Source: Candidatus Nomurabacteria bacterium
GTDB taxonomy: Bacteria > Patescibacteriota > Minisyncoccia > Phycocordibacterales > UBA918
Assembly (NCBI GenBank): GCA_020632095.1
Contig: JACKGF010000001.1
Coordinates: forward strand, 669,366 to 733,365
DNA length: 64,000 bases
Direction of reading: 5' to 3'
Shown here piece after piece: positions 1 to 64,000 of the stretch. A program made the position numbers and the translations under genes. How positions within the stretch are numbered: the stretch's first letter is position 1; the number at the start of each line of letters is the position of its first letter. The notes beneath the pieces were generated by a model. It was not told the DNA's origin and searched no databases. It worked only from the letters and a program-made list of their open reading frames with translations.

Positions 1-291
1 GTTGTCATCCAAATATGAACCAAAACAACTAATCGGTAGGCCCCTATCGACACCAAAGTTTGACCACACTGGTGACGCCAATGAAATCCAGCCTTTTGAC
101 ATGTATTTATAAAATTTGTCCGAAAAACCTTTTCGTTTCAGTGTTTTCTCAGCTTTGTCAGCAATTACTCGCACTCGTTCTTCGGGTGTTTGTTCGGGAG
201 ATAAGTATCCTCGAGATAGAAATGTGCGACTGTTTTCGTTCAACCAGTACCAAGGTTCCATAAATGTTCTATGATTAGTCTTTAATAATTT

Positions 292-1605
292 CTAAAATAA
301 GTCGTCGCTAGTCACGCTTGATGAGCGTTTGTTGTAGTTGATTGAGCGTTTTTGGAAGAAATCTACGTGCTTAGTAGCAATAACTTCGTTATCAAACCAG
401 TCTGTTTCCTCCAACAACGGCTCACTGACTTCAAATATCCGCGGTAGCCCGATTGAAGCTAGTGAGTTATTGAAGCGATTCTTCACAAATTCTTTCACAT
501 TCGCCGATGGCAAGAAATCCAATTCCCCTTGCTCAAAAATCCAGTCAATAATCTTACTCTCTGACTCATACGCCTCCTCACAAGCTTTAATCAACATGTT
601 GTTACACTCATCATCAAACCATTCTGGATGCTCTTTTCTAATGATATTAATCACGTCGATACCAAACATACCATGAAGATTTTCTTCCTTCGAAGTCGCC
701 TCCACCGCGTTACTGATTCCCTTAAACAAGTTTCGATGTCGGTTAAATGACATAATAATAAGGAACTGAGAAAATAGCGACACATGCTCCACAAACAGTG
801 AAAAAAGCATGATAGCTTGAGCGTATTCCTTGTCTTCAGTCGTGCGCGATAGTTCGTTCACCTTATCAAGATAATTCATTCGATCCTGAATAGCTGGAAT
901 GTTCTTAATTTTAGTGAACTCGTCATTAAGACCGAGGATTTCCAAAAGATGAGCGTAGGCATCAGTGTGACGCACTTCACTTTCAGCAAAAGTAGCCCCT
1001 ACCGAACCGATCTCTGGCTTTGGCAATTTCTTGTAGATATCTCCCCAAAAAGTCTTAACCGCCACTTCGATCTGTGCAATCGCCAACATAGCATTCCTAA
1101 TAGCATTTCGCTCCGACTCGTTTACATTGACATGAAAATCCTGCACATCGGAAGTGTAATTGAATTCGGTATGGACCCAGTACGAATGTCGAACAGCATC
1201 AGTGTATTCATACAATTCTGGATATTCATACGGCTTTAAGTTTTGCCGCTTAGCAAAAATATCCCGCTCGCGTAGCTTGCGCCGTTCGTTACGGTAAATA
1301 ATGTACGCTTTAGCAGTAGCAAAATAATCCTTCTCCATCAAGGCTTGTTCTACCAAGTCCTGAATTTCTTCCACTGCTGGATTACCATCCACACACTTAT
1401 GTGAGGCTGGGTCGTCTGGATCTGCGGCATGTGCCTTAACGCACATGTCTACAACTTTTTTATGAGCTAGTTCAGCCACCGCTTCAGCATCGACACGGTT
1501 TCCTTCGCCGGTTTCTGCCAGTGCTTTTGCGATAGCACTGGTGATCTTGCTAATATCAAATGGTTGAACTGACCCGTCTCGTTTTCTAATACCCTGAATT
1601 TCCAT
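292..1605 (-). CDS. nrdB: Class I ribonucleotide reductase small subunit (ferritin-like diiron R2) with N-terminal ATP-cone domain
   Basis: N-terminal ATP-cone signature (MEIQGIRKRDGSVQPFDISKI); R2 diiron ligand motifs (EVRHTDAYAHLL, EENLHGMFG, VEHVSLFSQF); C-terminal acidic tail ..SDDLF typical of R1-binding tails; TAG stop. Confidence 0.8.
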   Translation of the reverse strand: MEIQGIRKRDGSVQPFDISKITSAIAKALAETGEGNRVDAEAVAELAHKKVVDMCVKAHAADPDDPASHKCVDGNPAVEEIQDLVEQALMEKDYFATAKAYIIYRNERRKLRERDIFAKRQNLKPYEYPELYEYTDAVRHSYWVHTEFNYTSDVQDFHVNVNESERNAIRNAMLAIAQIEVAVKTFWGDIYKKLPKPEIGSVGATFAESEVRHTDAYAHLLEILGLNDEFTKIKNIPAIQDRMNYLDKVNELSRTTEDKEYAQAIMLFSLFVEHVSLFSQFLIIMSFNRHRNLFKGISNAVEATSKEENLHGMFGIDVINIIRKEHPEWFDDECNNMLIKACEEAYESESKIIDWIFEQGELDFLPSANVKEFVKNRFNNSLASIGLPRIFEVSEPLLEETDWFDNEVIATKHVDFFQKRSINYNKRSSSVTSDDLF

Positions 1606-2057
1606 ATCAATCTTTAATAAATTGGAGCTAATAGTGACTACAAGGATTGCGAACAGACATAATTGGTGGAAGAATTACTGTTTAAACAGTCAATTAGGTC
1701 TATGTGCAATCAAGGTCGCGACAAACACACAACCAGATTAACCTGGTTACAAATTCTTTTTGAGAATTGTGTGTCTTACCTCCGACACACGATGGCTTCG
1801 TGTGATGATCCAATATTAACATTTATTTGCTTTCAGTATCCATATCTTGCGTACGTAAACTAAGGGTATTTTATAGCTCAGGTACTTAAATCTGTGGATA
1901 ACTACTGCATAGCAAAAATAGAAATCATTATTGCTAGCCTGCCAATATATACATGGTTATTTTTTTGTTTCCCATTAGTAAAATAAGTTGACAACGCGAT
2001 TATAAATTTCCTCTTTTGGTAAATTAACTGGTGTAATTAACAAATTATCTAGTGAAT

Positions 2058-2519
2058 TTACCAAGCTGTATAGCGAAAAACCGCTTCGATTGGACGATAA
2101 TCTACTGGGTGTTTAGCAACTTTTTTAACCCTATGATCAGTCGACACCACTTCCCCTTTAGACAAGGCTAAACCAACATGAGCGTTTGAAGTACCATCCT
2201 TAAACTTAGTTTTAACATAAAAAATCACATCCCCAGGCTCAATGGTGTCAACTTCTACCGTCTGCCAATTACTATCATTAACAATTACTTCCTTTAACTT
2301 CAAAACGGTCGCTCGAGGCTTTTCAATAACTCTCAGCAACATCAAAACTGAACTCACATAAAAAGCACAAGAGAATTCCCCGTCGTTAAGAATATCGGTA
2401 ACAGCGCCCGAATCTTTCAGACGCACAAACATCGAGTTAAACATCTTGCTCCCGATACTATTCTCAATAATTATTAAAAAAGATTCCTTTCTCAAGATTT
2501 CAATGTTTGAATCTGACAT
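2058..2519 (-). CDS. Hypothetical protein, possible NlpC/P60-like papain-fold hydrolase
   Basis: Cys-containing segment GEFSCAFYVSSVL followed by GDVIFY...AHVGLAL, resembling the Cys/His arrangement of NlpC/P60; weak. Confidence 0.3.
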   Translation of the reverse strand: MSDSNIEILRKESFLIIIENSIGSKMFNSMFVRLKDSGAVTDILNDGEFSCAFYVSSVLMLLRVIEKPRATVLKLKEVIVNDSNWQTVEVDTIEPGDVIFYVKTKFKDGTSNAHVGLALSKGEVVSTDHRVKKVAKHPVDYRPIEAVFRYTAW

Positions 2520-2624
2520 GGCTTAATTATAGCAAAGCAATTTAACTCTTTTGGAGTTTTTAACGAAAACAGCCAAAGAAAAATCCCGCCGGTGAGGGCG
2601 GGATTTGGTTAAAAAACGAAATGA

Positions 2625-4118
2625 CTAAAGAACTTCGTTGGCGTAATCTGCCAACCGCGAACGCTCACCACGCTGGAGAGTAATATGGCCGGCGTGCGCC
2701 CATCCCTTGAAGCGATCGACGACATAGGCGAGACCGGAGCTGCCCTCGGTAAGATAGGGCGTATCGATCTGGGCAATGTTGCCGAGACAGACCACCTTTG
2801 TCCTAGGACCAGCCCGCGTAATCAGCGTCTTCATCTGCTTCGGCGTCAGGTTCTGTGCTTCATCGATGATCAGGAATTTGTTGAGGAAGGTCCGGCCGCG
2901 CATGAAGTTGAGCGACTTGACCTTGATCCGGTTGCGAATCAGATCGTGTGTAGCCGCACGGCCCCAGTCGCCGGCATCGTTTTCGCTCTTGTTGAGTACC
3001 TCGAGGTTGTCTTCGAGGGCGCCCATCCACGGCCCCATCTTCTCTTCCTCGGTCCCCGGCAAGAAGCCGATATCCTCCCCCACCGACACAGTGACGCGAG
3101 TCATAATGATTTGACTGTATCTCTTAGAATCAAGGACCTGCGTCAGCGCTGCCGCCAAAGTGAGTAACGTCTTGCCAGTGCCAGCTTGACCAAGCAAGGT
3201 AACGAAATCAATTTCCGGATTCATCAGCAGATTCAACGCGAAATTTTGCTCACGGTTACGGGCATTGATTCCCCAGACATTGTTCTTGGGGTGAGTATAG
3301 TCGGTCAAAGTTGAAAGAACGGTTGCTCCGTCCGATACCTCACGCACCATTAACTGAAAAGGTGTTTCTCCTTCCATTACAAGGAACTGGTTGACTGGAT
3401 ACGGCGGGCGAGACGTTCCCTTAAAAGAGTACAAAACATGCCCATTGTCTCTGCCTGTCTCCATTCCTTCCGCGTACTCATTCCAAAACTCTGAACTCAA
3501 TTCACGTACGCCGGTGTACAAGTTATCGGTGTCTTCCAACACCTTGTCGTTAAAGTAATCCTGCGCTTGCAGCCCAAGCGTGCGGGCCTTGATCCGCATG
3601 TTGATGTCTTTGGACACCAGGATCACCAGACGTTTCGGATGCTGACGTTGCAGGTGGATAACGACCGCCAAAATCTGGTTGTCGGCTTTGGCCGTCGGTA
3701 GTCCTATTGGGAGTTCACTGGCGATTACCTCTGTCTGAAGGAAAAGGCGACCGTTGGCCATTCCACCAGACAGTCCGTTGAGTGCGATACCCTGGTCGAT
3801 GGCGTCGTCCGTACTGTTGACGATCTCGTCGAGTTTTCGTGTCGCCTCACGAACATTGCGGGCAACCTCAGACACTCCCTTCTTGTGATTATCCATTTCC
3901 TCAAGGGTCATAATCGGCAGAAAGACGTCGTGCTCTTCGAAGCGGTAGACACTCGTCGGGTCGTGCATCAAAACATTTGTATCGAGAACAAACAATTTCG
4001 GACCTACCACCTCAGCGACTGCAACATCAACGGGTTTTTTAGTGGCCACGGTAAAACCTCCATATTTAATCAAAAAGACCAGAGTACCACTCTGGGTACA
4101 GCTATGACTGTTATACAC
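2625..4118 (-). CDS. PIN domain + PhoH-like ATPase (YlaK/PhoH2 family)
   Basis: N-terminal PIN motif VLDTNVLMHDP; Walker A LLGQAGTGKTLLTLAAA; Walker B FLIIDEAQNL; GC-rich relative to surroundings; true start may be internal. Confidence 0.85.
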   Translation of the reverse strand: MYNSHSCTQSGTLVFLIKYGGFTVATKKPVDVAVAEVVGPKLFVLDTNVLMHDPTSVYRFEEHDVFLPIMTLEEMDNHKKGVSEVARNVREATRKLDEIVNSTDDAIDQGIALNGLSGGMANGRLFLQTEVIASELPIGLPTAKADNQILAVVIHLQRQHPKRLVILVSKDINMRIKARTLGLQAQDYFNDKVLEDTDNLYTGVRELSSEFWNEYAEGMETGRDNGHVLYSFKGTSRPPYPVNQFLVMEGETPFQLMVREVSDGATVLSTLTDYTHPKNNVWGINARNREQNFALNLLMNPEIDFVTLLGQAGTGKTLLTLAAALTQVLDSKRYSQIIMTRVTVSVGEDIGFLPGTEEEKMGPWMGALEDNLEVLNKSENDAGDWGRAATHDLIRNRIKVKSLNFMRGRTFLNKFLIIDEAQNLTPKQMKTLITRAGPRTKVVCLGNIAQIDTPYLTEGSSGLAYVVDRFKGWAHAGHITLQRGERSRLADYANEVL

Positions 4119-4205
4119 TTACTTTTTGAGCAATACAAGACTTGGGGTTTATGGAGAAACAGCAAAAAGGCCCGCGGCGAAGCCGCGGGCCTTTTTGACA
4201 CCTTT

Positions 4206-4601
4206 CTACTTCTGCAAACTATCGCGAATCTCCCGCAGCAATTGAATTTCCTCTGACGGCTCTTGTGGTTTCTTGGCTTCTTCTTTTACCTTCTTTTCCT
4301 CCATTAGACCCTTAGCTTTATTGATGGCTTTGACTAAAATAAAAATCACTAAAGAGACAATTAAAAAATCAATGATTGATTGCAGGAATACACCATATGT
4401 AATCTCAGCATCACCCACGATGTACTTCAGACCAGAGAAATTTTCTCCGCCCATAATCAAACCAATAGATGGTGTAATTATATTACTCACCAGAGAAGAA
4501 ACTATTTTTCCAAAAGCAGTTCCAATAACCACTGCGACTGCTAGATCAATTACATTCCCCTTAATCGCAAATGCTTTAAACTCGTCAATAAAACCTTTCA
4601 T
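4206..4601 (-). CDS. mscL: Large-conductance mechanosensitive channel MscL
   Basis: MKGFIDEFKAFAIKGNVIDLAVAVVIGTAFGKIVSSLVSNIITP closely matches the MscL N-terminus and TM1; charged C-terminal helix. Confidence 0.9.
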   Translation of the reverse strand: MKGFIDEFKAFAIKGNVIDLAVAVVIGTAFGKIVSSLVSNIITPSIGLIMGGENFSGLKYIVGDAEITYGVFLQSIIDFLIVSLVIFILVKAINKAKGLMEEKKVKEEAKKPQEPSEEIQLLREIRDSLQK

Positions 4602-4841
4602 AGAAAATGATTAAGTGATAATAAATCTTGCTACATAAAACCCAATTCCTGCTCCTAATAGAAAAGTGAAAATAAGGGTTATCATCATTGCTACTTGATC
4701 CATATTTAATAAGTATACATTGTATGAGAGTAATTCGACAGCTAAGCCCTCGACTTTTGCGCCAAAAATAGGTATAACTATGGCCACAACGAGTGTGGTG
4801 CGGTGAGGCATACGCCCCACCGCACCACACTCGTCCAAAAT

Positions 4842-4914
4842 GGCGGCTATAGTATAACGGTTAATGCATCGGTTTGTGGTACCGATAATTCGGGTTCGAT
4901 TCCCGGTAGCCGCC
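4842..4914 (+). tRNA. tRNA-His (anticodon GTG) with encoded G-1; CCA not encoded
   Basis: Cloverleaf folded by hand: G-1 + acceptor GCGGCTA/TAGCCGC, D-stem GTAT/ATGC, anticodon stem TCGGT/ACCGA with loop TTGTGGT, T-arm TCGGG-TTCGATT-CCCGG, discriminator C. Confidence 0.9.
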
Positions 4915-4996
4915 CAATAAAGTAGCTAGAAACATTTGATTCAAATAATACCCAAATATTATACTTTGGTATTGGTATATGAATACACATACTATT

Positions 4997-5113
4997 TTGA
5001 ATGTTAAAACCGACAAGAAGTTGAAAGCTGAGGCCAAGAAAAGCAATCAAAAGCAAGTGCCGAGAGATGTTGGTGTTCAACCATTAGGCCGCACGGCCTT
5101 CACTTTGTATTGA
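4997..5113 (+). pseudogene. Remnant of DinJ/RelB-family antitoxin N-terminus (partial duplicate of 7921-8182), including operator-like palindrome upstream
   Basis: Approximately 100-nt near-identical copy of tatactttggtat..tatgaatacacatactattttgaatgttaaaaccgacaagaagtt.aaagc.gaggc.aa.aa; translates LNVKTDKKLKAEAKK.. then diverges; stop after 38 codons. Confidence 0.4.
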
Positions 5114-5169
5114 CTTTCAATACTTTTTTACTATTCTAAATCACAGAAACTCAATTACACCAAAGTGAG

Positions 5170-5754
5170 GTGAACATGAATCGTACTATTATAACCATCA
5201 CTGGTGCATCTGGTGTTGGCAAATCAACTCTTGAAGAAAGCTTAATCGAACACTTTGGTGGTGGCAGAATCGTCTCACACACATCACGAGACCCACGCCC
5301 AGGAGAGATTAAAACAAACTATGTTTTTTGCCAAAAATGGAAGTTGCGTTTTTGGATGTGCATTAACATCTTCTGTAGGACGGATTATTTATGGGTTATA
5401 AATGCCCATGGGAATCTGTATGCAGCACACACATCTCAATTCTATACTGCACTCAACGAGACTGGTTCGATTGCGTTTGGCTGCATATCGGACGGGTGTC
5501 ATCAGATAGTGGCCGATAGGTTTGAACCTGAGGGTATTGTCTGCAAAGCTATCCATCTGCTGCACCCAGGTGATTCTGAATTACGCCGTCGACTTGAAGG
5601 GCGCAAAGAAGATCCAGTCACCATTGAGAGACGCATCGAAAACTCCACAAAGTTAGAGAAAAAATCTCTAAAAAACCCTAATCTTTACCTGATTGAACCA
5701 GGTTCACCAGAGCAGGTTTTCAATCAAGTTATAGATATAATACACACCACCTAA
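5170..5754 (+). CDS. Divergent guanylate kinase-like P-loop protein (paralog)
   Basis: P-loop GASGVGKST; HTSRDPRPGE resembles the Gmk TTRxPRxGE motif; ..GNLYAAHTS resembles GNYYGTS; LRRRLEGRKED resembles LxxRLxxRGxD; central region divergent. Confidence 0.55.
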   Translation: MNMNRTIITITGASGVGKSTLEESLIEHFGGGRIVSHTSRDPRPGEIKTNYVFCQKWKLRFWMCINIFCRTDYLWVINAHGNLYAAHTSQFYTALNETGSIAFGCISDGCHQIVADRFEPEGIVCKAIHLLHPGDSELRRRLEGRKEDPVTIERRIENSTKLEKKSLKNPNLYLIEPGSPEQVFNQVIDIIHTT

Positions 5755-5836
5755 CCAAAAGCGCTCTGCAAATCCAGAGCGCTTTACTCATTTACAACGC
5801 CACAACTATTTATGAACGTGCTACTATCAAAGTATT

Positions 5837-6283
5837 ATGTCTACTAAATCATTACCCTCACTACCAAACTGCTTCTATCGGGTCAGCATAAAAGGACTCA
5901 TACTAAATGAACAAAGAAACAAGTTTTTAATTGGTAGAGACGAGGCAGGCTTTTGGGATCTACCTGGAGGCGGTCTAGAGTGGGGGGCTGCGCCGCAAGA
6001 AGATCTTACCAGAGAGATTGAAGAAGAAATGCAGTTGGCAGTTACAAAAGTTGCCGATCGGCCATGCTATTTTCTCACTGGACGACAAACAGTGAATCCA
6101 AATGTTCGCATCGCAAATGTTATCTATGAATGCCAAATTGCCAATTTTGATTTCACTCCTACGCCTGAATGTCTAGAAATCCAATTTGTAGACACAAAAG
6201 CTATTATTGATTTGGAAGTATCAGACACCGTGAGAGAGTTAATAAAAATATTTGATCCACAAAACCACACACAGCCGATCTAA
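5837..6283 (+). CDS. NUDIX hydrolase
   Basis: Nudix box GGGLEWGAAPQEDLTREIEEEMQL (GX5EX7REUXEEXGU). Confidence 0.85.
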   Translation: MSTKSLPSLPNCFYRVSIKGLILNEQRNKFLIGRDEAGFWDLPGGGLEWGAAPQEDLTREIEEEMQLAVTKVADRPCYFLTGRQTVNPNVRIANVIYECQIANFDFTPTPECLEIQFVDTKAIIDLEVSDTVRELIKIFDPQNHTQPI

Positions 6284-6489
6284 AGAGCTTTTGTTATTGA
6301 GGGAAATATGAAGTTGAGTATTCTACTCAACAACAACCCTTGCCTCTTCTAACCATTCCACCACTAAATCCTCAAACTGTTTCCCCCCGAGAGACAGCAC
6401 GTGCCCAACATTTTGAGGCTTGTCTACAAGCTTATATCAGATACCTTAGTGAAAGGGTTGAATTAATAAGTGTTATGAATAATCTACTC

Positions 6490-6948
6490 TTATGCTTCCA
6501 AAGTAGCAATATCAATCTTTTTCATTTGCAGTAACTTCTCCCAGGCACCTGGAGTGAGCATTATGTCCTCGATGTTTTCGGGATTGATCTGCCACGATAG
6601 ACCATACTTATCTTTACACCATCCACACACACTTTCTTCTCCACCATTCCTTGTTAGCGCATCCCAGTAGTAGTCTATTTCTGCCTGGTCTTTACAAGCG
6701 ATATTAAAGGATACTGCCTCATTGAAAGTAAATTCATTTCCTGCATTTATTGCCACAAATTCTTGTCCCAGCAATTCAAAATAAATAGCAAGCACCTGAC
6801 CAGCAAATGGTTCCTGGAAATCCAACAATCCCTCGGTCGGATAATATGACTTGGTGATGATTTTTGCGTCTTTGAAAACTGTTAGATAGAAGTCCACTGC
6901 CTCCTCGGCATTTCCTTTAAACCAGAGGTTTGGAGTTATTTTTTGCAT
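6490..6948 (-). CDS. VOC/glyoxalase-superfamily protein of the PhnB/YjdN type
   Basis: N-terminus ITPNLWFKGNAEEAVDFYLTVF typical of PhnB-like VOC proteins. Confidence 0.55.
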   Translation of the reverse strand: MQKITPNLWFKGNAEEAVDFYLTVFKDAKIITKSYYPTEGLLDFQEPFAGQVLAIYFELLGQEFVAINAGNEFTFNEAVSFNIACKDQAEIDYYWDALTRNGGEESVCGWCKDKYGLSWQINPENIEDIMLTPGAWEKLLQMKKIDIATLEA

Positions 6949-7159
6949 AGTTCATTTTAACACCATATTAGGTATGTATATAGTCGGTTCATTTATTTGC
7001 TCGAAAGTAGTTCGAATATTCTCCACTACGTCTTCCCTCCAGTGAAAATAACTTGTTTTTACCAAGGTATACATACATATTTCAGTTCTGATATTTCATA
7101 ACTTGCAAGCTTATTATAATTTGTTATGATTAAATCATATTAAATTATCATATAATCCT

Positions 7160-7366
7160 ATGACTACTCTATCCGTACCACTTACCCCAGAACTCGCAAA
7201 GTTCGTAGAAGAAGCTACTAAAAGTAGTGGACTTACTAAGTCTGACATAATGCGTCAAGCACTAACTTTTTATGCAGAGGAACAGGCTGTACGCAAAATA
7301 CTACTTGCTTCAAATGAACCATCTCTTAAAGGTGATTTACGTGAACTGATGAACAAAATAAATTAA
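7160..7366 (+). CDS. ParD/CopG-like ribbon-helix-helix antitoxin
   Basis: 68 aa; LTPELAKFVEEATKSSGLTKSDIMRQAL is a ribbon-helix-helix-like N-terminus; 1-nt gap to the downstream toxin gene. Confidence 0.6.
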   Translation: MTTLSVPLTPELAKFVEEATKSSGLTKSDIMRQALTFYAEEQAVRKILLASNEPSLKGDLRELMNKIN

Positions 7367-7367
7367 T

Positions 7368-7625
7368 ATGCTCATCAGCTATAAACCATCGTTTGTTCGA
7401 GAGTTTAAAAAATTACCTGTTGAACTACAAGAAGAAGCAATGGAGAGAATAGATCTTTTCAAAGACGTTAAAAATCATAAAAAATTAAAAGTTCACAAAC
7501 TCAAAGGAAGACTCAAGGACTTCCACAGTTTTTCTGTTACTTATTCACATCGTATCGTTTTCAGTTATGAATCAAAGGAAGAAATAGTGCTTATCGCAGT
7601 TGGAGACCACGATGTCTATAAATAG
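7368..7625 (+). CDS. RelE/ParE-family toxin
   Basis: 85 aa; pattern F.KLP...Q......I.....P......KLKG.....HR.....YRIV....EEIVLIAVGDHDVY matches RelE/ParE. Confidence 0.7.
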   Translation: MLISYKPSFVREFKKLPVELQEEAMERIDLFKDVKNHKKLKVHKLKGRLKDFHSFSVTYSHRIVFSYESKEEIVLIAVGDHDVYK

Positions 7626-7769
7626 TGAGTTGGTGTAGAGTCACTTACGTTTACTCCATTTCAAATCCAGGCATGAACTGCCCCGATGCAAGGATGCGGA
7701 GTAAAGTTGGAATATACAACACTGCATCTCACTTTCCTTGAAACACAGCTCAAACCCCTCTTACTGACG

Positions 7770-7832
7770 CTGTTCAGGTTGTCGCTCTTACGAGCTGGCA
7801 ACCTCTTGCAAAAATGCCCCGCACTTTCTCAC
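7770..7832 (-). repeat. Copy A of a structured-RNA-like motif family (GTGAGAAAGT.YGGG..A.TTT.GCAAG + GNRA hairpin)
   Basis: Reverse complement reads GTGAGAAAGTGCGGGGCATTTTTGCAAGAGGTTGCCAGCTCGTAAGAGCGACAACCTGAACAG; homologous to 35684-35748 and 56847-56909 with compensatory stem changes. Confidence 0.5.
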
Positions 7833-7920
7833 TCTACGACGTCGCCCCTAAAGAAAGTAACTCCGCTTGACGCAAATAATACCAAAGTATATACTTTGGT
7901 ATATGAATACACATACTATT

Positions 7921-8182
7921 TTGAATGTTAAAACCGACAAGAAGTTAAAAGCCGAGGCTAAAAAGTTTCAGAAGAATTGGGTGTGCCTTTGAGCACTGTT
8001 ATTAATCTTTTCTAAAGCAATTTGTGCGCGATAAAGAGATAACTCTTTCCGCCAATCAGTACCGCCCTACCCCATACCTTGAAAGTATCCTTGAACAAGC
8101 TCAGTTAGAGTACGAAGCTGGTGATTTTGTAGGACCATTTAAAACTGGGGATGATTTTACTGCTCACTTGAAGTCTTTGTAG
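7921..8182 (+). pseudogene. DinJ/RelB-family antitoxin, disrupted by two frameshifts
   Basis: Three frames concatenate to MNVKTDKKLKAEAKK / VSEELGVPLSTVINLF / LKQFVRDKEITLSANQYRPTPYLESILEQAQLEYEAGDFVGPFKTGDDFTAHLKSL, a full-length DinJ-like antitoxin; perfect palindrome ATACCAAAGTATATACTTTGGTAT upstream is a candidate operator. Confidence 0.65.
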
Positions 8183-8183
8183 T

Positions 8184-8445
8184 ATGCAGTACATCCTTTC
8201 GAGACGATTTGAAAAAGATTTTGCAAAACTCCCCCCAAGCAACAAAAAAGAAAGCTATCGCTACATTTGAAAAATTTGTGGAAAATCCTCAAAATCCTAC
8301 CCTCCGAAATCACAGCCTACCTGGAAAATGGAAGGGGCACTTTAGTATCAATATCACTGGTGACACTCGCGCAATATATTTTGTTATCGAAGACGATGTG
8401 GTGAGATTTGTAGCGATTGGTTCACATAGTGAATTGTATGGTTAG
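8184..8445 (+). pseudogene. YafQ/RelE-family toxin, frameshifted at an A-run
   Basis: MQYILSRRFEKDFAKLPPSNKK (frame 0) continues as KAIATFEKFVENPQNPTLRNHSLPGKWKGHFSINITGDTRAIYFVIEDDVVRFVAIGSHSELYG (frame +1); frameshift at caacaaaaaagaaagc; starts 1 nt after the antitoxin stop. Confidence 0.65.
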
Positions 8446-8566
8446 CAATATATTTTAGTTGGTTTTTCTTCCGACTGTTTTTGTCCAGAAATGCTATCGT
8501 TTCTCCGACAACTTAATGTAGTGAAGACAAATACCGAGCCTGCAAGCTCTAAGTAGTAACAAAATC

Positions 8567-9895
8567 TTACCGAATCCCAGTGTCGCAGGATAAATTTTTG
8601 ATTAGTAGCTTGTCTGATTCGACAGTAATTTCCTCCCAAGCACAAGTGGGAAAAGGTTGACCACCGAGCGCTTGCAGGCGATATTCGCCGGGTGGCAGCA
8701 TGACTTTATAATTACCCTCCTTATCTGTTTCGACACTGGCAAAGAGTGAGCTCCTCGAACTATTTTTTTCAATCACTTGCACAGTGGTTACAAACGGTTG
8801 GTCATCACACTCGGGTTGAGGTGGGTTTTGTATGACGGGACAAATTGGTCCACGCAAGACAACACCTTGCACCCCAGATTCAAAAGGTAAAATACTAGTT
8901 GGCCCTGATGGTTTTTCTTCTCCAAACTCAATCGGAATTTCTACCGCGTCGTCATTTTCCGGCAGGCCAGACGGATTGTCTTTTTTCAAAATAATCGCCC
9001 CCCGCCGATACGGAGTACTGGTCGCTAAGTCATAACTTACAGTGCCCGTAAATGGTACAAATTCCTCGGTCATCCAATCACCGTCGGCCGTAGCAAAACC
9101 AGTCCCGATAATTAACCCATCCCAATCGACCACCACAAGCGGGAACGAGGCTTCGAAAAACCAACTTCCTCTCGCTTGGCCAGTAACGGTAACGGGACTA
9201 CTAATAACCTGCCCCGCCTGTGGTGAACCAACCCGAATGAGTTCGGTTTTAGTCACCTCTTTTTCCGTGTCATCGGTAATCGAAATTTTGTCACCTAAAA
9301 ATTTTGGTTGTCTGTTAAAAGCCAGATTTAATACGGCTTTCTCGTTAGCAAAAATCTCTCGTATATTATTTCGAAACAACATATGTCCAACATCAGCATT
9401 GACCCCATAGGCTTCAATCCCCAACTGACGGGCGATAAAAACTGAACGCGGTAAGTGAAATGATTGCGTGCAAATCAATATCGAAGAAACCGAAAAAATA
9501 TCTCGGGCACGGTACATTGAGCTATAAGTATCAAAGCCAGCGTAATCGAGAAAAATATCTTTGTCTGGCACACCTTTATCCATCAGATACAACCGAACAG
9601 GATTAACCTCATTATATTCGATAGTACTGTTGTCTCTCGAAACTAAAATCTTCGTAACCTTTCCAGCTTGATACAAACCTATGGCCATATCAGCCCGGTC
9701 TGTAAATATTGGTGACAATGAGCCGTCAGCTAAAACTGCTGCCCCGAGTACTAGTGCAGTTTGGGCGACTGGTGCTTCAGTCACACTCTCGTAAATATAA
9801 GGTTTAGTTGTGGTATAAATATAAATATTTGAAACCAAGACACACAAAATCAGCAGTCCAAAAACTCCCAAAATTATTTTAATAATCCCTTTCAT
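8567..9895 (-). CDS. Membrane-anchored SanA/YdcF (DUF218) domain fused to Gmad2 Ig-like and carboxypeptidase-regulatory-like C-terminal domains
   Basis: N-terminal TM; DUF218 region ALVLGAAVLADGSLSPIFTDRADMAIGLYQAGKVTKILVS..YAGFDTYSS; Gmad2-like GSWFFEASFPLVVVDWDGLIIGTGFATADGDWMTEEFVPFTG. Confidence 0.55.
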   Translation of the reverse strand: MKGIIKIILGVFGLLILCVLVSNIYIYTTTKPYIYESVTEAPVAQTALVLGAAVLADGSLSPIFTDRADMAIGLYQAGKVTKILVSRDNSTIEYNEVNPVRLYLMDKGVPDKDIFLDYAGFDTYSSMYRARDIFSVSSILICTQSFHLPRSVFIARQLGIEAYGVNADVGHMLFRNNIREIFANEKAVLNLAFNRQPKFLGDKISITDDTEKEVTKTELIRVGSPQAGQVISSPVTVTGQARGSWFFEASFPLVVVDWDGLIIGTGFATADGDWMTEEFVPFTGTVSYDLATSTPYRRGAIILKKDNPSGLPENDDAVEIPIEFGEEKPSGPTSILPFESGVQGVVLRGPICPVIQNPPQPECDDQPFVTTVQVIEKNSSRSSLFASVETDKEGNYKVMLPPGEYRLQALGGQPFPTCAWEEITVESDKLLIKNLSCDTGIR

Positions 9896-9953
9896 TGCAA
9901 TATTATACTCTCAATTTTAAAGGTTGTGTTTTTAGACGACTGTTTCCCTCTCC

Positions 9954-10202
9954 TTAGCCCCGAATAAGCTTAAGCAAAGCAAGTAACACCACAGCCCCAA
10001 TCACCGCCACCATAAAACTGTAGAGATTGAAGCCACTAACTCCACCTTTATCAAAGAAATTCATAATCTACCCGCCCAAACTTGCCCCAATCACACCCAC
10101 CACAATATCCAGAATTAAGCCTTGGTGTCCATCGGTCCCCATAATCATAGACCCCACCCAACCAGCCAACGCACCGAATATTACCCAAACTAAGATACTC
10201 AT
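9954..10202 (-). pseudogene. GlsB/YeaQ/YmgE-family small membrane protein with one in-frame TAG (codon 45) at a position conserved as Trp
   Basis: MSILVWVIFGALAGWVGSMIMGTDGHQGLILDIVVGVIGASLGG*IMNFFDKGGVSGFNLYSFMVAVIGAVVLLALLKLIRG matches the YeaQ/YmgE family (..VGGWI..); TAG at 10068-10070; not in the ORF track because each half is under 60 aa. Confidence 0.55.
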
Positions 10203-10242
10203 ATAGTTTTATATTATTTTTGTAATCTACTTTTCCTTTTTA

Positions 10243-10635
10243 TTACTTGTAACAAGTGGCTAACTTAAGACCTTCAGTAAAGGATGGATTGGCTCCGTTG
10301 GTAATCTCATCGATTCTAGCCGGACCCAAACTAGACTCCGCGCACGCCACCATTTCCGGAGTGACAGTAATGGAGTCAGTGTCGATACCAAGCGCCCCGA
10401 GTAATTTTTTCTGTCCCGCTGTCAAATTAGAAGCCGAGATGATTTTATCTTCAGTTACCGCTACGTCACTGGTGATACCAGACCCGTCAGAGCTTGTCGT
10501 GTCTGATGCAGAAGTTGGCACTGAGGTTGAACCACTTATATATGTGTTTCCTACCGAACTAAACCGTCCGATCATAAAACCAACAGCAAACACTACTACG
10601 ATAAGAATTCCCAGCAACACGTTTTTAGTATTCAT
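10243..10635 (-). CDS. Hypothetical secreted/membrane-anchored protein
   Basis: N-terminal TM helix, Ser/Thr-rich linker. Confidence 0.4.
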   Translation of the reverse strand: MNTKNVLLGILIVVVFAVGFMIGRFSSVGNTYISGSTSVPTSASDTTSSDGSGITSDVAVTEDKIISASNLTAGQKKLLGALGIDTDSITVTPEMVACAESSLGPARIDEITNGANPSFTEGLKLATCYK

Positions 10636-10814
10636 AATATTATATTTTTTGCTCGTTTAAGAGTGCGCGCAATTTAGTAGTAATAGGCAATTAAAATTAC
10701 CCTCTTATTCATTAACTATAGCACTTTATTACTGTATGTGATAGATAAAAATAAAGTTACGACTCTAAAATTTTTACTTTCATTTATTGTCGGTAATGTT
10801 GCTATACTATTCAC

Positions 10815-12722
10815 ATGATAATGTGGCACCACAAATCCAAGCTGACATCCTGCCTAGTAGTCACTTCACTAATAGCTGTTATTATCGGCAGCACATTTTT
10901 ATTTCTAACCTCGCCAACTACTCCGCCCCCAGTACCCGATAAGCCTTTATATTTAGACGCTTCATTACCCATAACAGAGCGTGTTTCTAATTTATTGTCA
11001 TACATGACCCTGGAAGAAAAAATTGGGCAAATGACTTTGGTGGAGAAGGATAGTATTAAAAAATTAAGTGACATTAGCGACTATCACCTCGGGGCGCTCT
11101 TGAGTGGCTCAGGGTCTAAGCCCGAAGAAAATACCGTGACTGGTTGGAAACAAATGATCGATACTTACCAAGCTGAAGCGACCCAATCTAGGCTCGGTAT
11201 TCCATTACTCTACGGTTCTGATGCAATTCACGGACATGCACACGTACCTGAGGCGACTATCTTCCCACACCTGATTGGCTTAGGTGCGAGCGGAGATTCT
11301 GAATTAGTGAAAAAAATAGCCTCTGCAACGGCAGTAGAAATGATGGCCACCGGTGTGAATTGGAATTTTGCACCCAACTTAGACATGCCTCAAGACATCA
11401 GGTGGGGTCGGGTGTATGAAACTTTTTCGGACGACCCAACCTTAGTTACAAAACTAGGCGCAGCCTACGTGCAAGGCTTACAGACCGCCGCAAATAATAC
11501 TGACGAGCAATTACAGGTTCTCGCCACCCCGAAACACTTCGTCGGACTCGGAGGAATGAGCTGGGACACATCACTAAACAAAAACTTTAAAATCGACCAA
11601 GGAGTTACCGACGCGAATGAAGCATTACTAAACGAAGTTTATCTACCGCCCTTCGCTGCCGCTATAGATGCTGGCGCCTTAAATATTATGGTTGGTCTCA
11701 ATACTTGGGGTGATGATCGTATGGTTCGACAAAAACATTTGCTGACTGATGTATTAAAAAAGCAGTTGGGGTTCAAAGGCTTTATTGTCTCTGACTGGTA
11801 CGGAGTGCATGAGGGCACGCATAATACTTTTTGGGCCACCACGGTCGCAATCAACTCTGGCGTCGACATGGTCATGCTTCCTTTTGACTATGAAACTTTC
11901 ACTCGACAGGTGAAGTGGGCAAATCGACTCGGCTTAATATCCGACGCGCGCATTGATGACGCTGTGAGCAGAATTCTCTACGCTAAGTTTTCCCTCGGTT
12001 TGTTTGACCAAGCAGGATCTACGGAGACGCTTACCACCATTCCCAACCAAGCTCACCGCGCACTAGCCCGCGAAGCGGTAGCCCAATCCTTAGTGTTGCT
12101 CAAAAATGAAAACTCTATCCTACCCCTCAAAACAAATGTTAGAAAAATTCGCGTGGCTGGCAGTGCTGCCAATAATATTGGAAAACAATCTGGAGCTTGG
12201 ACAATTGAATGGCAAGGTGTTGATGGTAACTGGCTTCCTAACAGTACTTCAATTCTGGCTGGGATTAAGGAAATTGCCAATAAAAATACTCAAATTGAGT
12301 TTGAAGAACAGGCACTATTTTCGACTGATTCCGACCAAGCCGATGTTGGTATCGCAATTGTAGGTGAATCGCCTTACGCTGAAGGTTGGGGCGACAACGC
12401 TAAACCATCATTAAGTGATGAGGATTTGACTACAATTAAAAACCTTAAGCAAACCAGTCGATCGGTCGTGGTGATTCTAGTTACCGGTCGCCCACTCATT
12501 ATTACTGACGAAATCAAAGACTGGGATGCAGTTGTGGTGGCTTGGTTACCAGGCAGCGAAGGAGCCGGTGTAGCCGACGTACTTTTCGGCACCAAACCAT
12601 TCACCGGCTCCCTCCCCCTACCTTGGCCTTCAAATATTAATCAGCTACCAATCACCATAAATGGCGAATCAAGCAATGACAGTAATGTGCTGTTTTCAAG
12701 ATATTTTAAACTCCTCTATTAA
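10815..12722 (+). CDS. Glycoside hydrolase family 3 (beta-glucosidase / BglX / NagZ-like), membrane-anchored
   Basis: GH3 N-domain motifs (NWNFAPNLDM..RWGRVYETFSDDP; KHFVGLGG; GFKGFIVSDW) and C-terminal domain; N-terminal TM. Confidence 0.85.
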   Translation: MIMWHHKSKLTSCLVVTSLIAVIIGSTFLFLTSPTTPPPVPDKPLYLDASLPITERVSNLLSYMTLEEKIGQMTLVEKDSIKKLSDISDYHLGALLSGSGSKPEENTVTGWKQMIDTYQAEATQSRLGIPLLYGSDAIHGHAHVPEATIFPHLIGLGASGDSELVKKIASATAVEMMATGVNWNFAPNLDMPQDIRWGRVYETFSDDPTLVTKLGAAYVQGLQTAANNTDEQLQVLATPKHFVGLGGMSWDTSLNKNFKIDQGVTDANEALLNEVYLPPFAAAIDAGALNIMVGLNTWGDDRMVRQKHLLTDVLKKQLGFKGFIVSDWYGVHEGTHNTFWATTVAINSGVDMVMLPFDYETFTRQVKWANRLGLISDARIDDAVSRILYAKFSLGLFDQAGSTETLTTIPNQAHRALAREAVAQSLVLLKNENSILPLKTNVRKIRVAGSAANNIGKQSGAWTIEWQGVDGNWLPNSTSILAGIKEIANKNTQIEFEEQALFSTDSDQADVGIAIVGESPYAEGWGDNAKPSLSDEDLTTIKNLKQTSRSVVVILVTGRPLIITDEIKDWDAVVVAWLPGSEGAGVADVLFGTKPFTGSLPLPWPSNINQLPITINGESSNDSNVLFSRYFKLLY

Positions 12723-12771
12723 AATTAACAACCCAGGGGTAGAACCCCTGAGTATACTTCCGGTGTATGAG

Positions 12772-13200
12772 CTATAGTAAACGGAGCTGTTCTGTCTGCT
12801 TCGTCTTTCCTTGGTTTCTTACGTATCTTTCAACTTGTTGCCAGCTTCCCTTTTCAGAGATAGTAGAAATAAAGTAACCATCACTCCAAAATTCACCTCC
12901 CCACAACTCCTTCCGCAATTCAGGAAATTGCTTAAAGAGTTGTTTGGTTGTGATTGACTTAAACATACCCACTATCTCACTACCACTGTATTTAGGATGG
13001 AATGAACACAGTATGTGAATGTGATCACCGTCAGTACCCAATTGTTCAAACCAAACGTCATAACGTTCTGTCATAGCAGCAGCAATTTCCCGAATTGCTC
13101 TGGTAATAGGTGGTTCTAACAGTGCTTTACGGTATTTCACAGGAAAGACTATGTGGTAGTGGGTATCGAACACGCAGTGGTTACTTTTGACAATGCTCAT
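12772..13200 (-). CDS. tnpA: IS200/IS605-family Y1 (HUH) transposase TnpA, no adjacent tnpB
   Basis: HYHIVFPVKYR and HIHIL motifs (HUH and Y1 region); 142 aa; GC-rich subterminal hairpins at 12733-12753 (CAGGGGTAGAACCCCTG) and 13247-13267 (CCCCGCGGCAGAGCCGCGGGG). Confidence 0.85.
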   Translation of the reverse strand: MSIVKSNHCVFDTHYHIVFPVKYRKALLEPPITRAIREIAAAMTERYDVWFEQLGTDGDHIHILCSFHPKYSGSEIVGMFKSITTKQLFKQFPELRKELWGGEFWSDGYFISTISEKGSWQQVERYVRNQGKTKQTEQLRLL

Positions 13201-13306
13201 ACTCTTAGTTTAGTTGAAAACCTTAGGTTTTCAAACTTTCCGAAGCGGAGACCCCGCGGCAGAGCCGCGGGGAATATGGGGATTTAAAAACATTTAATAT
13301 TAAATT

Positions 13307-14005
13307 GTGATAAAATTTGTGAATATGGATATTCTCGGGCAAAAAAATTCTAACCCAACGATAAAGAGTAAATCTATGTTTAGTCACAAAAACGTAGTTA
13401 TTGTAGTTTTTTTACTCACTCTTTTTAGTATTGGTATAATCAGTGACTACAGTGAAAAACTGGCTAGTGTAGGAGTTATTCTTTTTATTACAATATGGCC
13501 AGCCTACATTTTGCTATGGTCTCACATAAATAAAAAAAAGTTATTAACTCATACTGACTCAAATACTGCTGTTACTGATCCGGAAGACTCAAAATATTTA
13601 CTTAATCGAACTTCCACAACAAAAATTGACTCAGAAATAATTAATTTGACACCTAAACTTGAAGCTAATCAAATATCGCTCTTTCGACCATCTTGGGTAA
13701 AATACTTAGCATTTTTTAATTTATTATTATTTGTAGTTGGAGGTAAATATATTTTAACTCTTCCTCTTGCAACTTTTATAGGTCTGGCCTGGGGTGGTAG
13801 AAGTGTTAATTTAGTTCTTGTAATGAGCATTATATCGTCCATTGGAGCTCTATGTTTCGTAATATTTTCCACTCTTTCAATTATCCTTGGGTTTAGAAAA
13901 AAGTATTCAAATTACTTTACCAAAGCATCAAAAATAATAATGTTTATTCCGGTTATCTCGCTCATTCCAACTTCAGTTTTTATTCTTTACTTAATATTTT
14001 CCTAA
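13307..14005 (+). CDS. Hypothetical multi-pass membrane protein
   Basis: Several hydrophobic helices; no recognisable motif. Confidence 0.4.
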   Translation: MIKFVNMDILGQKNSNPTIKSKSMFSHKNVVIVVFLLTLFSIGIISDYSEKLASVGVILFITIWPAYILLWSHINKKKLLTHTDSNTAVTDPEDSKYLLNRTSTTKIDSEIINLTPKLEANQISLFRPSWVKYLAFFNLLLFVVGGKYILTLPLATFIGLAWGGRSVNLVLVMSIISSIGALCFVIFSTLSIILGFRKKYSNYFTKASKIIMFIPVISLIPTSVFILYLIFS

Positions 14006-14152
14006 TCTTTATCTCACCAAGACATAACCAGGAGTTTTTATCAGATTGAAAGTTTTTTACAAATAAAAACCACGGTTACCAGAACTATAAACAATCTCCC
14101 TAAACCAAACAGTAATTTCACACCTTAAAATCAAAATGATATACTAGCAAGT

Positions 14153-14695
14153 ATGTCGAATTATGAATCAAAAATCGAACACAATGTCGCACAAGCTATA
14201 CGTAAATTAATTCAACAATTAAACGATAATGATTTTATTTGGGGTAGAGATGAACTGAGAGGACTTGGAGCTGAGACAGCTCTTAAAGTAATAGTTCAAA
14301 CCGCTTGTGATCAAGGAGGTATTAGTGAATTAGGTAATCTGGAAGAAACTTTGATACAAATAGCCAAAGCTACTTCACCCAATGCTGACTTAAACAAACT
14401 TGAATCAAACCAAGGAATTGCTGACCAACCTTCCCCAGAGAAGGTCTTATCCGCGCTTGAAAAGCTAGCGACCAAAACCTATTCCCTGTCTTCAGAATTA
14501 GCCGAAGTTTATCTACAAAATCTAGAGCTTCAATACACTTCAGAAATAACAGCTTGTGAACAAGAATCTAACTGTATAAATAGTGTCCTAGCAACAGCTG
14601 TAAAACGGGCAGTCTCTACTGGCATTGACGGCGAACAAATAAAAGAATTCCGCAGCAAAATTGAATCTTGGGCATACCTCCCAGAAGCAGCGTAA
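14153..14695 (+). CDS. Hypothetical protein
   Basis: Intact 180-aa ORF; helical composition; no motif. Confidence 0.4.
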   Translation: MSNYESKIEHNVAQAIRKLIQQLNDNDFIWGRDELRGLGAETALKVIVQTACDQGGISELGNLEETLIQIAKATSPNADLNKLESNQGIADQPSPEKVLSALEKLATKTYSLSSELAEVYLQNLELQYTSEITACEQESNCINSVLATAVKRAVSTGIDGEQIKEFRSKIESWAYLPEAA

Positions 14696-14887
14696 CAACA
14701 TTCAAATTGTAATAACTTAAAATGAACTACCCCGGCCTGAAGGCGGGGGTAATATTCCTTGAATATACAAAATCACAGCCACTTACCTGGTGAAGTTTTA
14801 GACTGACTTTGAGTGCTATATTTTATGTAAAAACTCTTCATATTATCCTCACAATCTTTCAAAGAGAATTTCTGATAAAATAAAGTC

Positions 14888-16087
14888 ATGTCTATAGAAA
14901 ACCAAACTACAAATACCGAATCTTCTGGTGAGAAAAAAATTACTGAATATATTGAGAGAATCTACCAAGGGGAAATTGATCCAGATGACATCACTCCAGA
15001 AAAGTTAGGACCATTTTACTCTAAAGTTAGAGATTATTTTATTGAACAGATTCCTTCTCGATATAGCGACGATTCATGGCCAATAGAATTAGTGGCAGAT
15101 ATGTGGAACCCCGCCCAACCAATAGACTCAGAAGATGTAGAAAAACAACGCCTTACCCGTAGAATTGCTCTACATTGTTACGAACTTAGTCTGAGTGAGG
15201 CTCAAAATAAAACCATTGGACATTTACCAGTCGGAAAACTGCCTGACCCAGTCGTCCGAGAAACAACAAGCTTAAGTGCTTCAGAAGAAATGCCCACACC
15301 AAATCAACCTGCCTCAGAAACCAGCCATTCTCTATCGGTTGAAGAAAGAAAAAAACTTAACGGCTGGCCGGCTAGCTATGAATTGGCTAAGATTGCTATT
15401 AAAGAAGGTGTCGATTTGTCTTCTTTATCACGTGAAGAATATGCATCATTTGCAATTCAAAATCACTTAACTATTGACGATAGCCAATTACGAACTGCTC
15501 CATGGCAAAGGATGTGCACCTCGGTTGAAGAAATAGTCTCAAAAAATAAAGAAGAGGCTTTAAAAATAACCGAGGAATCAGACAAATCTTTTGCCCGCTT
15601 TTGTTACGAAATGAAGGATAAAGCTAGTCAGCGTGATCGCTTTATATCTGACAATATTAGAGTCCGAGAAGGAACCAAAGATTCAGATTCATGGTTATAT
15701 TTCGGAATCAATACCGACAGTAATAAAGAAGGCGCGGAAGCTTTAGAAACATATAAATCTTACGTCTCTATTAAAGACCTCAACTCACTAACTCCCGATA
15801 GGTTCACAGAGTTTATGCGCCTCCTCCAAGAAACAAACTATAAAGGTGATGTTAAAATTTTCCAAGACATGGCTGGACAGGGTATCAAACTAAACGACCA
15901 AATTGTCATACACGGCAGTTCAGAAGCAGACGCCAGACTAGGACTTGAATTAGCCGAAAATTTTTTCGGTAATGACTTAGACCAAAAAAGCTTTGGCAAG
16001 GATGAAATAATTGACGGAGAAAAAATGAGCTACAGTCAAATTTTAGCCCAACAAATCACAAAGGCCATTCATACTGAAAACTCCTAA
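14888..16087 (+). CDS. Hypothetical protein
   Basis: Intact 399-aa ORF; no motif recognised. Confidence 0.4.
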   Translation: MSIENQTTNTESSGEKKITEYIERIYQGEIDPDDITPEKLGPFYSKVRDYFIEQIPSRYSDDSWPIELVADMWNPAQPIDSEDVEKQRLTRRIALHCYELSLSEAQNKTIGHLPVGKLPDPVVRETTSLSASEEMPTPNQPASETSHSLSVEERKKLNGWPASYELAKIAIKEGVDLSSLSREEYASFAIQNHLTIDDSQLRTAPWQRMCTSVEEIVSKNKEEALKITEESDKSFARFCYEMKDKASQRDRFISDNIRVREGTKDSDSWLYFGINTDSNKEGAEALETYKSYVSIKDLNSLTPDRFTEFMRLLQETNYKGDVKIFQDMAGQGIKLNDQIVIHGSSEADARLGLELAENFFGNDLDQKSFGKDEIIDGEKMSYSQILAQQITKAIHTENS

Positions 16088-16123
16088 ATAACAATATTCT
16101 TTAAATAGTCAGGACAGAACGAA

Positions 16124-16924
16124 CTATTTACTGATATTCCTTCTAGGTATTAATTTTGAACTTGCCCAAAGACCATCAAAGAAAACCTCCATTGTATTAC
16201 TAATTTCAATAGATTTAATTAATACGGCTGAGGATTCATCATACGAATTAATAAAAGCTACACTGTTATCAAAGATAATTATTGTATTACTGAACTTACC
16301 CTCAAGAGCTTTTGGAATAATCCTCGGCTCCCTAAACTCAAAAGCAGTTTGACTAATTGTTCTTTTCTTCAAAAAGCTTGATTCCCACAATGATCTAGCT
16401 CTTATTCCTCGTTGTTTTCTAATTTTTATAAAATAATCACTGTATTCCTTACCACTTTCTGAAAAGAAATTTCGTGTAGGAGAAATTATTTTCCACTTTC
16501 GACTAGCACAATATAGAGCTGTATCAATAACAGTTTTTACACCATCGAAACCATTGTAAGCAAATACTTCAGTAGCAATACTGTTCTGGGTTGAAATTTT
16601 ATCAAATAAAGGCAACAAATTGATAAAATCGAGTTGTTTATTTTTTAACTCATCAATTTTTTCAACAAAACTCCTTTCAATAAGATTTGGATCTTTCATG
16701 GTGTATTTATTTACTCCCGTTTGTATATGCAAGCCAACCAAACCCTTCTGTTCCAAACTACAAAGTGCACTATGAGCAGTAGTTCTTTTGATACCAGCCC
16801 GTTTTGCAATCTCAGCGGTTGTCTGAGAGCCAAACTGTAAACCAGTTACGTACAGAGTAATTTCCGTTGAAGTAAGACCTATCTGACTAAGGAATGATTT
16901 TATATCACCATTTATTTTTTTCAT
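16124..16924 (-). CDS. TrmB-family HTH transcriptional regulator
   Basis: N-terminal wHTH LGLTSTEITLYVTGLQFGSQTTAEIAKRAGIKRTTAHSALCSLEQKGLV; start taken at internal MKKINGD. Confidence 0.6.
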   Translation of the reverse strand: MKKINGDIKSFLSQIGLTSTEITLYVTGLQFGSQTTAEIAKRAGIKRTTAHSALCSLEQKGLVGLHIQTGVNKYTMKDPNLIERSFVEKIDELKNKQLDFINLLPLFDKISTQNSIATEVFAYNGFDGVKTVIDTALYCASRKWKIISPTRNFFSESGKEYSDYFIKIRKQRGIRARSLWESSFLKKRTISQTAFEFREPRIIPKALEGKFSNTIIIFDNSVAFINSYDESSAVLIKSIEISNTMEVFFDGLWASSKLIPRRNISK

Positions 16925-17056
16925 ATAAATCCTATAATACATAATTGCTACTATTTGTCGACGACATATCGTCGTCACATATTACCAAAATCGTTTTATC
17001 AAACTAAAATAATGATTGTAGTTGTTCTTTAAAATCAATCATTAAGGAGATTAAAA

Positions 17057-18301
17057 GTGGCTTCCAATAAGAAAGTTCATATCATTAGTGGCGGAACCAT
17101 CTCGAAGGTTCGTCCTCATTTCGCTCTTAGCGCTCCGGCGTATGGTGCGGTTGGAAAGACCCTCAAAGAGCTGGCAGTCGCTCAATTCCCCACCATGGAC
17201 ATTGTTCTACATCTAACCCGGATGGCAGGCGGAAACCGCAATCTGGAAACAGTTGAAGATGTAGGCCGGCTGGTAGAAGAACTGAGGAATGATTCCCTTA
17301 CTAAAGTGATAATCATGGCCGTCGCTATGGCTGACTTCTCTGGCGAAGTAAACGCTGAAGTTGGCCGTCTCAAGACCAATACTGGTCCACTTACCATGCA
17401 ACTCACACCCAACGAGAAGATTATCGATAATATTCGTAATCTTCCCAATCAGACTGGCGTGGTTCGGAAAGATATTTTCTTGGTGAGTTTTAAAGCGACT
17501 GCTGGTGCCACCGGTGCCGAGCAGTACCAAGCAGCGCTCCATAATCTGAAACGTTCAAGTTCAAACTTGGTATTTGCCAACGACCTTGAAAACCATCGTT
17601 GTATGGTGGTAACACCAGAAGAAGCCCGGTATCACGAAACCACTAACCGACTTGAGGCGCTGCAGGGTTTGGTCGAAATGACTGAAATGCGCTCCCATTT
17701 GACGTTCACCCGCTCGACAGTAGTAGATGGTGTTCCGGTAGCTTGGGCTTCCCCGCTGGTGCCAGAAGCTTTACGCACTGTAGTGGACCACTGCATCCAA
17801 GGCGGTGCCTACAAGCCTTTCCATGGAGCAACAGTTGGTCACTTTGCCGTGAAGTTAACTGATACTGAATTTTTGACTTCTCGTCGCAAGACGGACTTCA
17901 ATCAATTATCTGAAACGGGACTGGTCCATATCAAGACAGACGGACCAGATAGTGTCGTTGCTTTCGGCAGTAAGCCATCGGTCGGCGGACAGTCACAGCG
18001 CAGTATTTTTCGAGAACATGAAGGTATGGACTGCATCGCGCATTTCCATTGCCCGATTCGGGAAGGCTCACTAGTGCCACAAGTCTCACAACGTGAGTTC
18101 GAGTGCGGCAGTCATGAATGCGGACAAAACACTTCACAAAACCTCGGTATTTTTGGCAGAATCAAAGCTGTCTATCTCCAAGAGCATGGGCCAAACATCG
18201 TGTTTCCACGAGACATAGACCCGTCTGAAGTAATCGACTTCATCGAAGCCAACTTCGACCTTTCAAAAAAGACTGGGGGTTACCAACTGGAAACTGCCTA
18301 A
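17057..18301 (+). CDS. Fusion of a CoaB-like (phosphopantothenoylcysteine synthetase / DFP fold) domain and a class II aldolase/adducin-like domain; GC-rich
   Basis: N-terminus HIISGGTISKVRPHFALSAPAYGAVG, ..VAMADFSG.., LTMQLTPNEKIID, LVSFKATAG parallel the CoaB motifs (ITAGGT.E.IDPVR.ISN.SSGKMG, AAVADY, VVGFAAET); C-terminus KPSVGGQSQRSIF...CIAHFHCP parallels class-II aldolase KPSSE...VVHTHSP; local GC about 50% versus about 37% background. Confidence 0.5.
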   Translation: MASNKKVHIISGGTISKVRPHFALSAPAYGAVGKTLKELAVAQFPTMDIVLHLTRMAGGNRNLETVEDVGRLVEELRNDSLTKVIIMAVAMADFSGEVNAEVGRLKTNTGPLTMQLTPNEKIIDNIRNLPNQTGVVRKDIFLVSFKATAGATGAEQYQAALHNLKRSSSNLVFANDLENHRCMVVTPEEARYHETTNRLEALQGLVEMTEMRSHLTFTRSTVVDGVPVAWASPLVPEALRTVVDHCIQGGAYKPFHGATVGHFAVKLTDTEFLTSRRKTDFNQLSETGLVHIKTDGPDSVVAFGSKPSVGGQSQRSIFREHEGMDCIAHFHCPIREGSLVPQVSQREFECGSHECGQNTSQNLGIFGRIKAVYLQEHGPNIVFPRDIDPSEVIDFIEANFDLSKKTGGYQLETA

Positions 18302-18579
18302 TAAAACCTAGACGTGGTTGGGTTGGGATAGGTATCCCAACCCAACTCTGTCACCATCAATTTTTGAAGTACTTTCGTACCCAAGCCATAGTCTACCTAT
18401 GGCTTTTTTGTATAGATTACGACACACAACATCACGTCGCTATATACCCACTAATAAATATTCATCTCTACACACATTATATTAAATTAAGATATTTCCC
18501 CGACCTTGAACAAATTACCCCTCATAAAAAATCTCCCCAATCACACACCTTCTCTTAATGATATTCCTAAGGTGTTCAG

Positions 18580-18625
18580 AAGACTCTAAAAACCTTTCGG
18601 TTAACCGAAAGGTTTTTAGAGTCTT
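18580..18625. repeat. Perfect 23-bp-arm inverted repeat centred on GTTAAC
   Basis: AAGACTCTAAAAACCTTTCGGTT|AACCGAAAGGTTTTTAGAGTCTT; lies between the fusion gene and the TnpA pseudogene. Confidence 0.6.
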
Positions 18626-18879
18626 TGGTGTGTGGTATTAGAAACACTGTATTAATTAATATAGGTGTTTGTGCGTTTGAGGTGGGGATTCAAGGGGATA
18701 ATTAATCAGTTGACTAAACCGCCTTTCAGTAAAACAAACCCCGACTTCGGTCGGGGTTTGTTTTATATCTAAAAACCTTCGGCTTCAGCCGGAGTGTACG
18801 TTTGCAGGCAACGCATACACTAAATACAATACGTATACGCAAACGTACCATTAAAACCCTATCACATTGTTATTACGAA

Positions 18880-19289
18880 ATGAAATACCACCTGGTATGG
18901 ACTCCAAAATACCGAGGTAAGGTACTAGGTCCACAAAAGGTTAAAGACGAGTTACGAAGAACCTTTGAAACCATAACAAGATGGAAACACTGGGAAATCA
19001 TTGAACTCAATATCCAAGAAGACCATATACACATGATTCTATCAGCTTCACCTAGAGACTCCATCTCATACATAATGCAGATGATTAAAGGCACAAAAGC
19101 TCAGCTTGGTTAAAAAAGAAAATTAAAAGAGCTCATGGTCTTTATGAACAAAAGTCACCATGGGCCAGAGGCTATTTTGTTTCTACGATTGGTCTAGATG
19201 AAATGATTATCTGTCGGTATGTTAAACACCAACATCACCATAATCAAGTTGATCAACCATCTCTCTTTACCAAACTTATCTCTGATTAA
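18880..19289 (+). pseudogene. tnpA: IS200/IS605-family TnpA, frameshifted at an A-run
   Basis: MKYHLVWTPKYRGKV..HIHMILSASP..MIKGTKAQLG then a +2 frame continues ..KKKIKRAHGLYEQKSPWARGYFVSTIGLDEMIICRYVKHQ; frameshift at ggttaaaaaagaaaatt; hairpins on both sides (18726-18758; 19301-19316; 19354-19375). Confidence 0.6.
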
Positions 19290-19636
19290 CTATGTATCTG
19301 CCCGCTTCGCGGGCCTGAAGCTCACGCCGTTAGGTTGAGCCAAAGCCACCGGCCCTAAGGCCGGTAGTTGTTTACTTACAAAACCAACGTCCGTGGTTCA
19401 TTACAGATTGGATAGAGTTTGATTAACTTAATTTAATAGAAAAAATTATTAAACAAACATCTACTCGTCCCCCACCTAAAGAAGGTGACAAAAAGGAGGT
19501 TTTTGACAATGATGATTAATATTTATAAAAAATATTAATCTAGATCTAATGATGGGTTTTATTGGATTTGTGTAAGTGAGCTATTTTTAATTCTACCTTT
19601 CAAAACAAATTGTTTAAAATAACAAGAACTTTACTA

Positions 19637-21685
19637 CTACAGATAACTCACTTCACCTGTCGAGCCGTTAATAGAAATGGAGGATTTTTCAACCAATGGT
19701 TTTTGGACACAAACTACTGGTAGACCAAGCTCGCGAGCGACAATGGCCATATGTGATAGTAAGCCACCTTGTTCGGTTACGATTCCCACTATTTTATCTA
19801 GATGTTGAGTGAGGTCGGGGGTCAAAAATTTTGTATACAAAATTTTTGACCCTGACACAGCATCCAAGTCCTCCACTCGCACCAACGACCCTTCCGTTAC
19901 TCCAGCCGAAAGGCCAATGCTTTCCTGACTAAGATTTTCATCCTGATAAATAAAACTAGCAATTCGCACTGGAAAACTAAACTTTTGATTATCTAAATAT
20001 TGAGACTCTCTTTGCTTGCAAACTTCAAGTGATATTGACTCACTTACTAATTCATCAACTGTAGCAAAATAAACCAGCTCTGACTCTTCTTTAAATACCA
20101 CTTCCCCATAATCTTCAACAGCACGCCGCACATGACTGATCAGACAAACACTAGCAATCCGCGCCTTTTCCCGTAAGGCCATATAATCTCTAGCTTTCTT
20201 TATGTAGGGAGACAATCCATGCCGACGCCACTCTGGTAACCGGTTCCACCAATTATCAAACTGTTTCGTATTTTCAATCACTGATTTATTACCTGTTTCT
20301 ACAAAATCAGATTTATCATCAATCGAAACCGAGTTACCAACTAGACTATCAGATTCATAAGTGAACTTATTTTGCTCAAAATTCGCCAACTGAGGTAAAT
20401 CGTAATTCAACAATCCTGATAAATTTGTCGCGTCATTTTTTAGCAGATGTCTCAAAGTAGTTAACGCCTTCTGTGAACGTAGGTTTACTTCAAAAATCAA
20501 AGCATAATTTTCTATAAAAAACTGCCATTTTTTCTCAAGAGAATCTGATTCATCTAAATTCACACCCAGCAACTCATCCACCCTTTGATTTAATTTTTGA
20601 TACGGCGCTAGAGACATAAAACTTAAAGCGACTTGATTGGCAAAAGTCACAAAGGATCCAGACAAACATTCAATTTTAGGTATTTGTGAATTAAACTTTT
20701 TATAACCCAATATCGGAAACAACGAACGTACTTCTGCCTGCTTATCGACAAACAATTCGTTTCCAAACATTCTCAATTGATCAGTAGCAAAATATTTTAC
20801 CCCACACTTCTTATAAGCTTCTTCAATCGGCCCCCCCTGCGCATACATAGCCTCAAGCATTGATAAAGCTAACGGACGTGGTTTAGTGAAGGTTTCTGCC
20901 AGCGTTGTTTGTTCAAAATAGTAATAATCTTCATTTTTTAACTCATTTTCCAAATATTTAATTCCCTGCCAATTTGCCTCCTTAACACTGGTGACTGGTC
21001 TGGTCTGCAAAATGTATACCCTTTCATCTTTAATCGCCCATTCGATATCCTGTGGCCACTGATAAATATCTTCTATTTCCCTAGCCAACTTGGCTAACTC
21101 TTCTGTATGTGAAAATTTAAATTTATGTATATATGAACGCTCAAATAAAAACTTTATTTGTTTAACACTCTCTCCTCCCACCACAGTTTCACCTACTCCA
21201 TGATTGTATTCCAATACCATCTCCCGTCCGCCGGTGGGATTTCGTGAAAAAATAACACCCGCTAGATCCGGGTCTATACATTCTTGAATAATTACTGAAA
21301 ATCTAAAATCATTACCTAGTTTTAACCTTGCATCATCCACTACTGACAGAATCGCTTCCGATAATGTTTCTTTAGTGACTTTAAGTATAGTTTTAAACTG
21401 ACCAGCGGAGGAACTGGTTTTTCCATCTTCTATCAATGCCGCCGATCGAACAGCGTAAAAATCAGTCGGTAACTTTTCATCAATCTCATTCTGGAGATTT
21501 ACCAGCAAATTATTATATTCAGACGATTTATTTACCTTAGCCTGAACTAAATCACCAACAACTTTAGTCGGAACCACTACAAACGCTGGAACATTAAAAC
21601 CGGCCGCGGTAAGCTCGCGTAAGCGTTGTGCCTTAGAGCCAATTTCAAACCCTATCTTTAGATCATTTTCGTTTAATAACAACAT
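19637..21685 (-). CDS. PEP-utilizing enzyme family protein with rifampin-phosphotransferase/PEP-synthase-like architecture (N-terminal ATP-grasp/PPDK_N, C-terminal phosphohistidine swivel domain)
   Basis: N-terminus KIGFEIGSKAQRLRELTAAGFNVPAFVVVP (PPDK_N-like); C-terminus GGLLSHMAIVARELGLPVVCV (PEP-utilizers His motif); no TIM-barrel domain. Confidence 0.7.
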   Translation of the reverse strand: MLLLNENDLKIGFEIGSKAQRLRELTAAGFNVPAFVVVPTKVVGDLVQAKVNKSSEYNNLLVNLQNEIDEKLPTDFYAVRSAALIEDGKTSSSAGQFKTILKVTKETLSEAILSVVDDARLKLGNDFRFSVIIQECIDPDLAGVIFSRNPTGGREMVLEYNHGVGETVVGGESVKQIKFLFERSYIHKFKFSHTEELAKLAREIEDIYQWPQDIEWAIKDERVYILQTRPVTSVKEANWQGIKYLENELKNEDYYYFEQTTLAETFTKPRPLALSMLEAMYAQGGPIEEAYKKCGVKYFATDQLRMFGNELFVDKQAEVRSLFPILGYKKFNSQIPKIECLSGSFVTFANQVALSFMSLAPYQKLNQRVDELLGVNLDESDSLEKKWQFFIENYALIFEVNLRSQKALTTLRHLLKNDATNLSGLLNYDLPQLANFEQNKFTYESDSLVGNSVSIDDKSDFVETGNKSVIENTKQFDNWWNRLPEWRRHGLSPYIKKARDYMALREKARIASVCLISHVRRAVEDYGEVVFKEESELVYFATVDELVSESISLEVCKQRESQYLDNQKFSFPVRIASFIYQDENLSQESIGLSAGVTEGSLVRVEDLDAVSGSKILYTKFLTPDLTQHLDKIVGIVTEQGGLLSHMAIVARELGLPVVCVQKPLVEKSSISINGSTGEVSYL

Positions 21686-21687
21686 TT

Positions 21688-22995
21688 TTATTTAACCAGA
21701 TGTAAAACTCCACCAACGGCTTTTGTACCCGAAGCATTGGTCACTGTGCCAGAAACAATCGCTCTGATTCTTTCGTCTTCTTTTTGCTTAAAAGGTACCT
21801 GTGAAGCTAGGGTAAAAACCGCATTATTGAACCCAGGGGCCCTTACCTGCCAACTTATTTTTCCATCGTTATCTTTACTAGTCTCAACCTCAGCCTCAAA
21901 ACTTTTCTTACTTGTTCCCTCTTTCTTATTTTTATAAAGCAACCAAGTGTGTGATGGGTACTCCGGGGTATTTGACTGCACTACGGAATTATCTATCAAG
22001 TAAAAATTTTCATCCTCATCCCATAAGACGAATTGATGAGTTGTGGCTTCGACATCTTTATAACCTGGGAAGAAAATCTTTTTACTATAGTCTGAAGAAT
22101 AACTACTCTCAACTAAAGCTTGAGCCGCAAAAGTTTGACCTCGATATTTAACTTCTGCCGTCCCCACACTCTGAAATTGAGTATAGGTTGGTTGATTTCT
22201 TGTGACAAAATCTCCTGCAATATCTGAAATAGTTATCTCCATCGGTTCACCGTTTAACAATACTGTTGTTTGATACTTATCTCTCGGTGATGAGTCTGAA
22301 GCCCACTTTTTTTCAATACTTTTAACAAACCGATTTGTCACTAAATCTGTACCGTCAGAATACTTTGCATCATAGTCTGAAAAGAAGCTGTTTTGGTAAT
22401 AACCATTTAAAAAAGTGTAGTGGGAAAACATTCCGTTACCTCTTTCAATTCGATTAAAATCAACTTCCAAAATGAACGGCGTAGATGTTGCTCCTCCATA
22501 AATTGTAACAGCATCACTTAAGAACCGTTTATTACTACTGTCACTACTAGTCGACACGAACGAATCAGGTGATGGTAGCGGGTACTTTTGATTCAACCTT
22601 TTAATTAATTGTTGATAATCAGTTCTTGGTACACTCTCTTCTATCTTCTGTTCCAAACTAGCCTTAACTGATTCCAATAACGCAATGTGTTCCAAGTAAC
22701 TAACTTGTTGTCTTTTAACTTCTAAACCATAAGATATTGCAATTGCAACCAAAACTATCGTAGCAATAACACTAATTATCAACCAAACCTTTTTGTTGGA
22801 GAGTGCCAACCAACGGCGACCGGTATAAACAATACTAGAAAACACTCCCCCTACCACCAAAGCAGCAATGCTGAAAAACTGTACTACCGAAGACCCCACA
22901 CTAAATATCATATCCGGAGGCAAAAGCGCATGGGCTGGCTTAGGAATGAATAGTATGAATATAAAAATGAAAATCAAACCTGCAAAATTCATCAC
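21688..22995 (-). CDS. Hypothetical membrane protein, translationally coupled to the PEP-utilizing enzyme gene
   Basis: Two N-terminal TM helices plus a large extracytoplasmic domain; 2-nt gap to the downstream gene. Confidence 0.4.
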   Translation of the reverse strand: MMNFAGLIFIFIFILFIPKPAHALLPPDMIFSVGSSVVQFFSIAALVVGGVFSSIVYTGRRWLALSNKKVWLIISVIATIVLVAIAISYGLEVKRQQVSYLEHIALLESVKASLEQKIEESVPRTDYQQLIKRLNQKYPLPSPDSFVSTSSDSSNKRFLSDAVTIYGGATSTPFILEVDFNRIERGNGMFSHYTFLNGYYQNSFFSDYDAKYSDGTDLVTNRFVKSIEKKWASDSSPRDKYQTTVLLNGEPMEITISDIAGDFVTRNQPTYTQFQSVGTAEVKYRGQTFAAQALVESSYSSDYSKKIFFPGYKDVEATTHQFVLWDEDENFYLIDNSVVQSNTPEYPSHTWLLYKNKKEGTSKKSFEAEVETSKDNDGKISWQVRAPGFNNAVFTLASQVPFKQKEDERIRAIVSGTVTNASGTKAVGGVLHLVK

Positions 22996-23077
22996 TAAAT
23001 TATAGCAGGCTAAACAACATCTTTCTCGTCTTATCTGAGTAGTTTTACATTTAAATACACACTGTTAAAATAGTGTC

Positions 23078-23347
23078 ATGGAAAAAATATCTATCCCAGA
23101 AAACTCTCTACCAAAAATAGGTGATCTTAAGGTAGTAGAGGGAGTTACTTATGAATATGTTGATTCTGGATACACTCTACGAAGTTACTATTCCCACGAT
23201 GGACCTGGTTGGGACACTAAACACCACCTAGCCAACAACGAATATTCGCTAAAAAAATTTGGTCGAACTTTTACTGTTAGGGAAGCTTTTGATCCACAGT
23301 TACTGCCTGAAACTCCGTATCTAGTATGGAAAGAAGTTATAGAGTAG
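23078..23347 (+). CDS. Hypothetical protein
   Basis: ORF only. Confidence 0.3.
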   Translation: MEKISIPENSLPKIGDLKVVEGVTYEYVDSGYTLRSYYSHDGPGWDTKHHLANNEYSLKKFGRTFTVREAFDPQLLPETPYLVWKEVIE

Positions 23348-23403
23348 TTTCGAGTAAAAAATAACAATTTAGTATTGATGATTATTTACTGAGCTGAACT
23401 TAA

Positions 23404-23691
23404 TTAATGTAAATTCATTTTATTTGAATAATGTAGCTGAGCCAGTTTAAGAGCCTCTAAAGCTATTTCCAATTCTTTATTAACTTTATAGGCATCTATT
23501 GGATGCATTAACACTCCCCCGGCCTCATTAATTTCACTCACCTTTCTTACTGCCAAATCATAGTTAGCTTTAGCTTTTTTTAACTCTTCATAAAGATCAG
23601 GATGTCCCTCAAAATTGTTAATTCCATTGTCTAATGGACTTTTTTTATTAGGCACATTACTTCTTGGTGTATTTTCCATTCCTGTATACAT
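23404..23691 (-). CDS. Hypothetical protein
   Basis: ORF only. Confidence 0.3.
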   Translation of the reverse strand: MYTGMENTPRSNVPNKKSPLDNGINNFEGHPDLYEELKKAKANYDLAVRKVSEINEAGGVLMHPIDAYKVNKELEIALEALKLAQLHYSNKMNLH

Positions 23692-23805
23692 AAATTTATT
23701 ATACAGTATTTCACATTAGGCAACATTTTTAGTATTGCGTTATCTTTCAAATTAGGTATATTCAATATTGGCAACCGCCCTTTGTAATTTAACAAGGAGA
23801 ACATC

Positions 23806-24036
23806 GTGAAACGATTTCTTATAGTACTTTTACTGGGGGCCTTGCCCCTTGTTACCACAGGCTGTGTAAACGCAGCCGTGATGGCTCTAAATCTAGCAGC
23901 AACTGGTGCAGGCAACAAAGTTGCAGCCAACGCAAGAGGTAACACCTGCTACAGATTGGAGTCATCAAATGAATATAAAAATATGTCACAAGCCGCTCAA
24001 CACAGGGCGAGAATCAGAAACAACTGTGACACATAA
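23806..24036 (+). CDS. Small lipoprotein
   Basis: Signal peptide with lipobox LVTTGC. Confidence 0.4.
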   Translation: MKRFLIVLLLGALPLVTTGCVNAAVMALNLAATGAGNKVAANARGNTCYRLESSNEYKNMSQAAQHRARIRNNCDT

Positions 24037-24126
24037 GAAAACACGTCACAAAATTCAGCCAATAGTTTCCTGTTGGCTGAAATCTTTTGACGCGAAGAGA
24101 CCAAATTTTAATACAAAATCTCCAAA

Positions 24127-24465
24127 TTATCCCAGAGTTAAGTAAATCGAAACCGCCATCAAATCGCTGTCTGCCCATATTGTTCCCCTATCGCTAATAT
24201 AAAAGAAGGCCTCATCTATCACAAATTTGTGAAGTCGAATATTCTCATCATTTGTAACCGGGGTTTGAGTAAAGAGCCGACCAGTAACAGTGTGCCCATA
24301 AAATCCACCCCAACCATCATTATAGAAATCGGCTGGCTCTTCGTGAGTACTGTTGATATAATTGGCATTAGTATAGACTGCCGGTACTTCGGCCCACGCC
24401 AACTGAGTAGGCAAAAAGCTACCCATCAATATAGCCATCATTAGGAATCTCTTTTTCATAATCAC
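24127..24465 (-). CDS. Hypothetical secreted protein
   Basis: N-terminal signal peptide. Confidence 0.35.
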   Translation of the reverse strand: MIMKKRFLMMAILMGSFLPTQLAWAEVPAVYTNANYINSTHEEPADFYNDGWGGFYGHTVTGRLFTQTPVTNDENIRLHKFVIDEAFFYISDRGTIWADSDLMAVSIYLTLG

Positions 24466-24581
24466 TATAAACCACAGATTTTAATATTTAGCAACTGGTG
24501 TGCTTGAATCCCCACCTCAAAAACGCAAAGTTGCTTATCTTGTAATAAAAATAATTTGAATATATTGATACAATACAAACA

Positions 24582-25262
24582 ATGAACAGGACCATCAAAA
24601 CACTTTTGATTCTTTCCACTCTATTTCTACCCATCGCTTTTTTGGGTGGAGAACCAGCTTCAGCCCGTGGATTTTACTATCTTATTTGGCTATACCTTTT
24701 TGCCCTCTTTACCAGAAAGCAAAGTTTTTTTGAAAATCTAGTCAACCAAATACCTTTTAGTGATGCAACTAAATTCATCGGCCTAGGAATACTAATGATA
24801 GTTATTGAAGAAACAATTGCTTCTCTAGCCGTAAACATACTCTCCTACCCAAGCCCCTTAGAACTCTTTAACATCACCTTACAATTTTATGCCAATAACT
24901 TATTACTATTGCCAGGTTTTATCATAGCTTGGTATTTTCTCCTTAAAAAAATCAACTACACTAAACGTGAGGTTTTTATTTTGGTTGGTATATTTGGACT
25001 ATTTGCCGAAAAAACAATCCTGCACGTCATACTCATTTTTCCCTTTGGGCTAGCTTTAGTATTACCAACAATGTTTACCTATATGGGAATTATCGCTCCT
25101 TCTCTACTTTCATTAAAACAAGTTGGCACTAAGGAATTATCCAAAACCTTACGCTACGCACTTGGCCTACTGCTACCAATACTATGTTCTGTTCCCTTTC
25201 TAATTATTCACACCATTCTTGTTCAAGCAGGATATATAGATGTAACAGTCTTAACAAAATAA
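24582..25262 (+). CDS. Hypothetical polytopic membrane protein
   Basis: About 6 hydrophobic helices. Confidence 0.4.
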   Translation: MNRTIKTLLILSTLFLPIAFLGGEPASARGFYYLIWLYLFALFTRKQSFFENLVNQIPFSDATKFIGLGILMIVIEETIASLAVNILSYPSPLELFNITLQFYANNLLLLPGFIIAWYFLLKKINYTKREVFILVGIFGLFAEKTILHVILIFPFGLALVLPTMFTYMGIIAPSLLSLKQVGTKELSKTLRYALGLLLPILCSVPFLIIHTILVQAGYIDVTVLTK

Positions 25263-25280
25263 TACAGCAACTAATTAGAC

Positions 25281-26213
25281 CTAACGACTAACTCTTATCT
25301 CATTCCTTATCCTTAACAAATCTGGGTACTGATAAAAGAAATTTACTTTTTGATTTTTAACCATGTCACCAGACGGCCGAGTCAGCAAAACAAAATCTGT
25401 AAAAGTTTCAGAAAAATCTTCTTCTGGACTCAAGGCAGCATAATCAGTCACGTATTCATTTCTATGATTTTTGTAATATTGGTAGGCTTTTTCAAAAGAG
25501 TCGTCGCTGTTTGCAAAGATAGTCGCCCTGGACAAATCTTCGGTTGACCAAAACTTTTCAACGAAATCTGCTATATATGAATTTTCAAACGGACACCCTT
25601 TTTCTGCGAAATATTTATCACACTGTGCATCTACCGGTAATGGCACGCCAAGCATCTCATCATACGAAAGAACGTGTGCAAATTCATGAACTATCAACTC
25701 AGTATTTGCATTTGAGTCAACATCATCAATCACCTCTTCATTGGCACCAAACAACCAGCTGACGTGGTGTGGCGGGATTGTTTCCACATATGCGTCGATA
25801 CCTCGGTCACTATCAGAAAAAACTACAAAACGTTCAATCCGGTCTCGATATTCCAAGGGGAACAATTCCACCACCCGATCAAAATACTTCCAGTGTTTAA
25901 CATTAGTTATATTTAGACTACCCTGCCCAGAACCAACATCATAGTTAGACACTACCTCAACTGATTTTGTAAATTCACCTAAAAATTTTTCCGATTCTAA
26001 TTCTTTTTGTTTTTTCAACTGTGCCTGCAGGACAACGATTTGTTTTTGTAGTTGAGCAATAAGCTCAAGCGCCAGCTCTCGATAAGCAAGCTCGCTATCT
26101 GTCGTTGCCGCCTCAATTGTAGCCAGTGGAAAACTGAAACTTAAAACTAAGATAAAAACAATTATTATTTTTTTCATACAATTAAGCCAGACTCCTTGTA
26201 TCCAACACCTCAA
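25281..26213 (-). CDS. Secreted putative zinc metallopeptidase (HExxH)
   Basis: Signal peptide, coiled-coil segment, TELIVHEFAHVLSYDE motif. Confidence 0.4.
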   Translation of the reverse strand: MRCWIQGVWLNCMKKIIIVFILVLSFSFPLATIEAATTDSELAYRELALELIAQLQKQIVVLQAQLKKQKELESEKFLGEFTKSVEVVSNYDVGSGQGSLNITNVKHWKYFDRVVELFPLEYRDRIERFVVFSDSDRGIDAYVETIPPHHVSWLFGANEEVIDDVDSNANTELIVHEFAHVLSYDEMLGVPLPVDAQCDKYFAEKGCPFENSYIADFVEKFWSTEDLSRATIFANSDDSFEKAYQYYKNHRNEYVTDYAALSPEEDFSETFTDFVLLTRPSGDMVKNQKVNFFYQYPDLLRIRNEIRVSR

Positions 26214-27471
26214 CCGGCAATGTCACTACAAATTTTGTACCAACATTTTCTTCCGACTCAACCGTAATATTACCTTTCAAAATTTCGACTGATTGCTTAA
26301 CTACATATAACCCAAGCCCTGTCCCTTCTGTTTGGTGAGCTTGTGCATTACTGGCTCTAAAGAATTTTACAAACATTTTATCCAGCTCTTCCGCTGGAAT
26401 ACCGATACCAGTATCAGCCACCACAATCCTGAGAGTATTACTTCTCAAATCATAAGTTAGAGTCAGAGTTCCTTCCGGTAAAATATATTTAACGGCATTC
26501 GAAACTAGGTTACTGACAATAATATGAAACAATCTCGTGTCTGTTTTAATATAAGCCTGTGGTGGTTCATCACTCCTCTCAATCTTTAATTTCTTTTCAG
26601 TAATTTTTTCTTGGAATTCATCCAGAGCCGAGTCAAAAAACTCGGATAAATTCACCTCCTCTATTCTAGTCGAAAAGGTTCCCATCTCTAATTTAGAAAC
26701 ACTCAGGAAATCATTAATCAAACTAATCATCCGCATTACATTGCGTTCAATTTTCTTTAGATATCTGGTTTGATCTGGAGTAACAGTTTCTCGCATGTTT
26801 CGTTGTAGTAATTCAACATTCCACCTAATAGCCGCAATTGGTGTCCGTAATTGGTGAGTTGCCAAAGCCACAAACTCTGACTTAGCAGTGTCAACATTTT
26901 TCTGCTCTGTAATATCCACTAAAGAAACCAGTCTTTGTTGTTTATTTCTATGATTATAAACAGACAACATTACCCAGATATTTTCTCCTCTGGCAGACTG
27001 AAGTAACACCTCTTCATCATTGATAGTCAGACCCGCAGAAATCTTTTGTTGGAGAACTGACACATCCATTCCAGTATCTGATGAAACTCTCTGATAAAAA
27101 TTTACCTGTCCCATGGTATCGGCTGTGGTTTGTAATAAATTAACCGCGGCGGGATTAAAATTCACAATAGCACCAGACACATCCATTGTGATGTACGCTA
27201 CTGGACTACGCTCATACAAAGAATCAAAAACCTGACTATCAGAAAACTCACTTTTCTGCGACAGGGTTGCATACCAAGCATCAAGCTTAATTCTGATAAA
27301 AAGCAATAGGAATAACAAAAAAACAATGAGACCAGCCCCTTGATACAAACGTGAATCTGAATATGATCCTCCGTGCAAAAGCCAAACCGAACCCAGTACC
27401 ACAACTATCAATAAGAATATTAAAATTAATTCTAATATTCTAAGAAAGGTAAATACTTTAGAGGAATACAT
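26182..27471 (-). CDS. Sensor histidine kinase (TM + PAS + HisKA + HATPase_c)
   Basis: H-box ATHQLRTPIAAIRW; N/G boxes (SNLVSNAVKY, DTGIGI, GTGLGLYVVKQ); two N-terminal TM helices. Confidence 0.8.
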   Translation of the reverse strand: MYSSKVFTFLRILELILIFLLIVVVLGSVWLLHGGSYSDSRLYQGAGLIVFLLFLLLFIRIKLDAWYATLSQKSEFSDSQVFDSLYERSPVAYITMDVSGAIVNFNPAAVNLLQTTADTMGQVNFYQRVSSDTGMDVSVLQQKISAGLTINDEEVLLQSARGENIWVMLSVYNHRNKQQRLVSLVDITEQKNVDTAKSEFVALATHQLRTPIAAIRWNVELLQRNMRETVTPDQTRYLKKIERNVMRMISLINDFLSVSKLEMGTFSTRIEEVNLSEFFDSALDEFQEKITEKKLKIERSDEPPQAYIKTDTRLFHIIVSNLVSNAVKYILPEGTLTLTYDLRSNTLRIVVADTGIGIPAEELDKMFVKFFRASNAQAHQTEGTGLGLYVVKQSVEILKGNITVESEENVGTKFVVTLPVEVLDTRSLA

Positions 27472-27545
27472 ACCACCATTCTAACAAGCTCTACTCTTTC
27501 TTGGTAGTCATACACACACTCAAAATCATGCTAATATTATTAGAT

Positions 27546-27917
27546 ATGGATAAGCGTATTTTAATTATTGAAGATGAACCTGATATTCGAGAAGCGATGG
27601 CGGAAGCCATTACCCAAGCCGGCTATGAAGCCCTGACCGCTGAAAACGGCCAAGTTGGTCTTGAGATGGCACTTGCTGAAAGACCAGATATTATTTTACT
27701 AGATATTATTATGCCGATTATGGACGGCCACCAGATGCTGGCCAAACTACGAATACACCCGTGGGGCAAATCGGTTAAAGTAATTATGCTCACCTCGATG
27801 GATGATGTAAAAAATATTGGTATGGCCCACGAAGGTAGTATCACCGACTATATTATAAAAGCCCACAGTAGCCTCGATGAGATTGTAAGCAAAGTAAAAA
27901 TGGCGATTTATACTTAA
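27546..27917 (+). CDS. Single-domain response regulator (CheY-like receiver)
   Basis: ILIIEDEPDIRE...DIILLDIIMPIMDG..K receiver motifs; no output domain. Confidence 0.75.
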   Translation: MDKRILIIEDEPDIREAMAEAITQAGYEALTAENGQVGLEMALAERPDIILLDIIMPIMDGHQMLAKLRIHPWGKSVKVIMLTSMDDVKNIGMAHEGSITDYIIKAHSSLDEIVSKVKMAIYT

Positions 27918-27988
27918 AAAGTGTTTAGCTAAAACATAATTAGAAAAGCCGTCGGTAATGATACCCGACGACTTTCTTCGTTTACCTC

Positions 27989-28708
27989 CTATCTGCGATA
28001 TGGTCCACCATCATTGCGGCGATAGCCTCGGTGTTCACTGTGACTACGGTCATCGTATCCCTGCCGATAAACTTTTCTTTCTTGACGAAAACAACTAGCC
28101 GGCAACTCCACGTAGGAAGGATAATTGATATTTTCTTTACGGGCAAAAGTCTCAAAGCCGATAGCAATTGCACAGTTCTTTGGAACGACACAAGCACCAA
28201 AATCTTCCATGTTATCACGTTTACAGTGTCTGTAATCTCTGTAGACACGAAACTCGGACGCTTTAAAAGTAAAAGCATCTACAAAGGACCAGATTAGATT
28301 GTCACCCGCTTTGTCGATCTCCCAAACGGCCGCGATAATGCCATTTTGTTCACTGAAATCTACAAGATACGACTCGTAGAACTGGTTACCTACAGATCCC
28401 CAAAAACACGATCCCCCTAGCGGTATATTTGAGTCACTGGCGGCATATAACTGCTCTTGGTTTAAAACGTTACCCAAACTGAGGTAGATTTTACTCTCCT
28501 TAAACGGAACTTTGGCTTCCCGAAGCACCGGGACACTACCAGACATATCCACACGAGTGACCAGGTAGTTTTTTTCAAAACATCCCAACTTTCCAACTTT
28601 AGTTACCTGTGCATGAGCCGAAGCTGGGAAAGCCATCGTGATGGCTAAGAAGAAGACTGCAATCAAAGTGCGCAACATACTGATTCTCCTTAAGAATTGT
28701 CGAAACAA
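27989..28708 (-). CDS. Hypothetical secreted protein with Arg/Tyr-rich C-terminus
   Basis: Signal peptide; C-terminal YDDRSHSEHRGYRRNDGGPYRR. Confidence 0.35.
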   Translation of the reverse strand: MFRQFLRRISMLRTLIAVFFLAITMAFPASAHAQVTKVGKLGCFEKNYLVTRVDMSGSVPVLREAKVPFKESKIYLSLGNVLNQEQLYAASDSNIPLGGSCFWGSVGNQFYESYLVDFSEQNGIIAAVWEIDKAGDNLIWSFVDAFTFKASEFRVYRDYRHCKRDNMEDFGACVVPKNCAIAIGFETFARKENINYPSYVELPASCFRQERKVYRQGYDDRSHSEHRGYRRNDGGPYRR

Positions 28709-28794
28709 TTAACGTCAAAGAGCAACGTCTATACCTACCATTATAGCACAAAAACCTTGATTTTTCAAGGTTTTATTAAAATACGACTTACTTA

Positions 28795-29241
28795 TTACTC
28801 AGAATACTGCTCCAGAAATTGCTTAACTTCCACAAACATTGACTTGGTATCTTGATAATCCAATCTTTCAGCTGCTTCTTCTATAGTGTACCAACCAGCT
28901 TCCTTAACTTCAGACGTTTGTAGGTTTATTTTTGTATCACTGATAATTCCTAAATAAAAAATCACCTCCTTATTGATTCGTACCCCATCAAAAGAGAAAA
29001 CGTACTTGAGAGAAAATGTTGGTTCAGGAAGTATTCTGTCGGCTGTCATTCCCACCTCCTCAAACAATTCCCTTTTAGCCGTTTCAATTTGTGTCTCACT
29101 ATTTTCTGAATGACCCTTCGGAAAGATCCAATATGAGTTGTTTCCAATTCGACTAAATTGATGAATGAGAAAGACCTTCCATTTTCCCTCCACTTTAGTT
29201 ATCGGAATAATCCCGAACGATTTATCTGTTTTAGATTCCAT
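28795..29241 (-). CDS. NUDIX hydrolase
   Basis: Nudix box GHSENSETQIETAKRELFEEVGM. Confidence 0.75.
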   Translation of the reverse strand: MESKTDKSFGIIPITKVEGKWKVFLIHQFSRIGNNSYWIFPKGHSENSETQIETAKRELFEEVGMTADRILPEPTFSLKYVFSFDGVRINKEVIFYLGIISDTKINLQTSEVKEAGWYTIEEAAERLDYQDTKSMFVEVKQFLEQYSE

Positions 29242-29256
29242 AGAGGTTTAGTATAA

Positions 29257-29328
29257 CAGTTTGCTTGTTTCGTGGACACAAAACACCGGCAAAGGCCGGT
29301 GTCTGTTTTGTGTCCACGACTGGAGTTG
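29257..29328. repeat. 72-nt direct repeat (copy 1) comprising a tRNA-Leu 3'-end fragment plus a long bulged hairpin
   Basis: Identical to 29448-29519; contains gtccacgactggagttg (reverse complement of the tRNA-Leu T-loop and acceptor 3' strand) and hairpin GTGGACACAAAACACCGGC-AAAG-GCCGGTGTCTGTTTTGTGTCCAC. Confidence 0.85.
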
Positions 29329-29447
29329 GTCACAAGTTACTAAGTATAATTGTTCACTTCGTTCCAATTCTACTAAGTACTTTCGACCCCGCCTCGACTG
29401 CAGCATAGCTGCATGTCTGCGGCCTTCAACTCCAGACACAAGCAAAG

Positions 29448-29519
29448 CAGTTTGCTTGTTTCGTGGACACAAAACACCGGCAAAGGCCGGTGTCTGTTTT
29501 GTGTCCACGACTGGAGTTG
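29448..29519. repeat. 72-nt direct repeat (copy 2), overlapping the genuine 3' end of tRNA-Leu
   Basis: Exact duplicate of 29257-29328. Confidence 0.85.
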
Positions 29520-29585
29520 AACCAGCATGAGGAAACCCTCACTACCCCCTCAAGGTAGCGCGTCTACCAATTTCGCCACGTGGAC
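29502..29585 (-). tRNA. tRNA-Leu (anticodon GAG), type II with long variable arm; CCA not encoded
   Basis: Hand fold of the reverse complement: acceptor GTCCACG/CGTGGAC, D-arm GCG-AAATTGGTAGA-CGC, anticodon stem CTACC/GGTAG with loop TTGAGGG, variable stem GAGG-GTTT-CCTC, T-arm GCTGG-TTCAACT-CCAGT, discriminator A. Confidence 0.85.
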
Positions 29586-29706
29586 ATAATTTGAGGTCGG
29601 GTCATTATGCCTGATGTTACTTGGTAATTCAAGAGACGACAATACTTTAGCAATGTAAAAGGCCGTCGCATAGCGTCGGCCTTTTACTAATTATTGAGAA
29701 TAATTA

Positions 29707-30294
29707 TTAGTCTTTCTTCTCCTCTGCCACTTCTTCAGTTACTTCAGGAGTTTCGGCTACCACTTCTGCTTCTGCTTCAGGATTTTCCATAACTTCCTTT
29801 ACAGCTGCAACCGCCTCAACTACATCGACAACTTCGGCTTCTGTAACTTTTATCGCTTCTTCTTCAGCCACCTTTGCTGCTGCCGCTTCTCGGGCTGACA
29901 CTTCAGCTCCTGATTCAGTAGACATAGATACTAGACTCATTCGACGCATTTGACGCTTAATCTCTCGATTAACCTTTTCACGAATGTGATAAAGCTTTGC
30001 GCGACGAACCTTCGCTCGCTTCACAATTTCTAACTTATCGATTAGTGGTGAGTATAGTGGATAAATCTTTTCCACTCCTACGCCACTAGCAACTTTACGA
30101 ACTGTAAAAGTAGCTCCCGGTTCATTACCGTGCTTACGAGCTAAGACTAATCCTTCAAAAATCTGGATACGAGTCTTGCCCTTATCCTGAATTATCTGGT
30201 GGACGCGCACAGTATCACCTGACCTAAGGCCAAGCGCTTTGCGTTCCTCCATGTTTACTGGGGAAATGTTTACCCCTGCTAATGCTGCTTTCAT
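29707..30294 (-). CDS. rplS: 50S ribosomal protein L19 with a C-terminal Ala/Glu/Val-rich acidic extension of about 75 aa
   Basis: Core GDTVRVHQIIQDKGKTRIQIFEGLVLARKHG..FTVRKVASGVGVEKIYPLYSPLIDKLEIV matches L19; tail EAEVVDVVEAVAAVKEVMENPEAEAEVVAETPEVTEEVAEEKKD. Confidence 0.85.
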   Translation of the reverse strand: MKAALAGVNISPVNMEERKALGLRSGDTVRVHQIIQDKGKTRIQIFEGLVLARKHGNEPGATFTVRKVASGVGVEKIYPLYSPLIDKLEIVKRAKVRRAKLYHIREKVNREIKRQMRRMSLVSMSTESGAEVSAREAAAAKVAEEEAIKVTEAEVVDVVEAVAAVKEVMENPEAEAEVVAETPEVTEEVAEEKKD

Positions 30295-30358
30295 AATATT
30301 TGTTGAATAATTAAACGAATGAGCCGTTTAAACGTGCCACAATCTACCACAAAGCGCC

Positions 30359-31174
30359 TTATTCTGCAATGCGTTCGGCCGCTTCTTCAAACTCTTGCGG
30401 AATCGGTGCAATAAATCTCTCCTCAGCCCCAGACGGGAGAGTCAATTCTAAGATGTGAGCATGGAGAGCTAAACGTTTTATTTCGAGATTATTTGAGTTT
30501 TCAAGTTTATAATCCCCATACAGTGTATCCCCTACAATAGGCCTATCTACAGCCCTTAAATGAGCTCTTAGTTGGTGTGTACGCCCGGTTTTAGGCACAA
30601 GCTTCAGATAAGAAAAAGGTTCATCTAAATACTCGCCCATCCCAATCCGTTCAAATTCTGTAATTGCTTCTCGCAACACGCCCTTGGCTCCCCGCTCAGC
30701 TGACCGTCGCCTGTGATCCTTTCCATTTCTACCAATCGGACGATTGATAGTTCCCCATCGATCATTCATTCTGCCGTAAACCAAAGCCCGATATTCTTTA
30801 TAGACGGATCTATCTTTAAATAATTCCTTTAAATACTGATGAGCCTCTTGATGTTTAGCCAAGATCAAAACTCCAGATGTTTCTCGGTCCAGTCGGTGAA
30901 CCACTCCAGACCGGTTCAACTCATCACCCTTAGGTGAGTAACCTTGCTCCCCGACGTCGCGTGCTTCCGGCACGCGACCAACAAACCAATCCACCACCGT
31001 CGGCGCATTTTTATTAAAGCCATCCTCATGCACCAACCAACCGTAAGGCTTGTTAATAACCAGCACGTCAGCATCCTCAAAGAGGACAATCGGTTCACTC
31101 TTAGACGCCTCCTCCACATTCTCGATTTCCATATTCATGAGTATGTCCTCAAAAACAGTTTTGGTCAAAGCCAA
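30359..31174 (-). CDS. RluA-family pseudouridine synthase
   Basis: Catalytic motif HRLDRETSGVLILAK; LVINKPYGWLVH. Confidence 0.8.
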   Translation of the reverse strand: MALTKTVFEDILMNMEIENVEEASKSEPIVLFEDADVLVINKPYGWLVHEDGFNKNAPTVVDWFVGRVPEARDVGEQGYSPKGDELNRSGVVHRLDRETSGVLILAKHQEAHQYLKELFKDRSVYKEYRALVYGRMNDRWGTINRPIGRNGKDHRRRSAERGAKGVLREAITEFERIGMGEYLDEPFSYLKLVPKTGRTHQLRAHLRAVDRPIVGDTLYGDYKLENSNNLEIKRLALHAHILELTLPSGAEERFIAPIPQEFEEAAERIAE

Positions 31175-31207
31175 ACAGGGCCTATCTGTTGAATAAAGCT
31201 CACTTTA

Positions 31208-31480
31208 TTAATGAATGATTGAAAACTCATCAAACGACTTGCTCGGACTACGCCAATCTACCGCCACACTAGCGACCCTTGACAACGAAGACCCTTCATT
31301 TAAATATTCCACAAAAGCCTTCAACTCGTCTGGAAAACCTTGAGCTACTACTACGACCGAACCATCTGACTGATTCTTCACATAGCCAACCAATTTTAAT
31401 TCGGTCGCCGAATCCTGAGCATAAGTCCGATACCTTACCCCCTGAACTTCGCCAGTAACTACACAATAGATTTCTGTCAT
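31208..31480 (-). CDS. acyP: Acylphosphatase
   Basis: 90 aa; VTGEVQGVRYRTYA and GYVKNQSDGSVVVVAQG match acylphosphatase signatures. Confidence 0.75.
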   Translation of the reverse strand: MTEIYCVVTGEVQGVRYRTYAQDSATELKLVGYVKNQSDGSVVVVAQGFPDELKAFVEYLNEGSSLSRVASVAVDWRSPSKSFDEFSIIH

Positions 31481-31610
31481 AGCGAACAGTATACCCCGCA
31501 GGAATAAATTGGCACAATATTGTCAAAATCCTAAAAACTTCATGGATTTTAACTTCACGAGAAGTTAAAAAACCCGAACGAGTCAAAGGTATCAGTAAAG
31601 AAAAAAGTCT

Positions 31611-34600
31611 TTGCCATTTAGATTAAAATGTACTACATTTACGCATATTATGGAGCATAAGAAGTACGCACAAGTACTCAAAAATTCTCTAAAGAAGACA
31701 GTGGGACCGAAAATATACATCCGTGGTGACGGGTATTACGACCATGGGAGAATTGATAATTTTGATATCACGGTAGCACACAGTGATAGTACAGTAACAA
31801 TCGAAGGAAAAGTAAGAGGTACCCGTAATTACAAAACATCGGGAGTATATGATTCACACAAAACGACATTCACTAATCTGAACTGCAGTTGTCCATATAG
31901 GTACAATTGTAAACATGCCACGGCACTGGCGTTGAAGTTTATTGAAGAGTGTGAATACATCTGGGGTGATTTTGCCGATAACCATGACCCGTCTGACGCG
32001 TCGCGCCAGAGGCACGACGTATCAGGTGCGAAAGATTTTAATGAACTATCCAAAAGACTTAACTTTTTAGGAATTGATACTTCCAACCTATCGAAGGATA
32101 TCTTGGAACAATTACAAGAGGCCGTAATAAAAACTAATCCCCTTCAACCACTTTTTTCTGATCTTGCAGACATGCAAGATCACACACATTTGAAACAGGC
32201 CACACAATCAATAAACTATACAGCAACTAAAGTGGGGTCCGAGCAAAAACCATTTTCTGAACGTTATTTTGTAAACATAACTGCACATTACACTAGTGTA
32301 AGTATACAATTTTCTCAATTTAGTAATAATTACTATTACAACAACAGTAGTATTCCAGAACTTGATAAACTGTTACGTGAAGAAAATCTCACCAAACAAG
32401 AACAGGTGCTCATTGAATACGTAAAACACACCCACGCCTTCATGTATTCAAGTAATACGACAGATTATGGTGAATTGTTTAAACTAATAAGGGATTCGGG
32501 GCTTATCGTGCGTGAAGCAGGTCAATATGGTAAAGCCATGTCAGATTTTCATTTTGCAGAAGAACCGAAGAAGTTGCCAGCACGACTGTATGATGCGTCT
32601 GAAAATGTTGAAGGCTGCATTCCTGAATTTATTTTTGAACTCGATCCAAAGTATAGCTACAGCGCATCCATGTCATTGCTTGTAGGTAAAAATAATCTCG
32701 TTGTTATTGATAAGGATAAAATCTACATACATAAAATACCTAGAAAGATACTACAACTTATCAGTCGTGCTACTGAAAACCAACACACTTCCTACGGATA
32801 TAAAGTAAGTGAAGATAGCCCGCATACAACATTAACTCATAGCGAGGTAATACACATCAACTCGCTTATAACGAGTATGCATAAATACTTAGATTACACT
32901 GGTACTTTAGAAGCCAACTTCACAGTAACAGAAAAAGCCAAAGCCAAAGCAGTGATTGTGGCCGACTATGATTACGGATCACCAAAACTAATCGTTTCAC
33001 CATCAATTGACTACGGTCTGAAAAACATACCAATTGGTCAATTGCTTATGTACCGTGCTTCGAGCTATGGTAGCGGTATCAAGCGTAAGAAGGTACCTGG
33101 ACTAAGTAGTACCATGTTGCTTTGGCGTGAAGGTAGCTCCATTTGGTATGTCAGAAGAAATAAAACTATGGAAATTAAACTCTTCATTGACATAAATGAG
33201 AATCATGCCGCTCTGGGATTCAATCAAAAAATGAGTGTTTATTTAGCGAGTAATAAAACAATCAATGAGTTCATCATCTCCTTTTGGCCAAAAATCGAAG
33301 CCCTTGGATACGACATCATTTTTCCAAATGACGACTTCACAGTCGCGCCAGAAACTTTTACCGCAAATGCAGATATTAATCTTGATACCGAAAATGATTG
33401 GCTTACTTTTGATGTAGAGACATACTGTGGCGATGGTAAGGTCGATCTACAAACTTTGCGCAATTACATCAGTGGTAAAAGTGAGTTTTTTAAAGATATT
33501 GATGGAAACCTGCGTAAGGTTGAGAATAAGGATGATTTGGAACGCTTCATACTGATGCTGGAGAGTTTTTATGAACGCGAAAACGGACTCTTTGAAGGAC
33601 GAACATACAATGCCTGCGAACTTGAAAGCGTATTCACCGAATCTGATTACTATACCGCAAAGTTCAATTCTGGTTTCAAAAAATTTACCCAAGAAGCTAA
33701 ACGAGGTAGACCAGTGAAGAAAGTACGCCTGCCCAAGCACTTTGAGGAAATCATGCGCGCCTATCAAAAAGAGGGTATCGACTGGGCTCATTTTTTACAA
33801 AAGTATCATTTCGGTGGTGTGTTAGCTGATGACATGGGACTAGGAAAAACCCTACAGACCCTAGCCCTCATTTCAATGTCCACAAAAAAGAAGAACAACC
33901 GACCCTCTCTAGTGGTGGCACCAAAGTCCTTATTATATAACTGGATGGATGAAGTTACAAAATTTGCTCCACATCTGAAGGCGGCCACCCTTGATGACCT
34001 GCCCTCAGAACGCAAAAAAATTCTTAAAAACGCAGCCAAATATGATGTACTTATTACCTCATACCCTATCTTACAAAAAGATTTTTCTGAATATGAGAGA
34101 CTCAATTTAAAATTCAATTATTGCATCTTGGACGAGGCCCAATCGATTAAAAATCACCAGACCAAAAACGCGCAGGTTGTAAAAAAAGTGAATGCTTCTT
34201 ACCGTCTAGCTCTAACTGGTACACCGCTTGAAAATACTGTTGCAGAAATATGGTCGATATTTGAATTTTTAATGCCGGGTTTTCTGGGTAAAAATTCCAC
34301 GTTTGTAAAACAGTACCAAAACCCAATAATGAATAAAAATAGTACCGCTGCTATCACTCATCTACGTAGAAAAATTTCCCCGTTTATGTTACGTCGAACA
34401 AAAAGTGCTGTGTTGAAGGAATTACCCTCAAAGATAGAGCAAGTAAGTCACGTTGAATTAACAGACGCCCAAAATGTCCTCTATCAAGAAGTGCTAGCGA
34501 ATATCAAACAAGAAGTGTTTGATATCGTAAAAGAGAAAGGATTTAAAAATGCCCACATTCACATTCTTGCCGGATTAACTAAACTTAGACAGGTGTGCAA

Positions 34601-35153
34601 CCATCCGTTTTTATTGCTGAAAAAAGGAGACTATCGTGAGTATGAGTCGGCAAAAATGGAATTGTGTCTGGAGCTCGTGCGAGAAATTTCCTCAGCAGAC
34701 AGGAAAGTACTTGTATTTAGTCAATTTACATCAATGCTCGACATCTTAGCCTGTGAACTGGATGGCCAACAAGTGAGATATTCTTACCTTTCAGGAAAGA
34801 CCCGTAAGAGGCAAGATGTCATAAAAGCATTTACTGAGGACCCTAAAATATCAGTGTTCCTGATTAGCTTAAAAGCCGGAGGTACCGGACTGAATCTAAC
34901 AGCCGCTGATAACGTAATTATATTTGATCCATGGTGGAACCCAAGTGTGGAACGACAAGCTATGGATCGAGCACACAGGATTGGTCAAAAAAATTCCGTG
35001 AATGTGTATAGGCTTATCACCAAAGGAACTATCGAGGATAAAATTGTAGCCCTCCAACAACGCAAAAAAGCGCTGTTTGACAGTCTCGTCAGTGAAAGCG
35101 CTGACCTATTCAAAAAACTCACTTGGGAAGAAGTGCAAGGGCTATTTGAATAA
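31611..35153 (+). CDS. SNF2-family helicase (RapA/HepA-like) with N-terminal SWIM zinc finger
   Basis: SWIM CSCPYRYNCKHATALAL; helicase motifs I LADDMGLGKTLQTLAL, II ILDEAQSIKN, III LTGTPLEN; C-terminal helicase domain (VLVFSQF.., DPWWNPSVERQAMDRAHRIGQ). Confidence 0.85.
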   Translation: MPFRLKCTTFTHIMEHKKYAQVLKNSLKKTVGPKIYIRGDGYYDHGRIDNFDITVAHSDSTVTIEGKVRGTRNYKTSGVYDSHKTTFTNLNCSCPYRYNCKHATALALKFIEECEYIWGDFADNHDPSDASRQRHDVSGAKDFNELSKRLNFLGIDTSNLSKDILEQLQEAVIKTNPLQPLFSDLADMQDHTHLKQATQSINYTATKVGSEQKPFSERYFVNITAHYTSVSIQFSQFSNNYYYNNSSIPELDKLLREENLTKQEQVLIEYVKHTHAFMYSSNTTDYGELFKLIRDSGLIVREAGQYGKAMSDFHFAEEPKKLPARLYDASENVEGCIPEFIFELDPKYSYSASMSLLVGKNNLVVIDKDKIYIHKIPRKILQLISRATENQHTSYGYKVSEDSPHTTLTHSEVIHINSLITSMHKYLDYTGTLEANFTVTEKAKAKAVIVADYDYGSPKLIVSPSIDYGLKNIPIGQLLMYRASSYGSGIKRKKVPGLSSTMLLWREGSSIWYVRRNKTMEIKLFIDINENHAALGFNQKMSVYLASNKTINEFIISFWPKIEALGYDIIFPNDDFTVAPETFTANADINLDTENDWLTFDVETYCGDGKVDLQTLRNYISGKSEFFKDIDGNLRKVENKDDLERFILMLESFYERENGLFEGRTYNACELESVFTESDYYTAKFNSGFKKFTQEAKRGRPVKKVRLPKHFEEIMRAYQKEGIDWAHFLQKYHFGGVLADDMGLGKTLQTLALISMSTKKKNNRPSLVVAPKSLLYNWMDEVTKFAPHLKAATLDDLPSERKKILKNAAKYDVLITSYPILQKDFSEYERLNLKFNYCILDEAQSIKNHQTKNAQVVKKVNASYRLALTGTPLENTVAEIWSIFEFLMPGFLGKNSTFVKQYQNPIMNKNSTAAITHLRRKISPFMLRRTKSAVLKELPSKIEQVSHVELTDAQNVLYQEVLANIKQEVFDIVKEKGFKNAHIHILAGLTKLRQVCNHPFLLLKKGDYREYESAKMELCLELVREISSADRKVLVFSQFTSMLDILACELDGQQVRYSYLSGKTRKRQDVIKAFTEDPKISVFLISLKAGGTGLNLTAADNVIIFDPWWNPSVERQAMDRAHRIGQKNSVNVYRLITKGTIEDKIVALQQRKKALFDSLVSESADLFKKLTWEEVQGLFE

Positions 35154-35311
35154 GTTTAGAAGAAGCTCATGAGTATCGTATACTCACATAGTAACCAATA
35201 CTGAATTAGAGACGACCGAGGCAAAGGGGCCATTTCAGGGACCCACCGCTTGTATTTTTCTGAAAAATTAGTACGATAGTGCTTACGTTCAAATAACGTC
35301 AAAATATTTCC

Positions 35312-35384
35312 GCGCGATTAGCTCAGTTGGTAGAGCAGCTCGTTTACACCGAGAAGGTCAGGAGTTCAAGTCTCTTATCGCGCA
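35312..35384 (+). tRNA. tRNA-Val (anticodon TAC)
   Basis: Acceptor GCGCGAT/ATCGCGC, D-arm GCTC-AGTTGGTA-GAGC, anticodon loop TTTACAC, T-arm AGGAG-TTCAAGT-CTCTT, discriminator A. Confidence 0.9.
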
Positions 35385-35391
35385 CACAGGT

Positions 35392-35444
35392 AAAACAAAG
35401 ACGCAATTCTTTTTTAGAATTGCGTCTTTGTTTTAGAAACTGAA
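35392..35444 (+). terminator. Strong hairpin directly downstream of tRNA-Val (candidate intrinsic terminator)
   Basis: AAAACAAAGACGCAATTCT-TTTT-AGAATTGCGTCTTTGTTTT, perfect 19-bp stem flanked by A/T runs. Confidence 0.6.
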
Positions 35445-35502
35445 CTGCTTCAGTTTCGTGCCTGTGTGCGAGGCGGAGACATATTTTCCTCCCCTTTCCT
35501 AG

Positions 35503-35577
35503 GGAGGGAAATAGTCGAGCCGGGGTAGCGAACACTTAGTAGAATTGGAACGTAGTGAACAATTATACTTAGTGATT
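35503..35577 (+). repeat. Approximately 72-nt core element shared (about 85% identity, inverted) with 29329-29400 next to tRNA-Leu
   Basis: gtcgagccggggtagcgaacacttagtagaattggaacgtagtgaacaattatacttagtgattcgtgacc aligns with the reverse complement of gtcacaagttactaagtataattgttcacttcgttccaattctactaagtactttcgaccccgcctcgac. Confidence 0.8.
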
Positions 35578-35683
35578 CGTGACCACTAAAATCCCCAACC
35601 CACATGCAAACTGCTTTGCTTCCGGAGAGACTTGAAAAGAGCGAATTTATCGCACGGAGCGGAGCGAGTATGATTTGAGCGCC

Positions 35684-35748
35684 GGGTGAGAAAGTCTGGG
35701 AGACTTTTGCAAGAGGTTGCCCGCTCGCAAGAGCGACAACCTGAACAG
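35684..35748 (+). repeat. Copy B of the structured-RNA-like motif family
   Basis: GGGTGAGAAAGTCTGGGAGACTTTTGCAAGAGGTTGCCCGCTCGCAAGAGCGACAACCTGAACAG; inner stem AAAGTC/GACTTT; hairpin GGTTG-CCGCTC-GCAA-GAGCG-CAACC. Confidence 0.55.
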
Positions 35749-35820
35749 AATTCGTAGAATTCGAGTAGTACAATATTTTGGAGTTCGGAGAACGAACAAA
35801 ATATTGATACGAAGGTGACC

Positions 35821-35834
35821 AAGTCTCTTATCGC
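35821..35834 (+). repeat. Duplicated tRNA-Val 3'-end fragment (aagtctcttatcgc), about 440 bp downstream of the tRNA
   Basis: gaaggtgaccAAGTCTCTTATCGCagacag matches tRNA-Val 35357-35383 (gaaggtcaggagttcAAGTCTCTTATCGCgcaca). Confidence 0.6.
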
Positions 35835-35906
35835 AGACAGACACTTTACAATACAATATATTCGTTATACTGTTCGACTAGCTGAAAGTTCACTTGGAGA
35901 TTTACC

Positions 35907-36467
35907 ATGCTTACTATTTATGTAAGTCCTCACAGTCACCAGCTTACTACCGCTGATGGTCAGGTTATGACCGTCAGAGGAGTGTTTGTGAGTAAGGAAG
36001 GTGGCTTAGTAAGTTTGAGAGACTTTGAATCACCATCTGATTTGGAAGATGTGCAAATTATACTGGTGCAGGGACGGTTGAAGCATAAAATCCTTCGGCT
36101 CCCCATGGACCTCAAACAGGCTATAATTCGTTTTTTGTGTGAATATCACGCAAGGATAAACATAGAGTTTGATTGCTACGCATTTGCAAATATGGTCAAA
36201 GGAGTAGAAATTCACAAAGTTCATGACATGGTTGCTTTCTGGAAGACATCTCATAAACCAAGGAGAATGCCTCTCGGCTCAATTGTTTTCTTACTTAGTG
36301 GAGATAACGCGTTTCATCATGCTGCTATCTATATCAGTTCTAGTCTATACATTTCAGTGTATGGGGCTGGTGGCGACTTTGAAGTAGCGACCCTGAAAGC
36401 AATGAAGCGAGACTACCACGCAAGTGAGGTCGTTGTTGCACATCCACGAGAAATACCATTATGGTAA
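35907..36467 (+). CDS. Hypothetical protein (first gene of the array)
   Basis: Intact 186-aa ORF. Confidence 0.4.
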   Translation: MLTIYVSPHSHQLTTADGQVMTVRGVFVSKEGGLVSLRDFESPSDLEDVQIILVQGRLKHKILRLPMDLKQAIIRFLCEYHARINIEFDCYAFANMVKGVEIHKVHDMVAFWKTSHKPRRMPLGSIVFLLSGDNAFHHAAIYISSSLYISVYGAGGDFEVATLKAMKRDYHASEVVVAHPREIPLW

Positions 36468-36592
36468 ATCTTTTTAGGAACTAAATCCGGGAAGAGACTT
36501 TAGGAATAACCACCCCACGACACAAAGGCACCCCGCTTTCTGTGACGATGGGGTGTCTTTTAATATGCAGGGCTCTTCTCTTATAAAACCAT

Positions 36593-36617
36593 TCTAACAT
36601 CGTCCCACAAGGTGCAA
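36593..36617 (+). repeat. Inter-unit conserved motif, site 1
   Basis: ttctaacatcgtcccacaaggtgca; embedded in a ~110-nt element about 80% identical to site 5. Confidence 0.7.
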
Positions 36618-36654
36618 GTAAGAACCCAGCTCCTTAACTAGCACTTTTTTTCGT

Positions 36655-36948
36655 TCAAGTCTCTAGCTGTTTTTTTCTACTCACAATCATGTATGTGCCA
36701 AACCAAGAACCGATTGCAATTGGAATAATGTATAGATAATTCTGAACATAACTCAACACTCCAAGCGCCAATAAAAAGTGCATCAGCGCTCCAGTATTTG
36801 CAGCCTATAAAGCATTAAGCTCGGTTACAGCGAGAGTGTAATGTGCGTACATGGCATCAACTATTAAGTAAGCAATAAAGACACCGGACGCAATTAAAAA
36901 ATTGAAGGTTTCAATTGATTGGTAAAAGCTTTCGATAGAAAATTCCAT
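36655..36948 (-). pseudogene. Small two-TM membrane protein ORF with a single in-frame TAG (codon 48)
   Basis: MEFSIESFYQSIETFNFLIASGVFIAYLIVDAMYAHYTLAVTELNAL*AANTGALMHFLLALGVLSYVQNYLYIIPIAIGSWFGTYMIVSRKKQLET; 98 codons open apart from the TAG at 36805-36807. Confidence 0.35.
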
Positions 36949-36977
36949 GCCAAAATTATACCTTTTCTTTTAAAACC

Positions 36978-37002
36978 GTTCTAACGTCGTCCCACATGCT
37001 GC
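36978..37002 (+). repeat. Inter-unit conserved motif, site 2
   Basis: ttctaacgtcgtcccacatgctgca. Confidence 0.7.
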
Positions 37003-37064
37003 ACAATTCATTTTAGCTTTATTACAAAGGAAAATTTATTTGATTCCTTGGTACAATCATACGT

Positions 37065-37589
37065 ATGCAAATGATTGTTATTGGTCCTATGGGTAGCGGC
37101 AAAAGCACGCTAACAAGAAAGATTTCTCAGAAATTTAATATTCCAAGACTTGAATTGGATCGACTGTGGTTTGATGCTGGTGGTCATGATTGCTTAATGA
37201 ATGGTTGCACAAAAGAAGAGAAGCAGTTGGTTAAGGAAGAAATAAGCAAAAAGATTTCAGATTTTCTATCATCGAACAATCAATGGATCATAGATGGTAC
37301 TCATTCTACAATTCGACCATTACTGGCCGAAAAAGCTGATACAGTAGTCCTGATTCAAAGGCCGATACTGAATCGACTTTTTAGTCATGTAGTTAGGGTA
37401 ATCAAAGGTAAGGACCGACACCCTGAGACAGGCTTTTGGCAGGACCTTAAACATACCCTAACTATTTTTGATAGGTGGTTGCATAGTGGACATAAGAATC
37501 AGACTGATGCTGTAATGCCTTACAGAAACAAATTGGTTACTCTAAGAAGTTTTGAAGAGATTGATAGTTATTTTAATTCGCTTGTATAA
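37065..37589 (+). CDS. P-loop NTPase / adenylate-kinase-like (AAA, topology-modulation-protein-like) small kinase
   Basis: Walker A IGPMGSGKSTL; size and pattern like shikimate/adenylate kinase-like proteins. Confidence 0.5.
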   Translation: MQMIVIGPMGSGKSTLTRKISQKFNIPRLELDRLWFDAGGHDCLMNGCTKEEKQLVKEEISKKISDFLSSNNQWIIDGTHSTIRPLLAEKADTVVLIQRPILNRLFSHVVRVIKGKDRHPETGFWQDLKHTLTIFDRWLHSGHKNQTDAVMPYRNKLVTLRSFEEIDSYFNSLV

Positions 37590-37593
37590 AAAG

Positions 37594-37618
37594 TTCTAAC
37601 GTCGTCCCACAGGGTGAA
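37594..37618 (+). repeat. Inter-unit conserved motif, site 3
   Basis: ttctaacgtcgtcccacagggtgaa; followed by a bidirectional terminator hairpin (37621-37655). Confidence 0.7.
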
Positions 37619-37654
37619 CTCTAAAACTAAACCGCCAAATTGGGCGGTTTAGTT

Positions 37655-38065
37655 TTAATTACTCTCAACGTACTTTTTAAAATTATCTAGATAAGCCTGC
37701 CACCCCGCACGCTGCATTTCGACAGGGTTTTCAGATTCTGGTTCAAAGCTTTGACTAATGTGTACTCCTGCTGGTGACTCTTCAAATTCCACGTTTACAC
37801 CCCTGCCGTCATCCAACTTATACTTTAATAATCGGTTTTCAGTTACTTCTGTATAAGTACCATTGAAGTTAAATTCGACACTTCCATCTTTGGCGAACAT
37901 TCGACTTGAAAACGATCCCCCTTTTTGTATGTCATTAACAATTCCTTCAGCACCCCAATCATCTGATGCAAATGCCCACCCAGCCATATGCTCAATACCA
38001 GTCCAGAAATCCCATACTTTTTGAAGCGGCGCTTGAATGGTTGTTTCAATAATTATTTTTTCCAT
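37655..38065 (-). CDS. SRPBCC-superfamily protein (Aha1/activator-of-Hsp90-ATPase-like)
   Basis: MEKIIIETTIQAPLQKVWDFWTGIEHMAGWAF resembles the Aha1/SRPBCC N-terminus; start taken at internal M. Confidence 0.55.
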   Translation of the reverse strand: MEKIIIETTIQAPLQKVWDFWTGIEHMAGWAFASDDWGAEGIVNDIQKGGSFSSRMFAKDGSVEFNFNGTYTEVTENRLLKYKLDDGRGVNVEFEESPAGVHISQSFEPESENPVEMQRAGWQAYLDNFKKYVESN

Positions 38066-38095
38066 ATGTTTATGGTACATCATTAAAGAGAAAAA

Positions 38096-38120
38096 TTCTA
38101 AAGTCGTCCCACAAGTTAAA
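38096..38120 (+). repeat. Inter-unit conserved motif, site 4
   Basis: ttctaaagtcgtcccacaagttaaa. Confidence 0.7.
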
Positions 38121-38188
38121 CACTGAAAATAAGCCTGTTTTTCAAGGTTTTTGCATACGTAAGTAAAAAAGTAGATACTTTAGAACTT

Positions 38189-38566
38189 TTGTCTACATCG
38201 CTGAGTTTTACATCTTGGAAACAGTCAAAGGATATACACATGAAAGAAGTTTCAGTTGATGCAACAGGTGTCCGTTTTTCAGTATTAAGAGGCGGTAAAG
38301 AAGTTGGTCACGCATATCTTTATATGCTCAACAATGATTTACACAATAAACCCTTTGGTTTACTAGAAGACGTGTATGTAGATTCAAACTATCGAGGTGA
38401 AGGTGTTGCCACAGAATTACTTGAAGCGGTGTTGAAAAAAGCTCAGGAAAAATGCTATAAGCTAATTGCGACAAGTCGTAACGATGGAACACGCACTGCA
38501 GTTCACGAATGGTATACCAGACTTGGTTTCGATAATTATGGAACGGAGTTTCGACTTAACTTCTAG
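38189..38566 (+). CDS. GNAT-family N-acetyltransferase
   Basis: VDSNYRGEGVATELLEAVLKKAQEKCYKLIA (GNAT motif A: R/Q-x-x-G-x-G/A). Confidence 0.7.
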   Translation: MSTSLSFTSWKQSKDIHMKEVSVDATGVRFSVLRGGKEVGHAYLYMLNNDLHNKPFGLLEDVYVDSNYRGEGVATELLEAVLKKAQEKCYKLIATSRNDGTRTAVHEWYTRLGFDNYGTEFRLNF

Positions 38567-38632
38567 TTACAAAGAGACACTTTCTGAATCAGCCCTGCAT
38601 TTAATATGCAGGGCTCTTCTTTTGTAAAACCG

Positions 38633-38657
38633 TTCTAATGCAGTCCCACCTGGTGCA
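38633..38657 (+). repeat. Inter-unit conserved motif, site 5
   Basis: ttctaatgcagtcccacctggtgca; preceded by terminator hairpin CAGCCCTGCAT-TTAATA-ATGCAGGGCTC. Confidence 0.7.
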
Positions 38658-38674
38658 CACTGAATTCGAGTTCC

Positions 38675-38992
38675 TTAATATCCACTTTTGCCGTTCAAAT
38701 TTCTAGCTAGTTCACTGATTTGTTTTGCTATTTTAAGATCTGAGTCAGTTATTTTATCGCCCACATCATGAGTACAGTATGAAAACCGAACCTTATTATA
38801 GGAACTACAAAACTCTGGGTGGTGATTCATTTCTTCTGCTACAGTAGCGACGTTGTTAATAAATTTAATTGCATCAGCAAAAGTACGGAAGACAAATTCC
38901 GCTGTAATTTTGTTCTCAATGACTTTCCAATCTGGTAAATCTAAAAGTAATTGTTGAATAGCCGTTTCTCCAAGAATAGTATGCTTTGACAT
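38675..38992 (-). CDS. Pterin-4a-carbinolamine dehydratase (PCD/DCoH)
   Basis: EEMNHHPEF......YNKVRFSYCTH matches the PCD signature [E]-x3-H-H-P-x5-Y-x12-H. Confidence 0.75.
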   Translation of the reverse strand: MSKHTILGETAIQQLLLDLPDWKVIENKITAEFVFRTFADAIKFINNVATVAEEMNHHPEFCSSYNKVRFSYCTHDVGDKITDSDLKIAKQISELARNLNGKSGY

Positions 38993-39014
38993 GTTTTTAT
39001 ATACTAAAATTAAA

Positions 39015-39473
39015 TTAAATTTTTTCTTCCCCTAGATATACCTCAAACAAAAGTACTTTTGGTACTATCCCTTTTGCCCTAGAGATCATCAGCCTAGTAT
39101 TGCCAGACACTAAATGGTACCGGTTCCTAAACTTCATAATGATTGGAGCATCAAGTGTCGTGCCCGCGTCAAACTTACCTTGAAGTTCTTCCCAGTCTCT
39201 TTTCTGTACACCCCCAGGATTTGAATATTTGTGCACGGACTGCCAATCCCCCTCTTGAAGCATATTTGACTCTGTATTTTCCAAAGCACTCCAAACATCT
39301 TCACCCAAAGAAATCATCTCACCCTCATGAGCTAAAAACATCAACACCGAAGAATCTATCTCAAATTCTCCATCTTCTCTAAATTCTCGAGACACCCTTT
39401 CAAACTCGTTAACTTCATGCTCGATATCAGGATATTTGAAATAGTCTGATGATTTTTCTATCGATTCGTTCAC
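39015..39473 (-). CDS. Hypothetical protein
   Basis: ORF only. Confidence 0.35.
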   Translation of the reverse strand: MNESIEKSSDYFKYPDIEHEVNEFERVSREFREDGEFEIDSSVLMFLAHEGEMISLGEDVWSALENTESNMLQEGDWQSVHKYSNPGGVQKRDWEELQGKFDAGTTLDAPIIMKFRNRYHLVSGNTRLMISRAKGIVPKVLLFEVYLGEEKI

Positions 39474-39508
39474 ACTGTGATTATATCAGTCGCACCCACG
39501 CAAAAACA

Positions 39509-39532
39509 CTCTACGTCGTCCCGTATCGCGCA
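39509..39532 (+). repeat. Inter-unit conserved motif, site 6 (diverged)
   Basis: ctctacgtcgtcccgtatcgcgca. Confidence 0.55.
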
Positions 39533-39598
39533 CTAATTTGACAACCTGCAGTATTTAGTTCACTATTTTAATAACCTTAAATTACAGGAGACAGGCTA

Positions 39599-40012
39599 AT
39601 GAAGGTTGTTGTCCTTTTTATATCAGCTGGACTTTTTTTTGGAATATGGCCACTTTTAATGAATAAAAGTGGTTTACCTGGTTTTGCTTCTGCCGCTCTT
39701 TTTTCTGGCATAGCGTTTCTTTTCGTGACACCTATAGCAATTGGTAGCGGACAGCTTCAACAGATTAATTTCTCTGGACCGCTAATGTTTGCTGTTCTCG
39801 CCGCTATTGTTGGAGCACTTGGATTACTTGTGTTCAATACTGGATTATCGGAAGTAAAAACCGGACAGATTAGCGGAATGTTCACGACAATGATCATGGT
39901 TCAACTTTCTGTGCCCGCAGTCTATCAGATGTTTCTATCTGGAGACCTTTCTCTTAAAAGGATTGCCGGGATTGGCGGCGCATTTGCCGTAACTTATCTT
40001 TTGACGAGTTGA
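39599..40012 (+). CDS. Hypothetical 4-TM membrane protein
   Basis: Hydrophobic helices; terminator AAAAGATCG..CGATCTTTTTTTT at 40041-40080. Confidence 0.4.
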   Translation: MKVVVLFISAGLFFGIWPLLMNKSGLPGFASAALFSGIAFLFVTPIAIGSGQLQQINFSGPLMFAVLAAIVGALGLLVFNTGLSEVKTGQISGMFTTMIMVQLSVPAVYQMFLSGDLSLKRIAGIGGAFAVTYLLTS

Positions 40013-40100
40013 ACAAACTTACCTAAATCAAGACTCGTCCCAAAAGATCGTATGGTTAAGCTCAGCGATCTTTTTTTTATTTTTAATATGTTAAAACAGA

Positions 40101-40123
40101 CCTGATCGTCCCACACTTCACAC
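40101..40123 (+). repeat. Inter-unit conserved motif, site 7
   Basis: cctgatcgtcccacacttcacac; second partial copy gactcgtcccaaaag at 40033-40047. Confidence 0.55.
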
Positions 40124-40130
40124 AAACACC

Positions 40131-40622
40131 TCAAAGCTCAATTTTTCCTCTCGTGACTTCAAAATACAATTTGGCTACAGCAGCCTGCGTCACTGGACTA
40201 AACTCACTATTCATAGATTTTTCATATAGTTCTTCAAGGGAATAATCCTTAGTACCTAAAATCTCCCCATCAAGATCTTCAGACACCACACTAAGCTGTC
40301 TCGCAACAAAGTAGTAGCAAATATCATTCACTGTTCCGGTAGATTTATGAATGACTAGTTCTTGCCAATCAGCCGCTTCTAAACCTAACTCTTCCAAAAG
40401 CTCTCTCTTGGCTGCCTGAAGTGAAGCTTCTCCCTGCTCGATAATTCCAGATTGAATTTTTTCTCCAACCTTATTATCACCAAGAATTTTTTCAACAGTC
40501 AATCTAATCTTCTTTTCATCCGTAACAAGAAAAGTATGTACAGAATCTCTTAAAAACACCCTCTCTATACCATTTTCTTTGGTAACTTTTATAAAATCTC
40601 CCAAAAAAACTTTTTCTAACAT
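40131..40622 (-). CDS. NUDIX hydrolase
   Basis: Nudix box GIIEQGEASLQAAKRELLEELGL. Confidence 0.75.
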   Translation of the reverse strand: MLEKVFLGDFIKVTKENGIERVFLRDSVHTFLVTDEKKIRLTVEKILGDNKVGEKIQSGIIEQGEASLQAAKRELLEELGLEAADWQELVIHKSTGTVNDICYYFVARQLSVVSEDLDGEILGTKDYSLEELYEKSMNSEFSPVTQAAVAKLYFEVTRGKIEL

Positions 40623-40639
40623 ACTAAAATAGTTTAATC

Positions 40640-41365
40640 CTATAATCTTTTATACAACAACCTAAAAATTACTTTATGGAAATTTGCTAGCTGCTTATTT
40701 TCTATTATCACCACTTGCTCTGCGGTTAAGTCAATAATAGTAATCCGATCTCCATACACAAGCTGAATAATATTTTGCTCGAACTGTTCGGCTTCCACTG
40801 GGATAAATTTTATAAACCTTTCCAGACGCGGTTTCTTCTGCTTACCCGACGCCTGATTACTAATAACCAAACGTTCTAATTTTTTCTTATCTCGCCTTTC
40901 ACGGTAGTCGCGGGCCAAATACTGATTAACACTAGCCAAATCGCGCTCAGATGTGTAACGATAAAAAGTATCACCTTTGTCTGAATGAATGATAACATCA
41001 TCAAAAGCCGCCCTAATACCTGCAGGGCCGTACAAAAAACGGATACTTTGTGGCACTTCTTTTTCTCTTTCTTTTGCGTACCTCTCGACTATTTGTCCTG
41101 ATTCTTGATCAGACAGCTTCATGACTGACTTAAGTTTACGAATACTTTCCGCGCTGTAATATGTACGACGCCCGATATTATTAGACCTGATTAATCCATT
41201 CTTCAACAATTCTTTCAAACAACGATAAACCACCACTCTCGATACTTTCGCACGTATAGCAATTGTTGCCACCAAGAGTGAGTCTTTGCTTTTGTATATA
41301 ACTTCATACACCTGGTCTGCATGTTTTGGATAACCCAACCGTTTGAATATATCTTTTAATTTCAT
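40640..41365 (-). CDS. TrmB-like HTH transcriptional regulator
   Basis: N-terminal wHTH (VYEVIYKSKDSLLVATIAIRAKVSRVVVYRCLKELLKNGLI) plus C-terminal domain. Confidence 0.5.
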   Translation of the reverse strand: MKLKDIFKRLGYPKHADQVYEVIYKSKDSLLVATIAIRAKVSRVVVYRCLKELLKNGLIRSNNIGRRTYYSAESIRKLKSVMKLSDQESGQIVERYAKEREKEVPQSIRFLYGPAGIRAAFDDVIIHSDKGDTFYRYTSERDLASVNQYLARDYRERRDKKKLERLVISNQASGKQKKPRLERFIKFIPVEAEQFEQNIIQLVYGDRITIIDLTAEQVVIIENKQLANFHKVIFRLLYKRL

Positions 41366-41472
41366 ATTTAATATGTATCACTTTTGTTACACTTATACAA
41401 CTTTTTCTGCACCCATTCCTTTTTTCATCTATTCTGTACAAGGTCATTCACGTTCATTGAAAGGAGAAAGAC

Positions 41473-41778
41473 ATGGCAAACGTCAAAGCTATTAGTCCGC
41501 AGGAGGTTATCAATTACCGCAAAGAGTCCATCCCGAACGAAGTAATCGAGGTGTTTAATGAATTGATTGCGGAAAATTTTAACGGTCACTGCGCTTACGT
41601 CAGACAAGATGAAGCAGTGAAACGCATCGTGGCCAAAGGTATCAATAGAAATCACCTGTTCAATCGTGGTTGGCTCGATATCGAGGATATTTATCGGTCA
41701 ATGGGTTGGAAAGTCGAGTACGACAAACCTGCTTACGACGAAAGTTATGAAGCGAGTTTTGCCTTCTCCATAAAGTAA
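41473..41778 (+). CDS. Hypothetical protein
   Basis: ORF only. Confidence 0.3.
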   Translation: MANVKAISPQEVINYRKESIPNEVIEVFNELIAENFNGHCAYVRQDEAVKRIVAKGINRNHLFNRGWLDIEDIYRSMGWKVEYDKPAYDESYEASFAFSIK

Positions 41779-41902
41779 TTAGTTTCCAAAAAGCCCCACG
41801 ATATTTTGTGGGGTTTTTCTAAAATTTAATTTATCTATGTCCCTCCTTTACACATCAACCCCATCTTGATAAGGTCTCAGTAGACAAACAAGGAGAAGAA
41901 AA

Positions 41903-42481
41903 GTGGTAAAAATACAACCTATCGCAGAAGGCATTGTTGAATCTTTAGCTATCAACGGTGAAACGAGACAAAGTATCATGTTTGAAATTGATGGTCCAGT
42001 TGGTGACTCTCACTCGGGATTTGTTCGTAAGCTAAGTGGACACGATGGTGCTTATATCGCCACCTCTACAAGATCAAAAGGAGATTTGTTTTATAACTTC
42101 AGATCATGGACAGGACTTTCGATGGAAGAAATAGAGGCGGTCGAAAAAACACTTGGTTACAAAATACCTGTCGGTTGTCTACTGGAAAATATCATTATTT
42201 CCGGAATTCCAAATTTTTCTAAGTTGGAACCAACCAGCAGGCTACACTTCCCTCCTCACAGAGTTGGAAAAGAAGTCAAACAGGCAATACTGGCAGTATG
42301 GGAAGAAAACGGACCCTGTCGTACAGTTGGTGAACGTTTGGAAAAAGAGCACAAGATAAAAAACTTAAAGACTGATTTCATCCGTGAAGCGCGAGGTAAG
42401 CGTGGTGTCTTCGGACCTGTTCTTTCCGCTGGTATTATCCAACAGGGAGATAAGGTGCTCGTGTTCCCGCCAGTTCGTTAA
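41903..42481 (+). CDS. MOSC-domain protein (YiiM-like)
   Basis: GCLLENIIISGI...conserved Cys in ENGPCRTVGERL; size consistent with MOSC. Confidence 0.55.
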   Translation: MVKIQPIAEGIVESLAINGETRQSIMFEIDGPVGDSHSGFVRKLSGHDGAYIATSTRSKGDLFYNFRSWTGLSMEEIEAVEKTLGYKIPVGCLLENIIISGIPNFSKLEPTSRLHFPPHRVGKEVKQAILAVWEENGPCRTVGERLEKEHKIKNLKTDFIREARGKRGVFGPVLSAGIIQQGDKVLVFPPVR

Positions 42482-42679
42482 TCATTAATCCTTTAGTCGG
42501 TACTCGCTTGCGAGAACCGACTTTTTATTTCCCTTTTCAACCACTGAATTACAACATTATAAAACAAACCAATTCCCTGACAGTAGCGGGATTGAAAAAG
42601 AGAGTAGTTTGTGGCACTGTACTGATCAAGTAGAGCGAGAGGCTCTGTGAGTTCAATACAAGATTAGAGAGGAAACGAA

Positions 42680-43003
42680 ATGGAGAATGAAACAATTGCG
42701 ACAATCAGTGTTGTCTTGTGTTTTATCGGCGGATGTTTTTATATACGTTGGTCTGAAAAAATATCCATACGAAGGGCACTTGCAAAAGAAGGCTTCGCGA
42801 CTGCTGCAGTATTCACTGAGATAGGCGGAGCAAAAACACTCACCGCCACTAGCGAGTCTGGCATGGTATTGGTTGCAAAAGTAATAAAGCAACCTGAAGA
42901 CCTCAATGTCAGAATCAAAATTGCTGTCACCGCACCTTTCTGGGACACATACTACTTCATGGAACTTTCCGACAGAACATTTGTGCAAGCCCAACCTGTG
43001 TGA
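42680..43003 (+). CDS. Hypothetical small membrane protein
   Basis: N-terminal TM. Confidence 0.3.
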   Translation: MENETIATISVVLCFIGGCFYIRWSEKISIRRALAKEGFATAAVFTEIGGAKTLTATSESGMVLVAKVIKQPEDLNVRIKIAVTAPFWDTYYFMELSDRTFVQAQPV

Positions 43004-43093
43004 ACCACAGTCAAAGCTGTACCGCCTTCCCTTCCTGGGTCGGCGGTTTTTTATTTAGTGTCTTCTATAGATTATTGTTTCTTCAACAAATCA

Positions 43094-43717
43094 CTAATCC
43101 TCAATTTTAAGACCAAGTAGCGAAGCTAAGTAAATTGCTTGAGCAGTATCTACTGTCACCTCCCCGAAAGATTCCTTCTCTAGGCAAATATTTTCTATCT
43201 GCGAACTCTTTAAACTTACCTTTTTTAACTTCGCTTGCGAAAACTGAGATTCTCTTAAATCACAATCTAGGAAATCAACATTTATTAAATCAACCCCTAA
43301 AAAATCTGCCTCTTGCAGAACACACGAATCAAATACACAATCTTTAAACTTACTGTACCTAAAATTTGCTACATTCAATTTGCATGACTTGAAATAACAA
43401 TCCCTAAAAATTACGTTTGGCATCTGAATTCCCTGCATCCAGCTACTTTTAAATTCTGACTGCTCTATTAAAAAATCTTTTAGTAAAGCCCCCACAAAAC
43501 TACATTTAGCAAAAATACAACCAACCACCCTCCCTTCCTTTATCTCAACTTTGTCGAAAACAACTTTTTCAAACACACACTGCTCCGCACGAAGCTCTTC
43601 TATTTCAGACCCAGAAACATCTTCGCCTATAATATTTTTCTGCTCTAGGCTGGCTATGTTAAATTCACTTAACATTCCTTCTCTAAGACGCTTTATATCT
43701 ATAACCGGACTTTTCAT
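43094..43717 (-). CDS. Pentapeptide-repeat protein
   Basis: Tandem A(D/N)LxxA/F-type pentapeptides (CYFKSCKLNVANFRYSKFKDCVFDSCVLQEADFLGVDLINVDFLDCDLRESQFSQAKL). Confidence 0.75.
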   Translation of the reverse strand: MKSPVIDIKRLREGMLSEFNIASLEQKNIIGEDVSGSEIEELRAEQCVFEKVVFDKVEIKEGRVVGCIFAKCSFVGALLKDFLIEQSEFKSSWMQGIQMPNVIFRDCYFKSCKLNVANFRYSKFKDCVFDSCVLQEADFLGVDLINVDFLDCDLRESQFSQAKLKKVSLKSSQIENICLEKESFGEVTVDTAQAIYLASLLGLKIED

Positions 43718-43810
43718 CAGCTCATTCTAGCAAGTTAAGTCACATCACACTAAAGTAGTCCTAACGTCATTCAACATAATGTATGAATAAAAAGAGGAGT
43801 TTGTTATCAC

Positions 43811-43827
43811 TATCGTCCCCCACAAGG
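43811..43827 (+). repeat. Degenerate or split copy of the inter-unit motif, site 8
   Basis: tatcgtcccccacaagg, with tcctaacgtcattcaac 40 nt upstream (43760-43776); the motif appears interrupted. Confidence 0.4.
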
Positions 43828-44111
43828 AGAAGCTGGAAGGACATTAAATTAAAAATTTAACCTTTCCTTAACAGATTAAAAATGTTCCTAGTGTTTTTAC
43901 CTGCGGACACGGCAGAAGGTTTCGTTCTTGAGCAGATTTTACCTGAACTATCTAGTCTAGAAATATCTAGCGCTGCTACCGATAATTGCTCTGTCATTTA
44001 TTTTTAAAAGAATGTGTTATATACACAACTACAAACATTGACAAAGGTCAACTTACACACTAAAGTCTCGGAAGTAGTACAAATCAACACACACCTTGAA
44101 GGAGATAAATC

Positions 44112-44867
44112 TTGATTTTCATTACAGTAAACATTATCTGTGTCCTGTTAATTATTTCAGTTCACGAATATGGACACATGTTTTTCGCTAGAAAGTACGG
44201 GATTATTCCCACAAATTTTTCTATAGGATTAGGTCCAGAACTGTTTGGTTTCAACAACAATGGTACGCGATTTTCATTACGACCCTTCCCTTTTGGTGGA
44301 TACGTTAAGTTCCCTCAAGTAGATAAAAGCCTCGTCTCTTTAACAAAAGCTCAAAGAATAAAAGTCTACCTGGGTGGACCGTTGTGGAATCTAATTCTAT
44401 GTAACGTCGCTGCTGTCGTAGCTGTGTCGATAGGCATAATGCCGGAACAAATGAGGGAGCTCCCTCTCCTTATTGCATTTGCTGTTGCTGTTGTTGGCAC
44501 AACTATCCTTTTCATCATAGCTGTCCCATTCACTTTGTATGTCATTTTCGGCCTGTTACTAAACCCCGCAGACAATATAGACAAGGTCAGTGGTCCAATA
44601 GGAGTTTTTTCTGGTAGTGCTGTTCCGGAATCTACATTGATTGACTTTGGGTACACTGGACAAGCTTGTATCATGATCTGGATGATATCAATGGCCATTG
44701 GTTCGTTTAACCTGTTACCTTTGTCAATTCTTGATGGAGGGCATATTTTCAAGGAATTTTTTCCGGAAGACTCGCGCTTCATTAAGGCATGGGGCAAAGT
44801 GACCGGCGCTTTGTTGATAGCTATAATCGCTTATGTGATTATCGCCGATATTGTTAGGGTTTTTTAG
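44112..44867 (+). CDS. M50-family (site-2 protease-like) zinc metalloprotease, membrane-embedded
   Basis: HEYGH (HExxH in TM helix) and downstream NLLPLSILDGGHIF (LDG motif). Confidence 0.7.
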   Translation: MIFITVNIICVLLIISVHEYGHMFFARKYGIIPTNFSIGLGPELFGFNNNGTRFSLRPFPFGGYVKFPQVDKSLVSLTKAQRIKVYLGGPLWNLILCNVAAVVAVSIGIMPEQMRELPLLIAFAVAVVGTTILFIIAVPFTLYVIFGLLLNPADNIDKVSGPIGVFSGSAVPESTLIDFGYTGQACIMIWMISMAIGSFNLLPLSILDGGHIFKEFFPEDSRFIKAWGKVTGALLIAIIAYVIIADIVRVF

Positions 44868-45223
44868 AGTCGGCTGAACCCATCGCCTCAAAGCCGTTCG
44901 ACTCACAAGGTCGGGCGGTTTTTTAATGTATTACCCTCCACAGTAGAATCACTTAATACTTTCATTTATGAAAGTATCAGACTTGGCAGACCAATGCTGT
45001 AACTCGGTCAATCACCAAACCACCGAAGAATCGTGGATAACTACAAGTATCGGCCAATATTTGTCGAGGATCTTTCGTCGAAGTTATGAGGAAGATACTT
45101 TCGCCAAATTTGAATTGAAGTTTATACTTTCGTAAGCCAACCGTAATTCACAATACGCAAAACCCTACTTCTGTAGGTGTTTTCTTTTCATCAAAAATTC
45201 TCACAAAGATGAGATTATTTAAT

Positions 45224-46279
45224 TTAGAATCTTGCAAAGATTTTCTGTTTAGAAACTTTAATACTTACCTGACCCCCATAAGGCATAGGAACTTGAGGGT
45301 CGGTGTGTCCAAAATTTAGATTTTGTACCACTGGGATTTTTCCATTGTATTGACGAACTGTTTGCAAAATAACTTCGCGCTGTCTGGCTCTGTACTCAGC
45401 TTTTTCTGTCACAGATTGTGGCTTATCAAATTCCCACGCTTTCGGCCTACCAACCAAAACTCCTTTCACTCGCGCAATAATTCCCCTTTCCCCTAATGCT
45501 CTAAATACTCTTCCAACATAATTAGCAGTGGGTATTTCCTCGGATGTTTCTATCATTAAAACAATGTCTTCAAACTGTTCTAGTGTAGGGATAGCTACAC
45601 CGTGTCGAAGCATTTCATCTACCGATTCAAGACAACCACCCCACAACAATCCTTCCCCTTCTTCCTCACCGTCCCAAAACCAACCATCACTAACTTCATA
45701 CTCTTTATGCATAGATAATGACTCTGGATCATTCCAATTAATTAAAGTTTGATCACCATCACTCAAACTACTATCGTTGTATTTTTCGGACGGCACTAGT
45801 TCAAATTCACCCTCATCAAATAGAGCCCGCTTAATGTATTCAATAGTATATTCATCCATCGCCCCCTGCTTGGCAAATTGCGTAAACAAAGCGGCACCAT
45901 AGAAAGACGGGATGCTATTAAGAAATAAGAAATTACACAAGTGTGAATTGTCACTAAAACCAAAAAACGGCTTGGGGTTATTTACAAACACTTCTGGTTT
46001 TATATGCTTTACATACGTCACCTGAACATCTCCGCCCAAAGTTGTGATAACAGCCTTAATGTCTGGGTCGGCGAAAGCTGCTTCTAAATCAGCTACCTTC
46101 TCTTTCCAAGTTGCATCGAGTTTAGCAGTGGCTGGATACTCAACTGGAACCAAACCAAATATACTTTGCAATCTATCCAAACCAAGCTTATAAACATGCG
46201 GCCAAACCCCCGGAGCTGCAAAACTAGGAGAAAGAATCGCCACTTTATCCCCCTTCTTTAATTTTGATAATTTTTTCAT
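45224..46279 (-). CDS. S66-family LD-carboxypeptidase (LdcA/MccF-like)
   Basis: GDKVAILSPS..; nucleophile-elbow FGFSDNSHL; C-terminal ..NLNFGHTDPQ.P.P.G. Confidence 0.75.
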   Translation of the reverse strand: MKKLSKLKKGDKVAILSPSFAAPGVWPHVYKLGLDRLQSIFGLVPVEYPATAKLDATWKEKVADLEAAFADPDIKAVITTLGGDVQVTYVKHIKPEVFVNNPKPFFGFSDNSHLCNFLFLNSIPSFYGAALFTQFAKQGAMDEYTIEYIKRALFDEGEFELVPSEKYNDSSLSDGDQTLINWNDPESLSMHKEYEVSDGWFWDGEEEGEGLLWGGCLESVDEMLRHGVAIPTLEQFEDIVLMIETSEEIPTANYVGRVFRALGERGIIARVKGVLVGRPKAWEFDKPQSVTEKAEYRARQREVILQTVRQYNGKIPVVQNLNFGHTDPQVPMPYGGQVSIKVSKQKIFARF

Positions 46280-46472
46280 ATTAATTTAATATTTAGAACC
46301 TAAATACTATTTTATCATTTTTTGAGTACTTAGTGATTAAATAATAATTTTACACATTACAAACATCTAAACAAGCTACCCAATACAAAACAACACCCAC
46401 CTTTGCGTAGTTGTTGTTTCATTTTTCATCTTGTATTGCTACTATTATTGTTCAACAAAAGACAAAACTTAA

Positions 46473-47459
46473 TTAGCATGACTGTTTGTTCAATCGGAGC
46501 ACATCTATCGCAGCAATAGCTTTTCCCAACCGCTCTTGATGTGAGCCACATACAGTAATAAACGAGCGTTTAGTTTCATTCAATTTGTCTACAAATCTTT
46601 TGTGCATATCATGACGAATGTGTTCTCCGTCTCTTGTCCCATCTTGCTCAAATGGTATTTCGTCACCAGTCAAAATGTACAGGTCGTGTGGTGAACTGTC
46701 TGCAACATACTCAACCGCATCAGCCATCTTACCCATGTAGCGTTCATGCCAAACACTAGTCGCAAAAGCGTCTGTATCACATATCACAACGCCATTAGCA
46801 CTCTCTGCCAAACCCTCTTCAAATTGCTTTTGCGCTTTTGCTATACTAACAAACTCTTCAGTGCGCCACTCGACTTCTGATCCTAAAGATAACTTTCCTT
46901 CTGAGAAAAACCGACCATATTCAGGCACCCACACTGTACGGTAGTGTTCTGCCAGTGCTCGAGCTAGTGTGGTGGTGCCAGTAGACTCTGCTCCCAAAAC
47001 ACAGATTCGTTTGACAAAATACGATCGGACACAAGGCTCAAGAAACTGCATAGACTTCATCGGATCAGAGCGCACTAGTGTGCCACTAACCGGAAAAGCT
47101 ACTCTCTTCTTATCGACTAATACATGGACACAACCCAGGAACGATGCGTAGGAGTCACCGTAGGCTTCTGAAGTAAAGACTGCGTCTGGTGTATACCCGA
47201 GAATTTCCTTGGTATAGTCAGCCCAACCTTTCGAATCATCGTCATCAAGCTCACTACTATCATCAATTAAAATGACATGAGCCGTTGGGTGAATTTTTTT
47301 AATCCATGAAGCACGCAATTCCCCAGGCACTGTTTCAGTTTTCTTGTAACAGACTATCACCGTCACTTCCTCACAGGCCGCAAGGGCAGTATCAATGAGA
47401 TACTTGTGCCCGCGATGTGGCGGATAAAACTTTCCAATTACGAGTCCTTTTTCAAACAT
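46473..47459 (-). CDS. nadR: NadR-type bifunctional NMN adenylyltransferase / ribosylnicotinamide kinase (no HTH domain)
   Basis: Nucleotidyltransferase motif GKFYPPHRGH (H-x-G-H); C-terminal kinase P-loop VLGAESTGTTTLARALAE. Confidence 0.75.
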   Translation of the reverse strand: MFEKGLVIGKFYPPHRGHKYLIDTALAACEEVTVIVCYKKTETVPGELRASWIKKIHPTAHVILIDDSSELDDDDSKGWADYTKEILGYTPDAVFTSEAYGDSYASFLGCVHVLVDKKRVAFPVSGTLVRSDPMKSMQFLEPCVRSYFVKRICVLGAESTGTTTLARALAEHYRTVWVPEYGRFFSEGKLSLGSEVEWRTEEFVSIAKAQKQFEEGLAESANGVVICDTDAFATSVWHERYMGKMADAVEYVADSSPHDLYILTGDEIPFEQDGTRDGEHIRHDMHKRFVDKLNETKRSFITVCGSHQERLGKAIAAIDVLRLNKQSC

Positions 47460-47469
47460 ATTAATTCAA

Positions 47470-48180
47470 TTAAATCCGCTTTTTCTCCGCACACCATTCT
47501 CGAAGTGCAAAAATCGCGTGAATAAAGAAAGCAACGTAAAGAGCCATAACAATGTAGGCACCAGCTGTAAAGAATAGAACAATCGAAAGCAGATTGACTG
47601 GACCGAGCCATAACCACCAACTTTCAATTATCTTACGACCAAGCAAATACTGAGCAGTGATACTGGCTGCTACAACTAACGCATCCAACATAGGGTACAG
47701 CGAGCCTGGTGCGAATTGTCCAATTAAACGATAAATTACGTAAGTCCCTAAAGCAAGCACAGCTAGAGTTAGTACTCTTCCCTTCATTCCAAGCTTAGTT
47801 ACCTTTAGCTCGGTACGGTTTGCTCCACCAAAAACCCAGTATGGCCAAGCCCAAAGTTGTATAGCTAGAAAGTAGCCCCAGTTTAGCCATTGTTGTCCAG
47901 GTAAACCAATCTCTTTAAAGAAGAAGCCAAACGCTACTGAACTCACAATCCCCCACGGCCAACAAAGCACATTTTGAGTACGGGTGAGCCAAACACAGCT
48001 TAGACCTGCCCATGTCCCAACGAACTCGTACCAGTTGATTGAAAAATCAGGAATATAATTAGATGCCAAATATTCATACAACGCAGTTACTATAAACATT
48101 GATATAACCACAATTGCATGCTCCTTATGTACCTCTCTGTCTCCAAGTAGTCTTGTTGCCCAGCTATCATATGTATTCAT
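47470..48180 (-). CDS. pnuC: PnuC-family nicotinamide riboside transporter
   Basis: About 7 TM, 236 aa, immediately upstream of nadR (conserved pnuC-nadR pairing); W-rich motifs ..CWPWGIVSS.. Confidence 0.6.
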   Translation of the reverse strand: MNTYDSWATRLLGDREVHKEHAIVVISMFIVTALYEYLASNYIPDFSINWYEFVGTWAGLSCVWLTRTQNVLCWPWGIVSSVAFGFFFKEIGLPGQQWLNWGYFLAIQLWAWPYWVFGGANRTELKVTKLGMKGRVLTLAVLALGTYVIYRLIGQFAPGSLYPMLDALVVAASITAQYLLGRKIIESWWLWLGPVNLLSIVLFFTAGAYIVMALYVAFFIHAIFALREWCAEKKRI

Positions 48181-48379
48181 AAAATCTTAATTAATTTGAT
48201 AATATACTTAGTGTATATTACACACTAATAAATGTCAATCTTGGTTTTTTTGTGCGGTATGTTTAATTTGACTTCCCTATCTTTAGGAGTATATTTCCCA
48301 CTGGGAGAATCTCACCGTTTGTTCTTAATAAAATTTTAGTCTGAGGTGAGACAGACTAAATTGATTTGGAGTATTTGTT

Positions 48380-48616
48380 GTGAAAAATAGTAACGTGGCA
48401 AGATTTTTGGCATTAGCCTCAGTGGTTGTAGTATTCATGGGAATGTTTTTACTAAGTAACGCATTCTTTTGGGGACACGACAGCATCACTGGAAACACCC
48501 TGGTAGACATCAGCCCGACCGACACTTCGGTCATTGTGTCTCTGGCTGTGTTCTACATCGGCATAATAACGGCCATCTCATGGGCGACGCCCACGCGCTC
48601 ACAGGTCGCTCAATAA
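48380..48616 (+). CDS. Hypothetical small membrane protein
   Basis: Two TM helices. Confidence 0.3.
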   Translation: MKNSNVARFLALASVVVVFMGMFLLSNAFFWGHDSITGNTLVDISPTDTSVIVSLAVFYIGIITAISWATPTRSQVAQ

Positions 48617-48813
48617 CCTGCTCGTCCCCCGCTTTTTTTGTAAACGCGGGGGTTCATGTTTTTATACAAAATTATAAATATTTAAAGTAAAAGTAGAAAT
48701 CAGATTTTACCGAACTTCCTTTACAAAAAACAAATTTTGAGGTATTGTTTGGTTTGTTTTAGAGCCAATTCTGGCTTTTATCAGTTCCTGTAGTCAACAA
48801 AAAGGGGTCTATC

Positions 48814-49257
48814 ATGCTACAAACTTCTCAAAAACAGTTGTTACCCGACTCAATGTTTTTGTCGGTCAATTATTGGGGCATTCCTGGAGAATTCCTTCAG
48901 GACCAAAAGAAAATGAAGAAATTGAAGGGGTGTCTGATTGACGTATTGTCAAAAAGAACCGAACTCAACCCAGACCAAATTATTTTTTGGGCAGGAAAAA
49001 ATCTCTCCCTTTTAAACAGGGGCGTTAAGGTTGAAATTACCTGGGATGATAGACATCCCGCTGACAAGCGTATGACTGACCCTGAAATAATTTCTTGTAT
49101 CATCTGGGCTATCTCGAGATCTTTTGGTCAAGACAAGATTCCAGGAGAACTGTCCATGCTCAATGTGTGTGCTATATGGGTGGGTGCCCCCATAACTTGG
49201 GTTTTAGACGGCTACCTGCTAACGGTTGAGAGGATAACTGGGATATCATCAACCTGA
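48814..49257 (+). CDS. Hypothetical protein
   Basis: ORF only. Confidence 0.3.
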   Translation: MLQTSQKQLLPDSMFLSVNYWGIPGEFLQDQKKMKKLKGCLIDVLSKRTELNPDQIIFWAGKNLSLLNRGVKVEITWDDRHPADKRMTDPEIISCIIWAISRSFGQDKIPGELSMLNVCAIWVGAPITWVLDGYLLTVERITGISST

Positions 49258-49359
49258 ACAGTACCCTAGAGAAGGTCACCTAAGTTTGGTGACCTTTGTT
49301 TTATTAAGTTTATAGACACCAGATAAATTAATCAAAATCACCTTAAGGGGATTAACAAA

Positions 49360-49671
49360 TTAATTTTGTCGCATCTGGTTCAAAGAGTCACGGGTACTCT
49401 TGTATAGGGTGTACCCTTTCCGAACATCGATAAAACCTGGAATACTCACCCTCACTCGTTCAACAATCACCAAACCTTTTGAAGCCAACGTATTAAGATG
49501 ACCATGCAAAGCAGAATCAGCGATCTTATTACTTAACTGAACAGCTAGGTTTGGTACACTAACCGCGTCAGAACACCTACACAGTCCCAACAGAATATCC
49601 AACTCTTCTTCTGTAACCTCTTTTCCATCAACAACCCTAGAACTAGATTTATCACGAAACCAACCAAACAT
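49360..49671 (-). CDS. Putative winged-helix transcriptional regulator
   Basis: ..LNTLASKGLVIVERV.. wing-like segment; weak. Confidence 0.3.
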   Translation of the reverse strand: MFGWFRDKSSSRVVDGKEVTEEELDILLGLCRCSDAVSVPNLAVQLSNKIADSALHGHLNTLASKGLVIVERVRVSIPGFIDVRKGYTLYKSTRDSLNQMRQN

Positions 49672-49960
49672 CGCTTTCTCCTTTTAAGAACATTGGAATC
49701 AATTTTCGATAGTACCAGAACTACTTAATAACACAACAAAATATTCCGAAACTTAATCTGTATCTGGTTATACAAACCCCAGTACAAACAATAAAATGGC
49801 GAGTATAAATAGGTCTAGTTGAGATCTTTTAAATCCCTGTCTATTCTATACAAGATAATCAAACACACTTCAATCAACCAACCTCTATTAAGGAGCTGAA
49901 AATGGATACTAAAAACAGCCGCTATGTCTATCCGCAGAAACTGCAGACTATAGCACCCAG

Positions 49961-50302
49961 ATGTTTCTGGCTTGTGAAAGAACCATCCAATACCTAGCCC
50001 AGGAGACATTGAAAAAGTTACAAATAAATCCTAAAGAAATAGTTGTGCTTTGTGTGTTAAAGGGTGCAGATTGGTGTAAAGGATTTATAGATATTAGTGA
50101 AACTGATTATGGAGAAGAGGCTGATCCAGACAGAGGAGTTGAAATTCCTGAGGTAAAATTAATAGTTGCCCCCAAGGATGTCCGGCAAGCTTTTGCTGCA
50201 GCTTTACCAGGAAACGAAAATCTGTTTTTTCTGATTCCAAAAGATGGTCAAGTTAGTGTCTTTGTACTAAATAATGACGGAGTTTCTGTGTACAAAACAT
50301 AA
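49961..50302 (+). CDS. Hypothetical protein
   Basis: ORF only. Confidence 0.3.
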   Translation: MFLACERTIQYLAQETLKKLQINPKEIVVLCVLKGADWCKGFIDISETDYGEEADPDRGVEIPEVKLIVAPKDVRQAFAAALPGNENLFFLIPKDGQVSVFVLNNDGVSVYKT

Positions 50303-50432
50303 ACCTTACTCCAACCATACTTGCACTGAAACACCGGCACCCCAAAAGGGTGCCGGTTTTACAATTGTTTAAACCAATAAATTCCAACCCGGGTGTTTTC
50401 TAACTTACAATTATCTGGTATGGTTATCGTCT

Positions 50433-50507
50433 GCCCCTATAGTTTAATGGATAAAACGAGAGGCTTCTATCCTTTTGATGTGGGTTCGATTCCTACTGGG
50501 GGCACCA
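50433..50507 (+). tRNA. tRNA-Arg (anticodon TCT), CCA encoded
   Basis: Acceptor GCCCCTA/TGGGGGC, D-arm GTTT-AATGGATA-AAAC, anticodon stem AGAGG/CCTTT with loop CTTCTAT, T-arm GTGGG-TTCGATT-CCTAC, discriminator A + CCA. Confidence 0.9.
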
Positions 50508-50598
50508 CGTAGCGAGACCTATCGAGAGGGGTTAATACCCCACTAATCTCGATAAGTCTAGCGAAACAATAAAACCACTCGATTGAGTGGTTTTATTG

Positions 50599-50994
50599 TT
50601 AAAGCAAATTCAACATTTCTTCAATTGACTGCCCGAGTTCAGACTGTGTGTATGTTCTACCACGGCCACAACTTACAGCATCAACGCCATGATGAATTAT
50701 GTTTCTAATAAAAGTCATTATGGTTTCTTCACAAGATCTACCAGAATTTACATCCTCCCAAGCTGGCAAGGTAGTTACCCCAGCTTTTTTAGAAATTACT
50801 TGATCCAACTTCCAAGGCATTCCATCTACATATTTACTTTTACTCACATCCCAACGTTCAGGTGAATAGGTTCGTTGTAGTGCTAAATAAAGTTCTATAT
50901 GGAACTCCTCGGACACAATACCAAACGCTTTGTAATTTACTTCAGCAAATGTCGCGTGCCCAAGCTTAGAAGTATGATGGAGTTTATCATCCAT
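50599..50994 (-). CDS. Hypothetical protein (possibly the C-terminal part of a disrupted ParB-like nuclease-domain protein)
   Basis: ORF; N-terminal ..KLHHTSKLGHATFAEV loosely resembles the ParB GxHR region; weak. Confidence 0.3.
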   Translation of the reverse strand: MDDKLHHTSKLGHATFAEVNYKAFGIVSEEFHIELYLALQRTYSPERWDVSKSKYVDGMPWKLDQVISKKAGVTTLPAWEDVNSGRSCEETIMTFIRNIIHHGVDAVSCGRGRTYTQSELGQSIEEMLNLL

Positions 50995-51005
50995 CAAATT
51001 ACCTC

Positions 51006-51173
51006 CTTGAGTTGATGGCGGGAATTTCTACGAGGTTAAATTTGGTAATGCTCGCCTCGAGATCCTTTTGCTGCTTATCGGATAGTGTTCGAGGATTCTT
51101 TTCGTATGGCACGAGGTCGTCCACTTTTCGTACCTCTGTGTGCCACGTTAGTGATGCTTTTTGCATAATACTT
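51006..51173 (-). pseudogene. ParB/sulfiredoxin-like nuclease domain N-terminal fragment
   Basis: MQKASLTWHTEVRKVDDLVPYEKNPRTLSDKQQKDLEASITKFNLVEIPAIN resembles the ParB N-terminus (..L.PYE.NPR.hs..qi..L..SI..fG...Pi.v); terminates prematurely, +1 frame relative to the downstream ORF. Confidence 0.35.
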
Positions 51174-51418
51174 ATTGTTTATTGTTAAAAACGAAAAAGG
51201 GCTCATGCACGCCAACAGTTGTTGGTTCGTGCATGAGCCCTTATTTAAAAGGTCACCCAATGCGGGGACGTAGATATTCGTTTGTTAAGTTCAATGGTAA
51301 TACAACCATTTATCGATGCAAGCAAAAGTTGTTAAATTACATAGTTCAAACACAGAAATCGAAAAAGAATATGCCGAAACATATACCTATGTAGCCAGGA
51401 AACTGTAGTTTGTATTAT

Positions 51419-52027
51419 CTAAACTACAAAACCTACAACTACTTGAATTGGATTGGCGTGAAATTTAACTCCAACACCATTCACTTTTAACCCCACTGTT
51501 GGGTTTGGGATTTGATCCCCCTCAGCATGAGGCTCATCTTCAGAATAGGAGAAGTCTGACTTTAGCATAGCCAAGTCTAAGTTTGGAAACTTAATCATGA
51601 AAGCCTCCCTGACTCCTTTAATAGTATTCTCTTTAGTGTCAAGAACGAATTCAACATGCTCCCAACCATCTATGTATTTATGGTTCGATTTCGGAAACGG
51701 TAATTCAACTGCAGAAGTCTGCCATGTACCCAAATCAAGCGCTTCATCTAATTGAAACATCGATATCTCTCTTCCATTTACATTTACCGATGAGATCATC
51801 TGACCCTTCTCAAGAAGCTGGGTCTTTAATACATCCACGTCTTGATCGTTTTTTATACGAACGCATATATGATCTATTTGAAGATCTTTGCATGCTTCAA
51901 ATATTCCTAGCTCACCCAGGGCATCGCTGAGTTTTCCTGAAAATACTTTGGTTTGTAACTGGAGTTTCTCCCAAGTAACTTTTGTTTGCCTCTTTGATTC
52001 TGCATTCATTACATACCAGTATAACAA
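51419..52027 (-). CDS. Hypothetical protein
   Basis: ORF only. Confidence 0.3.
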   Translation of the reverse strand: MLYWYVMNAESKRQTKVTWEKLQLQTKVFSGKLSDALGELGIFEACKDLQIDHICVRIKNDQDVDVLKTQLLEKGQMISSVNVNGREISMFQLDEALDLGTWQTSAVELPFPKSNHKYIDGWEHVEFVLDTKENTIKGVREAFMIKFPNLDLAMLKSDFSYSEDEPHAEGDQIPNPTVGLKVNGVGVKFHANPIQVVVGFVV

Positions 52028-52109
52028 TTTATTCTCTAAACAATTAAACCTAAGTCCTCAGGAAAAGACGACATAATACCATTGACTTAAGCCATATTCT
52101 GTGATATAT

Positions 52110-53130
52110 CTTTCTCAGATCCGGCTCCCTCCAGCTACCCCTCAAGTAGGACAGATTGCTCATAATAATACTCACTCGAAATCCTAAAATCAATACACTC
52201 TTTCGGTCGGTCATTCAAGAAGGCATGAATCTCATTCAATTCTTCTTGAGTAACAGACGCAATGTCTCTCCGCTTTGGAACAAAGCATCTAATCCAACGA
52301 TTAGTATTCTCTACCAGTCCCTTCTCCCAAGAATGATAAGGGTGGCAGAAATAGATTGGAGCCTGTATGATTTGTTCTAGTTCCGTCCAGTGACGGAATG
52401 CAATGTCGTTGTCGGTGGTGATACTCTTGACTATAATATTGCTAAACATTTTAGAGAACGCTGCACTGATTGTGTGGCGTTTTCTATTGGGTAACTGACG
52501 TACCAAGCTGTATTTAGTTAAACGGTCAGTAGCCACTAGAAGTACGTATGGACTGTACTTAGAGACAATGAAGTCTAGTTCATAGTGACCTAGCTCATGG
52601 CTACCAAGAGGACGAATATCTATATATTTACGGCCATCATCAGCTGGTTTATGTGTGGTCCGTTTCGGACCACTTTTCTTTTTGTTCCAACGCCAGAATA
52701 GTCGATATTCCAGACCACGACTTTCTATGAACTTGTATATAGCTTTGGCGGAACAGGTAACACCGAGCTCTCGTTTGAGATGTCCACTGATTTGTTTAGG
52801 GGTCCACTTCTTCTCCAATTTGTCTTCTACGAAACGAATCAGGAAACTATCTAGAGCCACCTTGAGACACTGACGTTTAGCCCGCCAACGACGTTGACTT
52901 ACTTTTAGTTGGGCTTGCTTGGCGTCATAGACTCCATTAACCCTATTCTTCTTTAGTTCCTGACTGATGGTGTTGGGACTACGTTTGAGGAAGATGGCTA
53001 TTTCTCTGATCAAACTCCCTGCGTTCAATAACTTTTCAATTACGAAACGCTCCTCAAATTGTATGTGTCTGTATGTTTTCATAGACAGCTAATTTACTTT
53101 ATAGCTGTCCTACTTCAAAGGTGTCTGGGG
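52110..53130 (-). mobile_element. IS30-family insertion sequence (approximate boundaries)
   Basis: Transposase gene flanked by imperfect terminal inverted repeats containing GTAGGACAG (52126-52136) and CTGTCCTAC (about 53113-53123). Confidence 0.55.
52135..53082 (-). CDS. IS30-family DDE transposase
   Basis: N-terminal HTH; integrase core; C-terminal HPYHSWEKGLVENTNRWIRCFVPK parallels the IS30 ..[23 protein letters not shown] motif. Confidence 0.85.
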   Translation of the reverse strand: MKTYRHIQFEERFVIEKLLNAGSLIREIAIFLKRSPNTISQELKKNRVNGVYDAKQAQLKVSQRRWRAKRQCLKVALDSFLIRFVEDKLEKKWTPKQISGHLKRELGVTCSAKAIYKFIESRGLEYRLFWRWNKKKSGPKRTTHKPADDGRKYIDIRPLGSHELGHYELDFIVSKYSPYVLLVATDRLTKYSLVRQLPNRKRHTISAAFSKMFSNIIVKSITTDNDIAFRHWTELEQIIQAPIYFCHPYHSWEKGLVENTNRWIRCFVPKRRDIASVTQEELNEIHAFLNDRPKECIDFRISSEYYYEQSVLLEG

Positions 53131-53197
53131 GTTTTTTGAAAAGAGTCTTCTTTTTCTCACAAAACAGAGAAATTCAACTCACATAAGGAATAAAGCG

Positions 53198-54211
53198 ATG
53201 AATATGCTTACAGAGAAGTTTCAACCCGGCAACGTAAAGTTGAACGTCGTTATCATCGGTCTTGGTAGACAAGCTCTTGAAGAGCACTTGCCTGCAGTAC
53301 TCGATTCTGACAATTATCATCTCATTGGTGTCTGTGATACTAATGAGGAAATGCTTGCAAATGCAAGCATTAACCTCGATGCAGCGGTCGAACGCTTCAC
53401 CGATGTTGCCACAATGCTTGCAACGATCAATGCGGATGTCGCTATTGTCGCAGTACCTCACCATGAGTATCTGCCGATCATAACGGAATGTGCAAAGAAC
53501 GGCGTCCATATCCTGAAAGAAAAGCCCTTTGCGCGCAACATGCGTGAAGCGAAAATCTTTCAGGAGATAGCTGAAAAGGCCAACATACATCTGATGACTA
53601 CTTTCCAAAGACGTTTTCATCCTTTGTATCAGGCTTTTGTGCCGATGATTGCGCGTATCGGAAAAATACACACCATCACCTGCCTATATACAATCTCTTC
53701 AAACAATCCTAATTCTGGATGGAGAGGTAGTAAAAAGAAAGCTGGCGGCGGTGTCTTGCTTGATATGGGATACCACGTGCTTGATCTCTTGATCTGGTAT
53801 TTGGATAGACCAACAATTCTCTCTTCGACCATGCAGATATGCAAACAGAACGATCATGATGTGGAGGATGTTGCTCAGTTCACTTTTGAAGTGAATGGCG
53901 CACACGGCACGGGATTGATTTCTTGTGTACATCCGAAAAAACATGAAGAGTTTGTCGTGATTGGCGAAAAAGGATCGGCCGTTCTGACAAGAAATCGCAT
54001 CGAGCGGTACAACAACAATCAAGTGCTCGTTGACTATCTCGAGTCTGAAAAAGGTTGGCATGCAGCGATGATAAACCAATTGGATTATTTTGCGACGGTG
54101 ATTTCTGGACATATTGAGCCGAAGTACAGTACTCCGCAATTCCAAGTTGATAACCATGTGGTTGTCATCGATGAACTTTACTCTCAAGCTGAGGAGAAAA
54201 CTAATGAGTAA
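53198..54211 (+). CDS. Gfo/Idh/MocA-family NAD-dependent oxidoreductase (WbpB-like sugar dehydrogenase)
   Basis: N-terminal Rossmann NVVIIGLGRQALEEHLPAV; GFQRRFHP; family size about 337 aa; GC-rich. Confidence 0.8.
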   Translation: MNMLTEKFQPGNVKLNVVIIGLGRQALEEHLPAVLDSDNYHLIGVCDTNEEMLANASINLDAAVERFTDVATMLATINADVAIVAVPHHEYLPIITECAKNGVHILKEKPFARNMREAKIFQEIAEKANIHLMTTFQRRFHPLYQAFVPMIARIGKIHTITCLYTISSNNPNSGWRGSKKKAGGGVLLDMGYHVLDLLIWYLDRPTILSSTMQICKQNDHDVEDVAQFTFEVNGAHGTGLISCVHPKKHEEFVVIGEKGSAVLTRNRIERYNNNQVLVDYLESEKGWHAAMINQLDYFATVISGHIEPKYSTPQFQVDNHVVVIDELYSQAEEKTNE

Positions 54212-55412
54212 GACAATTAATCCGAAGGACTACCAACACCCAGCAATCTCGCAAGAGATTGTCGACAGTGTTGGAAAGCAACTTCGCGAAGATATTTCCA
54301 TCTATGACAACGGGGGTATCTTCAAGGAAGTAGAAAATGGCCTTAAACAGCTGTTCGAACTTGAGCACGCCGTGGTTTGTTGTAATGGTACTAGTGCCCT
54401 GTACTCAATGTACTACGGCGCTGGTATCACCCATGGTGATGAGGTCATTGTGCCGGCGTATACATTCTTCGCGACCGCTAGCCCTCTCTTTCTGCTTGGC
54501 GCAATACCAATCCTGGCAGATTGCGACGAAAGCGGAAACATCGATCCAAAAAGTGTTCTGGAAAAGATCACGAACAAAACCAAAGCCATCGTGATAACCC
54601 ACATGTGGGGCATCCCTGGCCAAATGTCTGAGCTTGCGGAAATCGCAGAACAACATGACATTTTGTTGCTTGAAGATGTAAGTCACGCTCACGGGGCAAC
54701 CTATGACGGCAAAGTGATCGGTTCCTTCTCTGATGGCGCAGCTTGGAGCCTGCAAGGCAAAAAGCTGCTTACGTCAGGTGAAGGAGGATTGTTCGCAACT
54801 AGGCATCAAAAGTTTTTTGAACGAGCAATCCTGCTCGGACATTTCAACAAACGTGCCAAGCTAGAAGTACACCTTCCTGAACATGTGGCGTTCACAACCA
54901 CTGGACTTGGGGCAAACCTACGCATGCATCCACTGGGTGCCGCTGTGTTGTTGCCTCAAATACGGAACTTTCCTCAACAACTTGCGGAGCGTAGGGAGGT
55001 TGCTGCATTTTTGACTGACGCCATCAGTTCTATCGATGGGCTGTCAAACGTACCGGTTGCCGACAACGTGAACCCTGCCTGGTATGCATTCAACTTCAAG
55101 TTTGACCAAGATGCATTCGAAGTTTCCCGCGAAAAATTCGTGGAGATTTTGGTCTCACTTGGTGGAATTGAGTTTGATATTCCAGGCTCGACGTGCCCAC
55201 TAAACATGCATCCTTTGTTTACACGGCCACAAGATGTGTGTCCGGAATATGCGGAGTATGCAGGTCGCTTTGAAAAAGGAGACTATCCGAAGGCTGACGC
55301 ATTCCATGCAAGTGTGATCAAACTTCCCACTTGGTACGGGGAGAACTACATGGAGTACGCAAAGTACCATGTTCAAATCTTGAAAGAATGCGCCGATAAG
55401 ACAAAACGTTAG
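54204..55412 (+). CDS. DegT/DnrJ/EryC1/StrS-family PLP-dependent sugar aminotransferase (WbpE-like)
   Basis: ..LLEDVSHAHGATYDGK..; PLP-lysine region AWSLQGKKLLTSGEGG; 4-nt overlap (ATGAGTAA) with the upstream oxidoreductase gene. Confidence 0.85.
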   Translation: MSKTINPKDYQHPAISQEIVDSVGKQLREDISIYDNGGIFKEVENGLKQLFELEHAVVCCNGTSALYSMYYGAGITHGDEVIVPAYTFFATASPLFLLGAIPILADCDESGNIDPKSVLEKITNKTKAIVITHMWGIPGQMSELAEIAEQHDILLLEDVSHAHGATYDGKVIGSFSDGAAWSLQGKKLLTSGEGGLFATRHQKFFERAILLGHFNKRAKLEVHLPEHVAFTTTGLGANLRMHPLGAAVLLPQIRNFPQQLAERREVAAFLTDAISSIDGLSNVPVADNVNPAWYAFNFKFDQDAFEVSREKFVEILVSLGGIEFDIPGSTCPLNMHPLFTRPQDVCPEYAEYAGRFEKGDYPKADAFHASVIKLPTWYGENYMEYAKYHVQILKECADKTKR

Positions 55413-55530
55413 ACTATCTGTTTCGACAGATGGACTTAACTCTACTGGGTCCGAGATAATTTCTCGGGCCCTTTCTTTTGACAAATTTTTGTTTTGTAGT
55501 TTACTACTGATAGAAACGGAGGGCACCATA

Positions 55531-56082
55531 ATGTCGAAATCAAATCTAGTTGTACTTTCTGGTCCTTCTGGCTCAGGAAAAAGTTCTGTCATCAAAGAAA
55601 TAGAAAAAGAACTCCCATGCTCTCTTGTTGTCAGCACGACCACCAGAGAACCGAGATCAGGTGAGATTAACGGTATTGACTATCATTTTCTTTCACGGAA
55701 GTCTTTTCAAGATCTTGCTGCCGCTGGTGAGTTCATTGAATACATGGAGTTCAACGGGAATTTCTATGGAATCCATAAACCTGATTTGCAAAAACATGTT
55801 GATGGAGACAAAACCGTAATCCTTGACTTGTCATGCAGCGGAGCAAGAAAAGTAAAAGGGATTCACAAAGAAGCAACGCTAGTGTTTCTTCTACCCCCTT
55901 CTTACAATATTGCTCGGCAGAGATTGCTCGAACGAGGGATGACGCATGACGAAATTGTTCTGCGCGAGCAAGACGACGATAGTCCTTTGTCGGAAGCACG
56001 ATTCTATGATTTGCTAGTTGTTAACCATACTGGCAAACTCAAAGAGACGGCATCAACAATACTTCGCCACCTAAACGTGTGA
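55531..56082 (+). CDS. gmk: Guanylate kinase
   Basis: LSGPSGSGKSS; STTTREPRSGEINGIDYHF; EFNGNFYGI; LPPSYNIARQRLLERG. Confidence 0.8.
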   Translation: MSKSNLVVLSGPSGSGKSSVIKEIEKELPCSLVVSTTTREPRSGEINGIDYHFLSRKSFQDLAAAGEFIEYMEFNGNFYGIHKPDLQKHVDGDKTVILDLSCSGARKVKGIHKEATLVFLLPPSYNIARQRLLERGMTHDEIVLREQDDDSPLSEARFYDLLVVNHTGKLKETASTILRHLNV

Positions 56083-56116
56083 CGGATGGAGGCGGTGCTT
56101 TGCACTGACTCCTTTT

Positions 56117-56638
56117 ATGTTAAAGTTTAATTTATTATCATCCTCATCAGAAATTATGAAAACAGTATCTTGTACAACAATCGACGGATCAACTAAAGAA
56201 GTACCCGTAAATGAACTAACTTTGCGTGCACAACTATATGGAATCATTATCAATGATAAGTCTGAAGTGCTACTAGTGCCCAATTGGGACGGCTACGACT
56301 TCCCCGGAGGAGGCATCGACTTAGGTGAAACATTTGAAGAAGCTTTTAGTAGAGAGATCGTGGAAGAAACAGGCCTAACTGCAACAATGGATGAAATCTT
56401 CTACACAGACGGAAGTTTCTTTTATCATCCAAATAAAGAAAAAGGATTTCAAACTATATTAATGTATGCAACAGCAAAAGAAGTATCTGGTGAAATTTCT
56501 ACAAAAAACCTCGACGTACACGAACAAGATTATGCTGGTGAAGCGAAATGGTTTTCTCTGGAAGAAGCAAAGACCCTTAAGTTTCACAACGACGTTGACT
56601 CAGTTGAGCTGATCCGACAAGCTATCGAAAAGAAATAG
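56117..56638 (+). CDS. NUDIX hydrolase
   Basis: Nudix box PGGGIDLGETFEEAFSREIVEETGL. Confidence 0.75.
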   Translation: MLKFNLLSSSSEIMKTVSCTTIDGSTKEVPVNELTLRAQLYGIIINDKSEVLLVPNWDGYDFPGGGIDLGETFEEAFSREIVEETGLTATMDEIFYTDGSFFYHPNKEKGFQTILMYATAKEVSGEISTKNLDVHEQDYAGEAKWFSLEEAKTLKFHNDVDSVELIRQAIEKK

Positions 56639-56651
56639 ATACTATCTCTGG

Positions 56652-56708
56652 GTGTCAGATTTGTAACATCTGGCTATAAATAAGCCCCTACCGAGAGGGG
56701 TCAAGAAA
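56652..56708 (+). repeat. Approximately 57-nt intergenic repeat (copy 1) containing CCCCTACCGAGAGGGG hairpin
   Basis: gtgtcagatttgtaacatctggctataaataagcccctaccgagaggggtcaagaaa is about 85% identical to 62024-62080. Confidence 0.7.
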
Positions 56709-56846
56709 GAGCGGCGTGAGTCGCTCGGAAACGCTTACGGGGCTTACTGGGTATTTTTCCGGTACGTCTAGGGGGCACACAGGTAAAACAATGTGCCGGA
56801 CGGAGCATGTGAGGAGCGCGCCTCTTAGCGCAACAAACAGCGAGAC

Positions 56847-56909
56847 GGGTGAGAAAGTCTGGGAGACTTTCGCAAGGTCTTGCGAAGTGACCTTGAGTCA
56901 CTTCTCACC
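56847..56909 (+). repeat. Copy C of the structured-RNA-like motif family
   Basis: GGGTGAGAAAGTCTGGGAGACTTTCGCAAGGTCTTGCGAAGTGACCTTGAGTCACTTCTCACC; hairpin GGTC-TT-GCGA-AG-GACC; GGTGAGAA..TTCTCACC closing stem. Confidence 0.55.
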
Positions 56910-57175
56910 TCTGGCTTGCTTCGCTCGCTAGCCACCCAGAAACTTCCTTTTATCGTTGTGAAAGTTTGCTTTCAAGAAAGCTAAACTTTTAGTCAACTCA
57001 ACATAAACAAAATATAGTCGTTTGTACCTTACTTCTTATTTTGCTAATCATTTTTTTGCACTCCTCCCCAAACCCCTCTTCGCTTGAATGAATTAGGCAA
57101 GGAAGTTTTTGGGTTGCTTTCGCTATGATGCAACAGTTATAGTTTCAGTGTCATAGTTATATGATTTGACACATA

Positions 57176-58318
57176 TTACTTTCTAAACAACTTTATGTAA
57201 TCGTCCATGGCAAAATATCGATTACGAGAGTACCCCGTAAGTTCGCGTAAAATACCAACCTCAACTAAATCACTAACTAGATTATTTGCTGCCGCATACT
57301 GCACTCCTAAATACTTTTCTACATCCTTCACATTTACAACAGGGCGAGAGAAAAGGCGTGCAAGTAATTTCTGTGCACGTGGAGCACGCTTCCCAAGCGT
57401 GGTAATTTTCTGGTCGTAAATTGTACGCAGCTGGATGATGTTTTCAAATGTCTTCTTAGATTTCTTACTGGTCTCAATAACACCTTCCAAAAAGAATAGA
57501 ATCCATTGATCAATATCATTATGACTTCGAACACGATCTAGTGAATCATAATAAGACTGACGATGAGTCTCAAAAAAGTCTGAGATGTACAGCACGGGGT
57601 TCTGTAAATACCCCCGCTCAAGTAGCTGAAGCAGTATCAAGAGTCTACCAATACGACCATTACCATCTAAAAATGGGTGAATTGTTTCAAACTGGTAGTG
57701 GCAAACTGCCACTTTAATTAAAATAGGAATATTACTACTTGTGTTGTGCCAAAACTTTTCCCAATCATCCAGAAGGTCTGGTAACTGTGTGTGGTGGGGT
57801 GGAATGAAATGAGCAGTGTTAATTGAAGCTCCTCCAATCCAGTTTTGACTCGTTCGAATTTCACCAGGCATTTTATACTCCCCGCGAACTCCAGAAAGTA
57901 GGGTGCAGTGTGTTTCTTTAATTAGCCGAGCTGATACTGGCAGTTGTACAAGGTTTTCTATCGCATGATTCATTGCTGAAATATAATTTTGAACTTCCTG
58001 CCAATCATCACGCTTTTCTGGATCAATTTCCTCTGCAGGCAGAAGAGCTTCGTCCATTCCTGTTTTTGTCCCTTCTATTTTTGATGAGCTTACTGCTTCG
58101 GATGCCACATGCATCTGAATAAAAAAATTAACATCGGGAATTAGTGTTCCGTATGCATTAAGCTCACCTAGCAGACGAGTAGCTTCTTCTAGAGAAACAA
58201 GAATTTTATTATTATCAATTTTAAAATCCTTGTTTATATGTTCAGGTAAAAAGTACTCATACTCATGAGGCTTGCCCTTGTCGCAAAAAACTTTATTACC
58301 TAAATTAAATTCTTTCAT
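57176..58318 (-). CDS. Fic-family protein (Fido domain + C-terminal winged helix)
   Basis: Fic motif HPFLDGNGRIGRLL. Confidence 0.85.
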   Translation of the reverse strand: MKEFNLGNKVFCDKGKPHEYEYFLPEHINKDFKIDNNKILVSLEEATRLLGELNAYGTLIPDVNFFIQMHVASEAVSSSKIEGTKTGMDEALLPAEEIDPEKRDDWQEVQNYISAMNHAIENLVQLPVSARLIKETHCTLLSGVRGEYKMPGEIRTSQNWIGGASINTAHFIPPHHTQLPDLLDDWEKFWHNTSSNIPILIKVAVCHYQFETIHPFLDGNGRIGRLLILLQLLERGYLQNPVLYISDFFETHRQSYYDSLDRVRSHNDIDQWILFFLEGVIETSKKSKKTFENIIQLRTIYDQKITTLGKRAPRAQKLLARLFSRPVVNVKDVEKYLGVQYAAANNLVSDLVEVGILRELTGYSRNRYFAMDDYIKLFRK

Positions 58319-58509
58319 ACGGACAGTATAACATATCCTGTTATCTCTTTCAAGCTTAAAAGATACTATGGGTTATTATGTTATGTTTTCAATCACTTAT
58401 GCTTCTCGTCAACTTATAGAGATAGTGCGGATTTTGAAACCAGAGTCTTAGCTATACCCCTACGGAGGCAATAAATCAGTTGGTTTGTTTATTACTAGTC
58501 TTTAATCAA

Positions 58510-59661
58510 CTAGATACAATTTGTGTATTGTATTTTTCGCTTATACCCGTTTAGAACAGCATATACGTTATCTTGTTTATCCTGATACAAGAAAGACATT
58601 TGTCCCGCCACGATAGAGGGAGCAATTCCGAAACGCTTAGAAAGATCTTTGACAGCTTCATCAGCATTAATACTACCCTGATTACTCTTATAGGCCTGCA
58701 GATCAGATAATTCAAAACCGCCCATAAATTGCTTATTAGCAAAAGCATTAGCTTCTTTTTCTTCTTTAGAATCTACTTCATCATCAAGGTCTATAAACTC
58801 CTCACTTTTACCATGGAGAATTAGGTGACCTAACTCATGAAAAAGATTAAACCAAAACTTATCTTCGGTTACAGCAGTATCTTTTTCTTGTCCGCGCGAC
58901 TTAACAATAACCATCGCTTTATCTGTATCTAGCCATTTAGCCGCCCCTTGTAATCCTGTATGTTTAAAGCCTGGCACACACACCAAAATAATCCCTAATG
59001 TCCTCAACTTTTCTTCTAATTTTGGAAAATACTCTTCTGGTTCAAGAAGCGAATATGATTTTATTTCTGATAAAGCAGTCTTCAGTGCTTTTTTGTCAAA
59101 AGGTTCCGCCTGAACCGATTGGGCTTTTCTTTCACTAAGGCGAATAATTGCTGCTATTGTATTCTGATTTATGTTTTTTTGTTCATGTCTTCGAAACACT
59201 ACTGGTTGAATATTTGGGATATATTTCAAAGAGTAAACTGAGAAGAAATTAAGCAAATTTTGTGTGATATTACCGAAATTATTTTTTACCCAAGCATAAT
59301 CCTCTACTACTCCATGTTTTTTAAGCTCTTGATATGTTTCCTTGAAAGGCAAGATGTTTTCTAATACTGCTTCTTCTTCAATATGTGCCTGCTCCTCAAT
59401 CATAGCTAGAGAAGCTTGATAATTACGTGAAAGGCTATTCCAAAAACTTGCTTTAGTACCAGTTACTTTTTCCAATTTAATTGCAACCTCAGATGTTATA
59501 GAAGCTTTACCATTAATTATATTACTTAGATGTTTTTTACTTATTCCTGTCCTACTAGCTACATCAGTAATTGATAAACTTAGAAAGTCCAACTCGTCAG
59601 CTAGAGAAACACCTGGATGAATAGGTTTACTGGGAAAATATGTTTGTGATGTTGTACTCAT
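58510..59661 (-). CDS. XRE-type HTH fused to ImmA/IrrE-family (COG2856) zinc metallopeptidase
   Basis: N-terminal HTH (LSITDVASRTGISKKHLSNIINGKASITSEVAIKLEKV); HExxH NLFHELGHLILH. Confidence 0.75.
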   Translation of the reverse strand: MSTTSQTYFPSKPIHPGVSLADELDFLSLSITDVASRTGISKKHLSNIINGKASITSEVAIKLEKVTGTKASFWNSLSRNYQASLAMIEEQAHIEEEAVLENILPFKETYQELKKHGVVEDYAWVKNNFGNITQNLLNFFSVYSLKYIPNIQPVVFRRHEQKNINQNTIAAIIRLSERKAQSVQAEPFDKKALKTALSEIKSYSLLEPEEYFPKLEEKLRTLGIILVCVPGFKHTGLQGAAKWLDTDKAMVIVKSRGQEKDTAVTEDKFWFNLFHELGHLILHGKSEEFIDLDDEVDSKEEKEANAFANKQFMGGFELSDLQAYKSNQGSINADEAVKDLSKRFGIAPSIVAGQMSFLYQDKQDNVYAVLNGYKRKIQYTNCI

Positions 59662-59669
59662 AGTATGTG

Positions 59670-59993
59670 TTATGAATGTGTTTTTATAATCTCTATCACT
59701 TCAATACTGGTAATAGTTGTGTGATCCTCGATATCATAATCATCAAGGGGTCGAAAATGCAGTCGTGTGGAGTGTTTGTGTTTGAGAATATCGACCTGAA
59801 AAATTTCTTCATGCTTAGGTTCTCGAGGATGGGGACGTAGACGCTGTGGAATATCATCAAGGTTATCGGCAGCGTCTAATTCCTGGAGACACTGAATAGT
59901 TTTATCTGCTACCTGAGCACCAAATTTTTTCTTGAGAGCGATAGCGTCGCACAGTAGTTTTTTGAGTTTGGTATTCTGATAATTAAGCTTCAT
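59670..59993 (-). CDS. HigB-like (COG3549 RelE/ParE-superfamily) toxin, operonic with the HTH/ImmA gene
   Basis: 107 aa; pattern ..KLKKLL......K.......V...I..L..L..A.......RLHP........W.V.I....R..F matches HigB; 9-nt gap to the downstream gene. Confidence 0.5.
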   Translation of the reverse strand: MKLNYQNTKLKKLLCDAIALKKKFGAQVADKTIQCLQELDAADNLDDIPQRLRPHPREPKHEEIFQVDILKHKHSTRLHFRPLDDYDIEDHTTITSIEVIEIIKTHS

Positions 59994-60323
59994 ATTAAAA
60001 ATTATATATCGACCTAACTCATATTATACAAATATAACATGGCAGTATTATAAAACAATAACCTACATGGTTATCAATTATAATAATATATTTTTTCATT
60101 TTAAGCTACTTTTGGTTACTTTGTAGCAACCAAACCCACAAGAGTGTCTTACAAAATAAGAAAAAGTAGATGAGACCGATACTTTATTCTTTTTTAGAAT
60201 ACAGTTTCGGTCTCAGGGTGATTTTTATTGATAAATACCAGTAACTAAAACCCCCAACAAAACGTTAAAGTTGGTAGAAAGGTGACACTTTAATGAGAGA
60301 TTTAATATCTAGACTATAGACTT

Positions 60324-61658
60324 ATGCAAGAAATACCCCAAAATTTGAACAAAAACAACCAACTAATGAGCAAGTTATTAATCCTTTCAATACTTGTGAT
60401 TATCTCTTGGGTAGCAACAATGTTTGTGCGCGGAATTATTCAAGACAGAGAAAATAACCAAGAAACCACGACTACAGAAATCTCCGAACAGTGGAGTCGT
60501 CCGCAGATAATCGCTGGACCAGTTATTACTATTCCAATTGAAAAAACTAGTGTAACGAGTACTGGAGAAAAAATAGTGAACACTACCACCCTCACCCTCT
60601 TACCCCAGAAGCTTTCTTATGAAAGTCAGATCGAATCTCAACTACTTACCAGAGGTGTGTACGATACTCCAGTGTATACATCACACATAAATGGTTCGGG
60701 TAATTTCGACCTCAGAGATATAGAGCTCAAATCTTCAGCTGATACAAAAATTCTGTGGGACCAAGCTGTCGTATCCATTAACGTATCTGACACTCGAGGT
60801 ATTTCATCTATGTTTGATCTGACACTCAACAATAGTAAATATCAGATGCTCCCCTCTTCTGAGTTCTCAACTCTAGATAAAAGTGGGGTGCATACTAACA
60901 TAGCGATTGACCCAGACCAGTCTAACTACACCTTCTCATTTGCAATGCCACTTAAGGGTAGTCGAGAGATATCATTTTTACCCCTCGGTGAAGATACGGA
61001 TGTTGCCCTAATGTCTGACTGGAAGGCACCGAGTTTTACCGGTGAGTTTCTACCAACAGAAAGAAACCTCAACGAAAGCGGGTTTGAAGCTACTTGGAAA
61101 ATTACCTCTTATGGAAAAAATCTACCCCAATATTGGGTTGGTAGTTACTCAACCGTAGACAACGACTCCTTACTCTCTAAAGCTTTTGGAGTTGGTCTAT
61201 ACCAAGAAGTTGATTTCTACACGATGGTAGACCGCTCTACCAAATATTCAATCTTATTCATCACCCTTACTTTCTTAACATTCTTCATGTACGAAGTTTT
61301 GTCTGGACTACGTATTCACCCAGTGCAATATTTGCTAGTTGGTATGGCAATTGCGCTCTTCTATCTTCTTCTCCTATCATTCGTTGAAATTATTGGATTC
61401 CTTCCTGCCTACCTTATCTCAACTGTGGCAATCACAACTCTCATCACTGGATATTGTTTCGGTGTTCTAAAGGCAAAGAAACGGGCATTCGCTATCGGTG
61501 GTTTATTAATAGCTCTCTACGCATATCTATATATTCTTCTTCAGCTTGAACAACTATCTCTTCTGTTCGGATCAGTGTTGCTATTCGGAGTCCTAACAAC
61601 AGTCATGTACATCACCAGAAACCTAGATTGGTATTCACTTAACAAAATTAATAAATAA
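60324..61658 (+). CDS. CreD-like inner membrane protein
   Basis: 444 aa; N-terminal TM, large periplasmic domain, C-terminal 5-TM bundle, as in CreD. Confidence 0.55.
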   Translation: MQEIPQNLNKNNQLMSKLLILSILVIISWVATMFVRGIIQDRENNQETTTTEISEQWSRPQIIAGPVITIPIEKTSVTSTGEKIVNTTTLTLLPQKLSYESQIESQLLTRGVYDTPVYTSHINGSGNFDLRDIELKSSADTKILWDQAVVSINVSDTRGISSMFDLTLNNSKYQMLPSSEFSTLDKSGVHTNIAIDPDQSNYTFSFAMPLKGSREISFLPLGEDTDVALMSDWKAPSFTGEFLPTERNLNESGFEATWKITSYGKNLPQYWVGSYSTVDNDSLLSKAFGVGLYQEVDFYTMVDRSTKYSILFITLTFLTFFMYEVLSGLRIHPVQYLLVGMAIALFYLLLLSFVEIIGFLPAYLISTVAITTLITGYCFGVLKAKKRAFAIGGLLIALYAYLYILLQLEQLSLLFGSVLLFGVLTTVMYITRNLDWYSLNKINK

Positions 61659-62023
61659 TGAAAAACTGGTATTTATTTGGCGCCTACACCGCATTTATAG
61701 TTCTGGTATTAACTGGTGCATACAGGGGCGTGATTCCTACTGAAATTGGTGTAATACCAATGTACGATTCTATCGGTCATTTCGTCCTGTATGGAATTTG
61801 GTTTTACTTACTCCATAGAGCACTACAGAAAAGAAAAGTTATCGTCATGAACTTCCCAATTCCTTTAGCATTCTTAATTCTATTCCCAATTATAGCCCTT
61901 GAGGAATTTGCTCAAAAGTTTACTTCTACGCGAACCTTTAGTCTGACCGATCTATCTTGGGGATTTGCAGGAATGTGTCTCTTTTGGTTCCTAACTCGCA
62001 AGAAAAAACCTTTTAGGCTTTAG
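61658..62023 (+). CDS. Hypothetical 4-TM membrane protein
   Basis: Overlapping start/stop (ATGA) with creD-like gene. Confidence 0.35.
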   Translation: MKNWYLFGAYTAFIVLVLTGAYRGVIPTEIGVIPMYDSIGHFVLYGIWFYLLHRALQKRKVIVMNFPIPLAFLILFPIIALEEFAQKFTSTRTFSLTDLSWGFAGMCLFWFLTRKKKPFRL

Positions 62024-62080
62024 TGTCAGTTTTAAACATCTAGCTATACATAAACCCCTACCGAGAGGGGTTGAGAAAAA
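62024..62080 (+). repeat. Approximately 57-nt intergenic repeat (copy 2)
   Basis: gtgtcagttttaaacatctagctatacataaacccctaccgagaggggttgagaaaa. Confidence 0.7.
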
Positions 62081-62109
62081 TATGTAAAATCAGCTGATAT
62101 TTGATCTAT

Positions 62110-62631
62110 CTATTCGGAAATCTGAATATCAAACTCTGGTAAAATTTCCACACCGGATTCTGTTTGAATGACATCAACTGTTTCTAGGGTTGAGGTTGAT
62201 ACCTCTTCTTTAATGACTAAGTTATCTTGATTATTGATATCACTAGACTCTGGTGACTGTTCAGGATCAATAGATTCACCATCAATATTTGCCTCAGTAC
62301 TTGAAGTGGCAACTGTCTCTATATATGTTTCTGAATCAACTAAACTTTTATAAATATTTTGTTTGTCTCTATAATATTCTAAAGCTAAATTAACCTGACC
62401 TTCGCGATATAAATTATCATTGAATACTTCAGTGGTTTTTTCAACAGAAGTATTTTTATATTCAATATAAATGTGAGCACTCCAAGCAGAACTAACTCCA
62501 AAAATGATAAGCCCCATAAATAAACCGGCAAACCAGTCTCTAGTTGGATGCATGATTTGTGGATTCTTAATTCCATGATTGAAATTAAACACCCTCTTCA
62601 CCAAAGTTGAAAATTCTTTTTTATTCATCAT
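62110..62631 (-). CDS. Hypothetical membrane-anchored protein (possible PilP-like member of the pilus operon)
   Basis: N-terminal TM; position downstream of pilO-like gene. Confidence 0.3.
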   Translation of the reverse strand: MMNKKEFSTLVKRVFNFNHGIKNPQIMHPTRDWFAGLFMGLIIFGVSSAWSAHIYIEYKNTSVEKTTEVFNDNLYREGQVNLALEYYRDKQNIYKSLVDSETYIETVATSSTEANIDGESIDPEQSPESSDINNQDNLVIKEEVSTSTLETVDVIQTESGVEILPEFDIQISE

Positions 62632-63148
62632 AAGTCAAAACTTTTACTTGCAACTTTATATTTGCTTGCCACTCAGTTTTAGTAACACCATTCATACTGA
62701 GTGAAACTAGCCTCGACACATAAGGCAATTGTTCTAAAACTTGTACAAACTGCTGAAGTCTTTCTCTTGAACCTTTAACTGTATAGTCAACCTCAATCCA
62801 CTCAGAATCATCAGTCGAATCAGTCACAGTCTGAACTCCATTAGTGTTGATTGACACGCCAAGTTTAGACCCTGTATCCTCAATCTCATTTAAGAAATCA
62901 ATACTATCACTTTCAGACAGAACGAAAAAATTATTTAGCTCTTCCCTATCTTTTTTTGAACTTTCATATATTTTTATCAACTTAAAGTATGAAGCTTCTT
63001 GAGCCTGATGCTCTTGAAGGATATCAATCTCCTCCCCCAGCCTATCCCCCTCCACACTGACCTGATGCAACATTAAAAAATAAGCAATACCAGTCACACT
63101 AAATAATACTGAGGAGATTATTATATTTCTAATAGTGGAGCGGCTCAT
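62621..63148 (-). CDS. PilO-like type IV pilus assembly protein
   Basis: N-terminal TM + coiled coil; follows the pilN-like gene with overlap. Confidence 0.45.
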   Translation of the reverse strand: MSRSTIRNIIISSVLFSVTGIAYFLMLHQVSVEGDRLGEEIDILQEHQAQEASYFKLIKIYESSKKDREELNNFFVLSESDSIDFLNEIEDTGSKLGVSINTNGVQTVTDSTDDSEWIEVDYTVKGSRERLQQFVQVLEQLPYVSRLVSLSMNGVTKTEWQANIKLQVKVLTYDE

Positions 63149-63690
63149 ACGTCAATTTTTTTAACAATATTAACTGTAATAGAAAACTTTATTTCTTTAT
63201 CTTGGGCTAAATTTGATATCGGTAAATCAACTGTATCTATCTTATCACTCTCTAGCAGACGGTCCCGATACCCAGCCAGAGTTCTTCTGTCTGAGGCGGT
63301 ACCGATTATATTAACTGGAGCAAACTCACCCTCTTTAACACTTAATTCAATCTTAGATAATTCAATACCTTCTGACTGCAAACTTTCAAACAAAGAAATG
63401 TACTCGGAAAAAGTGTTTTTGTTACTCTCATTTATTATCAACTTTGCTTGCTGACTAGATCGAATCAGCTCCTTGGATATTACTTTATAGTCACTCACCT
63501 GCTTGGAGACATCGTTGGCAGACTGTTCATATATACCTACTTGAGAGTTAATTAAAGTGTATGTAGGCCACAGTATTCCCACACTCGCCACCAATACTAA
63601 CGACCATATTAACAACCAGACACTTAAAACTCGAACCCAATATTCAATCTTGATACTTTTCTTAGCACTTGGTGGAATTAAATTAATCAT
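63145..63690 (-). CDS. pilN: PilN-like type IV pilus assembly protein
   Basis: Starts MINLIPP (PilN INLLP signature), TM helix, coiled coil. Confidence 0.6.
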   Translation of the reverse strand: MINLIPPSAKKSIKIEYWVRVLSVWLLIWSLVLVASVGILWPTYTLINSQVGIYEQSANDVSKQVSDYKVISKELIRSSQQAKLIINESNKNTFSEYISLFESLQSEGIELSKIELSVKEGEFAPVNIIGTASDRRTLAGYRDRLLESDKIDTVDLPISNLAQDKEIKFSITVNIVKKIDV

Positions 63691-63692
63691 AT

Positions 63693-64000
63693 CTATACTG
63701 AATTCTTTAAAGCCAGACCAATAGCAGTGGCGTACCCGAAAGAATGCCGTTTATCTATTGGCGGTACTATATTGTCTAAAGAGAAAGTATTTTCCCAAAC
63801 ATTTCCCCGTACACAAGGAACTCCCAGTAACTCGGTTAGATAAGAAGGTAAACCTTTAAGATTTGCACTACCGCCACACAACATAATAGAATTTATTCTT
63901 CTAGCCTCACTATTACCATTTCTTAAATGCCAATACTGCATACGTGTCACAAGCTCATCTTTTACAACAGAAATTGTGCTTATTAGTGCGTTACGCACCA
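63693..64000 (-). CDS. pilM: PilM-like type IV pilus assembly ATPase-fold protein, C-terminal part (truncated by window end)
   Basis: ..IMLCGGSANLKGLPSYLTELLGVPCV..GYATAIGLAL matches the PilM C-terminus. Confidence 0.6.
   Translation of the reverse strand, partial: VRNALISTISVVKDELVTRMQYWHLRNGNSEARRINSIMLCGGSANLKGLPSYLTELLGVPCVRGNVWENTFSLDNIVPPIDKRHSFGYATAIGLALKNSV

Follow-up and report, generated by a model that had tools for sequence, protein, structure and literature searches.

Two nested members of a family of small non-coding insertion elements at a tRNA-Val gene of a patescibacterium

Downstream of a tRNA-Val gene in a Candidatus Nomurabacteria bacterium lie about 440 bp of non-coding DNA, which end in a second copy of the 3' end of the same tRNA. 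What is the intervening DNA, and why does it close with a piece of the gene that it follows? We analyzed the locus within a stretch of 64,000 nt (the window; contig JACKGF010000001.1) and compared it with other genomes and metagenomes. A preliminary description had listed a tRNA-Val, a terminator, a hairpin with a CTGC loop, a core, a segment termed motif B, and the tRNA fragment, and all of these are present where it had placed them. It had also proposed that the parts form an inserted non-coding element with the architecture of a smaller element at a tRNA-Leu gene, and this is borne out. We found that positions 35384 to 35820 hold two members of an insertion-element family of Patescibacteria, one nested in the other; the elements are 120 to 250 nt long, non-coding, and non-autonomous. 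This conclusion is well supported.

The tRNA-Val(TAC) gene occupies 35312 to 35385 on the forward strand (ARAGORN; Rfam RF00005, 66.5 bits). Element 1, a short form of 201 nt, lies on the same strand at the acceptor end of this gene (35384 to 35584). Its left junction is 35383|35384, give or take about 2 nt, and its right end is the CGTGACC at 35584, which is followed by AC. The segment from 35459 to 35591 scores 125 bits with covariance model R1. Near the left end is a terminator-like hairpin (35391 to 35435, forward) with perfect 20-nt arms (35391 to 35410 and 35416 to 35435), which forms the tip of the left-end stem. Because it consists of an A-tract, a stem, and a T-tract, it has the form of a terminator in both directions. 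It is followed by the CTGC hairpin, here called the Y hairpin, GAAACTGAA-CTGC-TTCAGTTTC (35436 to 35457, forward), which has a 9-bp stem. Next comes the segment X'1, GTGCCTGTGTGCG (35458 to 35470, forward), which is complementary to CGCACACAGG at 35380 to 35389, that is, to the tRNA-Val end plus the first bases of element 1. In the computed fold, both hairpins are enclosed in a three-way junction that this pairing closes. Such a target-complementary segment, X', is the key feature of these elements and was missing from the preliminary description. The remainder of element 1 (35471 to 35584, forward) is a conserved scaffold, as seen in alignments A3 and A7. The 5' domain of the scaffold has two short helices and a variable hairpin with a CTTTCCTA loop. 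Its right end is a long hairpin with a conserved 12-nt loop, GAACGTAGTGAA, and the terminal GACC pairs with an internal G-rich tract.

Element 2 is a long form of 236 nt (35585 to 35820, forward) inserted in the T loop of tRNA-Val. The preliminary description had treated this part as extra cargo of a single element, but it is a second, long-form member of the family. It has its own CTGC hairpin, GCAAA-CTGC-TTTGC (35606 to 35619, forward), with a shortened stem. It has its own complementary segment, X'2, GGAGAGACTTGAA (35624 to 35636, forward), which matches the T loop and T stem TTCAAGTCTCTT at 35365 to 35376 of tRNA-Val. It also has its own terminus, GGTGACC (35814 to 35820), which abuts the displaced tRNA end and shares its last C with T-loop C56. 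When element 1 is removed from the sequence, X'2 folds into a 12-bp stem with the T arm of tRNA-Val. Motif B, GGGTGAGAAA-hairpin-TTGCAAGA-hairpin-TGAACAG (35684 to 35748, forward), is an optional internal domain of the long-form scaffold. Element 2 is the older insertion, and element 1 is nested inside it, so that the replacement gene end of element 2 is now split from element 2 by element 1.

The displaced original 3' end of tRNA-Val, AAGTCTCTTATCGCAGACA (35821 to 35839, forward), remains as a direct repeat, in which two changes would disrupt the pairing of the acceptor stem. The sequence CAAGTCTCTTATCGC occurs exactly at 35367 to 35381 and at 35820 to 35834. These are its only two copies in the window, and none of 100 shuffles gave two. 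Given the architecture common to the family, the last 18 or so nucleotides of tRNA-Val (35368 to 35385) probably come from the inserted elements and are not the original gene end. In a related strain (L002), the locus differs by 19 substitutions, all of them in 35625 to 35753 and three of them in the complementary segment, while the rest is identical. This patch was evidently exchanged with another copy. We found no link between the elements and the cassette-like array downstream, the repeats of that array, GTTCTAACGTCGTCCCAC, being unrelated in sequence.

The window holds three further members. The tRNA-Leu copy (29257 to 29519, reverse strand) scores 117 bits with the covariance model. Its unique part (29329 to 29447, 119 nt) contains the 3' arm of the Y hairpin, X' (TGTCTGGAGTTGAA), the scaffold, and GTGACC. 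This part is flanked by 72-nt perfect direct repeats (29448 to 29519 and 29257 to 29328) that span the T loop, the terminator, and the 5' arm of the Y hairpin plus CTG. The likeness between the two loci that had been described holds in that both belong to the same family, but the repeat at tRNA-Leu is 72 nt long and perfect, which is more than a short tRNA fragment. The Val and Leu cores (35513 to 35585 and 29327 to 29399, 73 nt) are 86% complementary and are therefore the same sequence on opposite strands. A diverged long-form member with motif B (7770 to 7832) lies at about 7620 to 7880 on the reverse strand. A partial long-form member with a 5' domain and motif B (56846 to 56883, forward) lies at 56770 to 56960 on the forward strand. 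Its left end, GCACACAGGTAAAACAA (from 56775), is identical to the 17 nt at 35381 to 35397, though the site is unrelated. In the window, the covariance model recovered the Val and Leu copies in full and this member in part (16.5 bits, at 56786).

To search for the family elsewhere, we used the 22-mer AATTGGAACGNAGTGAACAATT, which is conserved in the core and lies in the terminal hairpin. It was found at 30 loci in species-representative genomes and at 42 metagenome loci. One of these (L070) was rejected as a chance match inside a GC-rich gene, which leaves 71 further loci. Nearly all of the named loci belong to Patescibacteria (Saccharibacteria, Kaiserbacteria, Parcubacteria, Paceibacterota, and Minisyncoccia). 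A covariance model built from 28 copies gave 94 matches in 58 loci, with at most five per locus and up to five copies within 3 kb. The further genomic copies that the preliminary description had called for therefore exist. No viral contig contains the 22-mer, and blastn gave no match in plasmids or phages; a phage or plasmid origin was rejected on these grounds.

The copies share their choice of targets. Among the 55 non-redundant copies with enough flank, 37 have a tRNA gene on the same strand 100 to 330 nt upstream, and 22 anticodons are represented. About 10 of the tRNA copies have a repeat of about 20 nt from the T loop, which starts at C56 in every case. Another 24 are of the acceptor-end type, in which AC follows the right end in about 16 of 19, matching the tRNA discriminator A plus C. 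Protein genes are targeted at their last codons: rplL in L016 and L018, an rplB-like gene in L009 and L028, and another gene in L014 and L020. It is well supported that the family always inserts in gene orientation at the extreme 3' end of tRNA genes and conserved protein genes. The insertion point in tRNA genes, either after T-loop C56 or just before the discriminator base, is equally well supported. The flanking repeats range from 2 to 72 nt, and the target sequences differ between copies, having only a C before the cut in common. The motif B domain is also present in the long forms at L009, L020, and L030.

The elements also share a common plan. On the sense strand of the target, the gene body is followed by a copy of the gene end (X_e), a terminator-like hairpin that reads in both directions, usually the Y hairpin, X', and the 5' domain of the scaffold. 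Then come motif B (optional, in long forms), the long terminal hairpin with the loop GAACGNAGTGAA, and finally the displaced native gene end (X_t), which is left behind the element as a direct repeat and is followed by the native terminators. Most Y hairpins have a 9-bp stem, and the loop is CTGC in 20 of 32 detections, while nearly every stem sequence is different. The covariation that had been noted for this hairpin at two loci thus extends to the family. X' is complementary to X_e plus the 2 to 5 host bases before the junction, with a pairing of 10 to 26 nt. In the T-loop copies, this pairing always takes in the host TT(C) before the junction.

Protein-gene targets reveal where X_e comes from. 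In L020, the in-frame and displaced copies of the gene end differ at about 11 positions, all of them synonymous, and both encode VPAFLRRSKLK*. In L018, an insertion seen in five independent contigs, there are four synonymous differences between the copies, and X' matches X_e and not X_t. These synonymous-only differences show that the replacement gene end was brought by the element and was not duplicated from the target. Because each element carries the X_e replacement copy, and usually a terminator, the target gene stays intact.

We then considered whether the elements fold as single strands. Folded as single-stranded DNA, 35377 to 35590 has a free energy of -65.8 kcal/mol (z = -14.7), and the Leu copy has a z of -12.3. 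In 62 copies, aligned by fitting to the covariance model, 94.8% of the cells are paired, versus 77.5% after column shuffling and 25.5 to 41.2% when the partners are slid. Compensatory changes occur in 22 of 24 pairs, and the covariation score is 0.454 versus about 0.05. An independent alignment with MAFFT and RNAalifold gave compensation in 17 of 24 pairs. In one subtype, the right-end pairing GGTC:GACC is replaced by GGGG:CCCC. Covariation this strong means that there is selection for single-strand folding. Only 23 of 1,482 cells (1.6%) are G.U pairs, and a low G.U share fits DNA better than RNA helices. We found no strand asymmetry in the mismatch types (G.U versus A.C). On balance we lean slightly to DNA for the rarity of G.U pairs, while the lack of such asymmetry leaves room for RNA on either strand. 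A repeat search of the window detected no terminal inverted repeats at the element ends.

The elements have left traces of movement. The preliminary description had suggested a comparison with relatives for an uninterrupted site, and a related population provides one at the tRNA-Leu gene. In a k=141 contig from another sample (L086), a single 72-nt repeat and the gene downstream of it follow directly on the T-loop TGGTTC, so that the tRNA-Leu site is precisely empty. Oddly, a part of the Y hairpin, its 5' arm plus CTG, is still present in the empty allele. Other contigs of the same population end inside the repeat or the element. Single tRNA genes have received insertions one after another as well as one inside another; at L027, there is a series of three different scaffold subtypes, and the same tRNA end follows each of them. 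The Val copy and the Leu copy are on opposite strands of a window with a single sign of GC skew, which argues against a strict lagging-strand bias (n = 2).

To identify a partner enzyme, we compared all ORFs within 3 to 5 kb of the copies at about 70 loci against each other, and found no recurrent protein, only host synteny. The window ORFs that we scanned include two IS200-type transposases and one IS30-type transposase, with no integrase, reverse transcriptase, TnpB, or IS110 enzyme among them. IS200 TnpA was rejected as a linked partner: the scaffold occurs in 0 of 21 loci with close TnpA homologues, and the end hairpins of the IS200 copies (12772 to 13200, 18770 to 19380, and L030) are unrelated to those of the family. 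In L030, a TnpA gene abuts the scaffold, and the window contains an 84 to 89% identical pseudogene copy. We judged this adjacency to be nesting in a junkyard region. L027 was considered as an autonomous copy and rejected, since its repeat 1.6 kb apart reflects serial insertions plus unrelated ORFs. A synteny test by means of the SNF2 gene yielded no homologue closer than 45% identity.

Several other identities were tried and set aside. The elements are not classical MITEs, as they have neither terminal inverted repeats nor a target-site duplication of fixed length. Only tRNA passes the Rfam gathering score in the window, and at E <= 10 the region 35250 to 35900 gives only hairpin-like microRNA noise. 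Known RNA families (ribozymes, omega RNAs, and group I introns) were therefore rejected, there being no covariance match. A group I intron in the tRNA was also rejected because the elements have no intron features and leave the tRNA intact. The tRNA group I introns described in a Patescibacteria preprint lie at position 35/36 and not in the T loop (10.1101/2025.07.03.662931). A resemblance of motif B to the P4 region of RNase P lies in a stem that varies between copies and is due to chance. Promoter-like hexamers in the terminal hairpin were dismissed, on reading, for their wrong spacing. We found no description of the elements, either by concept or by sequence string, in an incomplete collection of papers. 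The family is apparently undescribed. We did not find a description of the combination of small non-autonomous insertion, guide-defined cleavage, and gene-end-restoring integration.

How might such elements move? We tentatively propose, at what we judge to be somewhat less than an even chance, that they are non-autonomous and move in the form of a folded single strand, most likely DNA. Base pairing would determine both of the cleavage sites, in the manner of the peel-and-paste transposition of IS200/IS605. At the left end, X' would pair with X_e and the 2 to 5 upstream host bases to form a long stem, with the terminator as a cap and the 9-bp CTGC hairpin as a side branch. The left cleavage point would then be enclosed by a helix, and the element would dictate the sequence of that helix. 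X' pairs there with host TTC or CGC plus X_e; the cut positions are predicted ones, and their geometry is unlike that of IS608. At the right end, the last four bases (GACC or CCCC) would pair with the internal G-rich tract at the foot of the terminal hairpin. With both termini paired to internal guides, both cut sites would be specified by base pairing. In a genome new to the element, the partner of X' would be the native gene end and no longer X_e, and the element would home to that gene. The chemistry would be carried out by a trans-acting enzyme that is not encoded in or next to the elements. In short, we infer that the helices may define the cleavage sites, that X' may select the target, and that the chemistry may be supplied in trans. 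It is possible, though doubtful, that a programmable insertion system guided by nucleic-acid base pairing exists in nature here, with the elements as its non-coding substrates. A 10- to 20-nt guide in the conserved scaffold would bring a trans-acting enzyme to a chosen sequence for seamless insertion, and the interrupted gene would be mended from the copy on the element.

Very strong covariation is also a property of functional RNAs, as are a multi-helix scaffold with conserved unpaired residues and an optional domain such as motif B. The scaffold might thus be transcribed, and X' might guide an unlinked recombinase, in the manner of an IS110 bridge RNA or an omega RNA. In favor of this, the scaffold is immediately preceded by a guide-like segment, X_t is followed by native terminators, and the left end has bidirectional ones. 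Since donor and target both carry X, one RNA guide could serve both. However, IS110 and omega systems encode their recombinase or nuclease in cis, and no recombinase gene is adjacent to the elements. There is also no evident promoter, G.U pairs make up only 1.6% of the cells, and no Rfam match appears even at E <= 10. In the nuclease version, moreover, the occupied locus would be cut, since X_e restores the target. We therefore regard RNA-guided recombination as unlikely. Alternatively, with no mobility of its own, the element could be a structured RNA that acts in cis or a terminator module at gene ends, and would be spread only by homologous recombination after natural transformation. It would supply terminators to tRNA genes, and the flanks of these highly conserved host genes could support interspecies recombination. 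Such a module is hard to reconcile with several subtypes stacked at one tRNA, with up to five copies within 3 kb, with a tRNA-Val-type left end at the unrelated site 56775, or with right-side homology of only 2 to 20 nt, and we give it almost no credence.

The target choice calls to mind integrative elements with a tyrosine recombinase that targets gene 3' ends. The elements could be miniature integrative elements of this type, attP-only remnants or parasites resembling CIMEs, with the flanking repeats as attL and attR. Insertion at the 3' ends of tRNA genes (T loop) and rplL-type genes fits this reading, as do the replacement of the gene end from the element and repeats of 15 to 37 nt. Tandem accretion of copies at one site and a size near that of a typical attP also agree with an integrase. 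But integrase lineages are site-specific, whereas near-identical scaffolds serve at least 22 tRNA species and several protein genes here, and no integrase lies near any of the roughly 70 loci. Duplex attP arms have no need of single-strand folding, to which the covarying stems and the internally paired termini point. An integrase agrees with the choice of targets, but neither with their number nor with the folding, and we think this reading quite improbable. Folding is at home in attachment sites that a host recombinase uses as single strands, such as those of CTX phage with XerCD or of integron attC with IntI. In such a site, the X_e:X' hairpin would mimic a duplex target, one strand would be exchanged, and replication would resolve the intermediate. 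Direct target repeats at both ends with an inverted copy beside one end would suit this arrangement, as would the lack of an associated element-encoded protein. Tandem arrays occur as well, and CTX-type elements need them to regenerate the single strand. Xer and IntI read conserved boxes, however, while the targets here have only the C before the cut in common and no boxes of the GTTRRRY type are present, which makes a host recombinase of this kind very unlikely.

Patescibacteria have tiny genomes, and yet many copies are tolerated inside essential genes (tRNA, rplL, and rplB-like genes). We suggest that they are tolerated because the element repairs what it cuts. The element sequence appears to encode its own address: the scaffold is conserved across distant Patescibacteria, and the address segment changes with each copy. 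If movement is guide-directed, the elements would be a natural counterpart of IS608 engineered with long guides and a lead to a compact programmable insertion enzyme. If the programmable-insertion reading is true, this would be a combination of enzyme and guide not yet described. The elements matter in practice as well: metagenome assemblies break at tRNA loci because of them, and annotation pipelines will misread the tRNA fragments and pseudo-terminators that derive from them.

Each known system resembles the elements in part. Like the bridge (seek) RNAs of IS110/IS1111, they have one structured module complementary to the target and to their own end. Unlike IS110/IS1111, they have no linked DEDD recombinase gene, they have long flanking repeats, and they are known from DNA alone. 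With tyrosine-integrase elements and CIMEs they share the target choice, an element-borne gene end, att-like direct repeats, and tandem accretion; they differ in the use of one scaffold for dozens of targets, the absence of an integrase, the presence of an inverted core copy, and the evidence for single-strand folding. Integron attC sites and the CTX-phage attP(+) likewise form long imperfect hairpins in which the stem sequence varies and the structure is kept, the hairpin mimics a duplex partner, and the protein is encoded elsewhere. In contrast to those sites, the stem here is a copy of an arbitrary host gene end, an extra conserved scaffold of 100 to 200 nt is present, and recombinase-binding boxes are lacking. 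On reading, the element ends contain no RYYYAAC...GTTRRRY boxes, and no integron integrase was found among the window ORFs scanned.

The system that bears on our preferred reading, movement as a folded single strand, is IS200/IS605. The two end hairpins of an IS200/IS605 element resemble each other, whereas the 5' domain and the right-end hairpin here are dissimilar. We know of no IS200/IS605 element that carries a target copy or has flanking repeats; the elements here carry a target copy that gives rise to such repeats, and do not insert 3' of a short fixed target without one. No cognate TnpA was found near the copies, and the ends resemble neither a TnpA-encoding parent nor the IS200 copies that share their genomes. 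Target pairing in IS608 is 5' of the cut, while the guide here is 10 to 20 nt long and pairs mostly 3' of it. IS608 has been engineered with extra transposon-target pairing to use 12- to 17-nt sites in vitro (Morero et al., PMC5934647), and that extra pairing also lies on the other side of the cut than it does here (PMC5934647). As in IS200/IS605, terminal inverted repeats are absent, the ends are strand-specific hairpins, subterminal on one strand, and excision sites are seamless. As in the palindrome-associated transposable elements that derive from IS200/IS605, the copies are small and protein-less. As in IS608, the last bases at the right end are paired to a short tract at the 5' foot of that hairpin, and an internal segment pairs with the bases that directly precede the predicted left cut. 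Finally, the long pairing of X' parallels engineered IS608, in which extended pairing between transposon and target raises specificity (PMC5934647).

A metagenome contig (L086) carries an empty tRNA-Leu site, which we aligned (positions 1-135) with the occupied site of the window (29250-29520). The empty allele keeps the 5' arm of the CTGC hairpin, the 9-bp stem near the left end of the tRNA elements, together with CTG of its loop. In this allele the half-hairpin follows the terminator native to the gene. One reading is that the 'empty' site represents what excision leaves; the other is that the CTGC-hairpin loop itself serves as a joining point.

The window holds further repeats. Directly 3' of tRNA-His, a direct repeat of 69-89 nt (4952-5040 and 7878-7964) encloses 2.9 kb of accessory genes. 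The repeat consists of a promoter-like palindrome and the opening codons of a gene resembling those for antitoxins. At the right edge of this region lies a diverged long-form scaffold on the reverse strand (7620-7880), the scaffold being the conserved folded part of the tRNA elements. Beyond the tRNA-Val elements, the intergenic motif AAAACCGTTCTAACGTCGTCCCACANGGTGCAC occurs in the window in five copies, all on one strand (36587-36631, 36974-37018, 37589-37633, 38091-38135, and 38628-38672), separated by small accessory genes (kinase-like, SRPBCC, GNAT, and pterin dehydratase). The motif has no sequence relationship to the tRNA elements. A 49-nt repeat containing AAGCCCCTACCGAGAGGGGT has two copies that are 86% identical (56660-56708 and 62030-62078). 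The first copy falls within a structured-looking region that has a NUDIX gene on one side and the partial long-form element at 56770 on the other.

The window also holds three transposase elements. The IS200-type element at 18770-19380 is degraded, with a lost start codon and a frameshift, and at the protein level it shares 84-89% identity with an element of a Paceibacterota genome (L030). Short metagenome contigs carry members of this TnpA family in very large numbers, and those sources that have a name belong to Patescibacteria. A second IS200-type transposase (12772-13200, reverse strand) is intact, with end hairpins of its own. The third transposase, of IS30 type (52135-53082, reverse strand), has 27-nt inverted repeats on both flanks.

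At locus L032, a tRNA-Met (about 5480-5560) lies upstream of an element copy, and the 5' part of this tRNA is seemingly lost or split. ARAGORN did not call this tRNA-Met. A further insertion, or an intron near the anticodon, might account for this. Additional scaffold subtypes occur at L027 (1-360) and in the Paceibacterota genome L030 (100-350, reverse strand), where they follow one another after a shared tRNA end. These variants have a shorter terminal hairpin (CTTATGAGCGTAGCGAATTAG) or are a different small scaffold with an ATGACC end. The loop sequence appears similar to CS-6, a hexamer found in the single-strand origins of plasmids.

Follow-up and report, generated by a model that had tools for sequence, protein, structure and literature searches.

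The window, which is the whole 64-kb stretch of DNA analysed, carries an array of small accessory genes behind tRNA-Val(TAC), separated by a repeated block of constant orientation. The features of the array and its surroundings are the following:

35312..35385, + strand: tRNA-Val(TAC) (ARAGORN, Rfam), head of the array
35386..35812: non-coding modular unit 'SE', with a trailer hairpin and conserved hairpin modules, between tRNA-Val and the copy of its 3' end
35813..35839, + strand: 'T-type' junction, the tRNA-Val 3' end repeated directly in decayed form (AGGTGACCAAGTCTCTTATCGCAGACA), 81% identical to 35360-35386
35907..36467, + strand: unit 1, hypothetical gene of 186 aa (ORF, without Pfam match)
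36585..36617, + strand: site 1, AAAACCATTCTAACATCGTCCCACAAGGTGCAA (profile E 2e-9)
36618..36664, + strand: decayed tRNA-Val-like stretch (..AGCTCCTTAACTAGCAC..GTTCAAGTCTCT), 5' edge of unit 2, within the element common to sites 1 and 5
36655..36948, - strand: unit 2, small membrane ORF broken by an internal stop, likely pseudogene
36972..37004, + strand: site 2, AAAACCGTTCTAACGTCGTCCCACATGCTGCAC (profile E 4e-12)
37065..37589, + strand: unit 3, P-loop kinase-like gene (AAA_33/AAA_18, Pfam)
about 37587..37619, + strand: site 3 (profile E 5e-9), its TAAAAAG prefix containing the kinase stop codon
37655..38083, - strand: unit 4, SRPBCC/AHSA1 gene (Pfam)
38089..38121, + strand: site 4, AGAAAAATTCTAAAGTCGTCCCACAAGTTAAAC (profile E 2.5e-5)
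38189..38566, + strand: unit 5, GNAT acetyltransferase (ORF, Pfam), probably starting at the ATG at 38241
38626..38658, + strand: site 5, with 4 core substitutions (profile E 2e-5)
38675..39473, - strand: unit 6, two genes, pterin-4a-carbinolamine dehydratase (PCD; 38675-38992) and a hypothetical (39015-39473) (Pfam)
39502..39534, + strand: site 6, decayed remnant (profile E 1.3)
39599..40012, + strand: unit 7, small membrane protein (ORF)
40094..40126, + strand: site 7, decayed remnant (..GATCGTCCCACAC..; profile E 3.1)
40131..43717: accessory genes without recognisable sites (NUDIX, HTH, hypothetical, MOSC, hypothetical, pentapeptide; Pfam), probably older units
43751..43828, + strand: split or decayed site candidate, weak (profile E 3.7)
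50433..50507, + strand: tRNA-Arg(TCT) (tRNA scan), conserved far boundary of the variable region

Gene content and strands agree with those read in the earlier note, from the hypothetical gene of unit 1 to the NUDIX gene (- strand). It had also remarked that no integrase lies adjacent, and an ORF and domain search of the 64-kb window found no recombinase of any kind. The SE unit matched no Rfam family; its modules occur again in the window at 29326-29453 and 7762-7874, and after tRNAs at eight other loci (L047, L048, L043, L034, L051, L028, L025 and L039).

A one-sided motif at the gene boundaries

The boundary block is 33 nt long and one-sided, consisting of AAAAAG-TTCTAACRTCGTCCCACA and 8 nt that resemble a tRNA 3' end (full consensus AAAAAG-TTCTAACRTCGTCCCACA-nGGnnnnC). 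To the right of it, conservation in the alignment of sites falls to background, as expected for a hybrid attR-type site. A 25-nt pattern allowing up to 3 mismatches matched at 36592, 36979 and 37594, all on the + strand (0 expected from 100 shuffled sequences), and a profile built from other genomes found five significant copies, also all on the + strand (36585, 36972, 37588, 38089 and 38626), with no further significant copy in the rest of the 64-kb window. Both scans bear out a repeated motif at gene boundaries that is always on the + strand. Of the seven copies listed in the earlier note, those at 36593, 36978, 37594, 38096 and in the 38633 region were thereby recovered, whereas those at 39509 and 40101 are decayed remnants, individually non-significant yet on the + strand and exactly intergenic. 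The last 10 nt of site 6 (TATCGCGCAC) equal the 3' end of the genome's own tRNA-Val. A split or degenerate copy claimed at 43760-43827 is weak, and could be a split site made of GTCCTAACGTC, about 45 nt and then ATCGTCCCCCACAAGG.

Start-to-start spacings of the sites (387, 615, 502, 537, about 875 and about 592 bp) are close to the unit lengths given previously, and the longer element said to be shared by sites 1 and 5 measured about 110 nt at 76.6% identity; the decayed tRNA-Val-like stretch also follows site 5. The motif has the orientation of the upstream tRNA regardless of flanking gene strand: 4 of the 7 units are antisense to their site, and at half of the sites a convergent gene has its 3' end turned towards the motif. 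When folded as single-stranded DNA, six of the seven sites were no better than shuffles, and the sole exception contains a terminator hairpin.

Spread of the motif and modularity of the cassettes

Overall, the motif was found at 162 sites in 79 Patescibacteria loci, 40 of them with at least two sites and 21 with at least three, at a median spacing of 621 bp. None of the 79 loci has mixed orientations. Matches outside the CPR were single, without the AAAAG prefix and about as numerous as expected by chance. Of 28 loci, 27 had a co-oriented tRNA (Val, Gly, Gln or Pro) as the nearest one upstream of the sites. Classes of the 8-nt suffix track this tRNA (..GCAC after Val, Gly and Pro; ..CAGC after Gln) and agree with the final 4-5 nt of tRNA-Val, tRNA-Gly and tRNA-Gln. 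In the other arrays, 58 of 70 ORF-bearing cassettes are co-oriented with the site, with the stop codon often inside TAAAAG or TTCTAA. A sigma-70-like promoter lies at a fixed offset, 4-5 nt past the suffix, at about 8% of sites, most sites having no promoter at a fixed distance. Among 118 array-flanking ORFs from 36 loci, no recurrent recombinase was detected.

The tRNA-Val to tRNA-Arg bracket of the window is shared with L028, L034, L043, L051, L074, L102 and L116, with inter-tRNA distances from 1.5 to about 15 kb. At least five genes of the window array have homologues in other arrays. The unit 1 gene has a homologue (44%) directly upstream of a site in L047, the kinase of unit 3 one (49%) downstream of a site in L066, and distant PCD cassettes were found in tRNA-Pro arrays. 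The 5' end of the unit 2 cassette recurs in L048, L078, L093, L105, L068 and L077; its gene is intact in the last of these (104 aa, 61-74% identity), between two sites of a tRNA-Pro array and likewise antisense to them. Among the probable older units, the MOSC gene has a 66% homologue in an array of L114 headed by a large serine recombinase (LSR), and the pentapeptide gene has 61-63% homologues adjoining sites in L047 and L064.

Homologous cassettes occupy different arrays and slots, with homology ending at the site. L078 and L093 have three cassettes in common at 99.6-100% identity before diverging at a site, as do L065 and L068 after their own common cassettes, although these breakpoints lie on short metagenome contigs that could be chimeric at the 34-nt repeat. 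Suffix position 4 follows the right-hand cassette in both of these pairs. Another cassette (89% identity) stands behind a tRNA-Val fragment at L068, a tRNA-Pro locus, and behind a site in L078. Synteny between L068 and L118 extends over both flanks (83-85% identity), and the two loci differ in one slot, which holds a 513-nt cassette in the former and an LSR element plus a small cassette in the latter; homology resumes inside the site. Unit-level variation is seen as differing cassette content between related genomes but not within the window's own species, where eight contigs from at least five samples (99.7-100% identity) had identical unit order and no mobility was visible.

Large serine recombinases at the tRNA-Val end

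In L074, L114, L116, L122, L032 and L123, an LSR gene overlaps or directly adjoins the 3' end of tRNA-Val, and several of these loci have the synteny of the window (acylphosphatase, RluA, L19). The encoded proteins possess Resolvase and Recombinase domains and mostly also Zn_ribbon_recom. The LSR gene of L118 lies against a 3' fragment of tRNA-Val, which is its insertion point; equivalent fragments head arrays at tRNA-Pro loci. The far ends of L074-family elements read AAAAGTTCAA.T.GGG..ATACT..GTGCAC, an arm that matches the motif in prefix, length and suffix. All readable far ends of LSR elements (L074, L114, L116 and L118) carried such a variant arm and none the canonical motif, with which LSRs are associated in L066 and L032 only, by proximity only (a partial LSR 740 nt, and an LSR 4.7 kb, from a canonical site). 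In L123, which has an LSR of the L032 family, no site was present within the 3.4 kb available.

The geometry of the motif (AGTTCTA + ACGTC + GTCCCACA...) compared with that of tRNA-Val (AGTTCAA + GTCTCTCA...) places the distal submotif 5 bp further out in the motif, an offset that is based on matching 6-7 of 11 distal positions and 7-12 of 16 proximal ones (for tRNA-Val, 10-12) to a T-loop motif that all tRNAs have in common. Serine-integrase half-sites are about 25 nt long, and in attB their distal (ZD) motif lies 5 bp closer to the centre than it does in attP (A118/LI, Bxb1, phiC31; Rutherford et al. 2013, PMC3783163).

Probable serial insertion at a tRNA end and its alternatives

We read the locus as a serially filled insertion array driven by an LSR, with the motif as the conserved arm of a junction formed by site-specific recombination, and put the probability of this reading at just under 0.6. 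A unit would comprise a single small gene, in rare cases two, would often bring its own promoter or terminator, and would end in the 33-nt block. Successive insertion at the tRNA 3' end, or at a displaced duplicate of it, would build a co-oriented array in which each boundary is a hybrid site, its left half being the element-borne arm (attP-type) and its right half the sequence formerly to the right of the target. The tRNA T-arm and acceptor 3' strand (AGTTCAA-GTCTCTTATCGCGCAC in tRNA-Val) are proposed as the attB-type half-site and the motif as its attP-type counterpart, in which the shared distal submotif would stand 5 bp farther away from a crossover that probably falls between CCCACA and the last 5 nt. 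The enzyme is most likely a Patescibacteria LSR acting in trans, which would recognise this particular motif, and the motif itself is most likely a scar and recognition arm belonging to a gene-insertion system based on a serine recombinase, not to an integron. The window array is presumably inactive at present and has no recombinase nearby. Two properties of LSRs count against this reading: their sites normally have two recognisable half-sites, and attL and attR are inert without a directionality factor, which leaves the refilling of an array unexplained.

The cassette-junction model may also be right with another enzyme encoded elsewhere in the genome, be it a tyrosine integrase, a Xer-type recombinase or an unknown protein, the LSR elements just sharing the tRNA-Val hotspot. 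This is the less likely course, although it would suit the lack of a canonical motif at any LSR-element end read so far, the lack of a recombinase near most arrays, and the 20-58-nt direct repeats of tRNA 3' ends that flank SE-type units in a tyrosine-integrase-like pattern. However, a tyrosine recombinase was found in none of the contexts examined, inverted core repeats flanking a 6-8-bp overlap are missing from the site, and the prefix, length and suffix of the motif are those of confirmed LSR-element ends. It is improbable that the motif is instead a selected regulatory or RNA-level signal (a CPR protein binding site, 3'-UTR or processing element), with shuffling as a by-product of homologous recombination between 33-nt repeats. 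The prevailing co-orientation of cassettes elsewhere, the stop codons within the motif, the occasional fixed-offset promoter and the conservation of sequence, not structure, speak for such a signal; the antisense units and convergent genes of the window and the rarity of that promoter speak against it, and it leaves the tRNA 3'-end link, the tRNA-matched suffix and the LSR-element ends unexplained. The argument of the earlier note for a DNA-level cassette boundary, and not a promoter or terminator, holds on three counts: the orientation matches the tRNA, the motif is absent elsewhere in the window, and the content of relatives changes exactly at the site.

Its interpretation as a whole is only partly supported, both systems that it named being contradicted. 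An integrase-less integron array (CALIN), in which the motif would be part of attC, is very unlikely despite cassette-sized units, co-oriented sites, accessory genes and the TCTAAC of the motif, which we take to resemble the attC inverse core RYYYAAC. There is no imperfect palindrome across the site, the folds of six of the seven sites are like those of shuffles, the non-palindromic block has nothing conserved on its right and hence no R' GTTRRRY partner, no IntI-type recombinase occurs near any array, and arrays are anchored at tRNAs rather than attI. Just as unlikely is the REP-like alternative, in which IS200-type Y1 transposases (RAYT) encoded at 12772-13200 and about 18880-19290 would target the motif, even though the window has these two TnpB-less genes and Y1 enzymes insert in one orientation beside a short target. 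The motif is not a hairpin, is restricted to the array and flanks neither TnpA gene; both have unrelated end hairpins of their own and one is frameshifted, and Y1_Tnp is not among the 25 commonest Pfam families of array-adjacent ORFs elsewhere.

Among known systems, composite islands of the staphylococcal cassette chromosome (SCC) at rlmH/orfX are moved by Ccr large serine recombinases, one unit after another being inserted in the same orientation into the 3' end of a single conserved gene. Short repeated att sites lie between the units, some of which have no recombinase and rely on one in trans. The present arrays would resemble them in these serial units, repeated junctions and trans-dependence, and in the use of an LSR if our reading holds. 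They differ in the target (the 3' end of tRNA-Val, Gly, Gln or Pro), in units of about 0.6 kb that mostly hold one gene, in a 33-nt junction arm conserved across the whole superphylum, and in a recombinase missing from most arrays, that of the window included. Integrons share single-gene cassettes of about 0.5-0.9 kb, co-oriented recombination sites at the ORF 3' end, accessory genes and the existence of recombinase-less arrays. In contrast to integrons (IntI, attI, attC), the arrays described here have no attC hairpin, IntI or attI/Pc platform, the site is asymmetric and conserved in sequence, the array is anchored at a tRNA, and cassettes often have their own promoters and may be antisense. 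Serine-integrase systems are alike in half-site length, the 5-bp attP/attB shift and hybrid sites conserved on one side, but show two recognisable half-sites and one integration per attB, and arrays of attR-like sites have not been described for them.

In the tycheposon islands of Prochlorococcus, few tRNAs serve as targets, newcomers displace older elements deeper into the island, boundaries are formed by partial tRNA copies, and a minority of elements use large serine recombinases (10.1101/2020.12.28.424599). Integration at tRNAs, partial tRNA copies as boundaries, older elements pushed deeper in and, for that minority, the recombinase class are likenesses to our arrays as we read them. Tycheposons are, however, multi-kb elements bounded by tRNA fragments, with their own integrase and replication genes, whereas the units here are mostly integrase-less single genes bounded by a conserved arm and not by tRNA sequence.

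The repeated site and the genes it bounds in the window

The 25-nt repeat that the earlier note described behind tRNA-Val proved real and non-random: as a pattern with up to three mismatches it was found at 36592, 36979 and 37594, all on the + strand, and in none of 100 shuffles. A profile built solely from the sites of other genomes returned five significant + strand copies in the 64-kb window (36585, 36972, 37588, 38089 and 38626; E-values from 4e-12 to 2.5e-5) and sub-threshold remnants at 39513, 40106 and 43757, with no significant copy elsewhere in the window on either strand. The sites coincided exactly with gene boundaries, at spacings of 387, 615, 502 and 537 bp, then about 875 and about 592 bp, and half of them faced the 3' end of a convergent gene. 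Annotation with Pfam bore out the gene list drawn up from the sequence alone.

Genes and tRNA remnants of the window array, in order
35312-35385, tRNA-Val(TAC)
35813-35839, decayed repeat of the 3' end of tRNA-Val, 453 bp downstream of that gene
(+), hypothetical protein
36655-36948 (-), small membrane ORF with an internal stop
(+), P-loop kinase
(-), SRPBCC/AHSA1 protein
(+), GNAT protein
(-), pterin-4a dehydratase (PCD)
(-), hypothetical protein
(+), membrane protein
(-), NUDIX protein
beyond these, HTH, MOSC and pentapeptide genes

Site quality fell with distance from the tRNA, sites 1-4 being near-perfect, site 5 carrying four substitutions, and sites 6 and 7 being remnants; the terminus of site 6, TATCGCGCAC, is the 3' end of the genome's own tRNA-Val. 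The internal stop in the unit 2 membrane ORF leaves pieces of 42 and 47 aa, and its homologue in L077, an array at tRNA-Pro (L-numbered loci all come from other genomes or metagenomes), is an intact ORF of 104 aa, placed between two sites and likewise antisense to them. The window copy is probably a pseudogene, in keeping with an old array that is no longer active.

The window array is static at the strain level, with no variation among eight same-species contigs (99.7-100% identity, from at least five samples) that are collinear over 31.9-45.7 kb. An unchanged gene order in sister genomes had been named as evidence against a recombination site; given these eight collinear contigs, such constancy held among strains, and it did not hold at the family level. 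The contig of L056, the nearest long-contig relative as judged by RluA (81% identity), breaks off on the array side. Several independent same-species assemblies (among L060 and L107-L113) also end at or inside the array, either at 35331, 19 nt into tRNA-Val, or within the GNAT gene (38314-38551), which could reflect repeat-induced breaks or unresolved population variation.

Arrays behind tRNA genes and their modular cassettes

A scan with the 18-nt core over one genome per species gave 52 loci, 36 of which were labelled Patescibacteria (Kaiser-, Nomura-, Pace-, Parcu- or Saccharibacteria); the remaining matches were singletons lacking the flanking AAAAG, in a number close to chance expectation. 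Metagenomes added 42 loci. In total, the profile scan recovered 162 sites in 79 loci, with at least two sites in 40 loci and at least three in 21, the biggest arrays having eight (L093) or seven sites (L047 and L033). The constant orientation first remarked on in the window extended to the whole set, as none of the 79 loci had sites on both strands. Spacing between sites had a median of 621 bp (interquartile range 486-798). The information profile of 150 distinct sites showed a sharply bounded 33-nt block, made of AAAAAG, then TTCTAAC(G/A)TCGTCCCACA, then nGGnnnnC, to the right of which conservation was at background straight away. Of the cassettes of up to 1.5 kb in all arrays, 58 had their main ORF in the orientation of the site, 12 had it antisense and 5 had none, so the alternating gene orientation of the window is atypical; the stop codon often lay within TAAAAG or the TAA of TTCTAA. 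Viral contigs scanned with the motif gave three chance matches, all without the AAAAG prefix, and no sign of a phage origin.

Where a tRNA gene was visible upstream, it was co-oriented with the sites in 27 of 28 loci. The tRNAs heading arrays were Val(TAC), Gly(TCC), Gln(CTG/TTG) and Pro(TGG). The 8-nt suffix of the site fell into two classes, ending in GCAC after Val, Gly and Pro and in CAGC after Gln; the first class agrees with the final 4-5 nt of tRNA-Val and tRNA-Gly (..GCAC), the second with those of tRNA-Gln (..CAGC). The idea that the suffix exactly reproduces the end of the neighbouring tRNA was correct in part and failed for the tRNA-Pro arrays: the end of tRNA-Pro is unlike the suffix, and arrays there start with a displaced 21-nt tRNA-Val 3' fragment (L068, L077, L118). 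Fragments of tRNA-Val and tRNA-Pro 3' ends were present in these three loci and in L034. The arrays thus showed what characterizes tRNA-targeting (tycheposon-like) islands, being inserted at the 3' end of a tRNA gene and bordered by partial copies of tRNAs. In relatives, the bracket formed by tRNA-Val and tRNA-Arg(TCT) beside the acylphosphatase, RluA and L19 genes was kept, and the stretch enclosed by the two tRNAs varied from 1.5 to 15 kb.

When the intervals between sites were compared all against all, homologous cassettes turned up in different arrays and slots. L078 and L093 have three consecutive cassettes in common (99.6-100% identity) and start to diverge at a site, and L065 and L068 are identical as far as CCCACATGG and divergent beyond. 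The fourth suffix base varied with the right-hand cassette in both pairs, from which a recombination breakpoint between CCCACA and the last 5 nt may be inferred; L078 and L065 may be chimeric contigs. The firmest case, which is not an assembly artefact since the populations have diverged, is that of L068 and L118, syntenic at 83-85% identity on either side of a 513-nt cassette in L068 versus 4.6 kb in L118, with homology restarting inside the site. One cassette was shared, at 89% identity, by L068, a tRNA-Pro locus where it follows the tRNA-Val fragment, and L078, where it follows a site. At least five genes of the window array had homologues in other arrays (units 1, 2 and 3, MOSC and pentapeptide), in addition to distant relatives of the PCD gene. 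Many cassettes, including those after window sites 1 and 5, start with a decayed tRNA-Val-like stretch ending in GTTCAAGTCTCT, often followed by an extended -10 box.

Modular cassettes that break at a one-sided conserved arm, in co-oriented arrays anchored at tRNA genes, are thus directly observed, and the reading of the site as a junction between cassettes is well supported (probability about 0.8).

In the tRNA-Val array of L073, one site (1243-1267, - strand) carries a suffix, ACCCGCAC, that is the exact 3' end of tRNA-Gly(TCC), which suggests that this cassette moved between arrays at different tRNAs.

Candidate enzymes and competing explanations

The earlier note had proposed an integron-like (CALIN) array or, alternatively, a REP-like target of an IS200-type (RAYT-like) transposase. 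The array resembles integrons in its outcome. An IntI-type tyrosine recombinase with attI, which may be absent in CALIN, was found neither in the window, whose ORFs include no Phage_integrase family, in agreement with the note's remark that no integrase lies beside the array, nor among the 25 commonest families of 118 array-adjacent ORFs from 36 loci. The site itself does not support an integron: instead of an attC palindrome (57-141 nt, R''-L''...L'-R', folding as ssDNA), it is a 33-nt asymmetric block with nothing conserved on its right. Bottom-strand ssDNA folds of sites 1-7 had z-scores of +0.5, 0.0, -5.3, -1.5, +1.4, +0.8 and +0.3; six of the seven fold no better than shuffles, and the fold of site 3 is that of an adjacent bidirectional terminator hairpin. 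Rfam searches of the window and seven loci, at both gathering and E-value thresholds, returned tRNAs and chance matches only, and no family for the site. REP sequences are short palindromes, dispersed intergenically and found as inverted pairs flanking a RAYT gene. The repeat here is not of this type: it has no hairpin, is confined to one array and does not flank either Y1 transposase gene. The intact IS200-type TnpA gene (12772-13200, -) and its frameshifted copy (about 18880-19290, +) end in hairpins of their own, unrelated to the repeat, and carry no motif copy.

The argument that the motif is not a promoter was upheld in so far as promoters are no obligatory part of it. A good sigma-70 promoter lay within 70 nt of just 24 of 147 sites, about a dozen of these at a fixed offset, and a fixed-offset TTGACA followed only about 8% of sites. 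A consensus scan gave fewer promoter-like sites than in shuffles, and terminator-like sites were no more numerous than in shuffles. Reading the minus-strand TTAGAA as a -35 box would suit units 2 and 4 and does not suit unit 7. A DNA-uptake sequence, a Ter/KOPS-type polar site, CRISPR, tmRNA and a permuted tRNA were all dropped, as the site is confined to arrays, its suffix matches tRNAs and ARAGORN and Rfam detected no such gene.

With regard to the junction reading, large serine recombinases (LSRs) are the candidate enzymes. LSR elements sit in the same slots as the arrays and at the same tRNA end. L074 has a 544-aa LSR, with Resolvase, Recombinase and Zn_ribbon_recom domains, whose gene overlaps the 3' end of tRNA-Val and stands at the head of a 7-kb element with a LexA-like repressor and CBASS genes; this LSR family is abundant in Patescibacteria (748 matches at E ≤1e-20). 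The same tRNA-Val end is overlapped by a gene of this family in L114 (84% identity), L116 (69%) and L122, of which L114 and L116 have the window's own synteny and Shedu-like or Mrr-like cargo. Other members abut the tRNA-Val 3' fragment at a tRNA-Pro locus (L118, 51%) or the tmRNA 3' end (L120 and L121, 49-50%). LSRs of a second family, about 590 aa in length, lie directly against tRNA-Val in L032 and L123. No LSR was found at the insertion point in the window, and no recombinase anywhere else in it.

The far ends of the L074-family elements read AAAAGTTCAA.T.GGG..ATACT..GTGCAC, with the prefix, length and suffix of the motif and a different middle, and this variant arm occurs at LSR elements only. 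Among the LSR elements whose ends were read, none ends in the canonical motif; in L066 and L032 it is the first arm-like site beyond the LSR, a link by proximity only. The canonical motif was rejected as the P arm of the L118 LSR element, the variant arm lying 450 nt before the canonical site. Aligned with tRNA-Val, the motif reads AGTTCTA + ACGTC + GTCCCACA..GCAC against AGTTCAA + GTCTCTCA..GCAC, its distal submotif lying 5 bp further out than in the tRNA, with modest statistical weight. The distal match is best at a single offset (6-7 of 11), and proximal matches out of 16 are 10-12 for Val, 9-12 for Gln and 7-8 for Gly and Pro. For LSR sites, Rutherford et al. 2013 (PMC3783163) showed that attB has its ZD (zinc-ribbon) motif 5 bp closer to the centre than attP does. 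One-sided conservation would be expected of a hybrid attR-type site (P arm plus B'). The assignment to an LSR has even or slightly better than even odds.

In the proposed mechanism, a trans-acting LSR would recombine circular arm-bearing units into a tRNA 3' end, either the original or a displaced copy, and the arm would come to lie at the right boundary of the unit. Repeated insertions would push older units outward, where their sites would decay, as in the window. The window junction between tRNA-Val and its trailer (..GCGCAC, then ACAGGTAAAAC..; in L074 ..GCAC, then AACAGGAAATAC) may resemble an unoccupied target, the array itself presumably sitting behind the displaced tRNA fragment. Standard LSR rules, with two half-sites and inert attL and attR, leave the refilling of arrays unaccounted for. 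A wider and rather doubtful proposal is that Patescibacteria have an integron-like gene-capture platform built on an LSR instead of IntI. Only the left half-site would be read (attB-type in the tRNA T-arm, attP-type in the motif) and products would stay substrates. Single-gene cassettes could then pile up behind tRNA genes, switch between arrays at different tRNAs and be exchanged throughout the superphylum.

The arrays are similar to SCC composite islands in the proposed chemistry and to tycheposon islands in the choice of target. Tycheposons carry their own integrase and replication module in each element, whereas the units here are single small accessory genes. A literature search found no description of such arrays in CPR bacteria, whose tiny genomes have few described mobile-element systems and whose gain and exchange of accessory genes are poorly understood. 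A 33-nt junction kept from Kaiserbacteria- and Paceibacteria-labelled to Saccharibacteria-labelled genomes, marking single-gene cassettes behind tRNAs, would be a general route of gene flux in CPR, and would represent a second way, independent of integrons, of solving the same problem. Since site sequence, candidate enzymes and target are all defined, the hypothesis can be tested directly. The site also supplies a rule by which to annotate hypervariable regions at which CPR assemblies may break. Should the LSR link hold, it would add recombinases with predicted attB/attP pairs to a class sought for genome engineering.

Cargo and other insertions near tRNA genes

In relatives, the cargo of the LSR elements at the 3' ends of tRNA-Val or tmRNA is mostly of anti-phage type.

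Cargo of LSR elements in relatives (locus, coordinates, content)
L074, 535-7604, CBASS (SMODS + S_4TM) and LexA-like repressor
L114, about 6800-11700, Shedu SduA_C protein
L116, about 6200-11700, Mrr-like nuclease
L120, about 6400-11656, reverse transcriptase and bAvd, a DGR-like pair

Among the transposase genes of the window, the intact Y1 transposase gene has GC-rich hairpins on both flanks, the frameshifted second copy spans 18802-19290 (+), and an IS30-like transposase (HTH_38 + rve; 52135-53082, -) has no connection with the motif.

Non-coding modular elements directly follow tRNA genes at three places in the window.

35386-35812, non-coding element
29326-29453 (-), non-coding element
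7762-7874 (-), non-coding element

The same family was present in L047, L048, L043, L034, L051, L028, L025, L039, L077 and L118. These elements consist of hairpins and conserved stretches (e.g. GCAAACTGCTTTGCTTCCGGAGAGACTTGAAAAGAGCGAA..GAGCGCC), contain inverted T-arm copies (AGAGACTTGAA ... CAAGTCTCT) and often lie between direct repeats of the 3' end of the tRNA. They matched no Rfam family and could be miniature integrative elements or structured RNA. The last 58 nt of contig L061 are 100% identical to both 29271-29328 and 29462-29519, which implies a 58-nt direct repeat, overlapping the tRNA-Leu(GAG) 3' end, around a 133-bp insert at the position of one of the non-coding modules. This repeat looks like the trace of a second tRNA-end insertion event in the window. 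Finally, an SNF2/SWIM helicase gene (1180 aa; 31611-35153, +) lies between the acylphosphatase gene and tRNA-Val, which directly adjoin each other in L114, L116 and L123, and may be another lineage-specific insertion at the tRNA-Val hotspot.
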